Source of the DNA: Flavobacterium sp.
Lineage (GTDB): Bacteria; Bacteroidota; Bacteroidia; Flavobacteriales; Flavobacteriaceae
Direction: 5' to 3'
DNA: 64,000 nt
NCBI GenBank assembly: GCA_036399795.1
Contig: DASWML010000001.1
Coordinates: forward strand, 42,712-106,711
This document shows, in pieces, positions 1 through 64,000 of the stretch (the first letter of the stretch is position 1; every line of letters begins with the position of its first letter). The notes under the pieces are model-generated. The model was not told where the DNA came from and did no database searches. It was given only the letters and a program-made list of their open reading frames with translations. The position numbers and the translations under genes are program-made.

Positions 1-1
1 C

Positions 2-2389
2 ATTGCACTGTCTCTTCAGCAGGCATCAGGCATGGACGTTGCATTTGGTATGACAAAGCCAACCATAACACCTGGAATTTATCAGGTTGTTTTCGAATAT
101 ATCGATGAAAAAGCCGGAATATACGCTGCGCAAGCGGCTGTTCGCATCGCCCATGCGTCTATAAGTAATGAAGCTTATGATATCTCCAGCGACATCAGGG
201 AACTGAAAAGGAAGTGCGAGTATAATTGTCTTGGCCCAAGCACACAAAGTATTGTTGATGAAGCTGTAAAGCGCGACATTCCCTGGATCAGGCTTAGCGA
301 TGATTCGACAATCCAGTTAGGTTACGGAAAATGCCAGAGACGTTTTCAGGCAACAACAACGTGTATGACCAGCTCAATGGCCGCCAACACCGCATCCAAC
401 AAAGAAAAAACAAAACAACTTCTTGAGGATTCTTATTTACCGATAGCTGCCGGAGGAAGTTGTTATACTGAAGCCGGACTGCAGGATATCATTGACGACA
501 TTGGGTACCCGATTGTCATAAAACCTCACAACGGCAACCATGGAAAAGGTGTCACCGTGAACATCAACACTTGGGAAGATGCTGTTTTGGGACTTGCGAC
601 CGCGAAGGAATTTGGCAGACGGGTTATTGTTGAGCGCTATGTCACCGGAAATGACTTCCGTGTCCTGGTCATCAATAATCGTTTTGTAGCTGCTACCAAG
701 CGTGTGCCTGCAAATGTAACCGGTGATGGAAGCAGTACCATTGAAGCGCTTATTTCCCATGTAAATACAGATTCACGCCGAGGAAACGGCCATGAAAAAA
801 CACTTACGAAGATCAAGATCGACCGGGAAACGATCGAGTTGCTGCTCAAAAAAGGCTATACTCCTGACTCAATTCCTGCGAAAGGCGAGATAGTTTATGT
901 AAAATCTACCGCAAACCTCAGTACCGGCGGCTCGGCAATAGATGTGACCGATGAGGTTCATCCCTTGAATATTGCGATGGCTGAAACCGCAGCAGGCGTC
1001 ATCGGACTTGACATTTGCGGCATCGATATCATGGCTGAGAACCTTTCGCAACCTTTGCTGGAAACCGGAGGCGTAATTCTGGAGATTAATGCGGCGCCAG
1101 GCTTCAGAATGCATCTTGCGCCTTCCGAAGGCCAACCTCGAAATGTTGCAAAGCCTGTGGTAGACATGCTCTTTCCGCCAGAAAAGGCAAGCCGTATTCC
1201 GATCATTTCGATTACTGGAACAAATGGAAAAACAACCACAACAAGGCTATTGGCGCACATCGTGAAACAAAGCGGCTACAGAACCGGATATACAACCACA
1301 GACGGAATTTATATTGATGATGTCCTTCATAAAAAAGGCGATACTACAGGTCCGGCCAGCGCAGGATATATTCTCAGAAATCCGACTGTAGAGTTTGCAG
1401 TGCTTGAATCGGCGCGAGGCGGCTTGCTCCGTTCCGGACTCGGATTCGATAAATGTGATGTTGGCGTGATCACTAATATAAAGGAAGATCACCTCGGACT
1501 TAGTGATATTGAAACTCTGGAAGACCTTGCGCACGTTAAAAGTGTCATTGTGAGAAGCGTAAAAAAGAGTGGCTGGGCCGTGCTCAATGCAGACGATGCG
1601 CATTGTATGAGAATAGCGGAAACATTAGAATGCAATGTAGCATTTTTCAGCCTTGATCCGCAGAGCGAATTTATGCAAAGGATGGTGGCTGAAGGAAGAA
1701 CATCAGCCGTGCCCGAAGATGGTTTTATAACGATCCGTAGTGGTGGCGAAACCATCAGGATTGAGTCTGTTTCTAATATCCCGTTGACCCTCGGCGGCAA
1801 ACTTAAATTCATGACTGCCAATGCACTTGCAGCATCGTTGGCGGCTTTTCTTTCCGGCATAACAACCGACAGGATATCTTTGGGATTGCGTTCTTTCATT
1901 GCAGATTATGAGCATGCACCGGGAAGAATGAATATTTTCGATCTTGGAAAGATTAATATCCTGGTAGATTACGCACACAACGCACACGGTGCCGCTGCTA
2001 TTGAGGAATATGTACGGGAAACGGCAGCACCGCGCAAAATCGGAATCATTTCAGGGGTTGGTGATCGCCGTGATGAGGACATTCGTGAATTTGGAACCAT
2101 TGCCGGGCGGATGTTCGATCATGTCATCATCAGATCAAAACAAAACCTGCGCGGAAACACACAGGAAAATATTAACAAGCTGTTACTCGAAGGACTGTAC
2201 TCAGGAGGCCGGAATTTGACTTATGAATTTATGGGTGAAGAGACCGAAGCCGTGCGTCACGCCATAGATATTGCCGAAGAAGGTGACTTTGTTATTGCCC
2301 TGACAGACCAGATACCGGCAGTTGTTGCAATAATCCGAGAATATCAGGAACGTACAGAACGTGACCATGATTACAGCAAATCTGCTTAA
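2..2389 (+). CDS. cphA: cyanophycin synthetase, truncated at the 5' window edge (ATP-grasp module followed by Mur-ligase-like module)
   Basis: The reading frame is open from nt 2, with no stop upstream of the Met at 32, so the N-terminus lies off-window. ATP-grasp-like stretches (IVIKPHNGNHGKGV, FRVLVINNRFVAA) are followed by the Mur-ligase P-loop ITGTNGKTTTTRL and a DYAHN motif. This domain order is characteristic of CphA. Confidence 0.85.
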   Translation: MALSLQQASGMDVAFGMTKPTITPGIYQVVFEYIDEKAGIYAAQAAVRIAHASISNEAYDISSDIRELKRKCEYNCLGPSTQSIVDEAVKRDIPWIRLSDDSTIQLGYGKCQRRFQATTTCMTSSMAANTASNKEKTKQLLEDSYLPIAAGGSCYTEAGLQDIIDDIGYPIVIKPHNGNHGKGVTVNINTWEDAVLGLATAKEFGRRVIVERYVTGNDFRVLVINNRFVAATKRVPANVTGDGSSTIEALISHVNTDSRRGNGHEKTLTKIKIDRETIELLLKKGYTPDSIPAKGEIVYVKSTANLSTGGSAIDVTDEVHPLNIAMAETAAGVIGLDICGIDIMAENLSQPLLETGGVILEINAAPGFRMHLAPSEGQPRNVAKPVVDMLFPPEKASRIPIISITGTNGKTTTTRLLAHIVKQSGYRTGYTTTDGIYIDDVLHKKGDTTGPASAGYILRNPTVEFAVLESARGGLLRSGLGFDKCDVGVITNIKEDHLGLSDIETLEDLAHVKSVIVRSVKKSGWAVLNADDAHCMRIAETLECNVAFFSLDPQSEFMQRMVAEGRTSAVPEDGFITIRSGGETIRIESVSNIPLTLGGKLKFMTANALAASLAAFLSGITTDRISLGLRSFIADYEHAPGRMNIFDLGKINILVDYAHNAHGAAAIEEYVRETAAPRKIGIISGVGDRRDEDIREFGTIAGRMFDHVIIRSKQNLRGNTQENINKLLLEGLYSGGRNLTYEFMGEETEAVRHAIDIAEEGDFVIALTDQIPAVVAIIREYQERTERDHDYSKSA

Positions 2390-2406
2390 AGTGTTCGAAA
2401 TACAGC

Positions 2407-2429
2407 AAAAAAAAAGCACCTTTCGGTGC
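2407..2429 (-). terminator. intrinsic terminator (GCACC-TTTC-GGTGC hairpin, followed on the minus strand by a T9 run)
   Basis: The hairpin is at 2416-2429. The A9 run at 2407-2415 reads as T9 on the minus strand, immediately downstream of the 53-aa minus-strand ORF. It may also act weakly for cphA on the plus strand. Confidence 0.6.
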
Positions 2430-2451
2430 AATATATTTTTTATAAACTTAT

Positions 2452-2613
2452 TTAGTCCAGTTTCAATACCAGCTTAGCGGCAAGAACGAGGCATTTTTTT
2501 AAATCCCTTTCTGGGCAGTGATAGGCTTCCAGAAATGCTTTTGAAAGTTCATCAGCGGGGTGTTTTCTGGCGATACGTTCAGCCGAAAACAAAAGGTCGT
2601 CATCAGTCATCAT
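2452..2613 (-). CDS. small hypothetical protein, 53 aa (below the ORF-track length cutoff)
   Basis: Hand translation gives MMTDDDLLFSAERIARKHPADELSKAFLEAYHCPERDLKKCLVLAAKLVLKLD, ending in TAA. It has an ATG start and balanced composition. A canonical hairpin plus T9 terminator lies about 20 nt downstream on the same strand. Confidence 0.4.
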   Translation of the reverse strand: MMTDDDLLFSAERIARKHPADELSKAFLEAYHCPERDLKKCLVLAAKLVLKLD

Positions 2614-2774
2614 CTTATTTAATTTTCAGGGATTTAACCTGTCATTCCAATTTGCATACCGTTTTTAGTTAAAGAATAATTTTGAAGCTGAATGGGCGAA
2701 CTGAAATTAAATAATGCCGCTGTTTGAACGGGATAGCAGTAACTTTGTTACAAATCTTTTTTCTGATACAACCT

Positions 2775-3764
2775 ATGCCCGATATCAATATATCTGTTCT
2801 CGACCTTGCAATGGTTCCTCAGGGTAGCACGCCATCCAATGCGTTTGCCAATGGTGCTGATCTTGCCCGGCATACAGAGCAATGGGGTTTCACCCGTTAC
2901 TGGCTTGCCGAACATCATAACATGGAAGGTGTTGCCAGTACGGCGACATCGGTACTTATCGGATACATTGCGTCACAAACATCATCTATTCGTGTTGGCT
3001 CGGGAGGAATTATGTTGCCAAATCATGCGCCGTTAATAGTGGCTGAACAATTTGGTACCCTGGCCACATTATATCCGGAACGGATTGATCTTGGGCTCGG
3101 TCGTGCACCGGGTACAGATCAGATGACAGCACAAGCTTTGCGTCGGGACCAACGTGCCGTACTTTCATTTGATGAAAATGTAAAAGAATTGCAACGGTAT
3201 CTTTCAGCCACCAACAAAAGCAGTCCGGTACGCGCCATTCCCGGTGAAGGATTAAATATTCCGGTGTGGATTCTGGGCTCCAGTACCGACAGCGCCTATA
3301 TTGCAGCATCGCTCGGATTGCCATACGCTTTTGCCAGTCATTTTGCGCCCGCGCAATTATTTGAAGCTATTGCGATATATCGGAAAAACTTTAAACCTTC
3401 GGCACAGTGTGAAAAACCCTATGTGATGCCATGCGTGAATGTGATTGCCGCTGAAACAGATGCCGCTGCTGCGAGGCTTGCCACATCATTCAAGAAGCTG
3501 TTCCTGGGAATTCTTACCGGCAACAGGCAAAAGCTGGGTCCGCCGGTTGATCCGGGTGAAGGTTTCATGGATCCGCTGGAAGAAGCCGCACTTCAGCAGA
3601 TGATAAGGTATTCGTTTATTGGCGGCCATGAAAAGGTCAGGTCTGAAATGGAGGAATTTATCAGCCGCACCGGCGCCAATGAGCTGATGATCACCACGCC
3701 GGTATATGAGCATGCGGCAAGACTCAGGTCGTATGAGATTGTTTCGACAATTTTCGGGAAATAA
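2775..3764 (+). CDS. LLM-class (luciferase-like) flavin-dependent oxidoreductase
   Basis: Motifs [27 protein letters not shown] and [14 protein letters not shown] are typical of the YhbW/luciferase-like monooxygenase family. The start was trimmed from the TTG at 2724 to the ATG at 2775 ([11 protein letters not shown]...). Confidence 0.85.
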
Positions 3765-5015
3765 TTACTTTCCTATTCGGAACAATACACCTTCATCGGT
3801 TACAGCATACAAAGCACCGTCTTTTCCCTGTGCAACATCACGAAAACGTGTGCCTTCATTAGCCAAAAGTCTTTCCTCGCCTGTTACTTTATTATTTTCG
3901 ATGACCAGCCTTACAATGTGTGTGCTGTTGAGTCCGCCAATAAAAAGGTTGTTTTTCCATTCGGCGATCATGTCACCGCTGTAGAATGTCATTCCACTTG
4001 GCGAAGTCACAGGATCCCAATAATATACAGGTTGCTCCATTCCCGATCTCTGAGTCGCACCGCCGCTGATGCTGGCGCCGCTGTATTCCAGTCCGTAAGT
4101 TATGTTTGGCCAGCCGTAGTTCTTCCCGGGCCTGATCAGGTTAACCTCATCACCGCCTTTCGGCCCCATTTCACTTAACCAAATATCTCCTGTAGCAGGA
4201 TGAATTGCCAGGCCTTGCGGGTTTCTGTGTCCGTAAGAATAAAATTCCGGCCGCGCATCGGAACTGTCTTTAAAGGGATTGTCAGCAGCAGGCTTTCCGT
4301 CTGTAGTTATTCGTATCACCTTGCCAAGTGCAGATTTTAGTGATTGCGCCTGCGGTCTTGTCTGCAGGTCGGAACGTTCCCCCGTACATACAATCAAGTG
4401 GCCTGTCCTGTCAAAGACAATCCTGCCACCATAATGCAGTGTGCCATCATAGGCGGGTGTTGCACGGTAAATGATTGATGGGTTTTCGATCTTTTTATCG
4501 TCTGCTGAAAGTTTTCCTTTTGCGACGGCGGTAAGATTCCCTGTCGGAGTAATATCCGAAAACACCCAATAAACCATCCGGTTCCTGGCAAAATCAGGGT
4601 CGAGGCAAATACCAAGGAGTCCGCCCTGCCCTTGCGGATTTACTTTAGGAATTCCTGTAATACGTTCACTTAGTTTTCCTGAAGCCTCGGCAATTACCAT
4701 GGTTCCCGCTTTTTCGGTAATCAGCAGGCGCCCGTCAGGAAGCGGTGCAATTCCCCAGGGATTCCGCAGTTCATCCGTAACCCGCGTGACATTATATGCT
4801 GTTTTTGTTTTCACACCAGCAATTCGGGTCTGGCCTTCAAAAGCAGGTTTATAATTTGAATTGGGTTTCCGGGTTTCAACCGGGGGAAGCTTTGCCGAAG
4901 CGTTAGTAGTTGCCACCGGGGCGCCGGTTTGTGCATTCACATCAGTGGATTTGTTGCCGCAGGCTGAAATCAGCAGTGCAAAAAGTATCGCCGAAGCGGA
5001 AGATTTTTTGTTCAT
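3765..5015 (-). CDS. PQQ-dependent sugar (glucose/sorbosone) dehydrogenase family lipoprotein
   Basis: It has a lipoprotein-type signal (ALLISAC-G). Beta-propeller motifs HYGGRIVFD, YSYGHRNPQGLA and GPKGGDEVNLIRPGKNYGWP are present. Its stop codon directly abuts the stop of the convergent LLM gene. Confidence 0.8.
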   Translation of the reverse strand: MNKKSSASAILFALLISACGNKSTDVNAQTGAPVATTNASAKLPPVETRKPNSNYKPAFEGQTRIAGVKTKTAYNVTRVTDELRNPWGIAPLPDGRLLITEKAGTMVIAEASGKLSERITGIPKVNPQGQGGLLGICLDPDFARNRMVYWVFSDITPTGNLTAVAKGKLSADDKKIENPSIIYRATPAYDGTLHYGGRIVFDRTGHLIVCTGERSDLQTRPQAQSLKSALGKVIRITTDGKPAADNPFKDSSDARPEFYSYGHRNPQGLAIHPATGDIWLSEMGPKGGDEVNLIRPGKNYGWPNITYGLEYSGASISGGATQRSGMEQPVYYWDPVTSPSGMTFYSGDMIAEWKNNLFIGGLNSTHIVRLVIENNKVTGEERLLANEGTRFRDVAQGKDGALYAVTDEGVLFRIGK

Positions 5016-5093
5016 GGCTGCAATATTAGGTTCTTTTAAAGATACTAAAACACGCGCAACCCAACAAGGCTATTTGATTTGTTTACAATATGT

Positions 5094-7871
5094 TTATGAT
5101 AAGTTTTGCTGAGACGCAGCCAGAACCACGACAAATTCGGCGCCCGCGCCTTCCGTTCCGTTGGCGAAAATCAGCCCATGATGGTTTTCAGCAATTTTTT
5201 TGCACATTGCCAGTCCGATCCCGGTTCCTTCATACTCCGTTTTTCCGTGCAGGCGCTGAAAAATATTGAAGATTCGCGAGGCATATTCCTGTGGAAAACC
5301 GATACCATTGTCGGTGAATATAATTTTATAATAACCTCCGGATTTCTTTGCCAACTCCAGTTCAGAGGCTTCTTCTTCGGTGACAACCATGCTGCTGATG
5401 GTAATATGCGGTGGAACGTCCAGCCTGCTGTATTTTAATGAATTTGATATAAGATTGCTGAAGAGCTGTGTCATCTGCAGCGGAATTGTATCAATTACCG
5501 GCAATCCCGAATGCTCAATAACCGCTTGTTTCTCTTCCACAATAACATCAAAGTCGCTGATAATATCGTTGAATACATCTTCGAGGTTGGTGGCAACAAA
5601 AACCTCATTCTTGCGTGACAATTGCGAATAGCCGAGAATATCACGGATCAGGTTCATCATCCTGTTGACGGCATTGGTGATGCGCGCCATCTGAAACTTT
5701 GACTTGTCGTCGATTTCGCCCAGGGAGCTTTCCAGTATCTGTGTGAATAAACTGATCTTCCTTAGTGGTTCCTGTAAATCGTGTGAAGCGATATAAGCAA
5801 ACTGTTCCAGTTCGGCATTGGATTTCTGCAGGCGCTCGTTGGCATGCTCGAGTTCTTTTGTACGTTCCTTCACGACCTGTTCAATTTTCCGCCTTGCAAT
5901 CACCTGTGGCGTGACATCTACAGAAATGGCAAGCACACCTAAAATCTGACCTTCGCCATCGCGATATGCTTCATAAACAAAATTTTGGTAAAGGGTTTGT
6001 TTTTGCCCGAAGCGGATGAGTTCCACGGGGCGTTCGTTAGCGGTAAAAGTTTCGCCGGTAGTATAAACTTTCTGCAGAAGTTCTTCAAGTCCCTGTTCCC
6101 GTGCATCGGGCAAACCTACAAAAAGGGGCTTGTTCATCACATCAACATAAGATTTCCCCCATAAATTAATGATCAGGTCATTCGCTATTTCCACTGTATG
6201 CTCGGGACCGCGGAGCAGGCACATGGCTACCGGCGCCTGAAGTATGATGTTCCTGAAATTGCGTTCGCTTTCCTCAAGTGCTTTTTTGGCCACGACGAGA
6301 TCGGTGACATTTGCGGCAGTATTCATAACACCATAAACTTTACCCATTGCATCAAAAAGCGGGGTAAAACTATAATTGAAGTAAAACGACTGCAGCCTTC
6401 CGCCTACTAAAAGCTTAACATGCTGGTTATGCGCATGGAAAGCCACACCGGTGGTGTAAACGCGGTCGAGTTGCTCAATCGGTCCCTGGCCTTCCAATTC
6501 CGGCAGCACTTCGGCATATCGCTTTCCGATGACACTGCTGTCGCGGTCCCAAGTGTCAAGGATTGATTGGTTTGCCATTTCGATACGCATTTCACGCCCG
6601 ATATAAACACCGATCGGAAAAGGCGCGCTGTCGATGACGCTCCTGAGCCGTTGCGCACTTTGCTCAATTGCAAATTTCGAATGGATGCTCGCGCTGATGT
6701 CCTGGATGATGCACGACACGGTCACTGCTTCGCCATCTTCATCCTGAACCTGTCCGATGGAACGCAAATGTTGTAATTGCCGCGTTTGTGGGTGAGGCAC
6801 ACGGAAAATAATATCGTGTTTTCCTGATGAGCCTTCACGTGTCACACCTGTAAAAGTATCCCGAACTAGTGCGTAATCCTCCTGATAAACCTTTTTCAGA
6901 AGTTCTGGCAACGGTATATTGAGGCGTGTTACCCCGAACCATTCCATAATCTGGGGCGAATAGCTGACGGTATTGCTGCGCAGGTCGATGTTAAAAACTC
7001 CCATACCGCCGATTTCCTCTGCAAGTTCAAGGCTTCGCTCCTTTTGTACAAGCGCTTTGCGATCGTTGTGCAGTTGGGTAACCTCGTTTGCCATAGCGAC
7101 GACTCCGGTGACCGCTGCCTTTCCGTTTTCATAATAAGGCTGTAATACAAAATTAAAATATAATATTTCTTCTTTTCCGTGACGGATTAGGGTTACCGGA
7201 GCTTCATGAGCCTGGTAGGGCATACCTGTACGTCGAACCGTGTCGATGATCTCGATATATCTCTGGGATGCCAGCTCCGGAAGGACTTCCCTGAGCGGCT
7301 TACCTATAACGGAAGCATCCTTATCCCAAAGCCGGAGCGTCGGCTCATTGGCCAGCTCAATGATGAGATCCGGCCCTTTAAAGATATGAATTGCCATGGC
7401 AGACTGCCGGAAAAGATTATGGGCAGGTTCCAGCGACTTGATTTTTTCATCCTTGATATTGGCCTGCATGCGATCAGTAACGTTGACCGCAGTATGGATT
7501 ATAAATTCAATTTCGCGGTTTTCATTAAATATCGGAGTATGGATGACGGTCCAGTACATTTCGTTAAAAGTACCATCGGGCTGAACAATATCATAACGCT
7601 GCACTTCGAGTTCATTCTTCCGTTTTTCCCTGATGCAAATCGCCAGCGAAGCCCGTATATCATTGGATACATTCGGTGCGTCGGGATTGTCGGGAAAGTG
7701 TGTAAACAGACTTTTGCCAATAAGATCGTCCTTTGGCGCACCTGCGAAAGCGGCAAACTCATCGGTTGAGCCAACAACGGTAAAAACAGGGCTGTCAGGA
7801 AGGATCAATCCGCTGGCGCCTGGCATGGCATTAAAAACAGTCCGGTAATCTGTGGGTGAAGAATATTCCAA
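5094..7871 (-). CDS. cytoplasmic multi-PAS/PAC sensor histidine kinase (no receiver domain)
   Basis: Five to six PAS-like repeats are followed by a coiled coil, the HisKA H-box FAYIASHDLQEPLRKI, and HATPase_c (DNGIGF, GTGIGLAMCKKI). No TM segments were seen. The ORF-track start at 7871 is TTG; the first ATG is at 7826, so the start is uncertain. Confidence 0.85.
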   Translation of the reverse strand: MEYSSPTDYRTVFNAMPGASGLILPDSPVFTVVGSTDEFAAFAGAPKDDLIGKSLFTHFPDNPDAPNVSNDIRASLAICIREKRKNELEVQRYDIVQPDGTFNEMYWTVIHTPIFNENREIEFIIHTAVNVTDRMQANIKDEKIKSLEPAHNLFRQSAMAIHIFKGPDLIIELANEPTLRLWDKDASVIGKPLREVLPELASQRYIEIIDTVRRTGMPYQAHEAPVTLIRHGKEEILYFNFVLQPYYENGKAAVTGVVAMANEVTQLHNDRKALVQKERSLELAEEIGGMGVFNIDLRSNTVSYSPQIMEWFGVTRLNIPLPELLKKVYQEDYALVRDTFTGVTREGSSGKHDIIFRVPHPQTRQLQHLRSIGQVQDEDGEAVTVSCIIQDISASIHSKFAIEQSAQRLRSVIDSAPFPIGVYIGREMRIEMANQSILDTWDRDSSVIGKRYAEVLPELEGQGPIEQLDRVYTTGVAFHAHNQHVKLLVGGRLQSFYFNYSFTPLFDAMGKVYGVMNTAANVTDLVVAKKALEESERNFRNIILQAPVAMCLLRGPEHTVEIANDLIINLWGKSYVDVMNKPLFVGLPDAREQGLEELLQKVYTTGETFTANERPVELIRFGQKQTLYQNFVYEAYRDGEGQILGVLAISVDVTPQVIARRKIEQVVKERTKELEHANERLQKSNAELEQFAYIASHDLQEPLRKISLFTQILESSLGEIDDKSKFQMARITNAVNRMMNLIRDILGYSQLSRKNEVFVATNLEDVFNDIISDFDVIVEEKQAVIEHSGLPVIDTIPLQMTQLFSNLISNSLKYSRLDVPPHITISSMVVTEEEASELELAKKSGGYYKIIFTDNGIGFPQEYASRIFNIFQRLHGKTEYEGTGIGLAMCKKIAENHHGLIFANGTEGAGAEFVVVLAASQQNLS

Positions 7872-7982
7872 ATCTGCAACGGGAATTAAAACTATAAAGA
7901 TACAAATTCGTCCTTGAATGAAAACAGCAAAAGAATGGCTTCCGACGAAAACTTGCTGAAATATTCAAGCCTGGCCTCAGGA

Positions 7983-8789
7983 TCAGTACTTTCGTGAAGT
8001 CTTTATTTCAGCCGCTTCCTTCCATTCTTTTCCTGTCGCGGAAAGTAATTCAGAATAATTCCACGTATTGAAATCTGCCGCCTTGGTATCTTTAATTGCA
8101 ATGTATGTTTCTTCTTCAGGTATCACATCGGTGCAAAACCCGCATGTGCGTAGCATGGACAATATTGCCTGATGATTTGGTGCCCACCAGTTTGTGGGAT
8201 CGCCACCAAGGCGTTTTTCGATAAATGCCATTACCGGATAACCGGATTGAAGCATAATTTCGCGTTTGTGGAATTCAATATCATCGGGAATCTCCATTTC
8301 TGCTTTGTCCGGCATGGAAAGCGTCTGGAAGACCATCATGTTCTTTACTTTCTCGGAAATGATATCCAATGCCAACATCGGATAACGCAGATGATAAAAA
8401 ACGCCCATAAACCAGACGATGTCGAATTTCTCATCGAGTTTTGCCAGGTCATATACCTGCATCTGCTTGAAAGTTATCCGGTCGTCAAAGCCAAATTGCC
8501 CCGCTACCCATTTCGCCTGCTTAAGATAATGCACATCAAGATCTATGGCGAGCACTTCGGCACCACGTTTAGCCAGTTCAATAGAATAAAAGCCAGCATT
8601 GCAGCCGATATCCAACGCTTTCCATCCGGTGAGGTCTTCCGGGATCCGCTCTTTTATTTTCTCCCATTTGAACGACGGAAAATCTCCCAGGAAATGTTCT
8701 GGTGCGGTTTGCGTTCCATCGGGTAGATGGATATTGTGAAACCACGGCTGCAAAGCCTCTATTTCTTTTTTTACTGACATGCTGATCAT
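7983..8789 (-). CDS. class I SAM-dependent methyltransferase, CmoB/DUF1698-like (resembles what I recall as the TIGR04290-type family)
   Basis: SAM motif I is LDIGCNAGFYSIELAKRGA. N-terminal WFHNIHLPDGTQTAPEH and FMGVFYHLRYP signatures are present. The start was trimmed to the ATG at 8789, one nt after the stop of the upstream GT. It is the last gene of the nine-gene operon. Confidence 0.8.
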   Translation of the reverse strand: MISMSVKKEIEALQPWFHNIHLPDGTQTAPEHFLGDFPSFKWEKIKERIPEDLTGWKALDIGCNAGFYSIELAKRGAEVLAIDLDVHYLKQAKWVAGQFGFDDRITFKQMQVYDLAKLDEKFDIVWFMGVFYHLRYPMLALDIISEKVKNMMVFQTLSMPDKAEMEIPDDIEFHKREIMLQSGYPVMAFIEKRLGGDPTNWWAPNHQAILSMLRTCGFCTDVIPEEETYIAIKDTKAADFNTWNYSELLSATGKEWKEAAEIKTSRKY

Positions 8790-8790
8790 T

Positions 8791-9861
8791 TTAAACCGAC
8801 TGCATAACCTGCAGGATGTATTCTTCAAGTTCTTTAGCGCGCGCTTTTGCTGTATGAGTGTGAAGGACTTTTGCGCGGGCGCTTTCACCAATTTTTTTTC
8901 TTTCTTCTTCAGATGTTTCCTTCATAAAGCGCACAACATCATGCGATGAGCGTGCAATCAGGATTTCTTCTCCTTCAGTAAAGAGCGACGTAAGTCCGTC
9001 CCAATAATCAGAAATCACAGGCACGCCGCACGCCGCAGCCTCAAACAGGCGGACGCTTGGGGAATAACCGGCTTCGATCATATCTGCGCGGGTAACATTC
9101 AGCGTATAACATTGCGAATTGTAAAACCTGCGGTGTTTTGATGGTGGCAGGTGTTCGATCCGCTCAACATTAACAGGCCAATTAATTTCTGCAGGATATT
9201 GCGGACCTGCAACAACAAATTTCCGGCTGATGAATTCTTCTGCGGTTTTGCAAAGCAATTCATTAACAGTAGGTTGCCGGTCGGTACTAAAAGTGCCGAG
9301 ATAACCCAGATCCCATTTTCTTACGCTATCGTTTTCCGGATAATATAATTCCGGGTCAACAGAACAATACAGTGCTTTTGCGGCTGGCGATCCATAGCAT
9401 TCCTCGATGTGCTTCAGGATCGGTCCGCCGGAAAATGACAGGTAAAGATCGTATTTGCCGATAAGTTCAGGCGTGATATATTCGTAGTCGTTCCGTCTTA
9501 GTTTTGCCAATGTAACCGGTGTGTCGATATCATAAAATGCTTTGATTCCTTTTGCGGTATCAATAACCCAGTTTCCGACTTCAACGCCCTGTTGAACATA
9601 CGATCCAACAATCACACAATCGGCCTGACTAACATCCGAAGCATAATCTTCCATGAGTTCCTCATTGCTTTTGTAGAGTCCGAGCCGACAGAAATCCGGC
9701 TGCGGCATATCACGGTTTGCCGCATAATAAGGCACATCTTTTTCAAGGAACAATATTTCATGGCCAAGATTCGCCATTTCCTTAAGCAAAGCCCGGTAAG
9801 TTGTGGCGTGGCCATTTCCCCAGGAGGAAGTGACTGATAACCCGATACAGACAATTTTCAT
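8791..9861 (-). CDS. GT-B glycosyltransferase, CgeB-like (paralogue 3 of 3)
   Basis: It shares the N-terminal motif SSWGNGHATTYRALLKEMANLGHEILFLE and the C-terminal motif FEAAACGVPVISDYWDGL with the two upstream genes. No TM segment or signal peptide is present. Confidence 0.8.
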   Translation of the reverse strand: MKIVCIGLSVTSSWGNGHATTYRALLKEMANLGHEILFLEKDVPYYAANRDMPQPDFCRLGLYKSNEELMEDYASDVSQADCVIVGSYVQQGVEVGNWVIDTAKGIKAFYDIDTPVTLAKLRRNDYEYITPELIGKYDLYLSFSGGPILKHIEECYGSPAAKALYCSVDPELYYPENDSVRKWDLGYLGTFSTDRQPTVNELLCKTAEEFISRKFVVAGPQYPAEINWPVNVERIEHLPPSKHRRFYNSQCYTLNVTRADMIEAGYSPSVRLFEAAACGVPVISDYWDGLTSLFTEGEEILIARSSHDVVRFMKETSEEERKKIGESARAKVLHTHTAKARAKELEEYILQVMQSV

Positions 9862-9873
9862 ATGATGTTGTTT

Positions 9874-10980
9874 TTAATCCTGAACCTGTTGGACTTTTGA
9901 AAGCGATTTCTGAAAAACAGATTGCAACAATCCTGCGCGATGGTCGTAAGTATGCGCTGCCAACACTTTCTTATAGGCTGCGCGACCGATTTTCCATGCT
10001 TTTTCGATGGTAAGGCCTTCAAGAATTTTTATTACCTCTTCCCCATCGCGTGCTACAATAATCTCTTTGCCCGGCTCAAAAAAGTGATCAATTCCTTCCC
10101 AATAATCAGTGATGATACAGGCTCCGGCTCCGGCGGCTTCAAAAACCCTTGTTGCCGGTGAAAAGCCATATTTGGCCATGCTGTCGCGGCTGATGTTGAG
10201 TACGGCGCGTGGTGTCGCGTTAAGTGCATTATGGTCTTTCGTATAAACATGCCCGATGTATTCAACGTTATCGCTCATCGGCTTGTCGGCCCATCCGCTT
10301 CCGCCCAGTATAAATTTGTATTGTGGGAGTGCCGCTGCGGGTTTCAGAAAAAACTCTTCGACACGTTGTTCACGATCAGGAAGTCGGTTTCCGAGAAATG
10401 CGAGGACACAATCAAAGGAAGACTGGGGTTTCTCCGGAAAATGCGTATCGGTATCAAGGGCATTGTAAACCGGGATACATTTTTTTGCGCCTTTCTTTTC
10501 ATAAGCATCTATCACCGGTTGTCCGCCGCCATAAGTCAGGATGAAGTCGTATAACGGGATCAGCTTGTTGAACTGGTCCTCAGGATGCTGATCAATACGA
10601 TCCAAGGTTGCCGGCGCATCGACATCCCAGAAAATAATAAGATTATCTTCGCGTTTCAGCATGGTAACTTCCCTTTCCAGCAATTCATCAAACGCTCCGA
10701 CACCGCTGGCCTTAATGATGACATCGGCAGACGAGGCCTCGAGAAGATGGTGTCTTACAATTTCAGGATCATCCTCATAGACCACAACGCGGCACCATTC
10801 AGGATTGTCTATGTCGCGGTGTTTCTGGCGCTCATAAATATCCGGTTCATAAAAGGTGACTTCATGGCTCATTTTGTTCAACGCTTTTACAATTCCCCTG
10901 TAATAAGTAGCCGCGCCATTCCAGTATGCCGAAACGATACTGGATCCGAAGAAAGCTATTTTAAGCTGCTGATCTTTCAT
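9874..10980 (-). CDS. GT-B glycosyltransferase, CgeB-like (paralogue 2 of 3)
   Basis: It carries SAYWNGAATYYRGIVKALNKMSHEVTFYE and FEAAGAGACIITDYWEGI. Its ATG overlaps the upstream stop codon (ATGA). Confidence 0.8.
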   Translation of the reverse strand: MKDQQLKIAFFGSSIVSAYWNGAATYYRGIVKALNKMSHEVTFYEPDIYERQKHRDIDNPEWCRVVVYEDDPEIVRHHLLEASSADVIIKASGVGAFDELLEREVTMLKREDNLIIFWDVDAPATLDRIDQHPEDQFNKLIPLYDFILTYGGGQPVIDAYEKKGAKKCIPVYNALDTDTHFPEKPQSSFDCVLAFLGNRLPDREQRVEEFFLKPAAALPQYKFILGGSGWADKPMSDNVEYIGHVYTKDHNALNATPRAVLNISRDSMAKYGFSPATRVFEAAGAGACIITDYWEGIDHFFEPGKEIIVARDGEEVIKILEGLTIEKAWKIGRAAYKKVLAAHTYDHRAGLLQSVFQKSLSKVQQVQD

Positions 10981-12104
10981 ATTTGTATGGTTTTATTCTT
11001 TAATGAGTTGACATTGTCTTTTATACCAAGTGCGGCAGCAACATTCTCCAGTTCGTCAACACGGTGCGCACAGGTATGCCTTGCCAGAATAGTTTTCCGG
11101 CCGTGTGCTGCTAATTTATTTGCTGCTTCAGTATCTGAAAGAAGATACTTTATGCTTTCAGTCATTTCACGACCATTCTTTACGGATAAATAATCTTTCC
11201 CTGTAGTAAAAAGGTTTTCGGTGTCGGCCCACGGCGCAGAAATAAGCGGAATTCCACATGCCATCGCCTCGAAAGGACGGATTGTCGGAATTCCAGGAAG
11301 CATCTTTACATATGGGCCGCGTGGTACATGAATGGTGAGTTTATATTCAGAAAAAACTTCAGGAACTTTATAATTTGGAAGCCATCCGCCATATTCAATG
11401 CCAGCGTTTTTCAATGCTTTAAGCGCTTCATCAGGATAACGTACGCCATAGACTTTTGCTTTCAGTCCAAGCTCCTTTACAGGTTTTATCAGGAATTCGT
11501 TAAGTTCGTCCTTTCGCTCATTATCACCCCAATTGCCAATCCATACCAAGTCACCTTTCTTTTCGCCATTTATCGGGTGGAAAAGATCGGCATCTGCAGC
11601 TTCGTGCCAGGTCCAGACTTTAGAGATCCATTTTTTTTGCTGATAGATCTTCTGGATTATATCGCCAAAAACAAGCGCTCCGTCATAGTTTGAAAAATCA
11701 TATTTTGCAATTCCGGCTTCATCCGACACCGCGCGATGATGCGTATCGTGGAATATCAGCTTAAAACTGTACTTGATCTTGATCCTGCCGATTTGCGACA
11801 CCAGCGCGTGATCGTTCCATTCGTGCACAAGGACAAGGTCGGCACCAATGAAAACATCTTCTTCTATAGGTTTGGTCGGATTATAAGAAACAGATTTTAA
11901 CCCGGGGTAATATTTCTCAAATTCCTTAAGAGGCTGTTTGCCATGATCCTTAACCAGATTCTCTAGGCTCCAGCTATTTTGAGGTTCAAAAACCGTTACA
12001 TCATGACCGCGTGACAGCAGTTCTTTTACCGTACCGCGAAGAAAATGTGCGTTGCCATGATTCCAGTCGGACAACAGTGAGTGATAAAATAAAAGTATTT
12101 TCAT
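10977..12104 (-). CDS. GT-B glycosyltransferase, CgeB-like (paralogue 1 of 3)
   Basis: It carries SDWNHGNAHFLRGTVKELLSRGHDVTVFE and FEAMACGIPLISAPWADT. There is an ATGA overlap with the upstream GT4 gene. Confidence 0.8.
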   Translation of the reverse strand: MKILLFYHSLLSDWNHGNAHFLRGTVKELLSRGHDVTVFEPQNSWSLENLVKDHGKQPLKEFEKYYPGLKSVSYNPTKPIEEDVFIGADLVLVHEWNDHALVSQIGRIKIKYSFKLIFHDTHHRAVSDEAGIAKYDFSNYDGALVFGDIIQKIYQQKKWISKVWTWHEAADADLFHPINGEKKGDLVWIGNWGDNERKDELNEFLIKPVKELGLKAKVYGVRYPDEALKALKNAGIEYGGWLPNYKVPEVFSEYKLTIHVPRGPYVKMLPGIPTIRPFEAMACGIPLISAPWADTENLFTTGKDYLSVKNGREMTESIKYLLSDTEAANKLAAHGRKTILARHTCAHRVDELENVAAALGIKDNVNSLKNKTIQI

Positions 12105-13192
12105 AAAGTTTGGGATATAGCTTTATATTTTGCGGCCTTTTTGTAGAGCGACATGTATTGGTTTGCCATCAGTTTTGTATCATACCGTACAGCACGCTCT
12201 TTTGCTTTTAGAGAAAGCCGTTGTCGCAGGTTTTTATCTGAAACCAGTCTTGAAAGTGCCTGTAATGCCTCGTCTTCCTTGTGCGGATCGAAGTACACGG
12301 CTGAGTCGTTCCATATTTCCAATAAAGTATCAATTCCCGACAGCGCCAGCGCACAGCCTGCTTTTGCGGCTTCCAGTACCGACAGACCAAAAGGCTCATA
12401 CTTCGCCGGATTGATGTAAATTGATGCTTTTGCCATCCATTGACGGATTTCATCCGGATTGAGTGTACCAAGAAGCACAATATTTTGATAAGTTTCAGTT
12501 GCATCTCCGTTATCTCCGGCTATAAAAAGCGGCCATGGAAGCCTGCCTGCAATTCGCGAGAGCATGTGTATATTTTTGGCTTCGTCCCAAATCCTGCCTG
12601 CGCAAAAGATAAAAGGTTCCTTGGGAATACCGCTGGGAATATTAATGTTCCGGGCGTTGTTGATAATTGAAGTGTTTTCAATCTTTCCGTAAAAGCACTC
12701 AGCCTGCAGTTTTATTGCTTCTGTCGGAAATACAACTGCATCCGAATTGGCCAGCGCCGAAGCGACCAATGCGCCATAACGTTCCCAGGCAGCGGGCGCA
12801 TTTTCGTTTTTAACTGCTTGCCACCATGTAAGCACGCAGGAATGGAAAACAGTGATTACGGGACAATCCCAATCGTAATTGACCTGTCCGTAGTTATTAA
12901 AGTGCATCATATCGGGCTTTATATCTTCATAAATTGAAACCAGCCAATCCTGTGCGAGATCCACATCTTCCCAGGGTTCATGCATCCATTCAAGTTTGAA
13001 TGTACTTTGATGCAAGGTTACATTCGGAAGCTGTTCCGCCTGTTTCCGCTGATGGCTGTCTGGATATTTCCCCATCACAGCCAAATGCACTTCAACATCA
13101 TAGGGAAGCAACGCCCTGCAGAGGTCGATGCAGTACGTCCATACGCCGCCAATACTGTCGGCGGTCATTAAAATCTTAAGACTGCCTTCCAT
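12101..13192 (-). CDS. glycosyltransferase family 4 (GT-B, retaining type)
   Basis: The N-terminus is ILMTADSIGGVWTY. The E-x7-E region is YEPFGLSVLEAAKAGCAL. The ORF overlaps the upstream gene by 17 nt. An alternative ATG at 13168 would remove the overlap. Confidence 0.8.
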   Translation of the reverse strand: MEGSLKILMTADSIGGVWTYCIDLCRALLPYDVEVHLAVMGKYPDSHQRKQAEQLPNVTLHQSTFKLEWMHEPWEDVDLAQDWLVSIYEDIKPDMMHFNNYGQVNYDWDCPVITVFHSCVLTWWQAVKNENAPAAWERYGALVASALANSDAVVFPTEAIKLQAECFYGKIENTSIINNARNINIPSGIPKEPFIFCAGRIWDEAKNIHMLSRIAGRLPWPLFIAGDNGDATETYQNIVLLGTLNPDEIRQWMAKASIYINPAKYEPFGLSVLEAAKAGCALALSGIDTLLEIWNDSAVYFDPHKEDEALQALSRLVSDKNLRQRLSLKAKERAVRYDTKLMANQYMSLYKKAAKYKAISQTL

Positions 13193-14198
13193 ATATACGG
13201 TCGATTATACGTGCTGTTTTTATAAATTCGGATGCCGATTGCGCGTCGTAACCCTGGCCTGCGAGCAAAGCTTCTGCCCATACAATACCGGCGCGGCCAC
13301 TCCAGTTGTCTTCACCTGAAAAAAGAATTTCCGTTTGCGTCCCCGTGTATTTTTCGGCAGTGAAATCATAAAAAGAGCCGTTGATGTTTTTGAACGCGAC
13401 GCCGCCGCCTGTTCCGTAAAAACGTGCTTCAATCACGGCGTCTTTCCCTGCAGAAATATTCCAGGAGCATTGCAGGTTTATCGTCACATCGTTTTCGGTA
13501 GTCATCATCACCGACGCGAAATCTTCAGCGGTTTCTTCCGGATTTTCAATTATTTTTCCCTGATGGTATAGTCGGCTTCGTACCTGCGCGATTTCTGGAA
13601 AGCCAAGACACCATAATGCAGTATCGACCAAGTGGATACCAAGATCCATAACACAACCGCCACCGGATTGCTTTACATCATAAAACCAGGATTTGTCGGG
13701 ACCATAAGCATTATGGAAGATCAGTTCGGCGGCGTATATTTTGCCGATTTCGCCTGAAGAGACCATTTCATGTACTGCGCGCATCGCTTTTGTATGCCGG
13801 TACGAAAGGTCGACAGCCAGAAACTTTCCGGCTTTTGCCGACGCTTCGGTGATGGCTTTTACTTCTGCTGCTGTCCGCCCGAGTGGCTTTTGGCAAAAAA
13901 CGTGTTTTCCGGCATCAAGCGCTTTTAATGATTGTTCCGCATGTAACGCACTTGGTGTTGCGATGACAATGCCATCAATATCTTCGTTGGCAACAGCTTC
14001 TTCAGGTGAGTTTGCAACAGTTGCTTCGGGAACGGATAAAAGGGCCTGCGCCGCATTTTCGGCTGAAGGTTCAGAAATCACTGCTGCGGTTGCCAAACCG
14101 GAATTTATGAGGACTTCCATGCGGTTCCTGCCGATCCATCCAACACCGATAAATCCTAACGATAGTACTTTTTTTTCTTCTGCTGTTACTGTGCTCAT
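13176..14198 (-). CDS. Gfo/Idh/MocA family NAD(P)-dependent oxidoreductase
   Basis: The N-terminal Rossmann motif is LGFIGVGWIGRNRM. CQKPL and typical C-terminal alpha/beta domain features are present. There is an ATGA overlap with the upstream gene. Confidence 0.8.
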   Translation of the reverse strand: MSTVTAEEKKVLSLGFIGVGWIGRNRMEVLINSGLATAAVISEPSAENAAQALLSVPEATVANSPEEAVANEDIDGIVIATPSALHAEQSLKALDAGKHVFCQKPLGRTAAEVKAITEASAKAGKFLAVDLSYRHTKAMRAVHEMVSSGEIGKIYAAELIFHNAYGPDKSWFYDVKQSGGGCVMDLGIHLVDTALWCLGFPEIAQVRSRLYHQGKIIENPEETAEDFASVMMTTENDVTINLQCSWNISAGKDAVIEARFYGTGGGVAFKNINGSFYDFTAEKYTGTQTEILFSGEDNWSGRAGIVWAEALLAGQGYDAQSASEFIKTARIIDRIYGRQS

Positions 14199-15211
14199 GA
14201 ATTGATAATTAACGCTTTTATGAATCCGTCGGGGCGGTTTTTTAGATAATCGAATGCCTGCTGCGCCTCATCCAGCGAAAAAGTATGGGTGAAGAATGGG
14301 AACGGATCCATCTTTCCCGCTTCAATCGCCGCGACCGCATCGCAGATTCCCTTTATATATTGCTGCGGATCACGCTCATGTGCGCTGATCAGGTCGATAC
14401 CGCGCCAGTTCAGCATTTGCATGTTTACATTCCGCATTCCGTCCTGATGGAAACCGGCCACGATGAGCCTGCCACGTTCTTTTGTGAGTTCGATGGAAAG
14501 ATTCAATGGCCATTCTTTACCGGTAGCTTCAATTACTTTATCGCAAAAGTTGCCGTTGGTAAGTTGCCTGACTTTTTCAATTATTTTATAATGGTCCTCC
14601 ATCGGAACCAGATGATCGGCCCCGGCATCGTTTGCCGCTTCGAGTGAGGCGTTTCTTTGTGAGATGGCAATTACTTCTGCACCCGCCGACTTTACCAATT
14701 GTATCAGTAAAAGGCCGAGGAAACCGGCACCTACAATGGCTACGGTGTCACCTGCTTTAATTTCGCTTCGGTTAAAAATGTTCATCGCACAACCCAAAGG
14801 TTCACCGGGGAAAGGCTGACTTTGCAGAAATTCGGGTAGCTTTACGGCGTGATCAGCTTTTGTAATGTCATATTCTGCATAAGCGTTGTATGAAAGACAT
14901 GAAACTCTGTCTCCTATCTGAAATCCGGAAACCGAATTGCCAATCTTATCGACAATTCCCCAGCCTTCATGTCCCGGATTTCCCGGCGCAACGGGATAAG
15001 AAAACCATTCCCTGCCTTCCCAAACCGGAATGTTTGAAGCGCAAACACCTGAACCTTCAATACGGATGCGGATCTCACCTTCAGACGGCTCCGGAATCGG
15101 CAGATCTTTTATTTCAATAGTTCCGGGTGCTGCAATCACAGCGGCTTTCATGGTTTTTACGTCTTTTAAAATGGAAGCTTTGAGCGTCCCCGAAATTGTA
15201 GCGCCGTTCAT
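14195..15211 (-). CDS. zinc-type medium-chain alcohol/polyol dehydrogenase
   Basis: GSGVCASN and GHEGWG form the catalytic Zn region. GAGFLGLLLIQL is the nucleotide-binding motif. There is an ATGA overlap with the upstream fusion gene. An internal ATG at 15151 (MKAAVIA...) is an alternative start. Confidence 0.8.
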   Translation of the reverse strand: MNGATISGTLKASILKDVKTMKAAVIAAPGTIEIKDLPIPEPSEGEIRIRIEGSGVCASNIPVWEGREWFSYPVAPGNPGHEGWGIVDKIGNSVSGFQIGDRVSCLSYNAYAEYDITKADHAVKLPEFLQSQPFPGEPLGCAMNIFNRSEIKAGDTVAIVGAGFLGLLLIQLVKSAGAEVIAISQRNASLEAANDAGADHLVPMEDHYKIIEKVRQLTNGNFCDKVIEATGKEWPLNLSIELTKERGRLIVAGFHQDGMRNVNMQMLNWRGIDLISAHERDPQQYIKGICDAVAAIEAGKMDPFPFFTHTFSLDEAQQAFDYLKNRPDGFIKALIINS

Positions 15212-17235
15212 ATTGCCACGGCTTTAGGGGTTTTGTCTTTCTCGGGCAATTCGATTCCGCGGGATTCACAGAGCCATTGCATCAGCGCTTCAATCCCTGT
15301 GTCGACCGAATATTTTTGTTTCCAACCGGTCGCTTTTCTGAATTTCGAGGTGTCGGAAACATAATATTGCTGATCGCCGGTGCGCCATCCTTCGAATGAA
15401 ATATCCATTTTCCGGTCGGTTTTTTCCTTGATGATATCGAGGATCTCAATCAGGCTGATGGTATTTTTCGGGCCTCCGCCGATATTGAATACATTTCCGG
15501 AAACTTTATCCATATTGGTTGAAGCAAGGATGAATGCGTCAACCAGGTCTTCAACAAACAGAATATCGCGAACCTGCTTTCCGCTGCCATATATCACAAC
15601 AGGTTTGCCTTCGAGCGCACGGATGAGGAAATGTGCTACCCAACCCTGGTCTTCAGTCCCGAACTGATGCGGCCCGTAGATGCAGCTCATCCGGAAAACC
15701 GCGGTTTTGAGTCCGTATGAACGAGCGTAATCCAGAATATATTGGTCGGCTGCGCCTTTGGAACATCCGTACGGACTGTGGAAATCCAGCGGGCGGGATT
15801 CATTTATCCCATTATTCCTGAAGTATTCATTCTCAGGATAATAACGTGTATCACTTGCTTTCAGGCTTAAATCTTCAAGATCGCCATAAACCTTATTGGT
15901 CGATGTGAAGATAAGCTGTGGTTTGTGCCTGGTTTTTCGAATGGCTTCGAGCAGATTGAAAGTACCTTCCATATTTACCCTGAAATCGTGATCAGGATTT
16001 GTAAGGGATGAAGTCACGGCAACCTGTGCAGAAAAATGGAAGATCTGCACGGCATTTTTGACGCATTCCTCAAGCACTCTTTTTTCGCGGATGTCGGCAA
16101 TCTGGATGATCAGGTTTTTTCCGAATTCACTCTTGAGCCACTGTAGGTTTTGTTCAACCCCGGCGCGGGAAAGGTTGTCATAGATCATGACTTTCTTGCC
16201 TTGTCCGAGCAATCGTGCCGCAAGGTTGGTTCCGATAAATCCGGCGCCACCGGTAATTAAAGTATATTTTTCCTCATTTTCGTCAAACGTGTATCGTTTT
16301 GAAATGTAATCATGTTTGCGGATGTTCTTGATTCCTTCCCGCTCGAGAAGATTGTAGAGCAGTTTCGGGGTTCCATCGTGCTTCTTTAGTCCGAAATAAT
16401 AATCACGTTCGTCGAGATGGAATCCGCCGACGGTCGGGATGGCCGGATCAAGATCGTTCATGCTGTACCAATAAACCCTGTCGGCGTTGGCGCTGATGAC
16501 TTTTTTGAATTCTTCATACTGCTTGACTTCGTCATTCTGCCATGTCGAAAATCCGGCTTCAGAAATCCATATTTCCTTTTTCAGATTGTTCCTGTCGAGC
16601 ACATCGCGGACTTTCTCAAGGTTCTCTTCCCAACTTGTCCATTGCTGGTCATAAACATCAGGAAAACCATGAATACCGATGGCATCTATATATTCGAGGA
16701 CACCTTTATCGTGCATGGTCTGCAACCAGTTCGGGTCAATCGGGCTCATTCCGCCAAGCAATGTCTTTTTCCCCTTCACCCTGGCCCAATTTGCTGCCAT
16801 TCCGACCATTGACGCAAATTTGGTCCATGAATAATCGAGCGTATAATCATATTCAATGATATTGTTTGGCTCGTTCCACAATTCGACCCATTCAAAGTGG
16901 TCTCCATAACGTGTGATGATGACATCGATGAAATCGGCATAGGCTTTCGGGTCTTTCGGCGGCGCGGAGATTTTGTCCGCTTCGGCAATGGAAGGCGGCG
17001 TATAAAGAAAACATGGAAGGATTTCGAAATGTTTGCTCAGTTCAGGGAACAGCCAGTCGTACCATTCTTCAGTGTTTCTCTGATGCCAGTCGGCCCACGA
17101 AATTCCGGTGCGGACATGACGGAAACCTGCCTTTTTAATATCTTCAATTGCCTGTTTAACCTGCTCATAATGACCGGGCCTGAACCATTCCAATATTCCT
17201 ACTACAGGTTCATCTGCTTTGTGTATCGTTTTCAT
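15208..17235 (-). CDS. fusion protein: N-terminal clan GH-A (TIM-barrel) glycoside hydrolase plus C-terminal extended-SDR NDP-sugar epimerase (CDP-tyvelose/paratose 2-epimerase-like)
   Basis: Residues 1 to about 305 carry ELWNEPN (candidate acid/base E122) and IWISEAGF (candidate nucleophile E226). The spacing of about 104 residues is typical of clan GH-A. Residues from about 325 to 675 carry TGGAGFIGTNL (Rossmann) and YGCSKGAADQY (YxxxK). It is a single uninterrupted 675-codon ORF. Confidence 0.8.
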   Translation of the reverse strand: MKTIHKADEPVVGILEWFRPGHYEQVKQAIEDIKKAGFRHVRTGISWADWHQRNTEEWYDWLFPELSKHFEILPCFLYTPPSIAEADKISAPPKDPKAYADFIDVIITRYGDHFEWVELWNEPNNIIEYDYTLDYSWTKFASMVGMAANWARVKGKKTLLGGMSPIDPNWLQTMHDKGVLEYIDAIGIHGFPDVYDQQWTSWEENLEKVRDVLDRNNLKKEIWISEAGFSTWQNDEVKQYEEFKKVISANADRVYWYSMNDLDPAIPTVGGFHLDERDYYFGLKKHDGTPKLLYNLLEREGIKNIRKHDYISKRYTFDENEEKYTLITGGAGFIGTNLAARLLGQGKKVMIYDNLSRAGVEQNLQWLKSEFGKNLIIQIADIREKRVLEECVKNAVQIFHFSAQVAVTSSLTNPDHDFRVNMEGTFNLLEAIRKTRHKPQLIFTSTNKVYGDLEDLSLKASDTRYYPENEYFRNNGINESRPLDFHSPYGCSKGAADQYILDYARSYGLKTAVFRMSCIYGPHQFGTEDQGWVAHFLIRALEGKPVVIYGSGKQVRDILFVEDLVDAFILASTNMDKVSGNVFNIGGGPKNTISLIEILDIIKEKTDRKMDISFEGWRTGDQQYYVSDTSKFRKATGWKQKYSVDTGIEALMQWLCESRGIELPEKDKTPKAVAI

Positions 17236-17245
17236 GTTTCCGAAT

Positions 17246-18355
17246 TTAGACCGTTAAACCTCTCAATGCCAGCTCCTGGTTTGCCTGACTCACGCTGTCA
17301 ACAGCAATCTGGCCTTCAAGCCATCCGGCAAGTTCCCTGAGTCCGTCCTCGAATTTGATCCGAGGTTCAAAACCCAGCACTTCCCTTGCTTTTGTGAGAT
17401 CGGCGAAGCAATGACGGATGTCGCCTACGCGGTACTTTCCGCTGACTTCAGGAGCAATGTCTTTTTGCATTACATTGGCAAGTTTGTCGGCAATTTCACT
17501 AACAGTATATTGGTTTCCGCTTCCGATGTTGAAGACTTCCCCATTAGCCTTTTGAGATTCAAGTGCAAGGCGGCAGGCGCGGGCAACATCTTTTACATGA
17601 ACAAAATCGCGTTTCTGGTTTCCATCCTCAAACAGGATCGGCGGGTTATTGTTGAGCAGCCTGGAGGCAAATATCGCCAGAACGCCGGTGTATGGATTGG
17701 ATAGTGCTTGGCGTGTTCCGTAAACATTGAAGAATCGCAATGCAGTGGTTGGAATGTTATAGGCTGAGCCGGTGATAAGACAAAGGCGCTCCTGATCATA
17801 TTTCGAAAGTGCATAGACAGAAGACAGATTGGGCTTTTTCTCTTCGGGCGTGGGCTGTGGCGTCAGCATCCGGCCTTCATCAGCAAGTTCCCACTGATGG
17901 TTTTTCAAATCAGCAAGATTCCGGCTGCATTCCTGTATTTTTCTGCCGGTTCCATCGGTATAAAGTCCCTCACCATAAATACTCATGCTCGATGCCACAA
18001 CAAGTTTCTTCACGGGATTTTCAATAAGTGCTTCCAGCAGCACAGCCGTACCAAGATTGTTCACATCGGTATAATCGCAGATCTGGTACATGCTCTGGCC
18101 TACGCCGACCATAGCCGCAAAATGGAAAACGGCATCAATTCCCTCAAGTGAGCGCTTGACCGCATTTTTGTCCCGGATGTCCCCGATGATGAGTTCGGCT
18201 TCTGGATTAAGGTATTCCGGGCGAGAAGCATCGGGACCGTGTACCTGTTCGGAAAGGTTGTCAAGGATCCTGACGTTGTAGCCGCTCCGTAGCAATTCGT
18301 CGGCAAGGTGAGAACCGATAAAACCGGCTCCGCCTGTAATTAGGATGTTTTTCAT
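17246..18355 (-). CDS. NAD-dependent NDP-sugar epimerase/dehydratase (extended SDR)
   Basis: MKNILITGGAGFIGSHL and YALSKYDQERL (YxxxK) are present. The start was trimmed from 18427 to the ATG at 18355, which places the Rossmann motif at the N-terminus. It is the first gene of the nine-gene operon. Confidence 0.85.
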   Translation of the reverse strand: MKNILITGGAGFIGSHLADELLRSGYNVRILDNLSEQVHGPDASRPEYLNPEAELIIGDIRDKNAVKRSLEGIDAVFHFAAMVGVGQSMYQICDYTDVNNLGTAVLLEALIENPVKKLVVASSMSIYGEGLYTDGTGRKIQECSRNLADLKNHQWELADEGRMLTPQPTPEEKKPNLSSVYALSKYDQERLCLITGSAYNIPTTALRFFNVYGTRQALSNPYTGVLAIFASRLLNNNPPILFEDGNQKRDFVHVKDVARACRLALESQKANGEVFNIGSGNQYTVSEIADKLANVMQKDIAPEVSGKYRVGDIRHCFADLTKAREVLGFEPRIKFEDGLRELAGWLEGQIAVDSVSQANQELALRGLTV

Positions 18356-18491
18356 AGTTATTGGTTTGTTTAAGCCGAATATTCTGTCATCCCGGAGAGC
18401 TTGGTGCAAAAAAAATGGTACAGACATCTGTAGAAGCAGATTCTGTAAACGCCTTTTTTTGCTGGAGCAGGAACAACAAAATGTTCTATTA

Positions 18492-18499
18492 CAAACTTA
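18492..18499 (-). promoter_or_regulatory. candidate Bacteroidetes -7 promoter box (TAAGTTTG on the minus strand) for the nine-gene operon
   Basis: It matches TAnnTTTG and is the only exact match I found in the 365-nt divergent intergenic region on this strand. It would imply a leader of about 130 nt. Confidence 0.3.
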
Positions 18500-18720
18500 A
18501 AAACAAGAAAAAACCCACATGTTATACGATTTCATGAGTATAATTATAATATTTCCACTACAAATTTTTTTTGTATAACTGTGATGATTTATTGTTATTC
18601 AATTGACATAGAGTTGGTTAAATTTAAAAGCGCTTTCTACTTGAGAAACGAGGTTTAATTACAGGCAATTAAAGTTTCCTTTATATATTTACCCCCTGAA
18701 TTGTATGAAAAGCATAATTG

Positions 18721-21564
18721 ATGGAGCACGGATCAGAAGGAAATAAATTAACTGCCTGGCTGCTGGCAAGGCCGGTATTGAGCGGCATTTTATTTTCATG
18801 TATATTATTTGTGGCTGTTGCATGTGTGATCGGGCAGCGTTATTTTCTTTTAAAAGAAAACGACAGGCGGGAAATGACCAATCTCCTTCATGTTGTACGC
18901 CAGAACATGGATCAGTCCCTTCAAAATTCCTTCACCTCTGCCCTTACACTTGCCCTCACGATAAACGATGAAGGAAAGCCTGAGAACTTTGAAAAAATAG
19001 GAAAACAGCTTACCGGATCCAATCCTGCAATTGACGGCGTACAACTTGTTCCGGGCGGCGTAATAAAATATGTTTATCCGCTAAAAGAAAACGCCGCAGC
19101 GCTCAACCTGGACATCCTTCACGATCCGTATACAATGGCTGAGGCAAATGAAGCGATACGTTTGAAGAAAATGTATTTTGCGGGGCCGTTAAAGCTGCGT
19201 CAGGGCGGAATAGGAATCATCGGCCGCCTTCCGGTATACCAGAACGATACGTTTTGGGGTTTTTCAGCCGTTGTTATCAAGTTGGAAACATTGCTCAACG
19301 TATCAGGCATCACTTCGATCGATGCGACGAAATATTATTTTCAACTATCGAAAATCAATCCCGTCACGGGAAAGGAAGACTTTTTTATTCCGGGCGATAC
19401 CGATCTCGGGAACAGTTATTATGAAGCTGCCACATTGGGCGACAGCGACATGAAGCTCTATATCGTCACCAAAAGCGGTTACGGTGCCTACTCGCAGTTG
19501 CTGCCGTTATCACTCTTGGGCATTCTCTATATCGTATTGTTCGGATTCCTTATTACGCTGCTGCTCCGGAAGCCTGCCGAACTACAGATCACAGTAAATT
19601 CACAAGCAGATAAACTTCAGCGCAGCGAAACTAAATTCCGCACTTTATTTGAATACGCTCCAATCGGCATTGGCCGTGTGGATACGGAAACAGGCCACAT
19701 TATAGATGTAAATAGTCACCATTGTAAAATCACAGGTTATTCCGCTAGTGAACTGGTTGGTCTAAATTTTGGCCTGCTGGTCCATCCCGACGACCTCGGT
19801 GAAACTACAGATAAAATGAACGCTTTGAAAAATGGGTTGATCAGCGAATTTTCACAGGAAAAACTTCTCAAGACCAAAGACGGTCAGTACAAGTGGGTCA
19901 ACCTCACTGTTTCGCCATTATGGAAACCCGGAGAGAAACCAACAAGCCACATTGCTATTATCGAGGACATATCGAGCGAAAAAGAAGCAAAGGAACAGAT
20001 CAGCAAAAGCGAGGCGCGGTTCAAAAGCTTATTCGAGGATTCGCCTATCGCGCTTTGGGAAGAAGATTTTTCCCGCGTAAAGAAATATCTTTCCAGCCTG
20101 GGTCTGATCGGTGAAAAACCAAAAACAGTCCTCTCCTACTTCAATGCAAATCCTGAAGCGCTGGAAACTTGTATTGAACTGGTTAAAATTATTGATGTCA
20201 ACAACGAATGCATCAAGCTTCATGGCCTGAAATCAAAGGAGGAACTTCTTTATGGCGCACTAAATCACATCCTTGATGAGGAATCTATAAAAGCGTTCAC
20301 CAAACAACTCATCGCCATTACGTCAAATTCGCTACAGATCAGCATGGAAACGCGGGTTGCACGCAATACTGAGGTGTCTGATATACATCTTCGGTGGAAT
20401 GTTATGCGGGGTTATGAAGACACGCTGGAACGGGTAATCATCTCCACGGAAGACATCACGGCGCAGAAAAATGCAGAACGAATGCTGCTGAAGTCGCGTC
20501 AGGAAATGGAAAGCCTGATCGACACCATCGATGGAATTGTTTGGGAAAGCGATTATGAATCATACGAATTCACTTTCGTTAACAAACGTGCTGAAGTCAT
20601 CACGGGATATCCTGTGGAAGAATGGCTGAACGACGCGACATTTTGGGGTAAAACAATCCATCCAGACGATAAAGACTGGGCGATAAATTTTTGTGCAGTT
20701 AATTCGCAGGAAAAGCGCAGGTATGACTTTGAGTACAGGATGATTTCCAAAAATGGTGAAGTTCTTTGGATGCGGGATATTGTTAATGTGGTGTATGAAG
20801 GCGGAAAACCTTTGAAATTAAGGGGAATTATGATCGACATCACCAAGCAGAAGGAAGCAGAAAAAGACCTTCAGGATTCTTTTGAGCTGGTGACGGAACA
20901 AAATAAGCGCCTTCACAATTTTTCCTTTATTGTTTCACACAACCTGCGCTCGCATACGGCAAACATACAGTCGATCACTAATCTGATCGAGCTTGCCGAC
21001 AGTGATGAGGAAAGGAATGAGCTTGTCCAGATGATGAAAACCGTTTCAGGCACGCTCAACGATACGATGCTGCACCTGAACGACTTGCTGAACATCCAGT
21101 CGAAAGTCGCATTGGTCTCAGATAATCTTGATCTCAATCATTATGTCGACAACACGCTGAAAATCCTATCCGAACAAATTTCAACGAAGCGGGTTCAGGT
21201 TATCCAAAACATACCTTCCGGAGTGACTGTCGATTATAACCCGGCTTATTTAGACAGTATCCTGTTGAACCTGCTGTCAAATGCTGTCAGATACAGCGAT
21301 TCCTCACGCGAACCTGAGATTACGATTGAATGGGTTGAGGAAGAAGACAACCGGATGCTGAAAATCTCTGATAACGGCATCGGGATCGATCTTAAGAAAA
21401 ACGGCGATAAGCTTTTCGGCATGTACCGTACTTTCAACGGAAATGCTGATGCCAGGGGAATTGGGCTGTTCATTACCCGCAACCAGATTGAAGCCATGGG
21501 CGGTTCAATCAGCGTCAGCAGCCTTCCTGGCAAAGGCACGACATTCACAATCACTTTTCGGTAA
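18721..21564 (+). CDS. membrane sensor histidine kinase: TM, CHASE-like periplasmic domain, TM, multiple PAS domains, HisKA, HATPase (no receiver)
   Basis: An N-terminal TM segment is followed by a CHASE-like region (LDILHDPYTMAEANEAIRLKKMYFAGPLKLRQGGIGIIGRLPVY), a second TM segment and 3-4 PAS repeats. The H-box is FIVSHNLRSHTANI, and DNGIGID with GIGLFITRNQIE marks the ATPase domain. The ATG is at 18721; the ORF-track start at 18718 is TTG. Confidence 0.85.
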   Translation: MEHGSEGNKLTAWLLARPVLSGILFSCILFVAVACVIGQRYFLLKENDRREMTNLLHVVRQNMDQSLQNSFTSALTLALTINDEGKPENFEKIGKQLTGSNPAIDGVQLVPGGVIKYVYPLKENAAALNLDILHDPYTMAEANEAIRLKKMYFAGPLKLRQGGIGIIGRLPVYQNDTFWGFSAVVIKLETLLNVSGITSIDATKYYFQLSKINPVTGKEDFFIPGDTDLGNSYYEAATLGDSDMKLYIVTKSGYGAYSQLLPLSLLGILYIVLFGFLITLLLRKPAELQITVNSQADKLQRSETKFRTLFEYAPIGIGRVDTETGHIIDVNSHHCKITGYSASELVGLNFGLLVHPDDLGETTDKMNALKNGLISEFSQEKLLKTKDGQYKWVNLTVSPLWKPGEKPTSHIAIIEDISSEKEAKEQISKSEARFKSLFEDSPIALWEEDFSRVKKYLSSLGLIGEKPKTVLSYFNANPEALETCIELVKIIDVNNECIKLHGLKSKEELLYGALNHILDEESIKAFTKQLIAITSNSLQISMETRVARNTEVSDIHLRWNVMRGYEDTLERVIISTEDITAQKNAERMLLKSRQEMESLIDTIDGIVWESDYESYEFTFVNKRAEVITGYPVEEWLNDATFWGKTIHPDDKDWAINFCAVNSQEKRRYDFEYRMISKNGEVLWMRDIVNVVYEGGKPLKLRGIMIDITKQKEAEKDLQDSFELVTEQNKRLHNFSFIVSHNLRSHTANIQSITNLIELADSDEERNELVQMMKTVSGTLNDTMLHLNDLLNIQSKVALVSDNLDLNHYVDNTLKILSEQISTKRVQVIQNIPSGVTVDYNPAYLDSILLNLLSNAVRYSDSSREPEITIEWVEEEDNRMLKISDNGIGIDLKKNGDKLFGMYRTFNGNADARGIGLFITRNQIEAMGGSISVSSLPGKGTTFTITFR

Positions 21565-21705
21565 TCCTTGCTGTTGCTGGCATCCTGCAAAATGTTATAA
21601 CAATTTTAAAAAATTATATAAGTGTTTCAGCTTCAAAGATGATGAACTTTGAAAATGAGCTCCAGATGTTTCTGTGGCTTCCGCCAAATCACCATACAAA
21701 ATAAT

Positions 21706-22239
21706 ATGCAGCTAAACATCACCACTCCGGGTTCGGTTGAAGAAGTAAAAAAGCTCCGTACGCTCTTCGAAGATTATCTGAAAATGGTTTACTGGACCGA
21801 AAAAGCATTGATTCCTGTGATTTCCTTCATCATTAAATCAGTGAACTCAAAGGATTTTGCCAGGATACTGACGCTCCATCTTGCAAAAACACATATTCAT
21901 CGTGACAGGATCGAGAAAATCTTCGAAAGCATCGGCATCAGGGCTGAAGATAAAAAATTCGACCCTATTTCAAGCCTGATCCATGAAATTGAAGTTACGG
22001 TTACCCAAACAGATTCAGGTGTTGTACGTGATGCTGCGATCATTGCGCTTGTGCAACATATCATCCATAGCGAAATCGCTTCATACGGCACGTTGAAATC
22101 TTTTGCCATTACACTCAGGGAAGAAGATGTTGTTGAACTGCTCGAGAAGAATCTTGTGGATGAGAAAGAACTCGACTACAGCCTCTCGGTACTTGCCGAA
22201 GCATACATCAACGACGAAGCTGCCAATAAGGAGGTATAA
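21706..22239 (+). CDS. ferritin-like DUF892 (YciE/YciF-type) stress protein
   Basis: MQLNITTPGSVEEVKKLRTLFEDYLKMVYWTEKAL... and a four-helix-bundle-like composition resemble the YciE/YciF family. The start was trimmed to the ATG at 21706. Confidence 0.7.
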   Translation: MQLNITTPGSVEEVKKLRTLFEDYLKMVYWTEKALIPVISFIIKSVNSKDFARILTLHLAKTHIHRDRIEKIFESIGIRAEDKKFDPISSLIHEIEVTVTQTDSGVVRDAAIIALVQHIIHSEIASYGTLKSFAITLREEDVVELLEKNLVDEKELDYSLSVLAEAYINDEAANKEV

Positions 22240-22255
22240 TTTAAATATAGTTTGT

Positions 22256-23110
22256 ATGGCCAAAGCGAAAACATTTCCGAAACAAAAACAGGAACTTCCG
22301 GGTGAGGAATCTAAAATGAAACCGGAACCTGAAATCATCCGCGAAGACTACCGTGGTTCAGGCAAACTCGAAGGGAAAACAGCATTAATTACGGGAGGTG
22401 ACAGCGGGATCGGAAGAAGTGTCGCAGTACATTTTGCCCGCGAGGGCGCCAATGTAGCCATTGCATACCTCAACGAAGACGAAGATGCGAAGGAAACCAA
22501 AAGGCTTGTCGAAGAGGAAGGAAAGAAATGCCTGTTGCTTAAAGGTGACCTGAAGAAAGAATCTTTTGCAAAAAATATAGTGGCAAAAACGGTAGATAAA
22601 CTGGGCGCCCTCAATATATTGGTAAACAATGCGGCCATGCAGATTCCGGAAGAAAACATTGAAGATATTTCAGTAGCCAATCTCAGGACCACGTTCGAAA
22701 CAAACATTTTCCCTTTCTTTTATACGGTACAGGCGGCCATGCAGCATCTAAAAGAAGGTGACGTAATTATAAATACGACATCGGTCACGGCTTATCGCGG
22801 CAGCGAACACCTTCTTGATTATTCAAGTACGAAAGGTGCGATCGTGACTTTTACGAGATCACTGGCATCATCGGTGGTAGATAAAGGAATCCGTGTGAAC
22901 GGTGTTGCGCCCGGACCAATTTGGACACCGCTTATTCCGGCAAGTTTTGATGCAGACCAGGTGGCAGAATTTGGTGCCGATGTGCCGATGAAACGCGCCG
23001 GTCAACCGTCAGAAATCGGGCCGGCTTATGTTTACCTGGCCAGCCGCGACAGTTCTTATATGACCGGCCAGATATTGCATATCAACGGCGGCGAAATAGT
23101 TGGAGGATAA
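22256..23110 (+). CDS. SDR family oxidoreductase (general-stress YhxC/YdaD-like)
   Basis: KTALITGGDSGIGRS, NNAA and YSSTKGAIVTFTRSLA (YxxxK) are present, with the family-typical C-terminal YMTGQILHINGG. The start was trimmed to the ATG at 22256. Confidence 0.85.
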   Translation: MAKAKTFPKQKQELPGEESKMKPEPEIIREDYRGSGKLEGKTALITGGDSGIGRSVAVHFAREGANVAIAYLNEDEDAKETKRLVEEEGKKCLLLKGDLKKESFAKNIVAKTVDKLGALNILVNNAAMQIPEENIEDISVANLRTTFETNIFPFFYTVQAAMQHLKEGDVIINTTSVTAYRGSEHLLDYSSTKGAIVTFTRSLASSVVDKGIRVNGVAPGPIWTPLIPASFDADQVAEFGADVPMKRAGQPSEIGPAYVYLASRDSSYMTGQILHINGGEIVGG

Positions 23111-23128
23111 CCAAAACACAATAAAAAC

Positions 23129-23350
23129 ATGAGCAAAAAATTAATTATAGGCGTCGCAGCGGGAGTTGCAGCCTGTGTAGTCGTAGGACTGCTGTCAAAA
23201 AGGACCGGATTGCTGGACTCACTTATGGGGAAACTCCGGAAACTCAATGATACGGTCGACAATCAATTCCCGGATTTCGATGAAATCGGTATGAACGACA
23301 CCATTCCAAGAGGTGAAGACAAAAATATCACCCGGCCGATGAAGCCTTAA
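23129..23350 (+). CDS. small single-TM hypothetical protein (73 aa)
   Basis: It begins 18 nt after the SDR gene on the same strand. It has an N-terminal TM helix (IIGVAAGVAACVVVGLL) and is followed by a strong bidirectional terminator. Confidence 0.5.
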   Translation: MSKKLIIGVAAGVAACVVVGLLSKRTGLLDSLMGKLRKLNDTVDNQFPDFDEIGMNDTIPRGEDKNITRPMKP

Positions 23351-23361
23351 GCCATAAAAAA

Positions 23362-23377
23362 ACCTGCAATTGCAGGT
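23362..23377. terminator. bidirectional intrinsic terminator (ACCTGCA-AT-TGCAGGT flanked by A and T runs)
   Basis: A perfect 7-bp stem lies between convergent genes. A T-run follows it on both strands. Confidence 0.75.
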
Positions 23378-23381
23378 TTTT

Positions 23382-25334
23382 TTATTTTATGACGACTTTT
23401 CTAACGCTTGTTTTTCCGTCGGCGGTAATTTTAGCAATATATATTCCCGAGGCCAGATTGAGATCAATCCTGGTTTCTCCGTTAAAACTTCCATTATATA
23501 ATTTTGCCCCGCTAAGGCTGAAGATACTGATTTCCCCTTGGGTTGCCGGCGTTGAAACAATGATGTAGCCTGAAGCAGGATTAGGATAAATGTTTATTGC
23601 CTGCTGTTGGTTTTCGGCTGTTGAAAGTGTTGGAAACCACGCCTGCCCTGCATTCGCTCCCCAAATGTAATCGGCCAGGTCAGGATAATCAATAAAAGGA
23701 TTCCTGTTAAGTTGCCATGTATAAATGATATTGTTCCTGTTCATTTCAAAGTCGTCTGACGGATCCTGATGATTCCATGCAAGAAGGCTGGCAAGATCGC
23801 CCAACTGACCAACAGTGGTATCAGGTGGATTTCCGTTTACCACACTCAGAGCATTATAACGTACAGCCATATAAAAAACGGCACGCGCCACATCGCCTTT
23901 CCAGCTTCCCTGATTCCCGTTGGGCCCGTTATAATCGCTTCCATAATCGCGGTTGCTTCTTAATGTATTCTCCGGACCGTCTTCCGCCCTGATATGGTGT
24001 GCATCGGCATGGCCGGCAAGAATATCATCGGCATTGGTTGGCAGAAAAATATTTATTCCGTCCGGCGTTGAGTCGGTTCCTTCAGCAAAACCTCCGCGCG
24101 ACTGCGGGTAAATATGTTCACGGTTCCATGATCCGACGTTACTGGCGGTAGTTTGAAATTTATATTTTGCACGCGGCTGCTCAACATACATCAGCCATAC
24201 CTGATTGCTGTTAAGCGGATTCTCGTCGGCCTGTTTAAGGATGATTTCGGCGTCCCCGTAATTATGTGCCCGAACAACATCAGGATTTGCAATAACCTCC
24301 TGAATGGCCTGCTTCAGTTCATCACCTGCCTTTCCCGTGAGTGAAGCATAATATCCGTCAGGCATAGTGTTTTCTACCATTCCATAGGTCGGATTTAGCG
24401 GCGTTCCCCAGGATGCAACTGTGAAATCGTTGTCAATAACACGAATTTCAATATTGTCATTCAGCCTGTTGTAGCCCGATGGCAGATCGCCAAAAGTGAT
24501 TACTGCAAGTTCGTCCCCATCATCATTGGAATCGTCAGTTAAGGTGATGGTTGTTGTAAAAGAAGTTGAACCTGAAGGAATCTGTACATTGGTATTTCCC
24601 GTGAAATCAGAAGTATTGAAGCTTCCGTTATTAAGCGTAAAGCTAAACTGAAGACCTGAAGTCACTGGTGTTTGTGTTGTAAACGTAATTGTCAAGGCAT
24701 CGCCTTCATTATATAGGTTTCCATTCACCGATATCGTGATGCCGTTGAAGATAACACCGCTGCCGTCATTATGAGCTCCGGGCGTCGGGGCTTTGACTTC
24801 ATATGTTCCGTCATTTTTTCTCTGGATCGACTGCGTGGTTCCGAGGTTATTGATATTCTCATCAACCTGAACGGTAACACCCAATAAATCCATAAGCTGT
24901 GTGGCGTTTGGATCGCTTGTTCCGTAGATGAGCGCATCAATAAGATTGACAGAAGTTGCGACAGTGTCATTCGGGAAATCCGATGAGCTTCCGGAATAAA
25001 TTGCAACGCCGTCTGCCCCATTCTGGAAAATGCTGATGGGGAAATACTTTTCAGGAACCGGTGAAACATTATTATTTCCGATAAGGATCAGCCCGTTAAT
25101 ATCGGTTGAATAACCGTCAAGGTCAATCACGTAGTAGCTTCTATTGTTATTGGTGGCACCATTAAAAAGAACCAGCACATATCCGTCCAGCGGAAAATTT
25201 GGTGTTTCGGAGCGTAGCTCAATAAATTCACGATCATCGGTACTCGGGTTATCAGAATCAAGTTCATTGATTACGACCTGCCCATAGCCTGCACAGCCGA
25301 CAAGCATCAGCAGTGCATAAAAAATATTTTTCAC
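23382..25334 (-). CDS. secreted extracellular nuclease: lamin-tail (LTD) domain, endonuclease I domain and T9SS C-terminal sorting domain
   Basis: The LTD signature is VVINELDSDNPSTDDREFIELRS. Endonuclease I motifs are NREHIYPQSRGG, DAHHIRAEDGPENTLRSNRDYG and KGDVARAVFYMAVRY. The T9SS tail is INIYPNPASGYIIV...KVVIK. The start was reassigned to the GTG at 25334 ((M)KNIFYALLMLVGCAGYGQ), because the ORF-track TTG at 25358 lies inside the -7 box. Confidence 0.85.
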   Translation of the reverse strand: MKNIFYALLMLVGCAGYGQVVINELDSDNPSTDDREFIELRSETPNFPLDGYVLVLFNGATNNNRSYYVIDLDGYSTDINGLILIGNNNVSPVPEKYFPISIFQNGADGVAIYSGSSSDFPNDTVATSVNLIDALIYGTSDPNATQLMDLLGVTVQVDENINNLGTTQSIQRKNDGTYEVKAPTPGAHNDGSGVIFNGITISVNGNLYNEGDALTITFTTQTPVTSGLQFSFTLNNGSFNTSDFTGNTNVQIPSGSTSFTTTITLTDDSNDDGDELAVITFGDLPSGYNRLNDNIEIRVIDNDFTVASWGTPLNPTYGMVENTMPDGYYASLTGKAGDELKQAIQEVIANPDVVRAHNYGDAEIILKQADENPLNSNQVWLMYVEQPRAKYKFQTTASNVGSWNREHIYPQSRGGFAEGTDSTPDGINIFLPTNADDILAGHADAHHIRAEDGPENTLRSNRDYGSDYNGPNGNQGSWKGDVARAVFYMAVRYNALSVVNGNPPDTTVGQLGDLASLLAWNHQDPSDDFEMNRNNIIYTWQLNRNPFIDYPDLADYIWGANAGQAWFPTLSTAENQQQAINIYPNPASGYIIVSTPATQGEISIFSLSGAKLYNGSFNGETRIDLNLASGIYIAKITADGKTSVRKVVIK

Positions 25335-25355
25335 AATCTTGGGGATTTTATCCCG

Positions 25356-25363
25356 CAAAGTTA
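25356..25363 (-). promoter_or_regulatory. -7 promoter box TAACTTTG for the nuclease gene
   Basis: An exact TAnnTTTG match lies about 22 nt upstream of the GTG start at 25334. Confidence 0.45.
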
Positions 25364-25724
25364 ATGAATAATAGCTTCAGCGAAGTGGTGTCTTGGAAAT
25401 CAGTATGTTAAATTACGGCTGCTGAAGGATTGTAAACAGGAAGTAATAGCATTCGGGTCACAATCATGTAAGTTTAACAATAAAATCTTTCTGTCATTAT
25501 TTAATGTCACAGAAGGTTTGCGCACTGTGTCACGATCATCAGTAGTAGTCCGTACAGCAAGACCTAAGCAGTATCAAAGAAGAATCCATACATGGAACTT
25601 ACGTCGGTAAATTATGTGGCTTGAATAATCCGGATTAAGAAAAGCCTGGTTTTTAAAGGTATTTTACCTATCGTGATACTGTTAACGCCTTGCAAATTAA
25701 AGGCAGAGTCCTTCCCCATATCGG

Positions 25725-25732
25725 TAAATTTG
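25725..25732 (+). promoter_or_regulatory. -7 promoter box TAAATTTG for the MscS gene
   Basis: An exact TAnnTTTG match lies 23 nt upstream of the ATG at 25755. Confidence 0.5.
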
Positions 25733-25754
25733 TTATAAATCAATCCTGAAGTCA

Positions 25755-26636
25755 ATGAAACAGCATTTAACCGACCGGCTTAATGAAATCATACCCTGGC
25801 TGCTCCACAGTGGAATAGCAATATTTCTGATCCTTCTCATCGCATACCTGCTGAATAGGATAGCGTGCGGATTTATTTCCCGTACCGTAAGGATCGCTGT
25901 TCGGTCAAAATATTTTCAAACCGAAGCAGCCGAAAGACAACGTGAAAATACACTTACACATATTTTTTCGTGGACTACAACCATCCTGATTATGGTTGTG
26001 GCCCTGCTTATGGTGCTGGAACAATTGGGTATTGCCATTGGACCGGTGTTGGCCAGTGTTGGAATTGTCGGACTTGCCCTGGGGTTTGGCGGACAGTATC
26101 TGATCAGGGATATTATTTCAGGTCTTTTTATCATCCTTGAAAACCAGTACAGAATCGGCGACTGGGTGGCTTTTGACGGTACGGAAGGCGAAGTGACCGA
26201 CATCACACTGCGTATGACTACTTTGCGAGATATGGACGGCACGGCTCATCATGTTCCGCATGGCGAAATCAAGAAAGTCTCGAACATGAGTAAAGATTAT
26301 GCGAAAATAAACCTTGATGTAAGGATTGCCTACGAGAGTGATCTTGAAAAAGTAATTGATGTCGTAAACAATATCGGTAAAGCCATTGCCGAAGACCCTG
26401 AATGGAAGCAGCACATTATCAATCCGCCTGAATTTCTGCGTGTCAGTGATTTCGAAGATTCGGCTATGGTTATAAAAATTGTTGGGGATACGCAGCCTCT
26501 GCAACAATGGGCTATTACGGGAGAACTGCGAAAAAGGATCAAAATTCAGTTCGACAATTCAGGAATTATCATACCATATCCCCAACGCGTGATACACCAG
26601 CGGAATCATAATGATCGAGGCAAGGAATGCACATAG
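25755..26636 (+). CDS. mechanosensitive ion channel family protein (MscS-like)
   Basis: Three N-terminal TM helices are followed by the MscS beta-domain signature IGDWVAFDGTEGEVTDITLRMTTLRDMDGTAHHVPHGEI. Confidence 0.85.
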   Translation: MKQHLTDRLNEIIPWLLHSGIAIFLILLIAYLLNRIACGFISRTVRIAVRSKYFQTEAAERQRENTLTHIFSWTTTILIMVVALLMVLEQLGIAIGPVLASVGIVGLALGFGGQYLIRDIISGLFIILENQYRIGDWVAFDGTEGEVTDITLRMTTLRDMDGTAHHVPHGEIKKVSNMSKDYAKINLDVRIAYESDLEKVIDVVNNIGKAIAEDPEWKQHIINPPEFLRVSDFEDSAMVIKIVGDTQPLQQWAITGELRKRIKIQFDNSGIIIPYPQRVIHQRNHNDRGKECT

Positions 26637-26670
26637 GAAAAATACTAATTTGAATTAGTACTTTTCCTAT
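26633..26670 (+). terminator. long hairpin (about 18-bp stem, one mismatch) spanning the MscS stop codon, with a T8 run 12 nt downstream
   Basis: ATAGGAAAAATACTAATT-TG-AATTAGTACTTTTCCTAT. The T8 run is at 26682-26689. Confidence 0.5.
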
Positions 26671-26729
26671 GCGGAGCGATGTTTTTTTTGTGATCTTGGC
26701 AATAATTCCAAACCCTAACTAAAAGAATT

Positions 26730-27260
26730 ATGAAGACAACAGAAAATGCTCCGACCACTATCAATCCTATGGTTATTGACCTGAATACCATTCCTTCAAA
26801 TGAATTGCCTAACTGGCTTAGGGTAAACGGAAGATATTTTTGCTTCGCGGAATGTTATGCGTCTATTGAGGAAACCCATCGTATTAAAGACATGGCACTG
26901 ATTGATTCTATTGAAAGTGGCTATCCCGTCTACAACGGCATTACGCTTGAAAACCTTAAAACCAAGATTGACACGGCACAGGGCGATTATAATACTTATA
27001 CTTACGATTATTATATGTTGATGTACTTTGATGCCATCGGACAAATCCAGGTTACGATGACCGACAGGTTTGATGCCGGCAGGTCTTGTTATTCTGTTCC
27101 CTTGCTACGGGCAGTTGTTGGGATCAACCGTTTGGATAATAGCAGTATATTTGAATTTGCAACGGTCAGGATTCATGCTGTTGATACTATTATTTTTCGC
27201 GTAAAAGCAGCCGGACATTCAACTTATACTTATTATGATTTTTCAAACGAGCCAAAATAA
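26730..27260 (+). CDS. hypothetical protein, 176 aa, no recognisable family
   Basis: It is a clean ATG ORF with no signal peptide or TM segment and is Tyr/Thr-rich (YNTYTYDYY, STYTYYDF). It is visibly lower in GC than its flanks and lies 17 nt upstream of the membrane-protein/HK/RR genes. Confidence 0.55.
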   Translation: MKTTENAPTTINPMVIDLNTIPSNELPNWLRVNGRYFCFAECYASIEETHRIKDMALIDSIESGYPVYNGITLENLKTKIDTAQGDYNTYTYDYYMLMYFDAIGQIQVTMTDRFDAGRSCYSVPLLRAVVGINRLDNSSIFEFATVRIHAVDTIIFRVKAAGHSTYTYYDFSNEPK

Positions 27261-27276
27261 CAACCTCTAGTAGCTG

Positions 27277-27924
27277 ATGGAGGATTTTTTTCAGTATGTT
27301 AACCCAATCAAGATTTCCGTGCTGCTTACGATGCTGTACGCGTTTTCGGGTTTTCATCCTAATAAAACCAACCATCGTTATCTTTTGGCGATTTTAATAA
27401 TTAGTTTCCTTAATGAGGTTTCAAATTCCATCCTGCTGTTAGCAGAATTTCATACAGGAACATTAACCACCATCAGCGTTGTCATCCACCACTGCGCCTG
27501 GTTGCTGCTGTTGGGACAAAATGTAAGGCTCAAAAAATTGTCTGTCGCCGCACTGGCGTGCTTTGTGTCGGCGGCAGTCATTAATTTCCTCTTTATCGAA
27601 GGTCCGGTCCACTTTAATTACTACACCTTTGTGACCGGGGCATTCCTATATCTCTGCATCTTCATTGCCGAAAGCTTTTTAAGGCTGAAAGAAGAGGATT
27701 TCTCCTTTTTTTTGTCAAACGATTACCTTCTGCTGCTTGCCCCCGTTTTGTTTTTCTTCGGAATGAGCCTGATGTTCGGGTTTAAGAGCAGGACCGTAAC
27801 TTCGACAGTGGTTTTCGGAAGCATAAAACTTTACGCCATCGTAAGCTACTTTGTGAACATCCTTTATTATTTGTTCATTAACCTTTATATTTATCACGAA
27901 AAAAAGCTCCAGAATGCTGTATGA
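27277..27924 (+). CDS. polytopic membrane protein (about 7 TM), possible detached sensor domain of the downstream kinase
   Basis: It contains seven hydrophobic helices. It ends 11 nt inside the start of the kinase ORF. An A7 run at 27899-27905 lies in the region where both frames are open. Confidence 0.6.
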   Translation: MEDFFQYVNPIKISVLLTMLYAFSGFHPNKTNHRYLLAILIISFLNEVSNSILLLAEFHTGTLTTISVVIHHCAWLLLLGQNVRLKKLSVAALACFVSAAVINFLFIEGPVHFNYYTFVTGAFLYLCIFIAESFLRLKEEDFSFFLSNDYLLLLAPVLFFFGMSLMFGFKSRTVTSTVVFGSIKLYAIVSYFVNILYYLFINLYIYHEKKLQNAV

Positions 27925-28687
27925 CGTTGCCTTTGGTATCATCATCGTCCTGATTTTTATCAGTTTGGTCGTACTCTTTTGTGTGCTTCTCGGCAAGCTC
28001 TACATTCATAAGATAAAGAATTATACACGGCTGATTTACCAAAAAGATATCGATTTCCAGAAGGTACTCAATACTACCATTATGGAAACCCAGGAACAGG
28101 TGCTGAATAATATTTCTCAGGATCTTCATGACGATACCGGCCAGCAGATTACCTATATCAATTTCCAGATCGAGAATCTCAGGCTTGATTCTGCCGTGCT
28201 TTATGAGGCATTGGAACCGCTTTCCCAGTCGGTGCAACAGCTTTCGTCTTCAATACGCAGCATCAGTCATTCCCTGAACAATCAAATGGTTTTGCAGCAG
28301 GATCTCATCAAAGCAATTAAGACCGAAACAGAACGACTGGAGAAAAATGGCCGTCTTGAAATCGAATTTCTATGTACAGAAGGACGCGGAAAGTTCAGCA
28401 CTGAAGAAAAAATACTAATTTACCGCATATTTCAGGAGATCATCAGCAATGTCCTGAAGCATTCGAAAGCCACAAAGATCAATATTGACATCAGTTTTCT
28501 GCCTTTGTTCCGGATGGAAATACGGGATAACGGCAAAGGATTCGACCCAAAAGCAATATCTGGAAATGTATCGCTCGGACTAAAAGGAATGCAGGAACGC
28601 GCAGCGATAATCAATTATGACCTTACAGTGGACTCTACTATCGGAAAAGGCACCGTGGTAACCATTAGTGAAAAACAATTAGTATGA
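27914..28687 (+). CDS. NarL/DegS-type sensor histidine kinase (one TM, HisKA_3, HATPase_c)
   Basis: One N-terminal TM segment is present. The H-box is LHDDTGQQITYINFQIE, and DNGKGF with LGLKGMQERA marks the ATPase domain. Confidence 0.85.
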   Translation: MLYDVAFGIIIVLIFISLVVLFCVLLGKLYIHKIKNYTRLIYQKDIDFQKVLNTTIMETQEQVLNNISQDLHDDTGQQITYINFQIENLRLDSAVLYEALEPLSQSVQQLSSSIRSISHSLNNQMVLQQDLIKAIKTETERLEKNGRLEIEFLCTEGRGKFSTEEKILIYRIFQEIISNVLKHSKATKINIDISFLPLFRMEIRDNGKGFDPKAISGNVSLGLKGMQERAAIINYDLTVDSTIGKGTVVTISEKQLV

Positions 28688-29343
28688 AGGAGACTACAAT
28701 CGGAATTATCGACGATCACAAGATTGTCAGGAACGGCCTGAAGGAGTTACTGCAAAAGATCAGCAATTATAGGGTTATCGCAGAATTTGACAGTGGTGAA
28801 GAGTTTCTTGAGTCGCTTCCACTGAAGAATAAGCCCGATCTTTTTATCCTTGATTATTCGATGCGGCAAATGAATGGCATTGATGTCCTGAAAGCGCTCG
28901 AAGCGATGAAAGGAGAAGAATTCAAGGTCATTCTGCTGACACAACACTTCGATGAAAGCATTATTGATGCAGCCTATTCCCATGGTGCGCGCGCCTTTCT
29001 TCATAAAAATTGTACAGCCGCCGAAATGAAGGCAGCGATAGACAATGTGATCAGCATCGGTTACAATAATATTACGGATATCCTGAAAAGAGTGCGGAAT
29101 TATGATGAAACATCAAAAGCCCCCAAAGAAAAAATTACGCTGACCGAAAGGGAAAATGAATTTCTCAAACTGGTATGTGACGAAAGGGAACTGACTTATC
29201 AGGAAATGGCGCAGATGATGGGCGTGTCATCAAAATCTATTGATGTTTACCGGACATCGCTGTTTGACCGCTACAAGATCAAATCTAAAGTTGGCCTTGT
29301 GCTTTTCGCCCATAAATATAAGCTGGCGGAGCCATTCTTATAA
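28684..29343 (+). CDS. LuxR/NarL-family response regulator (REC plus HTH)
   Basis: The REC domain has DLFILDYSM (phospho-acceptor Asp). The C-terminal LuxR HTH region is LTERENEFLKLV...YQEMAQMMGVSSKSIDVYR. A 4-nt overlap links it to the kinase gene. Confidence 0.9.
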   Translation: MKETTIGIIDDHKIVRNGLKELLQKISNYRVIAEFDSGEEFLESLPLKNKPDLFILDYSMRQMNGIDVLKALEAMKGEEFKVILLTQHFDESIIDAAYSHGARAFLHKNCTAAEMKAAIDNVISIGYNNITDILKRVRNYDETSKAPKEKITLTERENEFLKLVCDERELTYQEMAQMMGVSSKSIDVYRTSLFDRYKIKSKVGLVLFAHKYKLAEPFL

Positions 29344-29353
29344 AAAATAGAAA

Positions 29354-29374
29354 GGGCAGCCAAAAAAGCTGCCC
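29354..29374. terminator. hairpin GGGCAGC-CAAAAAA-GCTGCCC between convergent RR and holA genes
   Basis: It has a perfect 7-bp GC-rich stem. The T-rich tract is better on the minus strand. Confidence 0.5.
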
Positions 29375-29509
29375 TTCCCAACTAACTAAGTAACCAATCA
29401 AACATGAAATCTCATGCATGCATAAAACTTCTTGAGATATAGTAACGAAGATTAGTATTGTAAAGATATAATCTTTAACATTCATTTGGTGATAAAATAA
29501 TCTTAAAAT

Positions 29510-30547
29510 TTAAGTTAGGCTGAAAATCTTTATAAGCATCTCTTTCAGGAGGTCGGCCTGAGAAAGCGAATTGGCTCCGACACCTTTGCTTTTAACATCC
29601 ACATCGCGCAGCGCGGAAACAATACTACTGACTTTCCGCATCGGATAATTTTTGGCGGCCACAGCGTAATCATTTACAAAATAAGGATTCACTTTCAGCA
29701 CTGAAGCCACATTTTTAGAAGATTTGTCTTTTAATCCATGGTATTGCAGCAACTGCACAAAAAAGCGGAAAACCTGGCTTGTCGTAACCACCAATGGATT
29801 GTCTTTAGGGTTATCGGCAAAATATTGCGCAATCTGATAAGACCTCAACTGGCTGCGTTCGCCAAGTGCCTTGATCAATTCGAAATTATTGAAATCCTTA
29901 CTGAAGCCGATGTTCTCCTCAATGACTTTTGCTGTAATTGCACTTCCTTTCGGGAGTACGATCTGCAGTTTCTCCAGTTCATTGTTGATTTTACTGAGAT
30001 CTGTTCCGAGAAATTCGACGAGCATCGCGGCAGCTTTGGGTTCAATTGTGTAACCTTTACCCGAAAGAACCCTTTTAATCCAGTCGCCAACCTGATTTTC
30101 ATAAAGCTTCTTGCTTTCAAATACGATCCCACTTTTCTCGAGAAGCTTTGTCAGCTTTTTTCGCTTGTCGAGTGTTTTATATTTATAACAGAATACCAAC
30201 ACCGTGCTCGGCATAGGATGTTCGGCGTAATTTTCAAGCTTGTCAATGGAGCGTGCGAGTTCCTGCGCTTCTTTCACGATAACCACCTGGCGCTCTGCCA
30301 TCATCGGATAGCGTTTTGCCGTGGAAATGATATCTTCGATGGAAACATCGCGCCCGTAAAGGACAGTCTGATTAAAGCCCTTTTCCTCTTCCAGCAGGAC
30401 ATTCTGCTCAATATAATCCGTAAGTCGGTCGATGTAGTACGGCTCCTCGCCCATCAGGAAATATACAGGCCTGATGTTTCCGCCTTTAATGTCGCCTACA
30501 ATTTTTGCTGCTTCGTCCAAATGTTTTAGCTGAAAGTGTTGATACAT
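29510..30547 (-). CDS. holA: DNA polymerase III delta subunit
   Basis: It has the characteristic N-terminus ...IRPVYFLMGEEPYYID and the length and architecture of HolA. The start was trimmed to the ATG at 30547. Confidence 0.85.
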   Translation of the reverse strand: MYQHFQLKHLDEAAKIVGDIKGGNIRPVYFLMGEEPYYIDRLTDYIEQNVLLEEEKGFNQTVLYGRDVSIEDIISTAKRYPMMAERQVVIVKEAQELARSIDKLENYAEHPMPSTVLVFCYKYKTLDKRKKLTKLLEKSGIVFESKKLYENQVGDWIKRVLSGKGYTIEPKAAAMLVEFLGTDLSKINNELEKLQIVLPKGSAITAKVIEENIGFSKDFNNFELIKALGERSQLRSYQIAQYFADNPKDNPLVVTTSQVFRFFVQLLQYHGLKDKSSKNVASVLKVNPYFVNDYAVAAKNYPMRKVSSIVSALRDVDVKSKGVGANSLSQADLLKEMLIKIFSLT

Positions 30548-30583
30548 TTCACGGATGAGTTGTAAAGAGCATTGCAAAATTTC

Positions 30584-30591
30584 TATTTTTG
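30584..30591 (+). promoter_or_regulatory. -7-like box TATTTTTG only 5 nt before the ATG at 30596
   Basis: This is an exact TAnnTTTG match. If functional, the mRNA would be leaderless or nearly so. Confidence 0.3.
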
Positions 30592-30595
30592 CCCC

Positions 30596-31072
30596 ATGCA
30601 GCCTCTGAACTTTCCCCCGTGTGAATTCCGTTTCAAAAATAGCGAAAATAAAACTGCTGTTTTCGATGCCATCCGTAAAAAGTTCGTCATTCTTACCCCC
30701 GAAGAATGGGTGCGCCAACACGTGGTCACATTCCTGATGCGCGACAAAAAGTATCCGCTTTCACTGATAAATGTTGAAAAACTGCTGCGCATAAACGGAC
30801 TCACGAAACGTTATGATGTTGTTGTTTTTAATCCCGATGGTTCGGTGCTGGTCCTTGTTGAATGCAAAGCGCCGGAAATCCGCATTTCCCAAAGTACTTT
30901 TGATCAGATTGCGCGTTACAATATGACGCTCGAGGCAAAATTCCTGATGGTAACCAATGGCCTCAATCACTATTTCTGCATGATGGACCATCAGCAGGGA
31001 AAGTATAATTTTCTTGAAGACCTTCCTGAATATAAACAGGAAACCCTAAACCAACTTCAGGACAACCCGTGA
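30596..31072 (+). CDS. stand-alone type I restriction enzyme HsdR N-terminal (PD-(D/E)xK-like) domain protein
   Basis: MQPLNFPPCEFRFKNSENKTAVFDAIRKKFVILTPEEWVRQH... matches the conserved small Bacteroidetes protein usually found divergent from holA. No hsdM or hsdS gene is nearby. Confidence 0.75.
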   Translation: MQPLNFPPCEFRFKNSENKTAVFDAIRKKFVILTPEEWVRQHVVTFLMRDKKYPLSLINVEKLLRINGLTKRYDVVVFNPDGSVLVLVECKAPEIRISQSTFDQIARYNMTLEAKFLMVTNGLNHYFCMMDHQQGKYNFLEDLPEYKQETLNQLQDNP

Positions 31073-32064
31073 GAAAGGCGGCTGTTGTCATACTCAACTG
31101 GAACGGAAGACAGCTTCTGGAGCAATTCCTGCCGATCGTGGTGCGCTACTCGCAGGAAGCGACCGTATATGTTGCAGACAATGCTTCCGATGACGATTCC
31201 GTAGCTTTTGTGGAAGCAAATTTTCCGACCGTCAGAATCATTCAAAACCCAATCAATACCGGTTTTGCAAAAGGCTATAATGATGCCCTGCGCTTTGTAG
31301 AAGAGGAAATCTATGTGTTGCTGAATTCCGATGTTGAAGTTACCGAAAACTGGCTGAAACCCGCATTGGAAATTTTTGCACGAGAGCCGCAAACTGCAGT
31401 TATTCAGCCCAAAATATTGTCCTATCGCCAAAAGGACTATTTCGAGTATGCCGGAGCCGGCGGCGGTTTTTTAGATAAATACGGCTATCCTTTTTGCCGT
31501 GGGCGGATTTTCGGCAACCTTGAAAAAGACACTGGGCAATATAACGATACCACAGAAATATTCTGGGCCTCAGGAGCCTGTTTTTTTATCAGGAAAGACG
31601 TTTTCCGCGAACTTAAATGCTTTGATCCCTCGTATTTTGCACACCAGGAAGAAATAGACCTTTGCTGGCGCGCCATCAACCACCATTATAAAATTAAATA
31701 TTGTGGGCAATCGACTGTTTACCATGTCGGCGGCGCAACGCTTAACAGCCAGGATCCGCAAAAGACCTACCTTAACTTCAGGAACTCGCTTTTCACGCTC
31801 ATTAAGAACCTTCCCAGCAGAAAACTCGTGCCTGTAATCCTTTCCAGGCTTGTTCTTGATGGAATTGCTGCAATGGATTTTCTAATAAAAGGGAAATTCT
31901 CCCATATCTGGGCCATCTTAAAAGCGCACCTCGCCTTCTACTTCATGTTTTTCCATTTTTATGAGAAACGGACTATGTTTCAGCAGAAGAAATATTTCCG
32001 CGTTAAAAGCGTCGTTTATGCCTATTTTGTCAGGAAGAAGCGAACATTTTCATCCCTCTTTTAA
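31069..32064 (+). CDS. glycosyltransferase family 2
   Basis: AAVVILNWNGRQLL, VADNASDD and LLNSDVEV (DxD-like) are present. The GTG start overlaps the upstream stop codon (GTGA). Confidence 0.8.
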   Translation: MRKAAVVILNWNGRQLLEQFLPIVVRYSQEATVYVADNASDDDSVAFVEANFPTVRIIQNPINTGFAKGYNDALRFVEEEIYVLLNSDVEVTENWLKPALEIFAREPQTAVIQPKILSYRQKDYFEYAGAGGGFLDKYGYPFCRGRIFGNLEKDTGQYNDTTEIFWASGACFFIRKDVFRELKCFDPSYFAHQEEIDLCWRAINHHYKIKYCGQSTVYHVGGATLNSQDPQKTYLNFRNSLFTLIKNLPSRKLVPVILSRLVLDGIAAMDFLIKGKFSHIWAILKAHLAFYFMFFHFYEKRTMFQQKKYFRVKSVVYAYFVRKKRTFSSLF

Positions 32065-32108
32065 CAATAGTTTAAGTGGAGTTGAATTGTCCCGCCTATA
32101 AAAAATGT

Positions 32109-32116
32109 TAAATTTG
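32109..32116 (+). promoter_or_regulatory. -7 promoter box TAAATTTG for the OmpA-family gene
   Basis: An exact TAnnTTTG match lies 25 nt upstream of the ATG at 32141. Confidence 0.5.
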
Positions 32117-32140
32117 CCATTCTAACTAAAATTATCCTAT

Positions 32141-32974
32141 ATGAAAAGAGTCATTTTAGCTTTATCCGTCCTTGCTGTCCTCAGCACTTCCTGCGGAACG
32201 AAGAAAAAACTCGCCGCTTCTGAAGCAAGAAACAAGGAGCTTCAGGACCTGCTGAATACGGCTACAGTAAAATTGAATACATGCCTTTCAGAAAAAGATG
32301 CCCTCTCCGGCCAAATTGACTTCCTGAAAAAGAACAATTCCGATCTCATCAACAATATGGGCAACATGACCACGCTTTCTGCAAAAGGTGCTGAAAACAT
32401 CGAGAAAGCGCTGGAAAGCATGAAAGAAAAAGACCTGAAGATCACTCGCCTCCAGGATGCGCTTACCAAGAAAGACAGCGTTACCCTTGCCCTTGTCACC
32501 AGCCTCAAAGGTGCTGTGGGCATCAGTGATCCCGACATCCAGATCAATGTTGAGAAAGGTGTCGTGTTTATTTCAATTGCCGACAAGCTCCTGTTCAAAA
32601 GCGGAAGCTACATCGTGAGCGACCGTGCCCGTGAAATCCTTGCAAAAGTGGCGAAAGTCGTTAACAGCAAACCTGATTTCGAATGTATGGTTGAAGGCCA
32701 CACCGATAACGTACCGTTTAAAAGCGGGATATTGCTCGATAACTGGGACCTGAGCGTGAAGCGCTCTACTTCCATCATCCGCGTGTTGCAGGATTTGAAC
32801 GTTCCGCCAAAACAGCTTATCGCGGCCGGCCGTGCTGAATACGTTCCGCTGGTTGAGAACAATTCTGCCGAAAACCGCCAGGTCAACCGTCGTACAAGAA
32901 TCGTAGTGATGCCAAAAATCGACCAGTTCTACGACATGATCGAAACCGAAATGAAAAGAATGACAGGAAAATAA
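32141..32974 (+). CDS. OmpA/MotB-domain lipoprotein with N-terminal coiled coil
   Basis: The lipobox is LSTSC-G. The OmpA_C signature is EGHTDNVPF...NWDLSVKRSTSI...NRRTRIVV. Confidence 0.85.
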   Translation: MKRVILALSVLAVLSTSCGTKKKLAASEARNKELQDLLNTATVKLNTCLSEKDALSGQIDFLKKNNSDLINNMGNMTTLSAKGAENIEKALESMKEKDLKITRLQDALTKKDSVTLALVTSLKGAVGISDPDIQINVEKGVVFISIADKLLFKSGSYIVSDRAREILAKVAKVVNSKPDFECMVEGHTDNVPFKSGILLDNWDLSVKRSTSIIRVLQDLNVPPKQLIAAGRAEYVPLVENNSAENRQVNRRTRIVVMPKIDQFYDMIETEMKRMTGK

Positions 32975-32991
32975 TTTCTTCCATAAAATTG

Positions 32992-33019
32992 AAACGCCTC
33001 CATAACGGGGGCGTTTTTT
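32992..33019 (+). terminator. intrinsic terminator after the OmpA-family gene
   Basis: AAACGCCTCC-ATAAC-GGGGGCGTTT is followed by a T run. Confidence 0.65.
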
Positions 33020-33176
33020 ATTTGAAGCCATTCCTGCTGTACGCTGTATCTTTTTAAATTTCACGCTGCGCGGCAATTTAAAAAGGATGCCGCTTCCATC
33101 AGGGCTATGGCATGCGCATTGCCGGAAAATGCTACCTTGGTTGGCATTGCGTTAATCCAGTGTTACTGCAGTTGCT

Positions 33177-34136
33177 TTATTCACGTAATAAATCCCTTCC
33201 GCCTTTCAAAATGAGTGTCCCTCTTTGATACTTTGTCAGACTATCACGATTTGGATTTTCAGAATACTTTTTAATTACATCAGGATGAATTAACGCGGGA
33301 TTTAAATCCACTCTGTCTCGATAGTTCTCCCCTAAGAAATCCACAATTTTGAAGTTATATTTCTCCGCTAATTCGAGATAATACAAATACGATAATCTGT
33401 TTGTATATGCAATGGAATTTCCTGTCCATGATTCCCAATACTTATCTGAATATTTTAAAAAATTAAATTCCGAAATAGATTTATCCTGAAACAATCCTGG
33501 ATTTGCAAAGTGGTCTATGAAATTTATTGTATGTACGCAATAACCGTCCTTATCTATCCAATGTTTTGTTTTTTTGAAAAGGGTGTCTAAAATATCAGGA
33601 GAAACATGTTCTAACACCACTTGCGAAGTAATATAGTCAAATTCGGCAGATACTTTTTCTATATCATCAAAGCTGTAAGGTGCGATATAGTTTATATTTA
33701 ATAATTCAAACAATTCCGCAAGAGACGAAACCTTGCGTATCCGTCCTATCTTGCTACGTAATTCCGATTGCGAAAACTTTGAGTGGGTTAAAATGCTATT
33801 CACGAATATTTCTTCATCAAGATACTTGCTTTGTTTCTGGAAAGAAGAAAAAGTAACGTCTTTGGTTATGTCAACCGTTATGATCTTTTCAAAACCTACT
33901 AATGCCAATGAAATGGCAGAGACCAATGAATATCCGGTACCAATCTCCAACGCGACTAAATTGTTGGAAAGGTCAAGTTTTGAATAGCTAAATTTCCGTA
34001 ATGCTTCATGACTTTGATATGTAACTACATTTTTATGATAATTCTTATTTAAAGTGATCAGATGATGATTCATTTTATCGCCAAATCTTGATACTGCTAA
34101 AACTTTTTGAATAAATGCCTTTATATGCCAATCCAT
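33177..34136 (-). CDS. class I SAM-dependent methyltransferase (divergent, low GC)
   Basis: Motif I is ALEIGTGYS and motif-II-like is FDYITSQVVLEHV. GC is visibly lower than in the neighbouring genes. Confidence 0.7.
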   Translation of the reverse strand: MDWHIKAFIQKVLAVSRFGDKMNHHLITLNKNYHKNVVTYQSHEALRKFSYSKLDLSNNLVALEIGTGYSLVSAISLALVGFEKIITVDITKDVTFSSFQKQSKYLDEEIFVNSILTHSKFSQSELRSKIGRIRKVSSLAELFELLNINYIAPYSFDDIEKVSAEFDYITSQVVLEHVSPDILDTLFKKTKHWIDKDGYCVHTINFIDHFANPGLFQDKSISEFNFLKYSDKYWESWTGNSIAYTNRLSYLYYLELAEKYNFKIVDFLGENYRDRVDLNPALIHPDVIKKYSENPNRDSLTKYQRGTLILKGGRDLLRE

Positions 34137-34324
34137 TATGTATTGTTAGATGTATTTATGTTCCCCTGGTGCTATTGCAGTTAGCTGTATCGCATTTACC
34201 ATTTGCCGGAAATGCTATCTGTTGTTGCTAATGTAGTTCAAAATATGATTCACCTGAGTAGTTTCTGCAAGGACAGAAGCAGGCTGTGCCTGAATGCAGG
34301 CCGCCCGAAGTACTACTGAAACCG

Positions 34325-35119
34325 TTACATGCTGCCTTTCTTTTCGATAGTTATGAATAAGTAATCACCAAGAATGTTTTCATATTCATTTTTAATTTTT
34401 TCGAAAGCGCGATTGTCTATGTCGTTTCTAAGTTTTGCCAGTCCTTCTTTTACCTCTTCACTATTCGCTAATGATGAGAAAGACGAAATGCCGTGTCGAA
34501 TCTGGTCATCAAAATAGCATTCGGGCCTGTTCTTCCCAACATAGAGAAAACAGTCCTGAAGATCATCGTGGATAAAATACTTTTCAATACCACTAATTAT
34601 AAGACCTGCTTCTTCGGTTGCTTCTCTTATAACGTCAATCGAAGGCATTTGAACAATGGAAGAATGAAGCATTTTCGGAAAGTAATGGTTAAGCCAATAG
34701 CCTTTCATTTGTTCAGGTGTTGAAGTGAATAGTACAAGTTTTCCTTTGTCAGACAGTACTCTGCTGATTTCGCCGAATGCCTTTTTGATGTTCGACCAAT
34801 GGTGTATTGACAATGTTGCGATAATTCCATCAACAACCTTATCATCCATAGGTATATGTTCCGCAGTTCCTTTCAGCCAAGTCACGTTTTGGTTTCGAGC
34901 CTTAGCTTCGGCAAGCATTTTTTCCGATGGATCTATTCCAATAAATTTTAGTCCGTTGTCCGCTAACACACTGGTATAATTTCCCGTTCCGCAACCGAGG
35001 TCAAGATAGCGTTTGCCGTTTTGTGTTCGCAACAAGAAAAGAATTCTTGCCGTCAAATATGGGTCGGCTTTTCTGGTAGAATTATATCCTGTACCTATCT
35101 TGTCATATTTTACATCCAT
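34325..35119 (-). CDS. class I SAM-dependent methyltransferase (Methyltransf_11-like)
   Basis: YLDLGCGTGNYT and VDGIIATLSIHHW are present. The start was trimmed to the ATG at 35119 (MDVKYDKIGTGYN...). Confidence 0.8.
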   Translation of the reverse strand: MDVKYDKIGTGYNSTRKADPYLTARILFLLRTQNGKRYLDLGCGTGNYTSVLADNGLKFIGIDPSEKMLAEAKARNQNVTWLKGTAEHIPMDDKVVDGIIATLSIHHWSNIKKAFGEISRVLSDKGKLVLFTSTPEQMKGYWLNHYFPKMLHSSIVQMPSIDVIREATEEAGLIISGIEKYFIHDDLQDCFLYVGKNRPECYFDDQIRHGISSFSSLANSEEVKEGLAKLRNDIDNRAFEKIKNEYENILGDYLFITIEKKGSM

Positions 35120-35183
35120 TGTAATTGTATTTAAGGTTCTGCGAATAGGCAGCACAACGGGAATGGCATTTTCGCAACCGGAG

Positions 35184-35804
35184 CTAAAGAATGTCCAGGC
35201 TTCCTTTTCCTTCCCTGATGACTTCAGGCTCATTTCCTGAAAGGTCAATTATGGTCGACGGAATATTATCGCCATACCCGCCGTCAATCACTATGTCGAC
35301 GAGATTCTGCCATTTTTCAAATATCAGTTCAGGATCGGTGGAATATTCCAAAACCTCATCATCATCATAGATTGAAGTTGAAACAATAGGATTGCCAAGC
35401 TGGCGTACAATTTCAAGTGCGATGTTATTGGCGGGAACCCGGATGCCGACCGTCGTCTTCTTCTTGAATTCCTTTGGCAGGTTGTTGTTCCCCGGAAGAA
35501 TAAAAGTATATGGTCCCGGCAATGCCTTTTTCAACAGTTTGAAAGTCGACGTGTCGATTTGCTTCACATAATCAGAAAGATTGCTCAGGCTGTCGCAAAC
35601 AAAGGAAAAATTGGCCTTTTCAAGCTTTATTCCCTTGATCCTGGCGATTTTCTCCAGCGCACGGCTGTTGGTAATGTCGCAGCCCAGTCCGTAAACGGTA
35701 TCTGTCGGATAAATAACAAGTCCGCCATCACGCAATGCTTTTACGACTTTTGCGATCGCGGCCTCATTAGGCTTGTCTTCGTATATTTTTATGAACTGCG
35801 CCAT
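35184..35804 (-). CDS. tsaC: L-threonylcarbamoyladenylate synthase (YrdC/Sua5 family)
   Basis: VIYPTDTVYGLGCD and the PGPYTFIL motif are present. The start was trimmed to the ATG at 35804. Confidence 0.85.
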   Translation of the reverse strand: MAQFIKIYEDKPNEAAIAKVVKALRDGGLVIYPTDTVYGLGCDITNSRALEKIARIKGIKLEKANFSFVCDSLSNLSDYVKQIDTSTFKLLKKALPGPYTFILPGNNNLPKEFKKKTTVGIRVPANNIALEIVRQLGNPIVSTSIYDDDEVLEYSTDPELIFEKWQNLVDIVIDGGYGDNIPSTIIDLSGNEPEVIREGKGSLDIL

Positions 35805-35823
35805 GGGTTTTATAACATTATTA

Positions 35824-38148
35824 TCAGCCGATAACATCAAGTTTCGCGAAACGCAACAGGAGTTTCTTGATGCCGCCGACTTCAAATTTTATTTCTGCTT
35901 TTTTATCGCCGCCACTACCTTCAACACTCAATATCTCGCCTTTCCCGAACCGTTCGTGCATCACGATGTTGCCAACTGAAAGGGATTTGCTGTCGAAAAG
36001 GTCGCCGCTACTGCCTGGACGGCTGCTGACAGGCTTCAGTTTTCTTATTACAGATGTAGGTTCTTCACCGTATTTCTTCGGTGGCGTTCCGTTGACGGGT
36101 TTTGCCAGCCTTAATTTCGATTTATCGACATCGCCAAAAATATCATTGTCGATCATCGGCTTGTAACGATAATTCGTTTCTTCAGGTGTGATGTATTCAA
36201 GATACTGGCCGTCGATCTCATTGATAAATCGAGAAGGCTCACTGTCTGTCAGTTTTCCCCAACGGTAACGCGACTGCGCATAAGTAAGATAAGCCTGGTG
36301 TTCGGCGCGGGTCAGGGCAACGTAAAACAGCCTGCGTTCTTCCTCAAGTTCACTCCGCGTGCTCATGCTCATCGCACTCGGGAAAAGGTCTTCTTCCATC
36401 CCGACGACAAATACATACGGAAATTCGAGTCCTTTCGCCAGGTGAATTGTCATCATCGCCACGCGGTCGTCGTCGCCGGTATCTTTATCGAGATCGGTTG
36501 CGAGCGCCACATCTTCCAAAAACTCAGAAAGTGAGCCCCGGGCATCGACAACTTCTTTTTGACCTTCAGTAAAGTCGCGGATACCATTCAACAATTCCTC
36601 TATATTTTCTATACGCGCAATTCCTTCAGGTGTCGCGTCTTTCTTCAGTTCCTGTACAAGCCCGGTTTTCTTGGTGACATAATCGGCAATGTAAAAAGCA
36701 TCATGGTTTTCATTGATCACCTGGAAACTTTTGATCATCGTCACAAAATCCTTGAGTTTGTTCCGCGTGGGCGCATTCAGCTTCAGGTCGATGTTATCGA
36801 TGTGTTCCATCACTTCAAAAATGGAACGCTTATAATGATGGGCAGCGATGTTCAGTTTATCGACCGTCGTATCCCCGATGCCCCGCGCCGGATAATTGAT
36901 CACACGAATCAGCGCTTCCTCATCTTTCGGGTTGATTACAAGCCTGAGATAACAAAGCACATCCTTGATCTCTTTGCGTTGGTAGAATGAGAGTCCGCCA
37001 TAAATCCTATAGGGAATATCGCGTTTCCGCAAAGCATCTTCCATCGCCCGTGATTGCGCGTTGGTCCGATAGAGAATTGCGAAATCGCCGTTCTTCATCT
37101 GGTTGCGCATCTTTTCTTCCCAGATGGTGCCGGCCACAAAACGTCCTTCTTCGGCATCGGTGATGCTTCTGTTGATTTTAATCCGCGGACCGTCATCATT
37201 GGCCGTCCATACGACTTTATCCAGTTTGGTTTTATTCTTTTCGATAATTGAATTCGCCGCTTCAACAATATTTTTTGTCGAACGGTAATTCTGCTCCAGC
37301 CGGTACATCTGCACGTTATCGTAATCTTTCTGGAAGTTCAGGATGTTGTTGATGTTGGCACCGCGAAAAGCATATATACTCTGCGCATCGTCGCCTACCA
37401 CACAAATATTCTGAAACCTGTCAGACAATGCGCGGACAATCAAATACTGTGAATGATTGGTATCCTGGTACTCATCGACCAGAATGTATTTAAAACGGTG
37501 CTGGTATTTTGCAAGTACGTCAGGAAAGCGGTTAAGCAGCTCGTTGGTCTTCAGCAAAAGGTCGTCAAAATCCATTGCCCCGGCCTTGAAACAACGATCA
37601 ACGTAATTCGCGTAAATTTCGCCCAGACGCGGTTTTTTCGACATTGCGTCGGCTTCCTGCAATTCAGGATCGTTGAAATAAGCTTTGACGGTAATGAGGT
37701 TGTTCTTGTAGGACGAAATACGCCCGAATACCTGTTTGGGTTTATAAACGTCCTTGTCGAGCTGCATTTCCTTGATGATAGCAGAAATAAGCCTGACAGA
37801 ATCCTGCGTATCGTAAATGGTAAAGTTGGAAGGATAGCCCAGTTTATCGGCTTCTGCGCGAAGAATCCTTGCAAAGACGGAGTGGAAAGTTCCCATCCAG
37901 AGGTTTTTAGCTTCTGTCGAACCAACGATGTCGGATATCCGGTTTTTCATTTCCCGCGCTGCCTTGTTGGTAAATGTCAGCGCAAGGATATTAAACGGAT
38001 CCACGCCCTGGCTCATGAGATAAGCGATGCGGATGGTTAAAACGCGGGTTTTGCCTGAACCTGCGCCGGCAATGATGATCATCGGCCCGTCTTTCTGCAG
38101 AACCGGTTTCTGCTGCGCGTCATTTAACTGGCTGATATATTTTTGCAT
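35824..38148 (-). CDS. uvrD: UvrD/PcrA-type ATP-dependent DNA helicase
   Basis: Walker A is AGAGSGKT, motif II is VDEYQDTN, and TFHSVF, TIHLAKGLEFP and a C-terminal Tudor-like tail are present. The start was trimmed to the ATG at 38148, 18 nt after a -7 box. Confidence 0.9.
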   Translation of the reverse strand: MQKYISQLNDAQQKPVLQKDGPMIIIAGAGSGKTRVLTIRIAYLMSQGVDPFNILALTFTNKAAREMKNRISDIVGSTEAKNLWMGTFHSVFARILRAEADKLGYPSNFTIYDTQDSVRLISAIIKEMQLDKDVYKPKQVFGRISSYKNNLITVKAYFNDPELQEADAMSKKPRLGEIYANYVDRCFKAGAMDFDDLLLKTNELLNRFPDVLAKYQHRFKYILVDEYQDTNHSQYLIVRALSDRFQNICVVGDDAQSIYAFRGANINNILNFQKDYDNVQMYRLEQNYRSTKNIVEAANSIIEKNKTKLDKVVWTANDDGPRIKINRSITDAEEGRFVAGTIWEEKMRNQMKNGDFAILYRTNAQSRAMEDALRKRDIPYRIYGGLSFYQRKEIKDVLCYLRLVINPKDEEALIRVINYPARGIGDTTVDKLNIAAHHYKRSIFEVMEHIDNIDLKLNAPTRNKLKDFVTMIKSFQVINENHDAFYIADYVTKKTGLVQELKKDATPEGIARIENIEELLNGIRDFTEGQKEVVDARGSLSEFLEDVALATDLDKDTGDDDRVAMMTIHLAKGLEFPYVFVVGMEEDLFPSAMSMSTRSELEEERRLFYVALTRAEHQAYLTYAQSRYRWGKLTDSEPSRFINEIDGQYLEYITPEETNYRYKPMIDNDIFGDVDKSKLRLAKPVNGTPPKKYGEEPTSVIRKLKPVSSRPGSSGDLFDSKSLSVGNIVMHERFGKGEILSVEGSGGDKKAEIKFEVGGIKKLLLRFAKLDVIG

Positions 38149-38165
38149 ACGAATTTCTGAAACGC

Positions 38166-38173
38166 CAAAAGTA
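38166..38173 (-). promoter_or_regulatory. -7 promoter box TACTTTTG for the helicase gene
   Basis: An exact TAnnTTTG match on the minus strand lies 18 nt upstream of the ATG at 38148. Confidence 0.45.
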
Positions 38174-38238
38174 CGTATTTCACAAGGAAGTTTAAAGCTA
38201 TTTTTAGTTAATGCTGAAGTGCATTTTACGCGCATTTG

Positions 38239-39449
38239 TCAATTGGTTGCAGCAGGCGCAGGCGCTTCGGCCGACTCCTTTTCGAGGTTTTTGATGACAT
38301 TTTCCTCTTCATCAGTAAGAACCATCGCATTGCTGTTTTTCCAGAACGGCGCGCTGTAGTGATTGCCGCGGCCATAAAGGCTTTTCTCTTTATAAACCTT
38401 CGACTTGTCATACGGCGATCCGCTGCTGTAATTGTTCACTACCAGGTCGTATTTTGATTCGATTAAATCATCGAGCCCGCGCCGCCTGTTGAAAATTTTG
38501 ATTGCAACCGAGGCTTTATTGTAAAATGCGACATAGTTGTTTCCCTGCATCCGGTATGATGCCTTCATTGATTGCTCAAGGAACGAAATCTTAAAACCGA
38601 ACAAGCTCATTGTGAATGCATATTTCATGTGTGACTGCGCCGAGGCAACAACGATATCGTAAATGAGGTTGCTTGCCGGATCGTATACAACGCTTCCGCT
38701 AAACAGCGGCTTTTCTACATCGGCCTTAGGATTGAACCCGATAACGTACATTTCTTTACCTGCGGCATTCTTTTTTGACTTCAGGGTGATGTCATAATAC
38801 TTATAGTTTTTTCCTTTCAACAATATAGCGCTGAGGTAAGTAAAGTCGTAATTCCGCGTGATTCTTTCCCGCACATCGAGAAATGAATCGGGATCGAAAT
38901 CTTCGTTTTCCATCGCAATGCGGGCGGCGCGGCTTTCACGGACGATCAGGTCGGTTTTGGTTTTCTTTGTGGTTCCCGTAGTGTGGTAGTCGAGCAGCCC
39001 GTCAGAGAATTTGGTGTACTTGCCGTTCTGTTTTACGAACTCGCGGTAGTATGTGTTCAGGACAATCGGTTTGTTGAACCTAGCCTTTGACGTGTTGATG
39101 ATTTTTTCAATCGTTTTTTCTATCGGAATGTTGGTGACTATTACTTCTTCGATCTCAAGCTCGTCCGGTTGCATGCTGATGTTCCTGACCGCACCTGAAA
39201 AATCAGAAACCGGCAAAACTATTTTTTTATATCCAGGCAGTATATGGCGATGTTTTGGTTCTTATCGGCGACAAGCTGGAAATCGCCTTCTTCATTTGCG
39301 ACAGTGCCAACGGCCGTATTCAAAACCGCAATCGATGCTGCGTATACGGGTTCTTTGGTGGCGGCATCTTCAAGATGACCCAGAACGGTCACCTGTTGCG
39401 CAAAAGAGTTCACAGAGAGCAGGACGAAAAGCAGGAAAAATTTTTTCAT
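38239..39449 (-). pseudogene. carboxypeptidase-regulatory-like (CarboxypepD_reg) domain protein, split by a frame break in an A7 run (39222-39228)
   Basis: The 5' ORF (signal peptide MKKFFLLFVLLSVNSFAQ plus the start of the CarboxypepD_reg fold) stops at a TAG immediately after A_AAA_AAA. The 325-codon continuation is open in the -1 frame through the same A run. One extra A, or a -1 slip, gives ...IYCLDIKKIVLPVSDFSG..., a normal single protein. Confidence 0.7.
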
Positions 39450-39552
39450 AAGGCTGTAAGTTGCAGCCAATTTAACAGAAATAGCGTACAATGCTGATGT
39501 TTTTTTAGATAAATATTATGTGTACGCTGTTTTCCTGTATAAGTTTTAAATC

Positions 39553-39560
39553 TAATTTTG
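39553..39560 (+). promoter_or_regulatory. -7 promoter box TAATTTTG
   Basis: An exact match lies 13 nt upstream of the ATG at 39573. It overlaps the ORF-track TTG start at 39558, which argues against that start. Confidence 0.45.
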
Positions 39561-39572
39561 CAAAAAAAATAT

Positions 39573-40094
39573 ATGGATACCGACAAAATTCTCGAACTGC
39601 TTTTCTATACGCTGCCTGCATTGGTCACAGGAGCCGTTGCTTTCTCTTTTTTTCAATCGTTCGTACAGAATGAAGACAGCCGGAGAAAATTCCTCCTGAT
39701 GAAGGAGAACCAGAAGATTGCCTTACCATTGCGGTTGCAGGCCTATGAACGCATGACACTTTTCCTCGAACGCATAGACCCAACAAAACTGCTTACCAGG
39801 CTTGCGCCCTATTCTCACGACAAGCACGAATATGAAAATTATATCATTGGGCAGATCGAGCAGGAATTCGAACACAATTATTCACAGCAGATCTATATGA
39901 GCCATGAATGCTGGAGCATTATTATGACGGCAAAAAATGCAACCATACAAATGATCAGGAAGGCCAATATGAATGAAAAGATCGAATCTGCCGACAGGTT
40001 GCGCGAAACCATACTAGGCGAATTGTTTGATAAGTCTACGCCCAGCAGCGCCGCACTGGCTTACGTAAAAAATGAAGTAAAAGATTTTCTATAA
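39573..40094 (+). CDS. hypothetical protein with one N-terminal TM helix (174 aa)
   Basis: It is a clean ORF (MDTDKILELLFYTLPALVTGAVAFSFF...) followed by a strong terminator. No family was recognised. Confidence 0.65.
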   Translation: MDTDKILELLFYTLPALVTGAVAFSFFQSFVQNEDSRRKFLLMKENQKIALPLRLQAYERMTLFLERIDPTKLLTRLAPYSHDKHEYENYIIGQIEQEFEHNYSQQIYMSHECWSIIMTAKNATIQMIRKANMNEKIESADRLRETILGELFDKSTPSSAALAYVKNEVKDFL

Positions 40095-40100
40095 AAAAAA

Positions 40101-40115
40101 GCCTCCATTGGAGGC
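40101..40115. terminator. bidirectional intrinsic terminator GCCTCC-ATT-GGAGGC flanked by A8 and T8
   Basis: A perfect 6-bp stem (3-nt loop) sits between convergent genes, with T runs on both strands. Confidence 0.75.
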
Positions 40116-40121
40116 TTTTTT

Positions 40122-40472
40122 TTAATTATCGCGTATTGCGTGTACCGTCCCCGTTATGGTATGTGTGCCGGTAGGATCACTATACGTTCCGCTGAAGGTC
40201 ATATCAACATACTCGCCAACATCGCCATAGTTGATGATGACAAATTGAACATCATTCTGAATATTTCCGCCTACCCAAATGCCGCTTCCTTCGATAGTAA
40301 AGGCAGGCGTTGCATAGGTGCCGGGCGTATTTTCGGTGCCGCCCACATAAAGAGCTTGCTGTTCTTGATTGACGGCAAAGGCATAAAGCCCGGTTCCATC
40401 TTCTGAAGAGACGCCAACGTTGGCGAACAAGGTCACCACCGGCTGATCATCAAGTTGATAACTGATATTCAT
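40122..40472 (-). CDS. hypothetical 116-aa protein, or detached C-terminal module of the upstream lipoprotein
   Basis: The ATG ORF overlaps the 3' end of the 470-aa gene by 23 nt in the +1 frame. Its N-terminus NISYQLDDQPVV echoes SISYQYDSPEVFV near the end of the upstream protein. Confidence 0.5.
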   Translation of the reverse strand: MNISYQLDDQPVVTLFANVGVSSEDGTGLYAFAVNQEQQALYVGGTENTPGTYATPAFTIEGSGIWVGGNIQNDVQFVIINYGDVGEYVDMTFSGTYSDPTGTHTITGTVHAIRDN

Positions 40473-41862
40473 CGACCGCTGTACATGCAGGCAGGTTGCC
40501 TACAAACACTTCCGGTGAATCATATTGGTACGAAATGCTGTCAGTTACCTGCAGGTTTTCGAAATCAACGCCCTGAAGCGTAAAAGTTGCGTTCGGACTA
40601 CAACTTAAAGCTGAAAAGGAAAATGAGCCGTTGGTGACTTCTGCAACTTGAAAATCCGCTCCTGAAATCAGGGAAACATATCCATTGGTCACGCCTGAAT
40701 TGTCACATTGTACAAGAGTGCCACTAATCGTAGTGCTAAAAACCGGGCCTGAAGGAGATACGACAATATCCGGTAATGTAGTGTTGGCTGAAAAAGGGCC
40801 GATCTGCATTGTGTGTAAAATGGTTCCTGAACACACACCTGTTCCCAAAACGTTAAGCGTAAGCGTTACATTTGAAGGAACCATGCCTGATACGAAGCCG
40901 TCTAAGTTTGTCCATCCGCTTAATCCGTTCATCGTGTAACTCGTAAGCTGCACGATCATGTTCGACAAGGGGTTTCCGTTGGTATCCATAAGATGAACAG
41001 TCAGTGAAACCGTTGGAAACGGCGCGTCGCAGTTCCACCAAGAAAAATGCGAAACTTCCCCAACGTACTTATTTCCTGTTTTTGTAGCCATCCCGTCTTC
41101 TTTCCAATAGCCTGATTGTTCGTCGAAGTGCCAGAGCGGAATTGTTGATGGAGATGATGCCATTTGTGAGGGATCGATCAACATTTCAATTTCAGCCGTA
41201 TGGCCTTGCGCAATCTGAAGTTTTTGTCCGCCGCTGCCACGTAATTCCACATTCATCATTCCAAAAGTCTGGAGAATGCGTTCGTTGTTGTCTTGATCAG
41301 CGGCATAGAGCATTCCGGGCATTAGTTCGGATAAATTGGCATTTGAAGGTAAAAGGTGAAACATTGAAACAGCGACATTGCCTGAATATGCGTTTCCGTT
41401 CTCATCTTCGAATGCACCGTCAAAAACGACTTTCGTTCCTGAAGGCAGCGAAACTTCACTTGAAGCTCCGGAGGCTATTGTCGCAATCGGAGTTGATGGT
41501 ATCATCATGATCCTGACCTGGTTGCGTCCGGATGTCGGAACCATTGCGCGCGATCCGTCAATGAACCCGGCTTTAGTGGCTGTGATGTACGCAAATCGCT
41601 GATAAACATTGGCGCCATCGATCATAAATACGCCGTTTGCATCGGTCGTAGCGGTTGAAGTGCCGATTTTGATGTTCACGCCCTGAAGCGCATCGCCATT
41701 GATATCGACTACCCGGCCCATAAAGTCACGGGAAACTTCACTGCCAAAATTCTCCTGAAAATTGTCGTTGTTGTTGTTATTGTTGTTGTCATTGTCATTC
41801 GGGTCGCAGCTTGTGAAAGCCAGGAATAACAGAAGTAATGTAAGAAAATGTAACTTTTTCAT
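40450..41862 (-). CDS. lipoprotein with carboxypeptidase-regulatory-like domain and Asn/Asp-rich linker
   Basis: The lipobox is AFTSC-D, followed by the low-complexity tract PNDNDNNNNNNNDN. The CarboxypepD_reg-like segment is RVVDINGDALQGVNIKIGTSTATTDANGVFMI. Confidence 0.75.
   Translation of the reverse strand: MKKLHFLTLLLLFLAFTSCDPNDNDNNNNNNNDNFQENFGSEVSRDFMGRVVDINGDALQGVNIKIGTSTATTDANGVFMIDGANVYQRFAYITATKAGFIDGSRAMVPTSGRNQVRIMMIPSTPIATIASGASSEVSLPSGTKVVFDGAFEDENGNAYSGNVAVSMFHLLPSNANLSELMPGMLYAADQDNNERILQTFGMMNVELRGSGGQKLQIAQGHTAEIEMLIDPSQMASSPSTIPLWHFDEQSGYWKEDGMATKTGNKYVGEVSHFSWWNCDAPFPTVSLTVHLMDTNGNPLSNMIVQLTSYTMNGLSGWTNLDGFVSGMVPSNVTLTLNVLGTGVCSGTILHTMQIGPFSANTTLPDIVVSPSGPVFSTTISGTLVQCDNSGVTNGYVSLISGADFQVAEVTNGSFSFSALSCSPNATFTLQGVDFENLQVTDSISYQYDSPEVFVGNLPACTAVDEYQLST
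41761..41799 (-). repeat. imperfect AAC/AAT/GAC trinucleotide tract encoding NDNDNNNNNNNDN
   Basis: The plus-strand sequence reads (GTT/ATT/GTC)n. The tract is in frame within the lipoprotein gene. Confidence 0.8.
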
Positions 41863-42150
41863 GTGATTAGTTTTATTTATTGTTAGCGACTATACTAATT
41901 GAAGCATGGACACAACCGGAATATGATATAATTTGAAGCATTTCCGGATACATACATCCCTTTCCTATTATTTTAAAAGATGAAGATAATATTAATTTAG
42001 CTCTAAAGCTATATCAACGAGAATCTTACGGAGATCAATTAGAATTCGCTTGTTTGAACCATACTTTTCAGCGTCAGACGACTATAAAGAATTAAGAAAG
42101 CAATAGAACTTACACCGTTCAACATACCTGAAAAATAACGTAGTTTGCTT

Positions 42151-44223
42151 TTACTTTTCAGTAAGCAAGCGCTCGAGTTGTGTTTTTTCAGCTTCAGGCA
42201 GTGTGACAGCCAGCTTCACGTAAAATTCGCGATGCACGGGCTTTTTAATCAGATCGCGAATCTTCTCCCGGGCAAATTTCGAAAACTGCCACTTGTGGTG
42301 TGTAAGCGGACTCACCAGCAGCGGAAGCACATTCGTATCGTTGGAATTGATGTATAAAAGATTTTCCAGCGCATTCTGCCGAATCGAAGCCTCATACCGA
42401 GGTGAAGCATATTGTAAAAGTTCATCGTAAAACTTTACTTTATCGGAAGGCCGGTAATCTTTTGTGATCAAGGCAAGTGTAAGCCATTGAAGCCTCAAGT
42501 TCAGGTCGTTGAAGCCACGAGCCTGCTGCATTTTATCAAGTAATTCATGTTGGTTTTCGGGAAATTGCTGCCATAAATTCCCCAATGCCATTTCCTGTGT
42601 GATGTATGAGTTGTCGTCAAGCAGCGACTTGTAAATTCCATAGAATGACGCAGGAATTTTTGGCACCGACTGTGCCACGGCCTGCCGCACCATTACATCA
42701 TTGGTGTTCATTGCTAGCTTTAGCAACGCTTCTTTTTCTTCAAACGCTGTATTCCTGGTCTGATAAATAATTTCTTCCTTAATCGGATAATAAACATCCG
42801 AAACGAGAAGTCTTGAAAATGCTTCCTGTTTTTGCGACAGCGGCTGCTTTTCCATATCAAGTACATCGAGATATTGCTTCATAAACGGATTTTTCTTCAG
42901 CATTGTCAGTGCTTCATGTACCTCAAATCCGGGTTTTTCAAGCCATCTTTGGCGGAAAGAATCAATGTCGTAATCGGATACTTTTTTAACTTCTGCCAGG
43001 AAATCTTCAGTTGTGACATTCCTGAATCCATATTTCTGAAGATAATTTTTCACCATGACACGAAATTTTTCAGCTCCAACGCCTTCACGAAGCACATGAA
43101 GCGCCCAGGCTCCTTTCTGGTAGAATGTGAGCGCACTCGCTTTTTCATTCAGCACTGCAACAGAATCGGTTTTCGCCGCCTGCTGCAGGTTTCCCGCCAT
43201 TTCATACAACTTCCAGTTGAAATGATCTTCACCAAAAATCTCTTTTTCAGCAAGTAGCGCATAATAGGTTGCAAAGCCTTCCTGCAGCCAGTGATGTTTC
43301 CCCGAAGCAGCAGTAACCATATCGCCGAACCATTGGTGTGCGAGTTCATGCGCATTCACGTTGATGTAATTTTTGTCGGTAAATCCGATTTCATCAACAA
43401 CAAAATCCTGGGCAAAAATGGTGGCTGTGGTATTTTCCATCCCTGCATAAAGAAAATCCTGCACCGGAACCTGTTTGTATATTTCCCACGGATAATTGAC
43501 ACCAATTTCCCTTTCAAGAAAGTCAAAGATTCTTTTTGAATGTTTGTATGTTGTGGCAAATTTGGCTTCATCTTCCGGGCGGTAATACATCTGAAGCGGA
43601 ATTCCCGAAGCTGCTTTTTCTGTTTTACTGCTGAATTTCCCAATGGCAAGCATCACGAGATAGGAACTCATCGGTTTTTTCATCTCGTATTTCCACAATG
43701 CATTTTCACCTGAAGTTTTTTTGCTTTGCAGTCGTCCGTTTGAGATCACATCAAAATCTTTATCGAACGTGGCCGAAATATTAAAAACCACCTTCTCATT
43801 TACATCATTGAAACTCGGCAGCCAATAACTTGTATTCTTGCCCTGACCTTGTGTCCATATTTGAAGACTCTCACCGCTTCCTGTAAAATACATTGTTTGT
43901 TTTGGTTTTGCCGAATAAGTAAAAGCCAGTGTATTTTTGCCTTTACGGAAACCTTCAAAAAGCTTTAATTCAACAGCAGTTGTCACAAATTTCACATTCT
44001 TGCCATTTATAGTTACGTCAGAAAACGTCATATTTATCGCGTCGACTTTGATCGTATCAATAGATTTGGCAACTTCAAACTCATAGATTGCCTTTCCGCT
44101 GACGGTCTTTGTTGAAGGATCAATCATAATTGACGCATCAGCTTTTTTAAAATCTACCAATGCGATACTTTGCGGAAAAGCAACTGAAGACAGGAAAAAA
44201 GTAATAAGAGGTATAAATTTCAT
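42151..44223 (-). CDS. M1-family zinc aminopeptidase (aminopeptidase N-like), secreted
   Basis: GAMEN-like YAGMENT, HELAHQWFGD and WLQEGFATY (gluzincin HExxH-E) are present. The signal peptide is MKFIPLITFFLSSVAFPQS. The start was trimmed to the ATG at 44223. Confidence 0.9.
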   Translation of the reverse strand: MKFIPLITFFLSSVAFPQSIALVDFKKADASIMIDPSTKTVSGKAIYEFEVAKSIDTIKVDAINMTFSDVTINGKNVKFVTTAVELKLFEGFRKGKNTLAFTYSAKPKQTMYFTGSGESLQIWTQGQGKNTSYWLPSFNDVNEKVVFNISATFDKDFDVISNGRLQSKKTSGENALWKYEMKKPMSSYLVMLAIGKFSSKTEKAASGIPLQMYYRPEDEAKFATTYKHSKRIFDFLEREIGVNYPWEIYKQVPVQDFLYAGMENTTATIFAQDFVVDEIGFTDKNYINVNAHELAHQWFGDMVTAASGKHHWLQEGFATYYALLAEKEIFGEDHFNWKLYEMAGNLQQAAKTDSVAVLNEKASALTFYQKGAWALHVLREGVGAEKFRVMVKNYLQKYGFRNVTTEDFLAEVKKVSDYDIDSFRQRWLEKPGFEVHEALTMLKKNPFMKQYLDVLDMEKQPLSQKQEAFSRLLVSDVYYPIKEEIIYQTRNTAFEEKEALLKLAMNTNDVMVRQAVAQSVPKIPASFYGIYKSLLDDNSYITQEMALGNLWQQFPENQHELLDKMQQARGFNDLNLRLQWLTLALITKDYRPSDKVKFYDELLQYASPRYEASIRQNALENLLYINSNDTNVLPLLVSPLTHHKWQFSKFAREKIRDLIKKPVHREFYVKLAVTLPEAEKTQLERLLTEK

Positions 44224-44241
44224 GCGTTTTGCGGATTTTTC

Positions 44242-44249
44242 CAAAGTTA
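44242..44249 (-). promoter_or_regulatory. -7 promoter box TAACTTTG for the aminopeptidase gene
   Basis: An exact match on the minus strand lies 19 nt upstream of the ATG at 44223. Confidence 0.45.
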
Positions 44250-44314
44250 CACGCTCGCTTAAGATTTTTGCTTTAAAAAATTTAAAAATATTATCTTCGG
44301 ACACCTAAAATATT

Positions 44315-46417
44315 ATGGATCGCCTGCTGCAAACATCGATAGAATTCCTGAAAGGCGTCGGCCCCAACCGCGGCGAGCTGTTGCGCAAAGAACTCGGCAT
44401 CAGGACTTATGGCGATTTGCTGAATTTTTATCCCAACCGGTATATCGACCGTACGCGATATTATAAAATCAACGAGCTGCAGAACGCGGCGGCCGAAGTT
44501 CAGATTATAGGTAAGATTCTCAATGTCCGGACTGTCGACCAAAAGCGCGGCAGCCGGCTTGTGGCAACATTCCATGATGAAACCGGACAAATGGAACTTG
44601 TGTGGTTCCATGGAATCAAATGGATTCGCGAAAGCCTGAAAATTAATGTTCCGGTTGTCATTTTCGGAAAATGCACATCCTTTAATGGCGTATTCAATTT
44701 GCCCCATCCGGAGATTGAACCACTTGCGGAACATCGGGAAAGCCTGCGTTCGGCGATGCAACCGGTTTATCCATCAACAGAAACGCTTTCAAACCGCGGG
44801 ATCAGCAACCGTGTCGTCAGCAGGATGATTCAGCAATTGTTTCAGGAAACACAGGCGCGCTTTGCTGAAACCCTTCCGGCAGCGCTGATGGAAGAATTGA
44901 AGCTGATCCCTAAAAATGCCGCGCTTTTCAATATTCATTTCCCGACAAATGCTGAAAACCTTTCACTGGCACGCTTCCGGCTGAAGTTTGAAGAGTTGTT
45001 TTTCATCCAACTGCAACTGATCTCGAAGAACATCATCCGGAAACAGAAAATCAGAGGTCATGCATTTGATAAAGTTGGTGATTATTTCAATTCTTTTTAT
45101 AAAAACCACCTTCCGTTTGAGCTGACCAACGCACAGAAAAAGGTCTTGAAAGAGATCCGCAATGATATGGGCTGCCCGGCGCAAATGAACCGCCTGCTTC
45201 AGGGAGATGTTGGCTCGGGGAAGACAATCGTTGCATTGATGAGCATGTTGCTCGCCCTTGACAATGGATTTCAGACATGCCTGATGGCACCAACAGAAAT
45301 ACTTGCATCCCAACATTTTAATGGTCTCACTGAGCTTGCTAAAGACTTAAATATCAATATTAAACTGCTGACAGGTTCAACAAAGACTTCAGAACGATCG
45401 ATAATCCATGAGGAGCTCGAAAATGGTACACTTCACATTATTATAGGAACGCACGCTTTACTTGAGGATAAAGTCCGATTTAAAAATCTCGGACTTGCAA
45501 TCATTGATGAGCAACACCGTTTCGGAGTGGAACAGCGCTCCAGACTCTGGAAAAAAAATACCATTCCGCCGCATGTTCTGGTGATGACCGCCACACCGAT
45601 ACCGCGTACCCTGGCGATGAGCCTTTATGGAGATCTTGATGTTTCTGTGATCGACGAACTTCCCCCGGGACGGAAGCCGATCCAGACTGTTCATCGTTTC
45701 GACTCAAACCGGCTCAAAGTGTGGAAATTCATCCGGGATGAAATCGCAAAAGGCAGGCAGATTTACATCGTTTATCCGCTGATCCAGGAAAGCGAAAAGC
45801 TGGATTACAAAGACCTGATGGATGGTTATGAAAGCATTTCACGGGATTTTCCGCTTCCGCAGTATTCCGTTTCTATTGTACATGGAAAAATGAAACCGGC
45901 CGAAAAAGATGCCGAAATGAAGCGTTTCTCCCAGGGAAAAACCAATATTATGGTTGCAACCACCGTAATTGAAGTTGGCGTTAACGTACCTAATGCCAGT
46001 GTCATGATCATTGAAAGCGCCGAGCGTTTCGGATTGTCGCAACTGCATCAGCTTCGGGGTCGCGTCGGGCGTGGCGCCGAACAAAGTTATTGCATCCTGA
46101 TGACCGGACACAAACTCAGCAACGACAGCAAGACACGAATGGAAACAATGGTCAGGACCAACGACGGGTTTGAAATTGCTGAAGTAGACCTCAGGCTTCG
46201 CGGCCCGGGCGATTTGATGGGAACGCAGCAAAGCGGCGTACTGAACCTGCAGATAGCCGACATTGTACGCGATCGTGATATCCTTCAGTTGGCAAGAATC
46301 CACGCGATACAGCTTCTAAAGGAAGATCCGGCGATGGCAAAACCTGAAAATTCGGCACTTCGAAATGCCTACCTTAACCTGTCGCAGAAGAAGAATATCT
46401 GGAACTATATCAGCTAA
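44315..46417 (+). CDS. recG: ATP-dependent DNA helicase RecG
   Basis: An N-terminal wedge/OB region is present, with Walker A GDVGSGKT, DEQHRFG, and QLHQLRGRVGRG in motif VI. Confidence 0.95.
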   Translation: MDRLLQTSIEFLKGVGPNRGELLRKELGIRTYGDLLNFYPNRYIDRTRYYKINELQNAAAEVQIIGKILNVRTVDQKRGSRLVATFHDETGQMELVWFHGIKWIRESLKINVPVVIFGKCTSFNGVFNLPHPEIEPLAEHRESLRSAMQPVYPSTETLSNRGISNRVVSRMIQQLFQETQARFAETLPAALMEELKLIPKNAALFNIHFPTNAENLSLARFRLKFEELFFIQLQLISKNIIRKQKIRGHAFDKVGDYFNSFYKNHLPFELTNAQKKVLKEIRNDMGCPAQMNRLLQGDVGSGKTIVALMSMLLALDNGFQTCLMAPTEILASQHFNGLTELAKDLNINIKLLTGSTKTSERSIIHEELENGTLHIIIGTHALLEDKVRFKNLGLAIIDEQHRFGVEQRSRLWKKNTIPPHVLVMTATPIPRTLAMSLYGDLDVSVIDELPPGRKPIQTVHRFDSNRLKVWKFIRDEIAKGRQIYIVYPLIQESEKLDYKDLMDGYESISRDFPLPQYSVSIVHGKMKPAEKDAEMKRFSQGKTNIMVATTVIEVGVNVPNASVMIIESAERFGLSQLHQLRGRVGRGAEQSYCILMTGHKLSNDSKTRMETMVRTNDGFEIAEVDLRLRGPGDLMGTQQSGVLNLQIADIVRDRDILQLARIHAIQLLKEDPAMAKPENSALRNAYLNLSQKKNIWNYIS

Positions 46418-46424
46418 AAAAAAA

Positions 46425-46440
46425 CTGCCGCTAAGGGCAG
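46425..46440. terminator. hairpin CTGCC-GCTAAG-GGCAG between convergent recG and the catalase gene
   Basis: A9 precedes the hairpin (T9 on the minus strand). TTTA follows it on the plus strand. Confidence 0.6.
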
Positions 46441-46447
46441 TTTATGA

Positions 46448-47341
46448 TTACAAATTCTTGAAAACCGACTTAATAAAGCCTTCTTCCCCATCTTTGCCCA
46501 TCATTTGTGCCTGTTGGGCAAATCCATCGGGATGCGGTGGCCCAAGGACCGGTTTATCGCCAAATGGCATCGCTTTTTCAAAAGTGAACTCCCCTTTTTT
46601 GTCGATTGATTGTCCGGTTGCCCATCTTCCCTGATGCGAATTATTATCGTCATTCACTTCAGTTGCAATGTTTGTTGATAAAAATGTATACGCAAATTTA
46701 TGATTTTCTTCTGTTTGCGGGAATGTGTTCGGAATTGGGATGTTGCCTTCAAATCCTCCAATTTCTTCAAGTACTGCCAACCATTGGTTTTGGTGCATGG
46801 TATCGCGTGCGATCAGGAAAGACAGCATGTCCTTCATTCCTTTATCATTTGTAGAATTCCACAAACGTGTTGCAAGGACGCGTCCGGTCGATTCGGCCAT
46901 TACGTTTGCATACATATCAGCCGCTAAATTTCCGCTGCCTACTACCCATGAACCATTGAACGGAACACCGTTAGAGTCAGCAGCAAGGGCAGCCATACCT
47001 GCAGAAAGGTAATGTCTTGGATCGGCCCCGCCCATAATCGCTTCAAGAATCGGGCTGTCTGCCACCATTTCATCCTTAAACGCACTTGACGCTGGCTCGA
47101 GGTTTAATGCTACCGCCGTGGCAAGCATCTCAATATGCGCAATTTCTTCGGTACCTGTTTCCATCAGCATGTCGCGGTATTTTACTGGTCCGCGTGAACC
47201 CCATGCCTGAAAAAGATATTGCAGGCAAACACGGATTTCACCTTCGATCCCGCCAATTGCCTGTTGCAGCAGCTTGGCGAACATCGGGTCGGGTTTGTCA
47301 ACTTTTACTTCATACTGAAGCTTTGAATCGTGGTAAAACAT
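46448..47341 (-). CDS. manganese (non-haem) catalase
   Basis: MFYHDSKLQYEVKVDKPDP, IGGIEGEIRVCLQYLFQAW and TEEIAHIEMLATAV are di-Mn ferritin-like catalase signatures. The ATG is at 47341; the ORF-track start is TTG. Confidence 0.9.
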   Translation of the reverse strand: MFYHDSKLQYEVKVDKPDPMFAKLLQQAIGGIEGEIRVCLQYLFQAWGSRGPVKYRDMLMETGTEEIAHIEMLATAVALNLEPASSAFKDEMVADSPILEAIMGGADPRHYLSAGMAALAADSNGVPFNGSWVVGSGNLAADMYANVMAESTGRVLATRLWNSTNDKGMKDMLSFLIARDTMHQNQWLAVLEEIGGFEGNIPIPNTFPQTEENHKFAYTFLSTNIATEVNDDNNSHQGRWATGQSIDKKGEFTFEKAMPFGDKPVLGPPHPDGFAQQAQMMGKDGEEGFIKSVFKNL

Positions 47342-47538
47342 AGTCAATCATTTTAGTTAATAATAATAGTCTGCAGGTCATTGTCTGATTTGTAAAGAGA
47401 CAAAATCATTCGAAGAACTAATTATATGATTTACCTGTTTATTTGCAGGATTTCAGCATGTTATGAATCAAATTTGACATTTGTATGCACAGATGTTAAA
47501 TAAATTTAAAGGTCAAAAACATTATCGATTATTAAAAG

Positions 47539-47546
47539 TAGCTTTG
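47539..47546 (+). promoter_or_regulatory. -7 promoter box TAGCTTTG for the efflux operon
   Basis: An exact TAnnTTTG match lies 48 nt upstream of the ATG at 47594. Confidence 0.4.
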
Positions 47547-47593
47547 CTCCTCACTACAACAGCAGCCAAAAACTGCACATTTTACAGCCTTTT

Positions 47594-48664
47594 ATGAAGA
47601 TCAAGCACATTGTCTATGCCTTATTGATTATAGGATTGGGAGCCTTTATTTTTTACCGCATCAGCGAAAATAAAAGCGGTGAAAATGATGCAAAGGAAAA
47701 AGGTGGCGGCGAAATGAATAAAAAACCTTCTGTTATTTCCGGGATTGTACTGCAGCCGCGTGAATTTGCCGACAATCTTGCTTTATCAGGATCTATCGAA
47801 GCAAATGAACAGGTGGATATTCGCAGTGAAGTTTCAGGAGTTGTCGAAAGCATCAACTTCAGCGAAGGATCCACAGTTTCTAAAGGACAGGTTCTTTTCC
47901 GGGTAAACGATACGGAATTGCGCGCCCAACTGGCACAAGCCAAAACAAGGCAGAACCTTGCCTCCGAAAATGAACGCCGCGCCAACCTCCTGCTGCAAAA
48001 GGAAGCGATCAGCCGGGAAGAATATGATATCGCAAGCGCTGATTTTAAAACCGCACAGGCACAAACGCAACTCATCAATGCCCAATTATCAAAAACTTCG
48101 ATACGTGCGCCATTTTCAGGAAAAATTGGGTTACGGTCAATTTCAAGGGGAACTTATGTGACACCTGAAACCGTCGTGGCGAAGCTCGTCAATATGAACC
48201 AGGTGAAAATAACTTTTTCAATTCCGGAAAAATATGCCGCGCAAATGAAAACCGGAAATGCACTCTCCTTCACAACTGCCGGTTCCCGCGAAGAATTCAA
48301 GGCGCGCATTTATGCCATTGAGCCAGAAGTTGAAATTGAAACGCGCACACTGCGCCTGCGTGCCATTGCCGAAAATCCGGAAGGAAAGCTGCTCCCCGGG
48401 ACTTTCGCAAACGTAATCCTGCCGCTTGACCGGATCAGCGATGCGCTGCTTGTTCCTACCGAAGCCCTCATTCCGATCCAGAATGGCAAAAAGATCTTCA
48501 TTTCTGAAAACGGCAAAGCCAAAGAAGTGATCGTGGAAACAGGTGCAAGAACCGAAAAAGACATTCTCGTCACATCCGGACTGAAGGCCGGCGACACCGT
48601 TCTTACAACAGGTGTGATGACATTAAAAGACGGCGCTCCGGTTAAAGTCAGGATCGCACAATAA
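47594..48664 (+). CDS. efflux RND transporter periplasmic adaptor (MFP) subunit
   Basis: An N-terminal TM anchor and the HlyD/biotinyl-lipoyl-like motif (VDIRSEVSGVVESINFSEGSTVSKGQVLFRV) are present. IRAPFSGKIGLR is also present. Confidence 0.9.
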   Translation: MKIKHIVYALLIIGLGAFIFYRISENKSGENDAKEKGGGEMNKKPSVISGIVLQPREFADNLALSGSIEANEQVDIRSEVSGVVESINFSEGSTVSKGQVLFRVNDTELRAQLAQAKTRQNLASENERRANLLLQKEAISREEYDIASADFKTAQAQTQLINAQLSKTSIRAPFSGKIGLRSISRGTYVTPETVVAKLVNMNQVKITFSIPEKYAAQMKTGNALSFTTAGSREEFKARIYAIEPEVEIETRTLRLRAIAENPEGKLLPGTFANVILPLDRISDALLVPTEALIPIQNGKKIFISENGKAKEVIVETGARTEKDILVTSGLKAGDTVLTTGVMTLKDGAPVKVRIAQ

Positions 48665-48673
48665 ATTATCCGC

Positions 48674-51600
48674 ATGAGTTTATCAACATTAAGCATAAAA
48701 CGTCCGGTACTTACCATTGTAATGAATCTCGCACTGATTCTCTTTGGTATCATCGGCTACACATATTTAGGGATACGGGAATTTCCTTCAATCGATCCAG
48801 CACAAATTTCTGTCAGAACGAATTACGCCGGCGCGAATGCCGACATCATCGAATCCCAGATTACCGAACCGTTGGAGAAAGCAATCAATTCAATCGACGG
48901 AATCCGGAACATTACTTCCTCCAGCAACCAGGGATCGAGCAATATCACGATAGAATTCAACCTCGATAAAAACCTGGAAGAGGCGGCGAATGACGTTCGT
49001 GACAAAGTATCGCAGGCTGTAAGAAGCCTTCCGCAGGATATTGATGCGCCGCCGGTGGTTTCAAAAGCGGATGCCGATTCAGAAGCGATCATTGCAATGA
49101 CCTTGCAGAGCGACAACAAAAACGTACTTGAACTGTCAGATTATGCAGAAAATGTCATCGCACAACGACTGCAGACGATTCCCGGCGTGAGCAGCGTGCA
49201 AATCTGGGGTCAGCGGAAATATGCCATGCGGCTCTGGATCGACCCGGTCCGGCTGGCATCATACGGACTGACAGTTTCCGATGTCCGTGAAGCGCTGGAA
49301 GCACAGAATGTAGAACTTCCTTCCGGAAAGTTAACCGGCGCAAATACTGAACTGACAGTCAAAACCCTGGGAAACCTTTCTTCAGAAGAAGAATTCAACA
49401 ACATCATCATTCTCGCCCAGGGTGAAAAAATTGTGCGCCTGAGCGATATCGGAAAAGCCTCGCTTGAAGCGGAAAATCTCGAGACAAAACTCAGCGAATC
49501 CGGTCAGCCTATGGTCGGACTCGGGATTATCCCACAACCGGGAACAAATTATCTTGACATTGCCGACAGTTTTTATGCGCAATATGAGCAGATGCAAAGG
49601 GATTTGCCAAAAGATTATAAAATAAACGTTGCCATCGACAATACGGTTTTCGTTAAAAAAGCCGTGACTGAAGTTGTTGAAACCCTGGCCATATCGGTCA
49701 TATTGGTAATCCTTATCATTTATCTTTTCTTCAGGAACTGGGCAATCGCTTTCAGGCCGCTCATCGATATTCCGGTTTCCCTGATTGCGACGTTTTTCAT
49801 CATGTGGATGATGGGCTTTTCGGTTAACGTACTGACTTTGCTCGCCATTGTACTGGCAACAGGATTGGTGGTTGATGACGGAATCGTTGTCACAGAAAAT
49901 ATCTTTAAAAAGGTCGAGGAAGGCATGTCGCCCATTGAAGCAGCAATTAAGGGCTCGAATGAAATATTTTTTGCTGTCATCTCGATTTCCATAACACTTG
50001 CCGCCGTTTTCCTTCCGGTAATTTTCCTTGAAGGATTTGTAGGCCGTCTTTTCAGGGAATTCGGTGTGGTCATTGGCGCAGCGGTATTGATATCGGCATT
50101 TGTTTCCCTGACGCTGACACCGATGCTGAACGCTTACCTGATGAAAAGCGGAGAACAGAAACGCTCCAAATTCTATGATTTTACCGAGCCTTATTTCGTC
50201 AGGCTGAACCAGGGATATGCAAATTCGCTTAAAAAATTCATGAATCGGAAATGGCTCAGCTTCCCGATCATCCTGGTATGTCTTGGATTGATATTTCTAT
50301 TTTTCAGCACCATACAAAAAGAAACCGCGCCATACGATGACAGGAGTTTCGTAAGCGTAAATGCCACGGCTCCGGAAGGCGCTTCTTACGAATACATGGA
50401 CCGTTTCATGCAGGAACTGTCGCAGCTTGTAAACGATTCCATTCCGGAAAAAAAGGTGGCGCTGATCATTACTTCGCCGGGATTTGGTTCGGCATCAGTA
50501 AACAGCGGCCGTGCAAGGATCGCGCTTGTTGAACCTGAAGATCGGGAACGTTCGCAAAAAGAAATTGCCGATAAACTCACAAAACTTACAAAACGTTATC
50601 CTGAAGCCAGAACCAATGTTTCTGAAACGCCTACCATTGCAGTAAACCGCCGTGGTGGACTTCCTATACAATACATTATCCAAGCTCCGAATTTTGCGAA
50701 ACTCCAGGAAAAAATTCCGCAGTTTATGGAAGAAGCCGCGCAGGATCCGACATTCTCAAATACCGATGTCAATCTTAAATTTAACAAGCCTGAGATTTAT
50801 GTCACCATCGACCGTGAGAAAGCCCAAAGTCTCGGTGTTTCTGTAATTGATGTAGCCCAAACACTGCAGCTTTCTCTCAGCGGACAACGGTTTGGCTATT
50901 TTATGATGAACGGAAAACAATACCAGGTCATGGGCCAGTTCGATAAGAAAGACCGTGACGCGCCAATGGATTTGACTTCGATGTTTGTAAAAAACGACCA
51001 GGGCCAGTTGATCCAGCTTGACAATCTTGTGACCATCGAAGAACAAAGCAGCCCGCCGCAGCTTTACCACAACAACAGATATATGTCGGCTACCGTTTCG
51101 GCAGGCCTTGCGCCGGGAAAAAGTATCAGTGACGGAATTGAAGCGATGGAACGCATTAAAGAAAAAGTCCTTGATGAAAGTTTCACGACAGACCTTGCCG
51201 GTGAATCGCGCGACTTTGCTGAAAGCAATTCAAACACTGCTTTTGCTTTCGGGCTTGCTTTGCTGTTGATCTTCCTGATTCTTGCAGCCCAGTTTGAAAG
51301 TTTCATCGATCCGTTCATCATCATTCTGACTGTCCCGATGGCGGTAGCCGGAGCATTGTTTTCGCTCTGGCTGTTTGACCAGACATGGAATATCTTCAGT
51401 CAGATTGGAACAATTATGCTTATCGGGCTCGTAACGAAAAACGGAATCCTGATCGTGGAATTTGCCAACCAGCTCCGCGAGCAGGGAAAATCGAAATACG
51501 ATGCGATTGTCGAGGCCTCGGAAGCGCGTTTGCGCCCGATCCTGATGACAAGCCTTGCCATTGCACTCGGCGCATTGCCTATTGCATTGTCACTGGGAGC

Positions 51601-51781
51601 GGCATCCACAAGCCGGATCGGAATGGGTGTTGTTATCGTTGGCGGAACTTTATTTTCGCTGATCCTGACGCTATTCGTAATCCCGGCGATCTACATGATG
51701 TGGTCACGGGAAAGAAAACACCGGCCGGAATTTGAACATGCAGAACAATATGAAAAAGAAGCAGCAGCCCATGGAATGTAA
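48674..51781 (+). CDS. efflux RND transporter permease (AcrB/HAE1-type)
   Basis: It is 1035 aa with a 12-TM layout. Conserved motifs include LAIVLATGLVVDDGIVVTENI and GLVTKNGILIVEFAN. Confidence 0.95.
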   Translation: MSLSTLSIKRPVLTIVMNLALILFGIIGYTYLGIREFPSIDPAQISVRTNYAGANADIIESQITEPLEKAINSIDGIRNITSSSNQGSSNITIEFNLDKNLEEAANDVRDKVSQAVRSLPQDIDAPPVVSKADADSEAIIAMTLQSDNKNVLELSDYAENVIAQRLQTIPGVSSVQIWGQRKYAMRLWIDPVRLASYGLTVSDVREALEAQNVELPSGKLTGANTELTVKTLGNLSSEEEFNNIIILAQGEKIVRLSDIGKASLEAENLETKLSESGQPMVGLGIIPQPGTNYLDIADSFYAQYEQMQRDLPKDYKINVAIDNTVFVKKAVTEVVETLAISVILVILIIYLFFRNWAIAFRPLIDIPVSLIATFFIMWMMGFSVNVLTLLAIVLATGLVVDDGIVVTENIFKKVEEGMSPIEAAIKGSNEIFFAVISISITLAAVFLPVIFLEGFVGRLFREFGVVIGAAVLISAFVSLTLTPMLNAYLMKSGEQKRSKFYDFTEPYFVRLNQGYANSLKKFMNRKWLSFPIILVCLGLIFLFFSTIQKETAPYDDRSFVSVNATAPEGASYEYMDRFMQELSQLVNDSIPEKKVALIITSPGFGSASVNSGRARIALVEPEDRERSQKEIADKLTKLTKRYPEARTNVSETPTIAVNRRGGLPIQYIIQAPNFAKLQEKIPQFMEEAAQDPTFSNTDVNLKFNKPEIYVTIDREKAQSLGVSVIDVAQTLQLSLSGQRFGYFMMNGKQYQVMGQFDKKDRDAPMDLTSMFVKNDQGQLIQLDNLVTIEEQSSPPQLYHNNRYMSATVSAGLAPGKSISDGIEAMERIKEKVLDESFTTDLAGESRDFAESNSNTAFAFGLALLLIFLILAAQFESFIDPFIIILTVPMAVAGALFSLWLFDQTWNIFSQIGTIMLIGLVTKNGILIVEFANQLREQGKSKYDAIVEASEARLRPILMTSLAIALGALPIALSLGAASTSRIGMGVVIVGGTLFSLILTLFVIPAIYMMWSRERKHRPEFEHAEQYEKEAAAHGM

Positions 51782-53075
51782 AACAATTTTAAAAATTGTC
51801 TTGTTTTTTGTCGGCTTTCACCTGCAGGCGCAGGAATTGCTTACCGTTGAGGATGCTGTAAAAATCGCACTCGAAAACAATTACGACATTAGGCTGTCGA
51901 GGAATGACCTGCGGATAGACCAGGAAAACGTAACCTTGGGAAATGCGGGAATTCTTCCTACGGTCGATGCCACGATTACCGACAATAATAATATCCAGAA
52001 CAGTTCCCAAACCCGAAGCGACGGCACGACCACAAGTCTTGACAATGCGCGCAACAACAGCCTGAACTACGGCGTAAACCTCGGCTGGACTATTTTTGAC
52101 GGATTCAGGATGTTTGCGCGTTATGATCAGCTTAAAGAACTTCGGAAATTGGGTGAGGCCGAACTGCAATTGACTGTCCTGACCAAAGTTGGCGACGTGA
52201 TGTCGGCCTATTTCGACCTGGTCCAGCAACAGCAACAGCTTACCGCTCTTGACACGACGATTGTAATTTCGCAGCAGCGTGTGAATACGGCGCAGAACCG
52301 CTTCACCATTGGGAAGGCTGCGAGGCTTGAAGTCCTAAACGCACAGGTCGATCTTAATACCGATACAACCAATTTGCTTCGCCAGCAGGAATTGTATGCG
52401 AATTCTAAAGTCCGCCTTAATGAAATCATGGCACGTGATGTTAAAACTGATTTCCGTGTTGCAGATTCACTTGAAGTGGATTCGGCGCTTCTTCTTCCCG
52501 AACTGACGGCATTGGCCGAAAAGCAAAATCCGCAACTCCAGGCGCAAATCATTAACCGTCGGATTGCAGAGCTGCAATTGAAGCAGGTCAAAGCAGGAAG
52601 ATTTCCGACTTTGAGTGTCAATACCGGATATAATTTCTCCGAATCTGAATCGAGCCTCGGCTTTACTTCGGCATCTTCTGCACGAGGTTTTAACTATGGC
52701 TTCAGCGCTTCGATGAATATCTTTGACGGCTTCAACCAGAGAAGGAACGAAAGGGTTGCGCGCCTCCAGATCGACAATTCTAAAATTTTAATCGAACAGC
52801 AGTCACAAGCGCTGTATTCACAATTGTCAACCGCATATCAGACTTATCTGACCAACATCAGGCTTATTGATCTTGAGGAAAAAAATCAGGCGCTTGCCCG
52901 GCAGAATCTCGATATTACGTTGGAAAAATACCGCATCGGAACCATCACCACACTGGAATTCAGGACTGCACAACTAAACTATGTCAATGCCACCGTCCGG
53001 TACAGCAATGCGCAGTTTCAGGCTAAGCTTTCAGAAATTGCCCTTAAAGAACTTGCGGGCAACCTGACGTTTTAA
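51750..53075 (+). CDS. TolC-family outer membrane efflux protein
   Basis: A duplicated OEP repeat is present, and LTVEDAVKIALENNYDIR is a typical N-terminus. The start is ambiguous (51732, 51750 or 51771). All three candidates overlap the 3' end of the RND gene. Confidence 0.85.
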   Translation: MKKKQQPMECKTILKIVLFFVGFHLQAQELLTVEDAVKIALENNYDIRLSRNDLRIDQENVTLGNAGILPTVDATITDNNNIQNSSQTRSDGTTTSLDNARNNSLNYGVNLGWTIFDGFRMFARYDQLKELRKLGEAELQLTVLTKVGDVMSAYFDLVQQQQQLTALDTTIVISQQRVNTAQNRFTIGKAARLEVLNAQVDLNTDTTNLLRQQELYANSKVRLNEIMARDVKTDFRVADSLEVDSALLLPELTALAEKQNPQLQAQIINRRIAELQLKQVKAGRFPTLSVNTGYNFSESESSLGFTSASSARGFNYGFSASMNIFDGFNQRRNERVARLQIDNSKILIEQQSQALYSQLSTAYQTYLTNIRLIDLEEKNQALARQNLDITLEKYRIGTITTLEFRTAQLNYVNATVRYSNAQFQAKLSEIALKELAGNLTF

Positions 53076-53087
53076 CTTCAGGTTTGT

Positions 53088-53095
53088 TAATTTTG
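53088..53095 (+). promoter_or_regulatory. -7 promoter box TAATTTTG for the bestrophin-like gene
   Basis: An exact match lies 15 nt upstream of the ATG at 53110. Confidence 0.45.
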
Positions 53096-53109
53096 CGCAA
53101 AGCTTTACG

Positions 53110-53970
53110 ATGATCTCTTACAATACCAAAGACTGGTTCACATTCATTTTCCGTTTTCACAGGGCTGACACCTTCAGGACATTGCTTCCGCTGATGGCAG
53201 CCATCGGTTTTTATTCTGCGGCAATCGCATTTCTTGAAATGGAAGTCTGGCAGCTCGGCGAAAGCAGTCATGTGAAGAACATTACCATCATGCACGGAAT
53301 GTTGGGCTTTGTGATCTCGCTGCTTTTGGTTTTCCGGACAAATACTGCGTACGACCGTTGGTGGGAAGGGCGAAAAATGTGGGGCGGACTCGTAAACAGC
53401 AGCCGCAACCTCGCGCTTAAGATCAGCGCAATGGCTACCGACGCCGCTGACCGAGATTTCTTCAGAAAGACCATTCCGCAATATGCATTTATTCTTCATC
53501 ACCATCTGAACGACAGCGATACGGCGATGCAGCTTTCTGAGGATTATCCTGATATAGATCATGAAAAACACAAGCCGAACCAGGTCGCGCGGCTTATCTA
53601 CGAACAAATCAATACAATGTATTCGCAAGGGAAAATCTCCGACAGCCAATTGCTGATCCTGAACAACGAATTTCAGTCGCTGACCGATATTTGCGGCGCC
53701 TGTGAGCGGATCAAGAATACGCCTATTCCCTACTCTTACAGTGCTTTCCTGAAGAAATTCATTTTCTTTTACGTGATGACACTTCCCTTCGGATATGTTT
53801 TCAATCTCGGTTACTATGTGATTCCGGTTGTTGTTTTCATTTTTTACGTGTTGGCCAGCCTGGAGCTGATTGCCGAGGAAATTGAGGATCCGTTCGGGAA
53901 CGATGCCAATGATCTTCCGACAGAAAAAATAGCTTCGAACATCAAAAGGCACATCGAGGAAATCATATAA
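53110..53970 (+). CDS. bestrophin-family (UPF0187/YneE) anion channel
   Basis: FRTNTAYDRWWEGRKMWG, PIPYSYS and EEIEDPFG are signatures of the family. Four TM helices are present. Confidence 0.85.
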   Translation: MISYNTKDWFTFIFRFHRADTFRTLLPLMAAIGFYSAAIAFLEMEVWQLGESSHVKNITIMHGMLGFVISLLLVFRTNTAYDRWWEGRKMWGGLVNSSRNLALKISAMATDAADRDFFRKTIPQYAFILHHHLNDSDTAMQLSEDYPDIDHEKHKPNQVARLIYEQINTMYSQGKISDSQLLILNNEFQSLTDICGACERIKNTPIPYSYSAFLKKFIFFYVMTLPFGYVFNLGYYVIPVVVFIFYVLASLELIAEEIEDPFGNDANDLPTEKIASNIKRHIEEII

Positions 53971-53975
53971 AAAAA

Positions 53976-53991
53976 GGGACTTAATAGTCCC
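53976..53991. terminator. short hairpin GGGAC-TTAATA-GTCCC between convergent genes
   Basis: An A7 run precedes it (T7 on the minus strand). The loop contains the stop codon of the minus-strand SDR gene. Confidence 0.35.
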
Positions 53992-54868
53992 CGTTTACCA
54001 TTCCTTTCTTCGCGTTAATGCTTTGTCTTTCCCTTTCCGATGCCGGATGTTTGGTTTGGCTGCGGCCATCCTTATCACTCGGTGCCATTTGTTTGGACAT
54101 TGTTTTCGCAATCATACTGTCGGGCATAAGTGTATTCATGGCTTCCTGCGCCTTGTTCTTGAACCCAGGAATTACCACAGCATCGCCGTCCATGAGTCCG
54201 TCATAACCGGCTTGGGCGACTTCTTCCGCAGTATACATTGAAGATTCTTTATATACTTTTGTGTTTTCAGCTCTGGCTTTGTGGAAGAAATCCGTGTCGG
54301 TTGCATCCGGCCGCAGGACCGTAAGTGTTACGTTTGTTTCTTTCATTTCTTCTATCAGCGCTTCAGTAAACGAAAGCACGAAAGCTTTTGTGGCCGCGTA
54401 TACCGCAAAATAGGGTGACGGCGCTTTGGAAACCGCTGATGCCAATTGAAGGATTTTGCCGCTGTTCCGGTCTTCCATTTCTTTCAGATAATACTTCGTG
54501 AGGCTCATGAGCGAGATGATGTTCAACTGTACAAGATCGCGCTCCCGTTGAAGTGCGGTTTCGGTAAACCTGCCCCATTCGCCTTGGCCGGCATCATTAA
54601 CGAGGACATCGATCGTGATATTCTGGTCGCGCGTCCAACTGTAAATCTTTTCAGGTGCGCCGGGTTCAAAAAGATCGATGGCGAAAGTATGTGTATGGAT
54701 TTGGTTTGAGATCGCTTCCATTTCCCTAGCAGTTTCCTTAAGGTTATCTTCATTTCTTGCCACCAGCACAAGATTATAGCCATCTTTGGCAAAAAGTTTG
54801 GCAAGTTCATAACCAATACCGCTGGTTGCGCCGGTAATCAATGCATGTTTTTGTTGTTGGTTTTCCAT
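53981..54868 (-). CDS. SDR family oxidoreductase (classical)
   Basis: ALITGATSGIGYELA, NDAG and YAATKAFVLSFTEAL (YxxxK) are present. Confidence 0.85.
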   Translation of the reverse strand: MENQQQKHALITGATSGIGYELAKLFAKDGYNLVLVARNEDNLKETAREMEAISNQIHTHTFAIDLFEPGAPEKIYSWTRDQNITIDVLVNDAGQGEWGRFTETALQRERDLVQLNIISLMSLTKYYLKEMEDRNSGKILQLASAVSKAPSPYFAVYAATKAFVLSFTEALIEEMKETNVTLTVLRPDATDTDFFHKARAENTKVYKESSMYTAEEVAQAGYDGLMDGDAVVIPGFKNKAQEAMNTLMPDSMIAKTMSKQMAPSDKDGRSQTKHPASERERQSINAKKGMVNGDY

Positions 54869-55020
54869 GGTTTGTGATATTTGTTTAGCTCAAAGGTGTC
54901 GAAATGCCGTAAATTTTCACTTACATTTTCAGGAGAAATAGTTATAGGATTAGCTGCTATTTGTGCCGATAAAATCTGTTTTTGCGATATAATTATTCGC
55001 AGTTCAATAGTTTCAATTAG

Positions 55021-55028
55021 TATCTTTG
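55021..55028 (+). promoter_or_regulatory. -7 promoter box TATCTTTG for pheT
   Basis: An exact match lies 22 nt upstream of the ATG at 55050. Confidence 0.5.
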
Positions 55029-55049
55029 CACGCGTAATTTTTTTTGAGG

Positions 55050-57470
55050 ATGAAAATATCATATAACTGGCTGAAGCAATTTATCAAAACGGATCTGAAA
55101 TCATCAGAAACTGCCGCACTCCTTACCGATCTCGGGCTTGAGGTCGAAGTTGTCGAAAAATACCAATCGGTAAAAGGCGGACTTGAGGGTATTGTCGTCG
55201 GGCATGTGCTTTCCTGTGTTCAGCATCCTAATGCCGACAGGCTGAAGATAACCAAGGTCGACCTTGGCGACGGAACGCCCGTTCAAATTGTTTGCGGCGC
55301 CTCGAATGTTGAAGCTGGCCAGAAAGTGCCGGTTGCAACTGTCGGAACTACCTTATATGATAAAGACGAACAACCGTTCCAGATCAAGAAAGGGAAGATA
55401 CGCGATGAGGAAAGCCACGGGATGATATGTGCTGAAGATGAAATCGGACTCGGAACAAGCCATGACGGAATTATGGTACTCGATCCTGCGCTGGCTCCCG
55501 GAACACCTGCCGCAAAGGTGTTCAATATTGAAAATGATGAAGTTTTTGAAATCGGACTTACACCGAACCGTGCTGATGCAATGAGCCATATGGGCGTTGC
55601 ACGTGATTTACGCGCGGGATTGCTTCAGAAAAATGTGCATGCCGAATTGATTACGCCGTCGGTCAGTAAATTTAAGGTTGAAAAACGTACCCTTAAAATT
55701 GATGTCGACGTAAAAGACGGAAAGCTGGCGCCAAGATATTGCGGCGTAACGATATCCGGGATCAAAGTGAAACCTTCACCTGAATGGCTTCAGAACAGGC
55801 TAAGGTCAATCGGGCTGACACCAAAAAACAACATTGTCGATGTGACAAATTATGTCCTTCATGAACTCGGGCAGCCGCTTCATGCCTTTGATGCCTCGAA
55901 AATTACCGGTAAAATTGTTGTAAAGACTGTTGCTGCCGGAACTAAATTCACAACGCTCGACGATACCGAAAGAACACTTCATGAGGAAGACCTGATGATT
56001 TGTGATGATAAAGGGCCGCTTTGTATTGCAGGGGTTTTTGGCGGAAAGAATTCTGCCGTAAGCGAAACTACCAATGCTATTTTTCTTGAAAGCGCTTATT
56101 TTAATCCTGTTTCCATCCGTAAAACAGCGAAAAGACACGGGTTAAGTACTGATGCTTCATTTCGTTTTGAAAGAGGAATAGATCCTACAATCACCGAATA
56201 TGCGCTGAAACGTGCCGCGCTGCTGATCCAGGAAGTGGCCGGCGGGGAAATGACTTCAGATGTGGTCGACATTTATCCGAAGAAAATTGAAGATTGGACC
56301 ATCTTCCTGAATTTCAATAAAGCCGCAAAAATCATTGGTCAGGAACTTCCGAAGGAAACCATCAAAAAAATACTGGCATCTCTTGATATTAAAGTCAACA
56401 GTATGTCGGATGCCGGACTCGGACTTGTAATTCCAGCCTACCGCGTTGATGTTCAGCGTGAAATTGATGTCATTGAAGAAATCCTTCGGGTTTACGGATA
56501 TAACAATATCAGTTTTACCAAGAAATTCCATGCGACGGTATCGTATTCGCCACGTACGGAAGACTATAAAGTACAAAATATCATCGCAGCGCAATTAACA
56601 TCATTGGGTTTTAATGAAATGATGGCCAATTCGTTGACAACACCTGATTATGTTGGTCTTTCGCAAAGCCTTAGCGAAGAACACAGCGTTCGGATGCTGA
56701 ATCCGCTGAGCCACGACCTTTCTGCCATGAGGCAATCGATGTTGTTTTGCGGACTGGAAGCTGTGGCCTACAACATCAACAGGCGAAGCCTCGACCTGAA
56801 GTTCTTTGAATTTGGCAAGACCTATCATAATTTTTCTGAAGGTTTTGAGGAGAAAAAACACCTCGCACTCTATATTTCCGGCAGCCGCGTCAAGGAAAGC
56901 TGGGCAAAGCCGCGTAAAAACACTGATTTTTTTCTTTTTAAGGGATACGTAAATTCGGTGCTCCAGCGTCTTGGGATCGATAAAGTGCAAAACCAGCCGG
57001 TAGCATCGGATATTTTCGCCGAAGGCATTGCCATAGTATCCGGAAATGAAGTCATCGTTGAACTCGGAACAATCAAAAAAACAATATTGAAGCATTTCGA
57101 TATCCGTCAGGAAGTTTTCTATGCCGATTTCAACTGGAACGTCATCCTGAAACTCCTTTCAAACAGAATCCGTTTTGCCGAATTGCCGAAATACCCGGAA
57201 GTTCGCCGCGACCTCGCACTGCTGGTTGACCAGAATGTTTCCTTTGATGCTATCTACAAGATTGCGCGGCAGACCGAAAAATCGATGTTGCGCGACGTAA
57301 ATCTTTTTGATGTTTATGAAGGCAGCAATCTTCCTGAAGGGAAAAAATCATACGCAGTGAGCTTTACTATTCAGGACAATACGAAAACATTGACCGATGC
57401 ACAGGTCGACAGGATTATGGCAAAGCTCACACAGAATTTCGAAAGTGAGCTCGGCGCCAGCCTGAGATAG
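55050..57470 (+). CDS. pheT: phenylalanine--tRNA ligase beta subunit
   Basis: The canonical N-terminus MKISYNWLKQFI is present, along with the tRNA-binding OB domain (HPNADRLKITKVDLG), B3/4 and B5 domains, and the FDX-ACB C-terminus. The ORF-track start at 55044 is TTG. Confidence 0.95.
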   Translation: MKISYNWLKQFIKTDLKSSETAALLTDLGLEVEVVEKYQSVKGGLEGIVVGHVLSCVQHPNADRLKITKVDLGDGTPVQIVCGASNVEAGQKVPVATVGTTLYDKDEQPFQIKKGKIRDEESHGMICAEDEIGLGTSHDGIMVLDPALAPGTPAAKVFNIENDEVFEIGLTPNRADAMSHMGVARDLRAGLLQKNVHAELITPSVSKFKVEKRTLKIDVDVKDGKLAPRYCGVTISGIKVKPSPEWLQNRLRSIGLTPKNNIVDVTNYVLHELGQPLHAFDASKITGKIVVKTVAAGTKFTTLDDTERTLHEEDLMICDDKGPLCIAGVFGGKNSAVSETTNAIFLESAYFNPVSIRKTAKRHGLSTDASFRFERGIDPTITEYALKRAALLIQEVAGGEMTSDVVDIYPKKIEDWTIFLNFNKAAKIIGQELPKETIKKILASLDIKVNSMSDAGLGLVIPAYRVDVQREIDVIEEILRVYGYNNISFTKKFHATVSYSPRTEDYKVQNIIAAQLTSLGFNEMMANSLTTPDYVGLSQSLSEEHSVRMLNPLSHDLSAMRQSMLFCGLEAVAYNINRRSLDLKFFEFGKTYHNFSEGFEEKKHLALYISGSRVKESWAKPRKNTDFFLFKGYVNSVLQRLGIDKVQNQPVASDIFAEGIAIVSGNEVIVELGTIKKTILKHFDIRQEVFYADFNWNVILKLLSNRIRFAELPKYPEVRRDLALLVDQNVSFDAIYKIARQTEKSMLRDVNLFDVYEGSNLPEGKKSYAVSFTIQDNTKTLTDAQVDRIMAKLTQNFESELGASLR

Positions 57471-57529
57471 ATTTCTGCGGAAGCTGCTATACAAACGTTG
57501 TATAATTATTTAACTCTAAAACCTCAAGT

Positions 57530-58513
57530 TTGGCTTCTGCTCAAAAAAGAAAATCGCTTTTAACCTTGCTTGGCATCATAGCGTGTACACTTTTGTTGGC
57601 TTGTTCCAAAGAGACAAAGCCGGGCGGAAGACTTGCAATGAAGCAGGTGAACAGCGCCGAAAAAATGCAGGAGTTCATTACGGATATATCTCAGTATTGC
57701 AGAAAATCATCCGCGGGATTTATAATTATTCCCCAGAATGCCAGCGAACTTGCTTTTACCGATGGTAATCCCGAACTCACCATAAATGCCGAGTACATGA
57801 ATGCCATTGATGCCTTTGGTATCGAAGGTCTTTTCTACAATGGCGAATATACTCCCGATACAACAAGGCTTCATATCCTGAGGAAGCTGCAGCCGGCGAA
57901 GAAAATCCTGGTTTCTGAGTACATCTCAACAGACCGCCATGCTCCTGACGTGGTTGAGAAGAACAAAAAAGAAGGGTTTGTGGCCTTCATCCGCACCAAG
58001 AAAAATTACAATTACGAATATATTCCGAAAAGCATCCGGAATGAAAATGCCGAAGATGTAAAGTCAATGGCAGATGTTCAAAATTACCTCTACCTGATCA
58101 ATGCCTCGCAGTATCAAACCAAGGCCGATTTTATCAAAACCATTTCAAAAACCAACCACGATCTGCTCATTATTGACCTGTTCTTTAACAACGAGCCGTG
58201 GACGACATCAGAAATTAAGAAAATGAAAATAAAGGCAAACGGCGGCGAGCGTCTGGTAATTTGCTACATGAATATAGGATCGGCGGAGAATTGGCGGTAT
58301 TACTGGAAAAAAGGCTGGAAGCTCGGTTCGCCAACTTTTCTTGGAAAAAGATATGAAGGATATCAAAATGAATTCTGGGTGCGATTTTGGGAGCCGCAAT
58401 GGCAGGAAATCATTTTCGGAAATGAACAGTCATACGCAAAGAAGATCATCAATGCGGGATTTGACGGTGCCTATCTCGATAATGTCGAAGCTTATCAATA
58501 TATTTTCAAATGA
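57530..58513 (+). CDS. GH114-like / TM1410-family putative glycoside hydrolase lipoprotein (endo-alpha-1,4-polygalactosaminidase-like fold)
   Basis: The lipobox is LLLAC-S. The family signature LVICYMNIGSAENWRYYW...EFWVRFWEPQWQEII...GFDGAYLDNVEAY is present. The start is TTG; no in-frame ATG precedes the signal peptide. Confidence 0.7.
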   Translation: MASAQKRKSLLTLLGIIACTLLLACSKETKPGGRLAMKQVNSAEKMQEFITDISQYCRKSSAGFIIIPQNASELAFTDGNPELTINAEYMNAIDAFGIEGLFYNGEYTPDTTRLHILRKLQPAKKILVSEYISTDRHAPDVVEKNKKEGFVAFIRTKKNYNYEYIPKSIRNENAEDVKSMADVQNYLYLINASQYQTKADFIKTISKTNHDLLIIDLFFNNEPWTTSEIKKMKIKANGGERLVICYMNIGSAENWRYYWKKGWKLGSPTFLGKRYEGYQNEFWVRFWEPQWQEIIFGNEQSYAKKIINAGFDGAYLDNVEAYQYIFK

Positions 58514-58887
58514 TAAAGTTATTCAGCATAGCCGTGATGTTGCTGCTTTCCTGCTCACTTTTGGCGCAGGATGCAAATGTCATCAAGGCAGAAGTCAGGA
58601 AAAAAGGCAATCAAGATATTACAACGATGAACTATTATACGTTGGCCGACCTTGTGCGTTTGCCAAGCCTCGATAAAGGCAAGCACCGCTTTTATATAAC
58701 TGCCGACGAAACCTGTAAACTTTCTTTGGTTGGTGATAAGGGAGCCAAAATCACGACAGCAGAAACGGAACATTTCAACGAAGTCCTGTCGCGCCACAAA
58801 CTTGAATATTATTATGAAAATGTTCGGGTAACCGACTGCAAACAGCTCGGCGGAAGGATATTTCCCATCACGATTATCAAAGAGTAA
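58510..58887 (+). CDS. small secreted hypothetical protein (125 aa)
   Basis: The signal peptide is [21 protein letters not shown]. Its ATG overlaps the stop of the GH114-like gene (ATGA). Confidence 0.6.
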
Positions 58888-59611
58888 TCAGCAGCCGCCT
58901 GGCCCGTTCCAGGTCTTCCGGCGTGTCGATCCCGATGCCAGCATGGTCGGTTTCTACCATCATGATCCTCTTTCCGTATTCCAGGTATCGCAATTGTTCC
59001 AGTTTTTCAGTAGCTTCCAGCGGCGTGACAGCCATTGTTGCAAAATCCATAATGGCCTGTTTACGGAAAGCATATACCCCGATGTGCCGGAAATATTTCA
59101 CCACAGTGCCAGGATCGCGCGGAAAAGGTATCGGTGAGCGCGAAAAATATAGTGCAAAACCGGCCCGATCGGTCACTACTTTCACATTGTTGGGATTGTG
59201 GATTTCATCTGCATCGGAAATTTCAAGCATCAGCGAAGCGAGATCAATGTTTTTCTCGCTGTCGTTCCTGAAAACCTCAAGCAGCATTTCAAGTGGCTTT
59301 TTCTCCATAAAAGGCTCATCGCCCTGAACATTCACGACAATATCGGCTTCAATTCCGGCTACGGCTTCGGCAATGCGGTCACTTCCTGATTCATGCTGTT
59401 TGATGCTCATGATGGCTTTTCCGCCCACGCGTGTAATTTCCTCAAATATCAGTTCAGAATCGGTAACAACAAAGACATCCGAAAACAATCCGGTCGCTGC
59501 TGCGGCTTCATAGGTGCGTGTTATTACGGTTTTTCCGCCCAGGTCTTCCATCAGCTTGGCTGGAAAACGTGTTGATGCATAACGTGCGGGAATGACTGCG
59601 ATGGCTTTCAT
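58877..59611 (-). CDS. kdsB: 3-deoxy-manno-octulosonate cytidylyltransferase (CMP-Kdo synthetase)
   Basis: [20 protein letters not shown] and VNVQGDEPF are present. The start was trimmed to the ATG at 59611. A minus-strand terminator at 59656-59673 lies inside the ORF-track N-terminal extension. Confidence 0.9.
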
Positions 59612-59655
59612 GGGAATGTTTGAGTAAGCGAAAATACATCTTATAAATAAAAAAA

Positions 59656-59673
59656 GCATCCTCCCCAGGATGC
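59656..59673 (-). terminator. intrinsic terminator GCATCCT-GGGG-AGGATGC followed by T7 (minus strand)
   Basis: It lies downstream of the delta-60 repeat gene and upstream of the kdsB start. Confidence 0.65.
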
Positions 59674-59815
59674 TTTTCGACACACAAACAATAACTGCTT
59701 CAACCTACATTGCCTGCCAAAGACTTTTAAGTCCCTGGTTTCTGGAAGCAGCTATCGCTTTTCTGATGGTCAGGATTGTTAGCATTATCAACATAATGTT
59801 TGGTGTTAGGTTACT

Positions 59816-61174
59816 TTATTGTTTAATGAATCTTGAAATATATTTACCGTTATTGGTTGTTACAGAGACAATATAAACCCCGGATGAAAGCTTGCTCACA
59901 TCTATTGATTCAGATGTACTGCTTTCCAGCAATGTCTTCCCGTGAAGGTCATGTATGGTAACTGACGTCGTATAGCCGGTTTCGGGAAAAACGATGTGCA
60001 GCAGGTTTGTAACAGGATTTGGCCAAAGGTTGAGTTGTCCTACTACATTTTCAGGTGTGGAGAGCATGTTGTAACCGCTGATCCTGGCAATTTTATTCCG
60101 TGCAACGCCATTGTATCCGTTAAAATCACCGGCGATTAATATCCGTCCGTCAGGCTGGATTGAATGGTTAAGTACGATATTGTCAGGGCCGAGCGCCGGA
60201 TCAAACGATTCGTCAAGTGTTCCGTCAGGATAAAGCCTGGCGATCTTTTCCCTCGGAATATCGTTGTATTTGGAGAAAAGCCCTGAGATGATGATTTTTC
60301 CGTCTGGCTGTTCGCTGATGGCAAGTACGCCATAATCAGCAGCAATTCCGTAGTTAAATGTCGTATCAATGATCCCGTTGCTTTCAAGCCTTACGATGCG
60401 GTTGATCGCGAATCCGTCATAAGAAGTGAAATATCCGCCGATAAGAATTTTGCCGTCGTTCTGGATCAGAATGGTTTGGATCGGGTAATCGGTCCCCGAG
60501 CCTGAATAGAAAGAGGTGTCGGTGCTTCCGTCGGCATTGAGCCTGATGAGTTTGTTCGTTGCATTTACAATGTATTGGCCGTTTGGCTGCATTTCGATGT
60601 CGATCACTTCCATTGGGTCGCCATCATAATCGAAAGTAGTATCAAGACTGCCATCCGCGTTGAGCCGGGCGATCCCGTTGCGTGCGATCCAATTGAAGGA
60701 AGTGAATATTCCGCCTATCAGGATTTTTCCGTCGGGTTGTAAAAGACAGTTTGTAATAATATTATTGGCACCATAACCGATGTTGAAAGTATTATCGATG
60801 CTGCCATCCTGGTTTAGGCGGGCAATCCTTTTTTTGCTGGTGTTGTTGAATATGGTAAATTCTCCGGTAACAATAACCTTCGAATCGGGCTGAATTACAG
60901 CGTCAAGAATCAGTTTATTGGCGCCGCTGCCGATATTGAATGTGGGATCGATACTGCCGTCGGTGTTGAGTCGGGCCAGTCTTTTTTTTGTATTTCCGTC
61001 ATAAGACAGAAAGTCGCCACCAATTATGATTTTCTCATCCTGCTGAAGCGCAACAACCTGAATAAGGTTATCCGCGCCGGTACCCGGGTTGAGGGAATGG
61101 TCGAGAGCACCAAATTGTGCATGCATAGAAATACCGGACACCAGGAGTAGTCCCATAAAGTACTTTTTTTCCAT
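59816..61174 (-). CDS. delta-60-repeat beta-propeller protein with T9SS C-terminal sorting domain
   Basis: There are about eight repeats of ...ARLN.DGS.D.TFN.G.GA.... The signal peptide is MGLLLVSGISMHAQ. The C-terminal tail is LNLWPNPVTNLLHIVF...FIKQ. Confidence 0.85.
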   Translation of the reverse strand: MEKKYFMGLLLVSGISMHAQFGALDHSLNPGTGADNLIQVVALQQDEKIIIGGDFLSYDGNTKKRLARLNTDGSIDPTFNIGSGANKLILDAVIQPDSKVIVTGEFTIFNNTSKKRIARLNQDGSIDNTFNIGYGANNIITNCLLQPDGKILIGGIFTSFNWIARNGIARLNADGSLDTTFDYDGDPMEVIDIEMQPNGQYIVNATNKLIRLNADGSTDTSFYSGSGTDYPIQTILIQNDGKILIGGYFTSYDGFAINRIVRLESNGIIDTTFNYGIAADYGVLAISEQPDGKIIISGLFSKYNDIPREKIARLYPDGTLDESFDPALGPDNIVLNHSIQPDGRILIAGDFNGYNGVARNKIARISGYNMLSTPENVVGQLNLWPNPVTNLLHIVFPETGYTTSVTIHDLHGKTLLESSTSESIDVSKLSSGVYIVSVTTNNGKYISRFIKQ

Positions 61175-61314
61175 TTTGTGATTGTTTTTTGTGAGTGAGT
61201 TTTTTTTATTTCTGTTTTAGGCCGGTTCAGGTTGACACTCCTGGTACGGCAGGTTACACATTCGCTATTTTAGGTACCGCAGCGTTGAGAGTCGCAGCGG
61301 GATTGCCGGGAGTT

Positions 61315-61339
61315 GAAAAAACCACCCGGTTACGGGTGG
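61315..61339 (-). terminator. intrinsic terminator CCACCCG-TAAC-CGGGTGG followed by a T run (minus strand)
   Basis: It lies about 40 nt downstream of the CAP-domain gene stop. Confidence 0.7.
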
Positions 61340-61377
61340 TTGTCGTCAAAACAAAACACAATCAAATTCTACCCAAT

Positions 61378-61878
61378 TTATTTTTTCATAAAGATGTTCG
61401 TATAATATTTCTTTCCGTTTTCAGGATTGACTTTGACAGAGATACCGAAGCTTGAGAAATCGCCTTCAATATTTGCCTTATGCCCGGGGCTGTTAAGCCA
61501 CGCATGGAGAGCCGCTTCCGGAGTGATATAGTTGTATGCTACGTTTTCGTTGACCTTAACGGCGCCTAAAACATGGATGATATTTTGTGAGCGTTGTTGG
61601 AAGTAATCATGGTTCACCACATTGTTGGCGATCATGTATTCATTATGCTCTTCTGATTTGTAAGAAATATGATTGATGACTTCCAGCTTCTGGAGTCCTT
61701 TGCTCTCCCTGTAATCATTTATCAGGCGGGCAAGTTGAAGTTCAGTCTCATTGTAATCGTATTCCTGGACAAGCTGGTTGTCTGAAGAGGAAAGATCTTC
61801 TGCATTGTCAGATGTGCAAGAGACAAGTGTAAATATTAATGCAATAGGCAAAAAAGACCTGAGTAGTTTTGCTTTCAT
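61378..61878 (-). CDS. CAP/SCP (PR-1-like, YkwD-type) domain lipoprotein
   Basis: The lipobox is TLVSC-T. The CAP motifs HNEYM...VNHDYF and AWLNSPGHKANIEG are present. Confidence 0.8.
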   Translation of the reverse strand: MKAKLLRSFLPIALIFTLVSCTSDNAEDLSSSDNQLVQEYDYNETELQLARLINDYRESKGLQKLEVINHISYKSEEHNEYMIANNVVNHDYFQQRSQNIIHVLGAVKVNENVAYNYITPEAALHAWLNSPGHKANIEGDFSSFGISVKVNPENGKKYYTNIFMKK

Positions 61879-61896
61879 AGTTTAGTAGGTTAGTTT

Positions 61897-61970
61897 AAAG
61901 TAGATTGTGGGGCAAACTTCTTTAAGGGTGACTTATAAAAATAAAGTAGATTGTGGGGCAAACTTCTTTA
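61897..61970. repeat. two perfect 28-bp direct repeats (AAAGTAGATTGTGGGGCAAACTTCTTTA) at 61897-61924 and 61943-61970
   Basis: The repeats were read directly from the sequence, with a 46-bp period. The proximal copy ends 19 nt upstream of the CAP-gene start codon. Confidence 0.9.
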
Positions 61971-62101
61971 TCGATTTTGGTAAGAACGTTGTTTCTTTTT
62001 GTTGAGGCAATATTAATACAATCATCGTTTAAGTGCAAAATAAAATCGATGAAATACATCATTTTGCACTTTGATAGAGATAAAATCTTACAATTAGGCG
62101 T

Positions 62102-62125
62102 AAAAAAAGCTGCGCAAAGGCAGCT
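62102..62125 (-). terminator. intrinsic terminator AGCTGC-CTTTGC-GCAGCT followed by T7 (minus strand) after pdxH
   Basis: It lies 22 nt downstream of the pdxH stop codon. Confidence 0.7.
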
Positions 62126-62146
62126 TTATCGATGAAATGCATATCA

Positions 62147-62788
62147 TTAAGGGTACAGACGCGACATTGACCATAAATCCCCGCTTTTTTTGTAGATGAT
62201 GCGGTCATGTAAACGATTTTTTCGTCCCTGCCAGAATTCAATTTCCACAGGACGAACAAGATAGCCGCCCCAATGGTCAGGTCGCGGTACAGGTTTGTCC
62301 TGATATTCCCGCTCAAGTTCCGCTAATTTGTCTTCCAGAGCTTTTCTTGAGTGAAGTACTTCGCTTTGGCTTGATGCGATTGCCCCTAGCCTGCTGCCCA
62401 AAGGCCGACTTGCAAAATATAGATCAGAAACATCTTCCGGTGTCTTTTCGGCTTTGCCTTTAATGATCACCTGTCGTTCCATGGATTGCCAAAAAAAAGA
62501 AAGGCATACTGAAGGATTCTCCGCAATTGCTTTTCCTTTTTCTGAATTATAATTGGTGTAGAAGACAAAACCTTCTTCCGTGAATTGCTTCAGCAGGACG
62601 ATCCTGGATTTCGGAAAACCATCAATACCGATTGTCGACACCGTCATCGCATTTACTTCTTCAGGTCCGTCTGCACTATCTGTCTCATGAAACCAGGTAT
62701 TGAACAGCATTATCGGATTGTCGGGAATCGAAACTTCTTCCAACGCGCTTTTTTCGTAGGATTTCCTATAATGGCTAAGATCTTTCAT
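62147..62788 (-). CDS. pdxH: pyridoxamine 5'-phosphate oxidase
   Basis: RIVLLKQFTEEGFVFYTNYNSEKG, the C-terminal IEFWQGRKNRLHDR and a 213-aa length are diagnostic. Confidence 0.95.
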   Translation of the reverse strand: MKDLSHYRKSYEKSALEEVSIPDNPIMLFNTWFHETDSADGPEEVNAMTVSTIGIDGFPKSRIVLLKQFTEEGFVFYTNYNSEKGKAIAENPSVCLSFFWQSMERQVIIKGKAEKTPEDVSDLYFASRPLGSRLGAIASSQSEVLHSRKALEDKLAELEREYQDKPVPRPDHWGGYLVRPVEIEFWQGRKNRLHDRIIYKKSGDLWSMSRLYP

Positions 62789-62837
62789 ATTGATTATGAT
62801 TCGGATAAAGATAATAATTCCAGCCTTAGCCGAAGCC

Positions 62838-63743
62838 TCAGAAATTGAATGACTTTCCGTCGTCGGCGAGAATTACATTAGGAAAAATTGTTTCGGCTTC
62901 AGATTTAAATGGTAAAATGGAGTCATATCGGGTAGAATAATGTCCGAGGATCAACTGCTTTACATTGGCTTTTGCGGCGATCATTGCGGCGTGTTTTGCA
63001 GTACAATGCATTGTTTTCCCTGCAAGCGCTTCCTCTGAATCCAGGAACGTAGCTTCATGATAAAGCACATCGACATTTTGAATCAACGGAACAATATCTT
63101 CATTATAGACGGTATCAGAGCAAAATGCATAGCTTTTCGGCGGCACGGGTTCGAAGGTAAGTTCGTCGTTGCTCACAATGGTTCCGTCATCAAGGGTAAT
63201 GTCTTTGCCAAGAACAATGTTTCGATAATAGCATTTTTCAATATTCCGGTTTTCTGCCGCGAGAACATTCAGCTTCCGCAATCCGCGTTTTTCCCTGAAA
63301 AGGTAGCCATTGGCATAAATGCGGTGCTTAAGCGGAATTGTGGTTACGATCACTTTTTCATCTTCAAAAACGGTTTGCGGCTCATCAGAGTCGAGTTCGT
63401 GGAAGAAAAGGTCGTATGAAGTCCAGGATTGTGTCAGCCTCAGTTGAAGCGTTATCAATTCCCTGATTCCTTTCGGGCCGTGTATGTGGAGTGCTGCAGT
63501 CCGGTTCAGCAGCATGTAGGTCGAGACCAATCCTATCAGGCCGTACATATGATCGCCATGTAAATGGGAAATAAAAATGTGGTTGATCTTGGAGAATTTG
63601 ATTTTGTTTTTCCTCAATTGAACCTGCGTTCCTTCACTGCAGTCGATCAGGAACAGGCGTCCGCCAATCTCCAGGACTTGCGATGTCGGATTGGTGAATG
63701 TACGTGGCGTGGCGGCATAACAGCCAAGTATGGTGAGGTTCAT
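62838..63743 (-). CDS. rnz: ribonuclease Z (metallo-beta-lactamase tRNA 3' endonuclease)
   Basis: The N-terminus is MNLTILGCYAATP and the HxHxDH motif is ISHLHGDHMYGL. The length is about 300 aa. Confidence 0.9.
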   Translation of the reverse strand: MNLTILGCYAATPRTFTNPTSQVLEIGGRLFLIDCSEGTQVQLRKNKIKFSKINHIFISHLHGDHMYGLIGLVSTYMLLNRTAALHIHGPKGIRELITLQLRLTQSWTSYDLFFHELDSDEPQTVFEDEKVIVTTIPLKHRIYANGYLFREKRGLRKLNVLAAENRNIEKCYYRNIVLGKDITLDDGTIVSNDELTFEPVPPKSYAFCSDTVYNEDIVPLIQNVDVLYHEATFLDSEEALAGKTMHCTAKHAAMIAAKANVKQLILGHYSTRYDSILPFKSEAETIFPNVILADDGKSFNF

Positions 63744-63768
63744 TAAATCTTCTTGTTCTTTTAAGGAA

Positions 63769-63999
63769 TCAGAACCCGAGATCGCGCTCTATTTCCTCCA
63801 TTTCAATAATATCATGCGCTTCCAGTTGTGAAGGCACGACAATGAGTGATGCCGGAATTGCATTAAAATCGATATCGGCAGTAACCAATACAAACGATTT
63901 TTTCTTTTTTTTATGTTGTTTGGAAAGAGGAATGAACTTGCTGATTGTTGCTAAAGTTGCACCGGCATCGTGCGAAATATCCACAACAAGGTTATGGTT
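63769..63999 (-). CDS. hypothetical protein, truncated at the 5' end by the window edge (possibly STAS-like)
   Basis: The frame stays open to the window end (…NHNLVVDISHDAGATLATISKF…). The family was not confidently recognised. An in-frame A8 run encodes KKKKK. Confidence 0.45.
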   Translation of the reverse strand, partial: NHNLVVDISHDAGATLATISKFIPLSKQHKKKKKSFVLVTADIDFNAIPASLIVVPSQLEAHDIIEMEEIERDLGF

Positions 64000-64000
64000 T

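Follow-up and report, generated by a model that had tools for sequence, protein, structure and literature searches.

A coupled operon of soluble sugar enzymes

The window, by which we mean the whole 64-kb stretch of DNA analysed here, carries a minus-strand operon of nine tightly coupled ORFs that runs from 18355 to 7983. ORF analysis and a check of each junction confirmed this layout, which an earlier note on the sequence had proposed. From g1 to g9 the junctions are a 10-nt gap, two ATGA overlaps, a 17-nt overlap, two more ATGA overlaps, a 12-nt gap and a 1-nt gap, the last of which widens to 10 nt if g9 starts at the ATG at 8780. A TTG start at 8891 for the g9 ORF was discarded as an ORF-calling artefact. 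The domain assignments made in the earlier note all hold in Pfam, NCBIfam and PDB searches and in a structure model.

The operon opens with two enzymes of nucleotide-sugar type. The product of g1 (17246–18355, with a longer ORF extending to 18427) is an extended SDR resembling GalE and UDP-GlcA 4-epimerases, with the YxxxK motif present. It carries an insertion of ~40 aa (residues ~131–171), and its match to Pfam Epimerase (E = 2e-54) is split in two stretches. Its PDB matches include the UDP-glucose 4-epimerase 4zrm (E = 6e-49) and MoeE5 (E = 3e-40), and identity across related loci is 62–79%. Gene g2 (15208–17235) encodes a GH-A barrel fused to a second SDR. This C-terminal domain (15208–16275) belongs to the CDP-tyvelose 2-epimerase family and aligns over its full length with TaTyvE (9rl0, E = 1.8e-94) and 1orr (E = 1.3e-87), making it a probable nucleotide-sugar C2-epimerase. 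TaTyvE itself interconverts CDP-Glc and CDP-Man (PMC13098431, PMC7851689).

A redox pair follows. Gene g3 (14195–15211) encodes a Zn-dependent medium-chain dehydrogenase (Pfam ADH_zinc_N and ADH_N) of the polyol, ketose reductase or scyllo-inosose dehydrogenase type; ketose reductase and sorbitol dehydrogenase are its PDB matches, and its NCBIfam scores for tdh (E = 2e-31) and the scyllo-inosose 3-dehydrogenase IolM (E = 2e-29) are both below cutoff. Pfam places the product of g4 (13176–14198) among the Gfo/Idh/MocA sugar or cyclitol oxidoreductases. It resembles the inositol 2-dehydrogenase IolG (E = 1e-34, also below the NCBIfam cutoff) and, in the PDB, the glycoside 3-oxidase DgpA (E = 3e-25) and 1,5-anhydro-D-fructose reductase.

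None of the nine proteins has a TM segment, no 19-residue window exceeding a Kyte-Doolittle value of 2.0, and inspection of the N-termini revealed nothing like a signal peptide. The highest-scoring window is the Rossmann GxGxxG of the Zn-ADH. The claim that the whole set is soluble therefore stands, and the glycosyltransferases in particular lack TM anchors.

A cytosolic hydrolase domain

The N-terminal 320 aa of g2 (16276–17235) have no Pfam match and no PDB sequence match. An AF2 model of this domain (pLDDT 93.6) folds as a (beta/alpha)8 barrel like those of clan GH-A glycoside hydrolases, in agreement with the assignment made from the letters, and in a Foldseek search of the PDB PslG (GH39) comes first (E = 1.7e-17, TMq 0.73–0.75). 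In the model, N121-E122-P123 follow strand 4 and E226 lies where strand 7 ends. Across 32 homologues the two glutamates hardly vary, E122 being the putative acid/base and E226 the putative nucleophile. Its fusion to an SDR and the lack of signal peptides in standalone homologues point to a cytosolic domain. The earlier note had suggested that this built-in hydrolase generates primers or serves turnover. The barrel and its glutamate pair agree with a hydrolase, but a Legionella copy of the operon is missing the domain, so primer generation is not a universal step.

Four glycosyltransferases and a methyltransferase

Gene g5 (12101–13192) encodes a GT4 retaining glycosyltransferase with an EX7E motif (YEPFGLSVLE), matched by Pfam Glycos_transf_1 and Glyco_transf_4 and, weakly in PDB sequence searches, by PimA, SPS, GlgM and ManT. 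It is the least conserved of the set (38–54% identity in related loci, against 51–78% for the CgeB-like proteins) and is a candidate for the initiating, acceptor-specific transferase.

The next three genes, g6 (10977–12104), g7 (9874–10980) and g8 (8791–9861), encode CgeB-like GT-B paralogues that match PF13524 with E values of 3.5e-37, 1.7e-39 and 2.9e-37, respectively. They are only 25–31% identical to one another (25% for g6 and g7, 31% for g8 and g7), whereas identity to positional orthologues in other phyla is 50–64%, with g6 at 50–60% in Rhizobiaceae and metagenome contigs and g7 the best conserved of the three. This difference argues for three distinct roles, and the genes are three ancient 1:1 orthologue sets.

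The AF2 model of g7 (pLDDT 91.6) has two Rossmann domains. Foldseek ranks ManT (7qsg, E = 1.2e-14) first, then BshA, MshA and SPS, with BH4 glucosyltransferase and GlgM also among the matches; all six are soluble enzymes with soluble acceptors. These leaders are barely separated (E from 1e-14 to 1e-12), and such small gaps count against a cytosolic reading. So does the presence of PimA, PimB', PglA and WbnH among the fold or sequence neighbours, since three of these, the GT4 enzymes PimA, PglA and WbnH, have no TM helices and yet use lipid-linked acceptors.

The last gene, g9 (7983–8789), encodes a CmoB-related (PF08003) SAM-dependent methyltransferase. The earlier note had linked this protein to TIGR04290, and indeed it scores 325 bits against that model (cutoff 300), compared with 62–67 bits for the CmoB models (cutoffs 209 and 275). 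With more than 7,700 homologues and 58–75% identity across Bacteroidota and Legionella, it serves as a marker for the gene set. In some genomes a g8-type CgeB is fused to the methyltransferase; representatives span 506–682 aa with the methyltransferase domain C-terminal, and one related locus (L082) has a 626-aa gene of this kind. Given such fusions, the product of the transferase is probably what the methyltransferase modifies.

A probably mobile cassette without linked export genes

Of the 80 Bacteroidota and Legionella loci that we fetched, 51 have the ten domains in the same order on one strand, which is more than chance. The same cassette is found in metagenome contigs and on 133 plasmids, mostly alphaproteobacterial, including pSymB of S. 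meliloti 1021 and p42b of R. etli CFN42. Legionella proteins are 46–73% identical to the Bacteroidota proteins studied here (eight of nine at 61% or more), suggesting transfer of a unit that is independent of host-specific export machinery; we consider horizontal transfer of the cassette probable. In some lineages the redox pair is exchanged for a TIGR04295 B12-radical-SAM enzyme, which scores 589–728 bits in sister cassettes.

Export genes were sought at several scales. Within the window, nearly every ORF of 180 aa or more was scanned against Pfam, and the scan turned up no component of Wzx/Wzy, ABC, OPX or PCP type, nor any priming transferase or acyltransferase. In the 10 kb downstream, any given multi-TM family is seen in at most 5 of the 80 loci, and the upstream flank is visible in only ~10 loci. 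Copies in other phyla have no membrane or export genes beside them, and across ~90 loci from several phyla there is no linked priming phosphoglycosyltransferase, flippase, polymerase, ABC transporter, OPX or PCP. The earlier note's observation that the locus lacks exporter and lipid-carrier genes thus extends to the window and to related loci, and the comparison of neighbourhoods that it had called for shows a gene set kept across phyla without recurrent export genes.

Accessory genes vary by lineage and comprise UDP-xylose synthase, histidine phosphatase, inositol-3-phosphate synthase, pyruvyl transferase and NUDIX genes. A UXS-family gene lies within or adjoins the cassette, UDP-glucose dehydrogenase accompanies the Legionella copy, and NUDIX is the accessory in Hymenobacteraceae. 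Taken together, the phosphatase, the inositol-3-phosphate synthase, UXS, UDP-glucose dehydrogenase and NUDIX would suit a pathway with UDP-pentose donors and with soluble intermediates that are phosphorylated or cyclitols.

A proposed methylated glycan or glycoside kept in the cell

With moderate confidence, we propose that these nine genes form the core of a mobile, self-contained and fully cytosolic glycan-assembly cassette whose product is a methylated oligosaccharide or glycoside kept in the cell. The conserved lack of membrane and export genes, the soluble enzymes with soluble acceptors that the CgeB-like fold matches, and the cytosolic hydrolase all move us towards this reading. The earlier note had already proposed a cytoplasmic methylated glycan or glycoside; the soluble gene set, the absence of export genes, the ManT fold and the transferase-methyltransferase fusions speak for it, while product and location are what we infer from them.

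The acceptor, sugars and step order might be as follows. The two SDR epimerases would tailor nucleotide-sugar donors, g1 at C4 and the C-terminal domain of g2 at C2 (for example, NDP-Glc to NDP-Man). The divergent GT4 would start the chain by glycosylating a soluble acceptor, perhaps a cyclitol or a small phosphorylated molecule, and the non-redundant g6–g8 would each add one defined residue or linkage. Gfo and Zn-ADH could oxidise a single hydroxyl on a sugar or cyclitol and then re-reduce it, leading to epimerisation or a keto intermediate, a position that the B12-radical-SAM enzyme would fill in other lineages. The g9 enzyme would O-methylate the product, and the PslG-like domain may trim or recycle it. 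Such a small, defined, intracellular oligosaccharide or glycoside could plausibly be a stress protectant or a storage or regulatory glycan.

Within this proposal, we think it quite unlikely that the acceptor is a cyclitol: an MshA-like step would glycosylate a myo-inositol phosphate, which would be dephosphorylated, epimerised in its ring by an IolG-/IolM-like pair and O-methylated. The resulting methyl-inositol glycoside, akin to plant galactosyl cyclitols, could act as a compatible solute or protect against desiccation. Speaking for this are the NCBIfam models that g4 and g3 most resemble, IolG and IolM, and the place of MshA among the top fold matches. In S. medicae and S. meliloti an operon of inositol-3-phosphate synthase, histidine phosphatase and a homologue of the hydrolase sits beside the cassette, and the phosphatase also accompanies it in Rufibacter/Sabulibacter and one metagenome contig. 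However, all IolG and IolM scores fall far under the family cutoffs, g4 is just as near to glycoside 3-oxidases, the redox pair is replaceable, and the inositol-3-phosphate synthase is linked to the cassette only in Sinorhizobium and is absent from the window.

The same phosphatase and synthase indicate small-molecule acceptors, which weighs against a role in glycosylating a cytoplasmic protein or a proteinaceous or polymeric structure with chains capped by the methyl group. Three core transferases do belong to PF13524 and are named 'CgeB family protein' by the sources, every enzyme is soluble, Bacillus CgeB is thought to glycosylate the spore crust from the mother-cell cytoplasm, and several host groups are described as tolerating desiccation or forming cysts or spores. 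Yet there is no conserved candidate acceptor protein in or beside the cassette, and we know of no biochemical definition of CgeB's role. We regard this reading as very improbable.

We judge it somewhat unlikely that the cassette makes a glycolipid, or that it alters a glycoconjugate of the envelope (LPS core or O-chain, capsule side chain, membrane lipid head group), with peripheral, TM-less GT-Bs working on the inner face of the membrane and unlinked general machinery for flipping or export. The neighbours with lipid-linked acceptors favour it, and UXS and UGD are typical suppliers of surface glycans. Pyruvyl transferase, an accessory typical of surface polysaccharides, and FrhB-like genes occur in Sinorhizobium and Rufibacter. 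The rhizobial cassettes reside on megaplasmids rich in surface-polysaccharide loci, and in R. etli CIAT 652 a Wzc-like kinase lies at a distance of ~10 kb. The pyruvyl transferase and this rhizobial setting, like the hydrolase-free Legionella copy, also count against a cytosolic product. On the other side, none of the ~90 loci links a priming or export gene, a unit moving between phyla would be expected to bring its own exporter, and the hydrolase is joined to a nucleotide-sugar enzyme in the cytosol, unlike PslG. An intracellular methylated glycan or glycoside is still the reading we prefer, and the cassette offers a testable unknown in model rhizobia.

Comparison with known systems

The neighbourhood has been noticed before, as NCBI has modelled two of its proteins, and NCBIfam curators reportedly described a twelve-gene neighbourhood in rhizobia. 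TIGR04290 (meth_Rta_06860) and TIGR04295 (B12_rSAM_oligo) are 'hypothetical equivalog' models by which PGAP names proteins in rhizobial, Legionella and Flavobacteriia genomes; they are naming models only, without product, substrate or pathway. A literature search that included both accessions and the neighbourhood label found no paper on the cassette or its product.

Individual parts have precedents. The C-terminal domain of g2 aligns over its full length with the CDP-tyvelose 2-epimerases of Salmonella (RfbE/TyvE) and Thermodesulfatator (TaTyvE; E values of 1e-87 to 2e-94), but the cassette lacks the other genes of a 3,6-dideoxyhexose pathway, and the domain is joined to a hydrolase domain. 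CgeB of Bacillus subtilis spore-crust glycosylation is likewise a soluble GT-B enzyme of PF13524. The cassette differs in having three ancient paralogues in fixed order with a GT4 and a methyltransferase, in Gram-negative, non-sporulating hosts without the cge/sps partner genes. PslG, from the psl operon of Pseudomonas aeruginosa, has the fold nearest to the N-terminal domain of g2, with the same catalytic glutamate pair on strands 4 and 7, and is also a glycan hydrolase encoded within the biosynthetic operon for its own substrate. It is a periplasmic enzyme, acting outside the cytoplasm in a Wzx/Wzy-type EPS pathway, whereas the g2 domain is predicted to be cytosolic, is joined to an epimerase, shares 18% identity and has no Pfam GH39 match.

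The mycobacterial MMP pathway (ManT, MeT1, MeT3, MmpH; PMC9883506) resembles the cassette in overall design: it too is all-cytoplasmic and exporter-free, and it pairs a soluble transferase of GT-B/GT4 type with SAM methyltransferase(s) and a glycan hydrolase of its own. Its ManT is the first structural match of the CgeB-like model and a weak sequence match of g5, although identity is only ~14%. The earlier note's analogy with MMP and MGLP holds for the all-soluble make-up, and for MMP in the ManT fold as well, but the cassette's parts are not homologous to theirs. MmpH folds as an (alpha/alpha)6 barrel (PMC9883506), whereas the cassette's hydrolase, which is not universal, is a GH-A barrel of (beta/alpha)8 type joined to an SDR, and the cassette's methyltransferase is related to CmoB. 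Four transferases set the cassette apart, and MMP has no counterpart to its two nucleotide-sugar epimerases or its redox pair. The cassette occurs in Bacteroidota, Pseudomonadota and metagenome lineages, whereas MMP belongs to Actinobacteria.

An operon of nine tightly coupled genes encoding predicted soluble proteins

Nine open reading frames occupy 18355 to 7983 on the minus strand of the window, as the earlier note had described, and they are as closely coupled as it had claimed, with successive junctions of a 10-nt gap, ATGA, ATGA, a 17-nt overlap, ATGA, ATGA, a 12-nt gap and a 1-nt gap. The last junction becomes 10 nt if the ATG at 8780 is taken as the start of the final gene, g9 (7983-8789). 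A 302-residue, TTG-started version of g9 was rejected as an artefact of ORF listing; the match to the NCBIfam family TIGR04290 opens just after the ATG at 8789.

Profile searches against Pfam and NCBIfam upheld the domain assignments for all nine genes. In order, they encode an extended SDR (g1, 17246-18355; SDR1), 320 residues without a family match followed by a second SDR (g2, 15208-17235; SDR2), a Zn-ADH (g3), a Gfo/Idh/MocA enzyme (g4), a GT4 glycosyltransferase (g5), three PF13524 "CgeB-like" proteins (g6-g8) and a TIGR04290 methyltransferase that scores above the curated NCBIfam cutoff (g9). Consistent with the claim that the whole set is soluble, none of the nine proteins has a 19-residue window with a Kyte-Doolittle hydropathy above 2.0, the single peak near that value being the Rossmann GxGxxG strand of the Zn-ADH, and none has a signal-peptide-like N-terminus. 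Scanning the window for sigma-70 promoters and terminators returned matches at chance level, the sigma-70 model being uninformative for a Bacteroidota genome. We also considered an anti-phage defence system and rejected it, as eight of the nine proteins match no PADLOC model and g9 gives a generic methyltransferase-domain match only.

The operon belongs to a widespread, probably mobile cassette

Public data hold more than 7,700 homologues of the g9 methyltransferase, which fall into few clusters at 50% identity (160 at E ≤1e-30). Scanning a collection with a single genome for each species confirmed at least 439 places encoding a g9 relative, and 80 loci were kept for comparison with the window. 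The full ten-domain order of the window is present on one strand in 51 of these; of the remainder, most lie on short contigs or are of the Rufibacter type, in which inserted unrelated genes precede the methyltransferase. The co-linear arrangement of SDR1, SDR2, GT4, three CgeB-like genes and the methyltransferase, which defines the TIGR04290-marked cassette, is that of the window operon. As the earlier note had proposed, neighbourhoods were compared across phyla, and the cassette core proved to be kept also in Legionella, Rhizobiaceae and metagenome contigs. Identity to the window proteins is 45-80% across loci and 46-73% in Legionella wadsworthii, unusually high values between phyla that suggest horizontal transfer of the whole unit. 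Source names on the homologues extend to Acidobacteriota, Cyanobacteria, Myxococcota, Planctomycetota, Verrucomicrobiota and Armatimonadota. The cassette methyltransferase is also found in 133 plasmid records, among them those of Sinorhizobium (including S. meliloti 1021 pSymB), Rhizobium etli (CFN42 p42b and CIAT 652 pC), Azospirillum, Roseomonas, Paracoccus and Xanthomonas. Upstream of the rhizobial cassettes, the EcfG-type general stress-response promoter motif gave chance-level matches, with none in the promoter region. Our search of the literature found no paper on the cassette. We conclude that the window operon is an ordinary member of a widespread and substantial uncharacterised cassette.

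A methyltransferase fused to a glycosyltransferase in a related locus

The suggestion in the earlier note that g9 is of the TIGR04290 type was correct: it scores 325.4 bits against this family, for which the cutoff is 300. It is related to CmoB but stays far short of the CmoB equivalog cutoffs (67 and 62 bits against 209 and 275), and its alignment with CmoB begins at CmoB residue 108. In a related locus, a single 626-residue protein combines a CgeB-like glycosyltransferase with a TIGR04290 methyltransferase (L082:16712-18592), and five representative homologues of 506-682 residues (P0362, P0400, P0419, P0424 and P0458) have a C-terminal methyltransferase domain. In view of the sub-cutoff CmoB scores and the glycosyltransferase fusions, we rejected a role for g9 in tRNA modification. 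We considered whether g9 might perform carboxymethyl (Cx-SAM) transfer rather than methyl transfer; the equivalent of CmoB Y200 is conserved, but a histidine occupies the position that we take to be K91, both being Cx-SAM-binding residues of CmoB.

A PslG-like barrel precedes the second epimerase

Residues 1-320 of g2 match no Pfam family at E <0.01 and no PDB sequence at E <0.1, so that by sequence the domain belongs to no defined GH family in Pfam. Its AlphaFold2 model, built from a 32-sequence alignment, is a confident (beta/alpha)8 barrel (pLDDT 93.6). Among PDB structures, Foldseek ranked PslG first (E 1.7e-17, TMq 0.73-0.75), ahead of other clan GH-A enzymes; PslG is the GH39 hydrolase encoded in the Psl operon of Pseudomonas. 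N121-E122-P123 lies after strand 4 and E226 at the end of strand 7, and both glutamates are nearly invariant among homologues of the domain. The barrel, the putative acid/base in the NEP motif after strand 4 and the putative nucleophile ending strand 7 place the domain with the PslG-like enzymes of clan GH-A/GH39. Because its true standalone homologues have hydrophilic N-termini, the modelled domain is taken to be cytosolic, and it is probably an active retaining glycosidase.

Alignment further indicates that a second type of hydrolase, annotated by PGAP as "beta-xylosidase", is a circular permutation of this domain: query residues 119-299 correspond to subject residues 7-192, and 10-111 to 195-294. 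It occurs in S. medicae (L090:4376-5353), in metagenome contig L084 (21014-21550) and in three Rufibacter/Sabulibacter loci as well as L088 (L050, L053 and L054 being the former), and is 65-74% identical among Sinorhizobium, the L084 contig and Rufibacter/Sabulibacter. No hydrolase was found within 20 kb of the Legionella copy of the cassette.

Epimerases, redox pair and glycosyltransferases

The C-terminal domain of g2 is a full-length, high-scoring match to characterised CDP-tyvelose 2-epimerases (9rl0, E 1.8e-94; 1orr, E 1.3e-87; residues 6-335 of 355 covered), and it belongs to that family. One TyvE enzyme interconverts CDP-glucose and CDP-mannose (PMC13098431); the TyvE papers we searched do not treat gene context. 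By sequence comparison, g1 resembles UDP-hexose and UDP-uronate 4-epimerases, with an insertion, g4 resembles glycoside/sugar 3-oxidoreductases and inositol dehydrogenases, and g3 resembles polyol, ketose and inosose dehydrogenases.

Among themselves, the three CgeB-like proteins share just 25-31% identity, against 50-64% between each of them and its positional orthologues in distant phyla. Judged by these identities, g6-g8 are an ancient, fixed triplet with predicted non-redundant roles. The GT4 protein g5 is the least conserved member of the cassette (38-54% identity), as expected if it were an acceptor-specific initiator. The model of g7 is a two-Rossmann GT-B enzyme (pLDDT 91.6), and its top PDB fold match is ManT (7qsg), the mannosyltransferase that acts in making the mycobacterial methylmannose polysaccharide, at 14% identity; the sequence of g5 also matches 7qsg (E 9e-4), over the C-domain. 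Next for g7 come BshA, MshA, tetrahydrobiopterin glucosyltransferase, sucrose-phosphate synthase and GlgM, which like ManT are all soluble and act on soluble acceptors. By analogy with what has been proposed for CgeB itself, the cassette might glycosylate a cytoplasmic protein or structure, a reading that we regard as very unlikely. The lipid-acceptor enzymes PglA and PimB' are also among the fold matches of g7, and the E-values lie close together.

No linked export machinery found with the cassette

The earlier note had claimed that the operon lacks an exporter, and this holds throughout the 64-kb window: Wzx/Wzy, ABC, synthase, OPX, PCP and priming transferase genes are all absent. All that the window has in this respect is an isolated GT2, 12 kb from the operon, and an RND efflux pump at a distance of 30 kb. 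The operon thus has none of the linked components by which a surface polysaccharide locus is recognised, namely a priming phosphoglycosyltransferase, a flippase/polymerase, ABC or synthase system, and OPX/PCP proteins. Across the 80 loci, of which about 10 show the upstream flank and most only the downstream 10 kb, no multi-TM family recurs within 10 kb downstream in more than five. Copies in other phyla have no exporter genes beside them, except that a single Rhizobium strain carries a Wzc-like gene at a distance of about 10 kb. The product could be a glycoconjugate, lipid-linked or of the envelope, whose export depends on machinery encoded elsewhere, a reading to which the PglA and PimB' folds are relevant; given the lack of linked export, we consider it unlikely. 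If envelope decoration is the function, the cassette would be an export-independent module for tailoring surface glycans.

A variable shell surrounds the conserved core

The Zn-ADH and Gfo genes (the redox pair) are replaced by a Zn-ADH and a classical SDR in locus L083. At the same position, L081, L082, L084 and L085 carry a TIGR04295 B12-binding radical-SAM protein (for example L084:12023-13312), scoring 589-728 bits in L081 and L084, the two tested. This suggests that NAD-dependent and radical tailoring chemistry are interchangeable in the cassette. The rhizobial cassette includes a gene of the UDP-glucuronate decarboxylase family; in Legionella, and in many Flavobacteriaceae, such a gene comes immediately behind the methyltransferase. 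The L. wadsworthii copy (L042:1324-13357) has a standalone SDR2 without the hydrolase domain, then a UXS-like SDR and a UDP-glucose dehydrogenase, and Hymenobacteraceae cassettes include a NudE/NudK-like NUDIX hydrolase.

In Sinorhizobium, the permuted hydrolase gene forms an operon beside the redox pair with genes for inositol-3-phosphate synthase and a histidine phosphatase; a polysaccharide pyruvyl transferase and an FrhB-like partner come after this operon. Rufibacter and Sabulibacter share the histidine phosphatase, pyruvyl transferase, FrhB-like protein and permuted hydrolase with Sinorhizobium, and contig L084 has the histidine phosphatase and permuted hydrolase with a sugar-phosphate nucleotidyltransferase. 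The Sinorhizobium synthase, together with the IolG/IolM-like character of the redox pair, raises the possibility that the product is a methyl-inositol glycoside, a special case of a cytosolic glycan pathway. However, the IolG/IolM scores are below threshold and the linkage of the synthase is restricted to one lineage, and we think this special case quite unlikely.

In the Rufibacter/Sabulibacter loci (L047-L058; for example L049:3713-9757), about 5-7 kb of unrelated genes separate the third CgeB-like gene from the methyltransferase. Several products of this insert have signal-peptide-like N-termini: a 3-keto-disaccharide hydrolase, a GDPD protein and two that, by eye, may resemble a carboxylesterase and a polysaccharide deacetylase.

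Neighbouring genes

Two large multi-PAS histidine kinase genes flank the window operon, one cytosolic and on the operon strand 111 nt downstream (5094-7871, minus strand), the other divergent and CHASE-containing (18718-21564, plus strand). Neither is conserved beside other copies of the cassette, and we therefore do not count them as parts of it. The L083 copy adjoins unrelated PAS kinases and a CheB/CheR fusion.

Stress-type genes (DUF892 (YciF-like), YghA/PRK06128-type SDR and Mn-catalase) lie near the cassette in several lineages: in the window (21649-23110 and 46448-47347) and at L037:12514-14056, L082:19007-19897, L078:11573-12349 and L083:5752-6621. In L083, the YghA/PRK06128-type SDR is one of the genes within the cassette, and it shares 44% identity with the window copy. 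In S. medicae, the neighbours include BON, DUF4142 and "nutrient deprivation-induced" genes. The association of stress-type genes with the cassette is suggestive.

Elsewhere in the window, a cyanophycin-synthetase-like gene (32-2389, plus strand) encodes a Cyanophycin_syn N-domain, ATP-grasp and Mur-ligase domains; the Pfam alignment enters the 115-residue N-domain profile at position 71, which may mean that the window edge truncates the ORF. On the minus strand, an endonuclease I family protein (23382-25358) and a DUF5122 beta-propeller protein (59816-61174) carry T9SS C-terminal sorting domains, as befits a host from Bacteroidota, which these domains indicate.

A candidate cytosolic pathway and its relation to known systems

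We propose, at roughly even chances, that the cassette is a self-contained cytosolic pathway of donor tailoring, GT4 initiation, CgeB-like extension, tailoring, O-methylation and trimming. C4-type and C2-type epimerases would tailor nucleotide-sugar donors, and the GT4 enzyme would start on a soluble acceptor, possibly phosphorylated or a cyclitol. The three CgeB-like enzymes would each contribute defined residues, a redox or radical-SAM step would tailor one position, the methyltransferase would O-methylate the product, and the PslG-like domain would trim or recycle it.

A more specific version is tentative, and we hold it to be possible rather than probable. Here the product would be an intracellular O-methylated oligosaccharide or cyclitol glycoside serving stress or desiccation tolerance, made by three ancient CgeB-type transferases, an interchangeable NAD/B12-radical-SAM step and a recycling hydrolase. 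It would be the first cytoplasmic system resembling the polymethylated polysaccharides (PMPS) or galactosyl cyclitols outside Actinobacteria, spread by horizontal transfer over Bacteroidota, Alpha-, Beta- and Gammaproteobacteria and the other phyla that source names suggest. If an intracellular methylated glycan or glycoside is indeed made, many soil, marine and host-associated bacteria would share a class of molecules thought peculiar to mycobacteria (PMPS) or plants (methylated/galactosyl cyclitols). In that case a defined biochemical role would be available for the first time for PF13524, the CgeB family, and TIGR04290 and TIGR04295 would be assigned a function. These ideas are directly testable, since the cassette is present in models amenable to genetics: S. 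meliloti 1021 (pSymB, at about 243-258 kb) and R. etli CFN42 (p42b, RHE_RS22255-RHE_RS22300).

The suggestion in the earlier note of a cytoplasmic methylated glycan or glycoside is partly supported: the genes, domains, solubility and lack of linked export agree with it, but the cassette is not a member of the mycobacterial MMP/MGLP systems. Like the MMP pathway, it combines a soluble GT4-type transferase, a methyltransferase and a dedicated hydrolase with no exporter, whereas MmpH is an (alpha/alpha)6 barrel (PMC9883506). The cassette has no orthologue of the ManT or Rv3032-type transferases, its likeness to them being at the level of fold, and neither an MmpH-type (alpha/alpha)6 endomannosidase nor a GH57 branching enzyme, its hydrolase being a (beta/alpha)8 GH-A barrel; its epimerase and redox modules have no counterpart in MMP. 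Because the hydrolase fold differs, the transferases are fold-level relatives only and the epimerase and redox modules are unmatched, we separate the cassette from MMP. It falls within the neighbourhood for which NCBIfam already has the "hypothetical equivalogs" TIGR04290 and TIGR04295; a twelve-gene neighbourhood in rhizobia, as the curators may have described it, would fit the R. etli layout.
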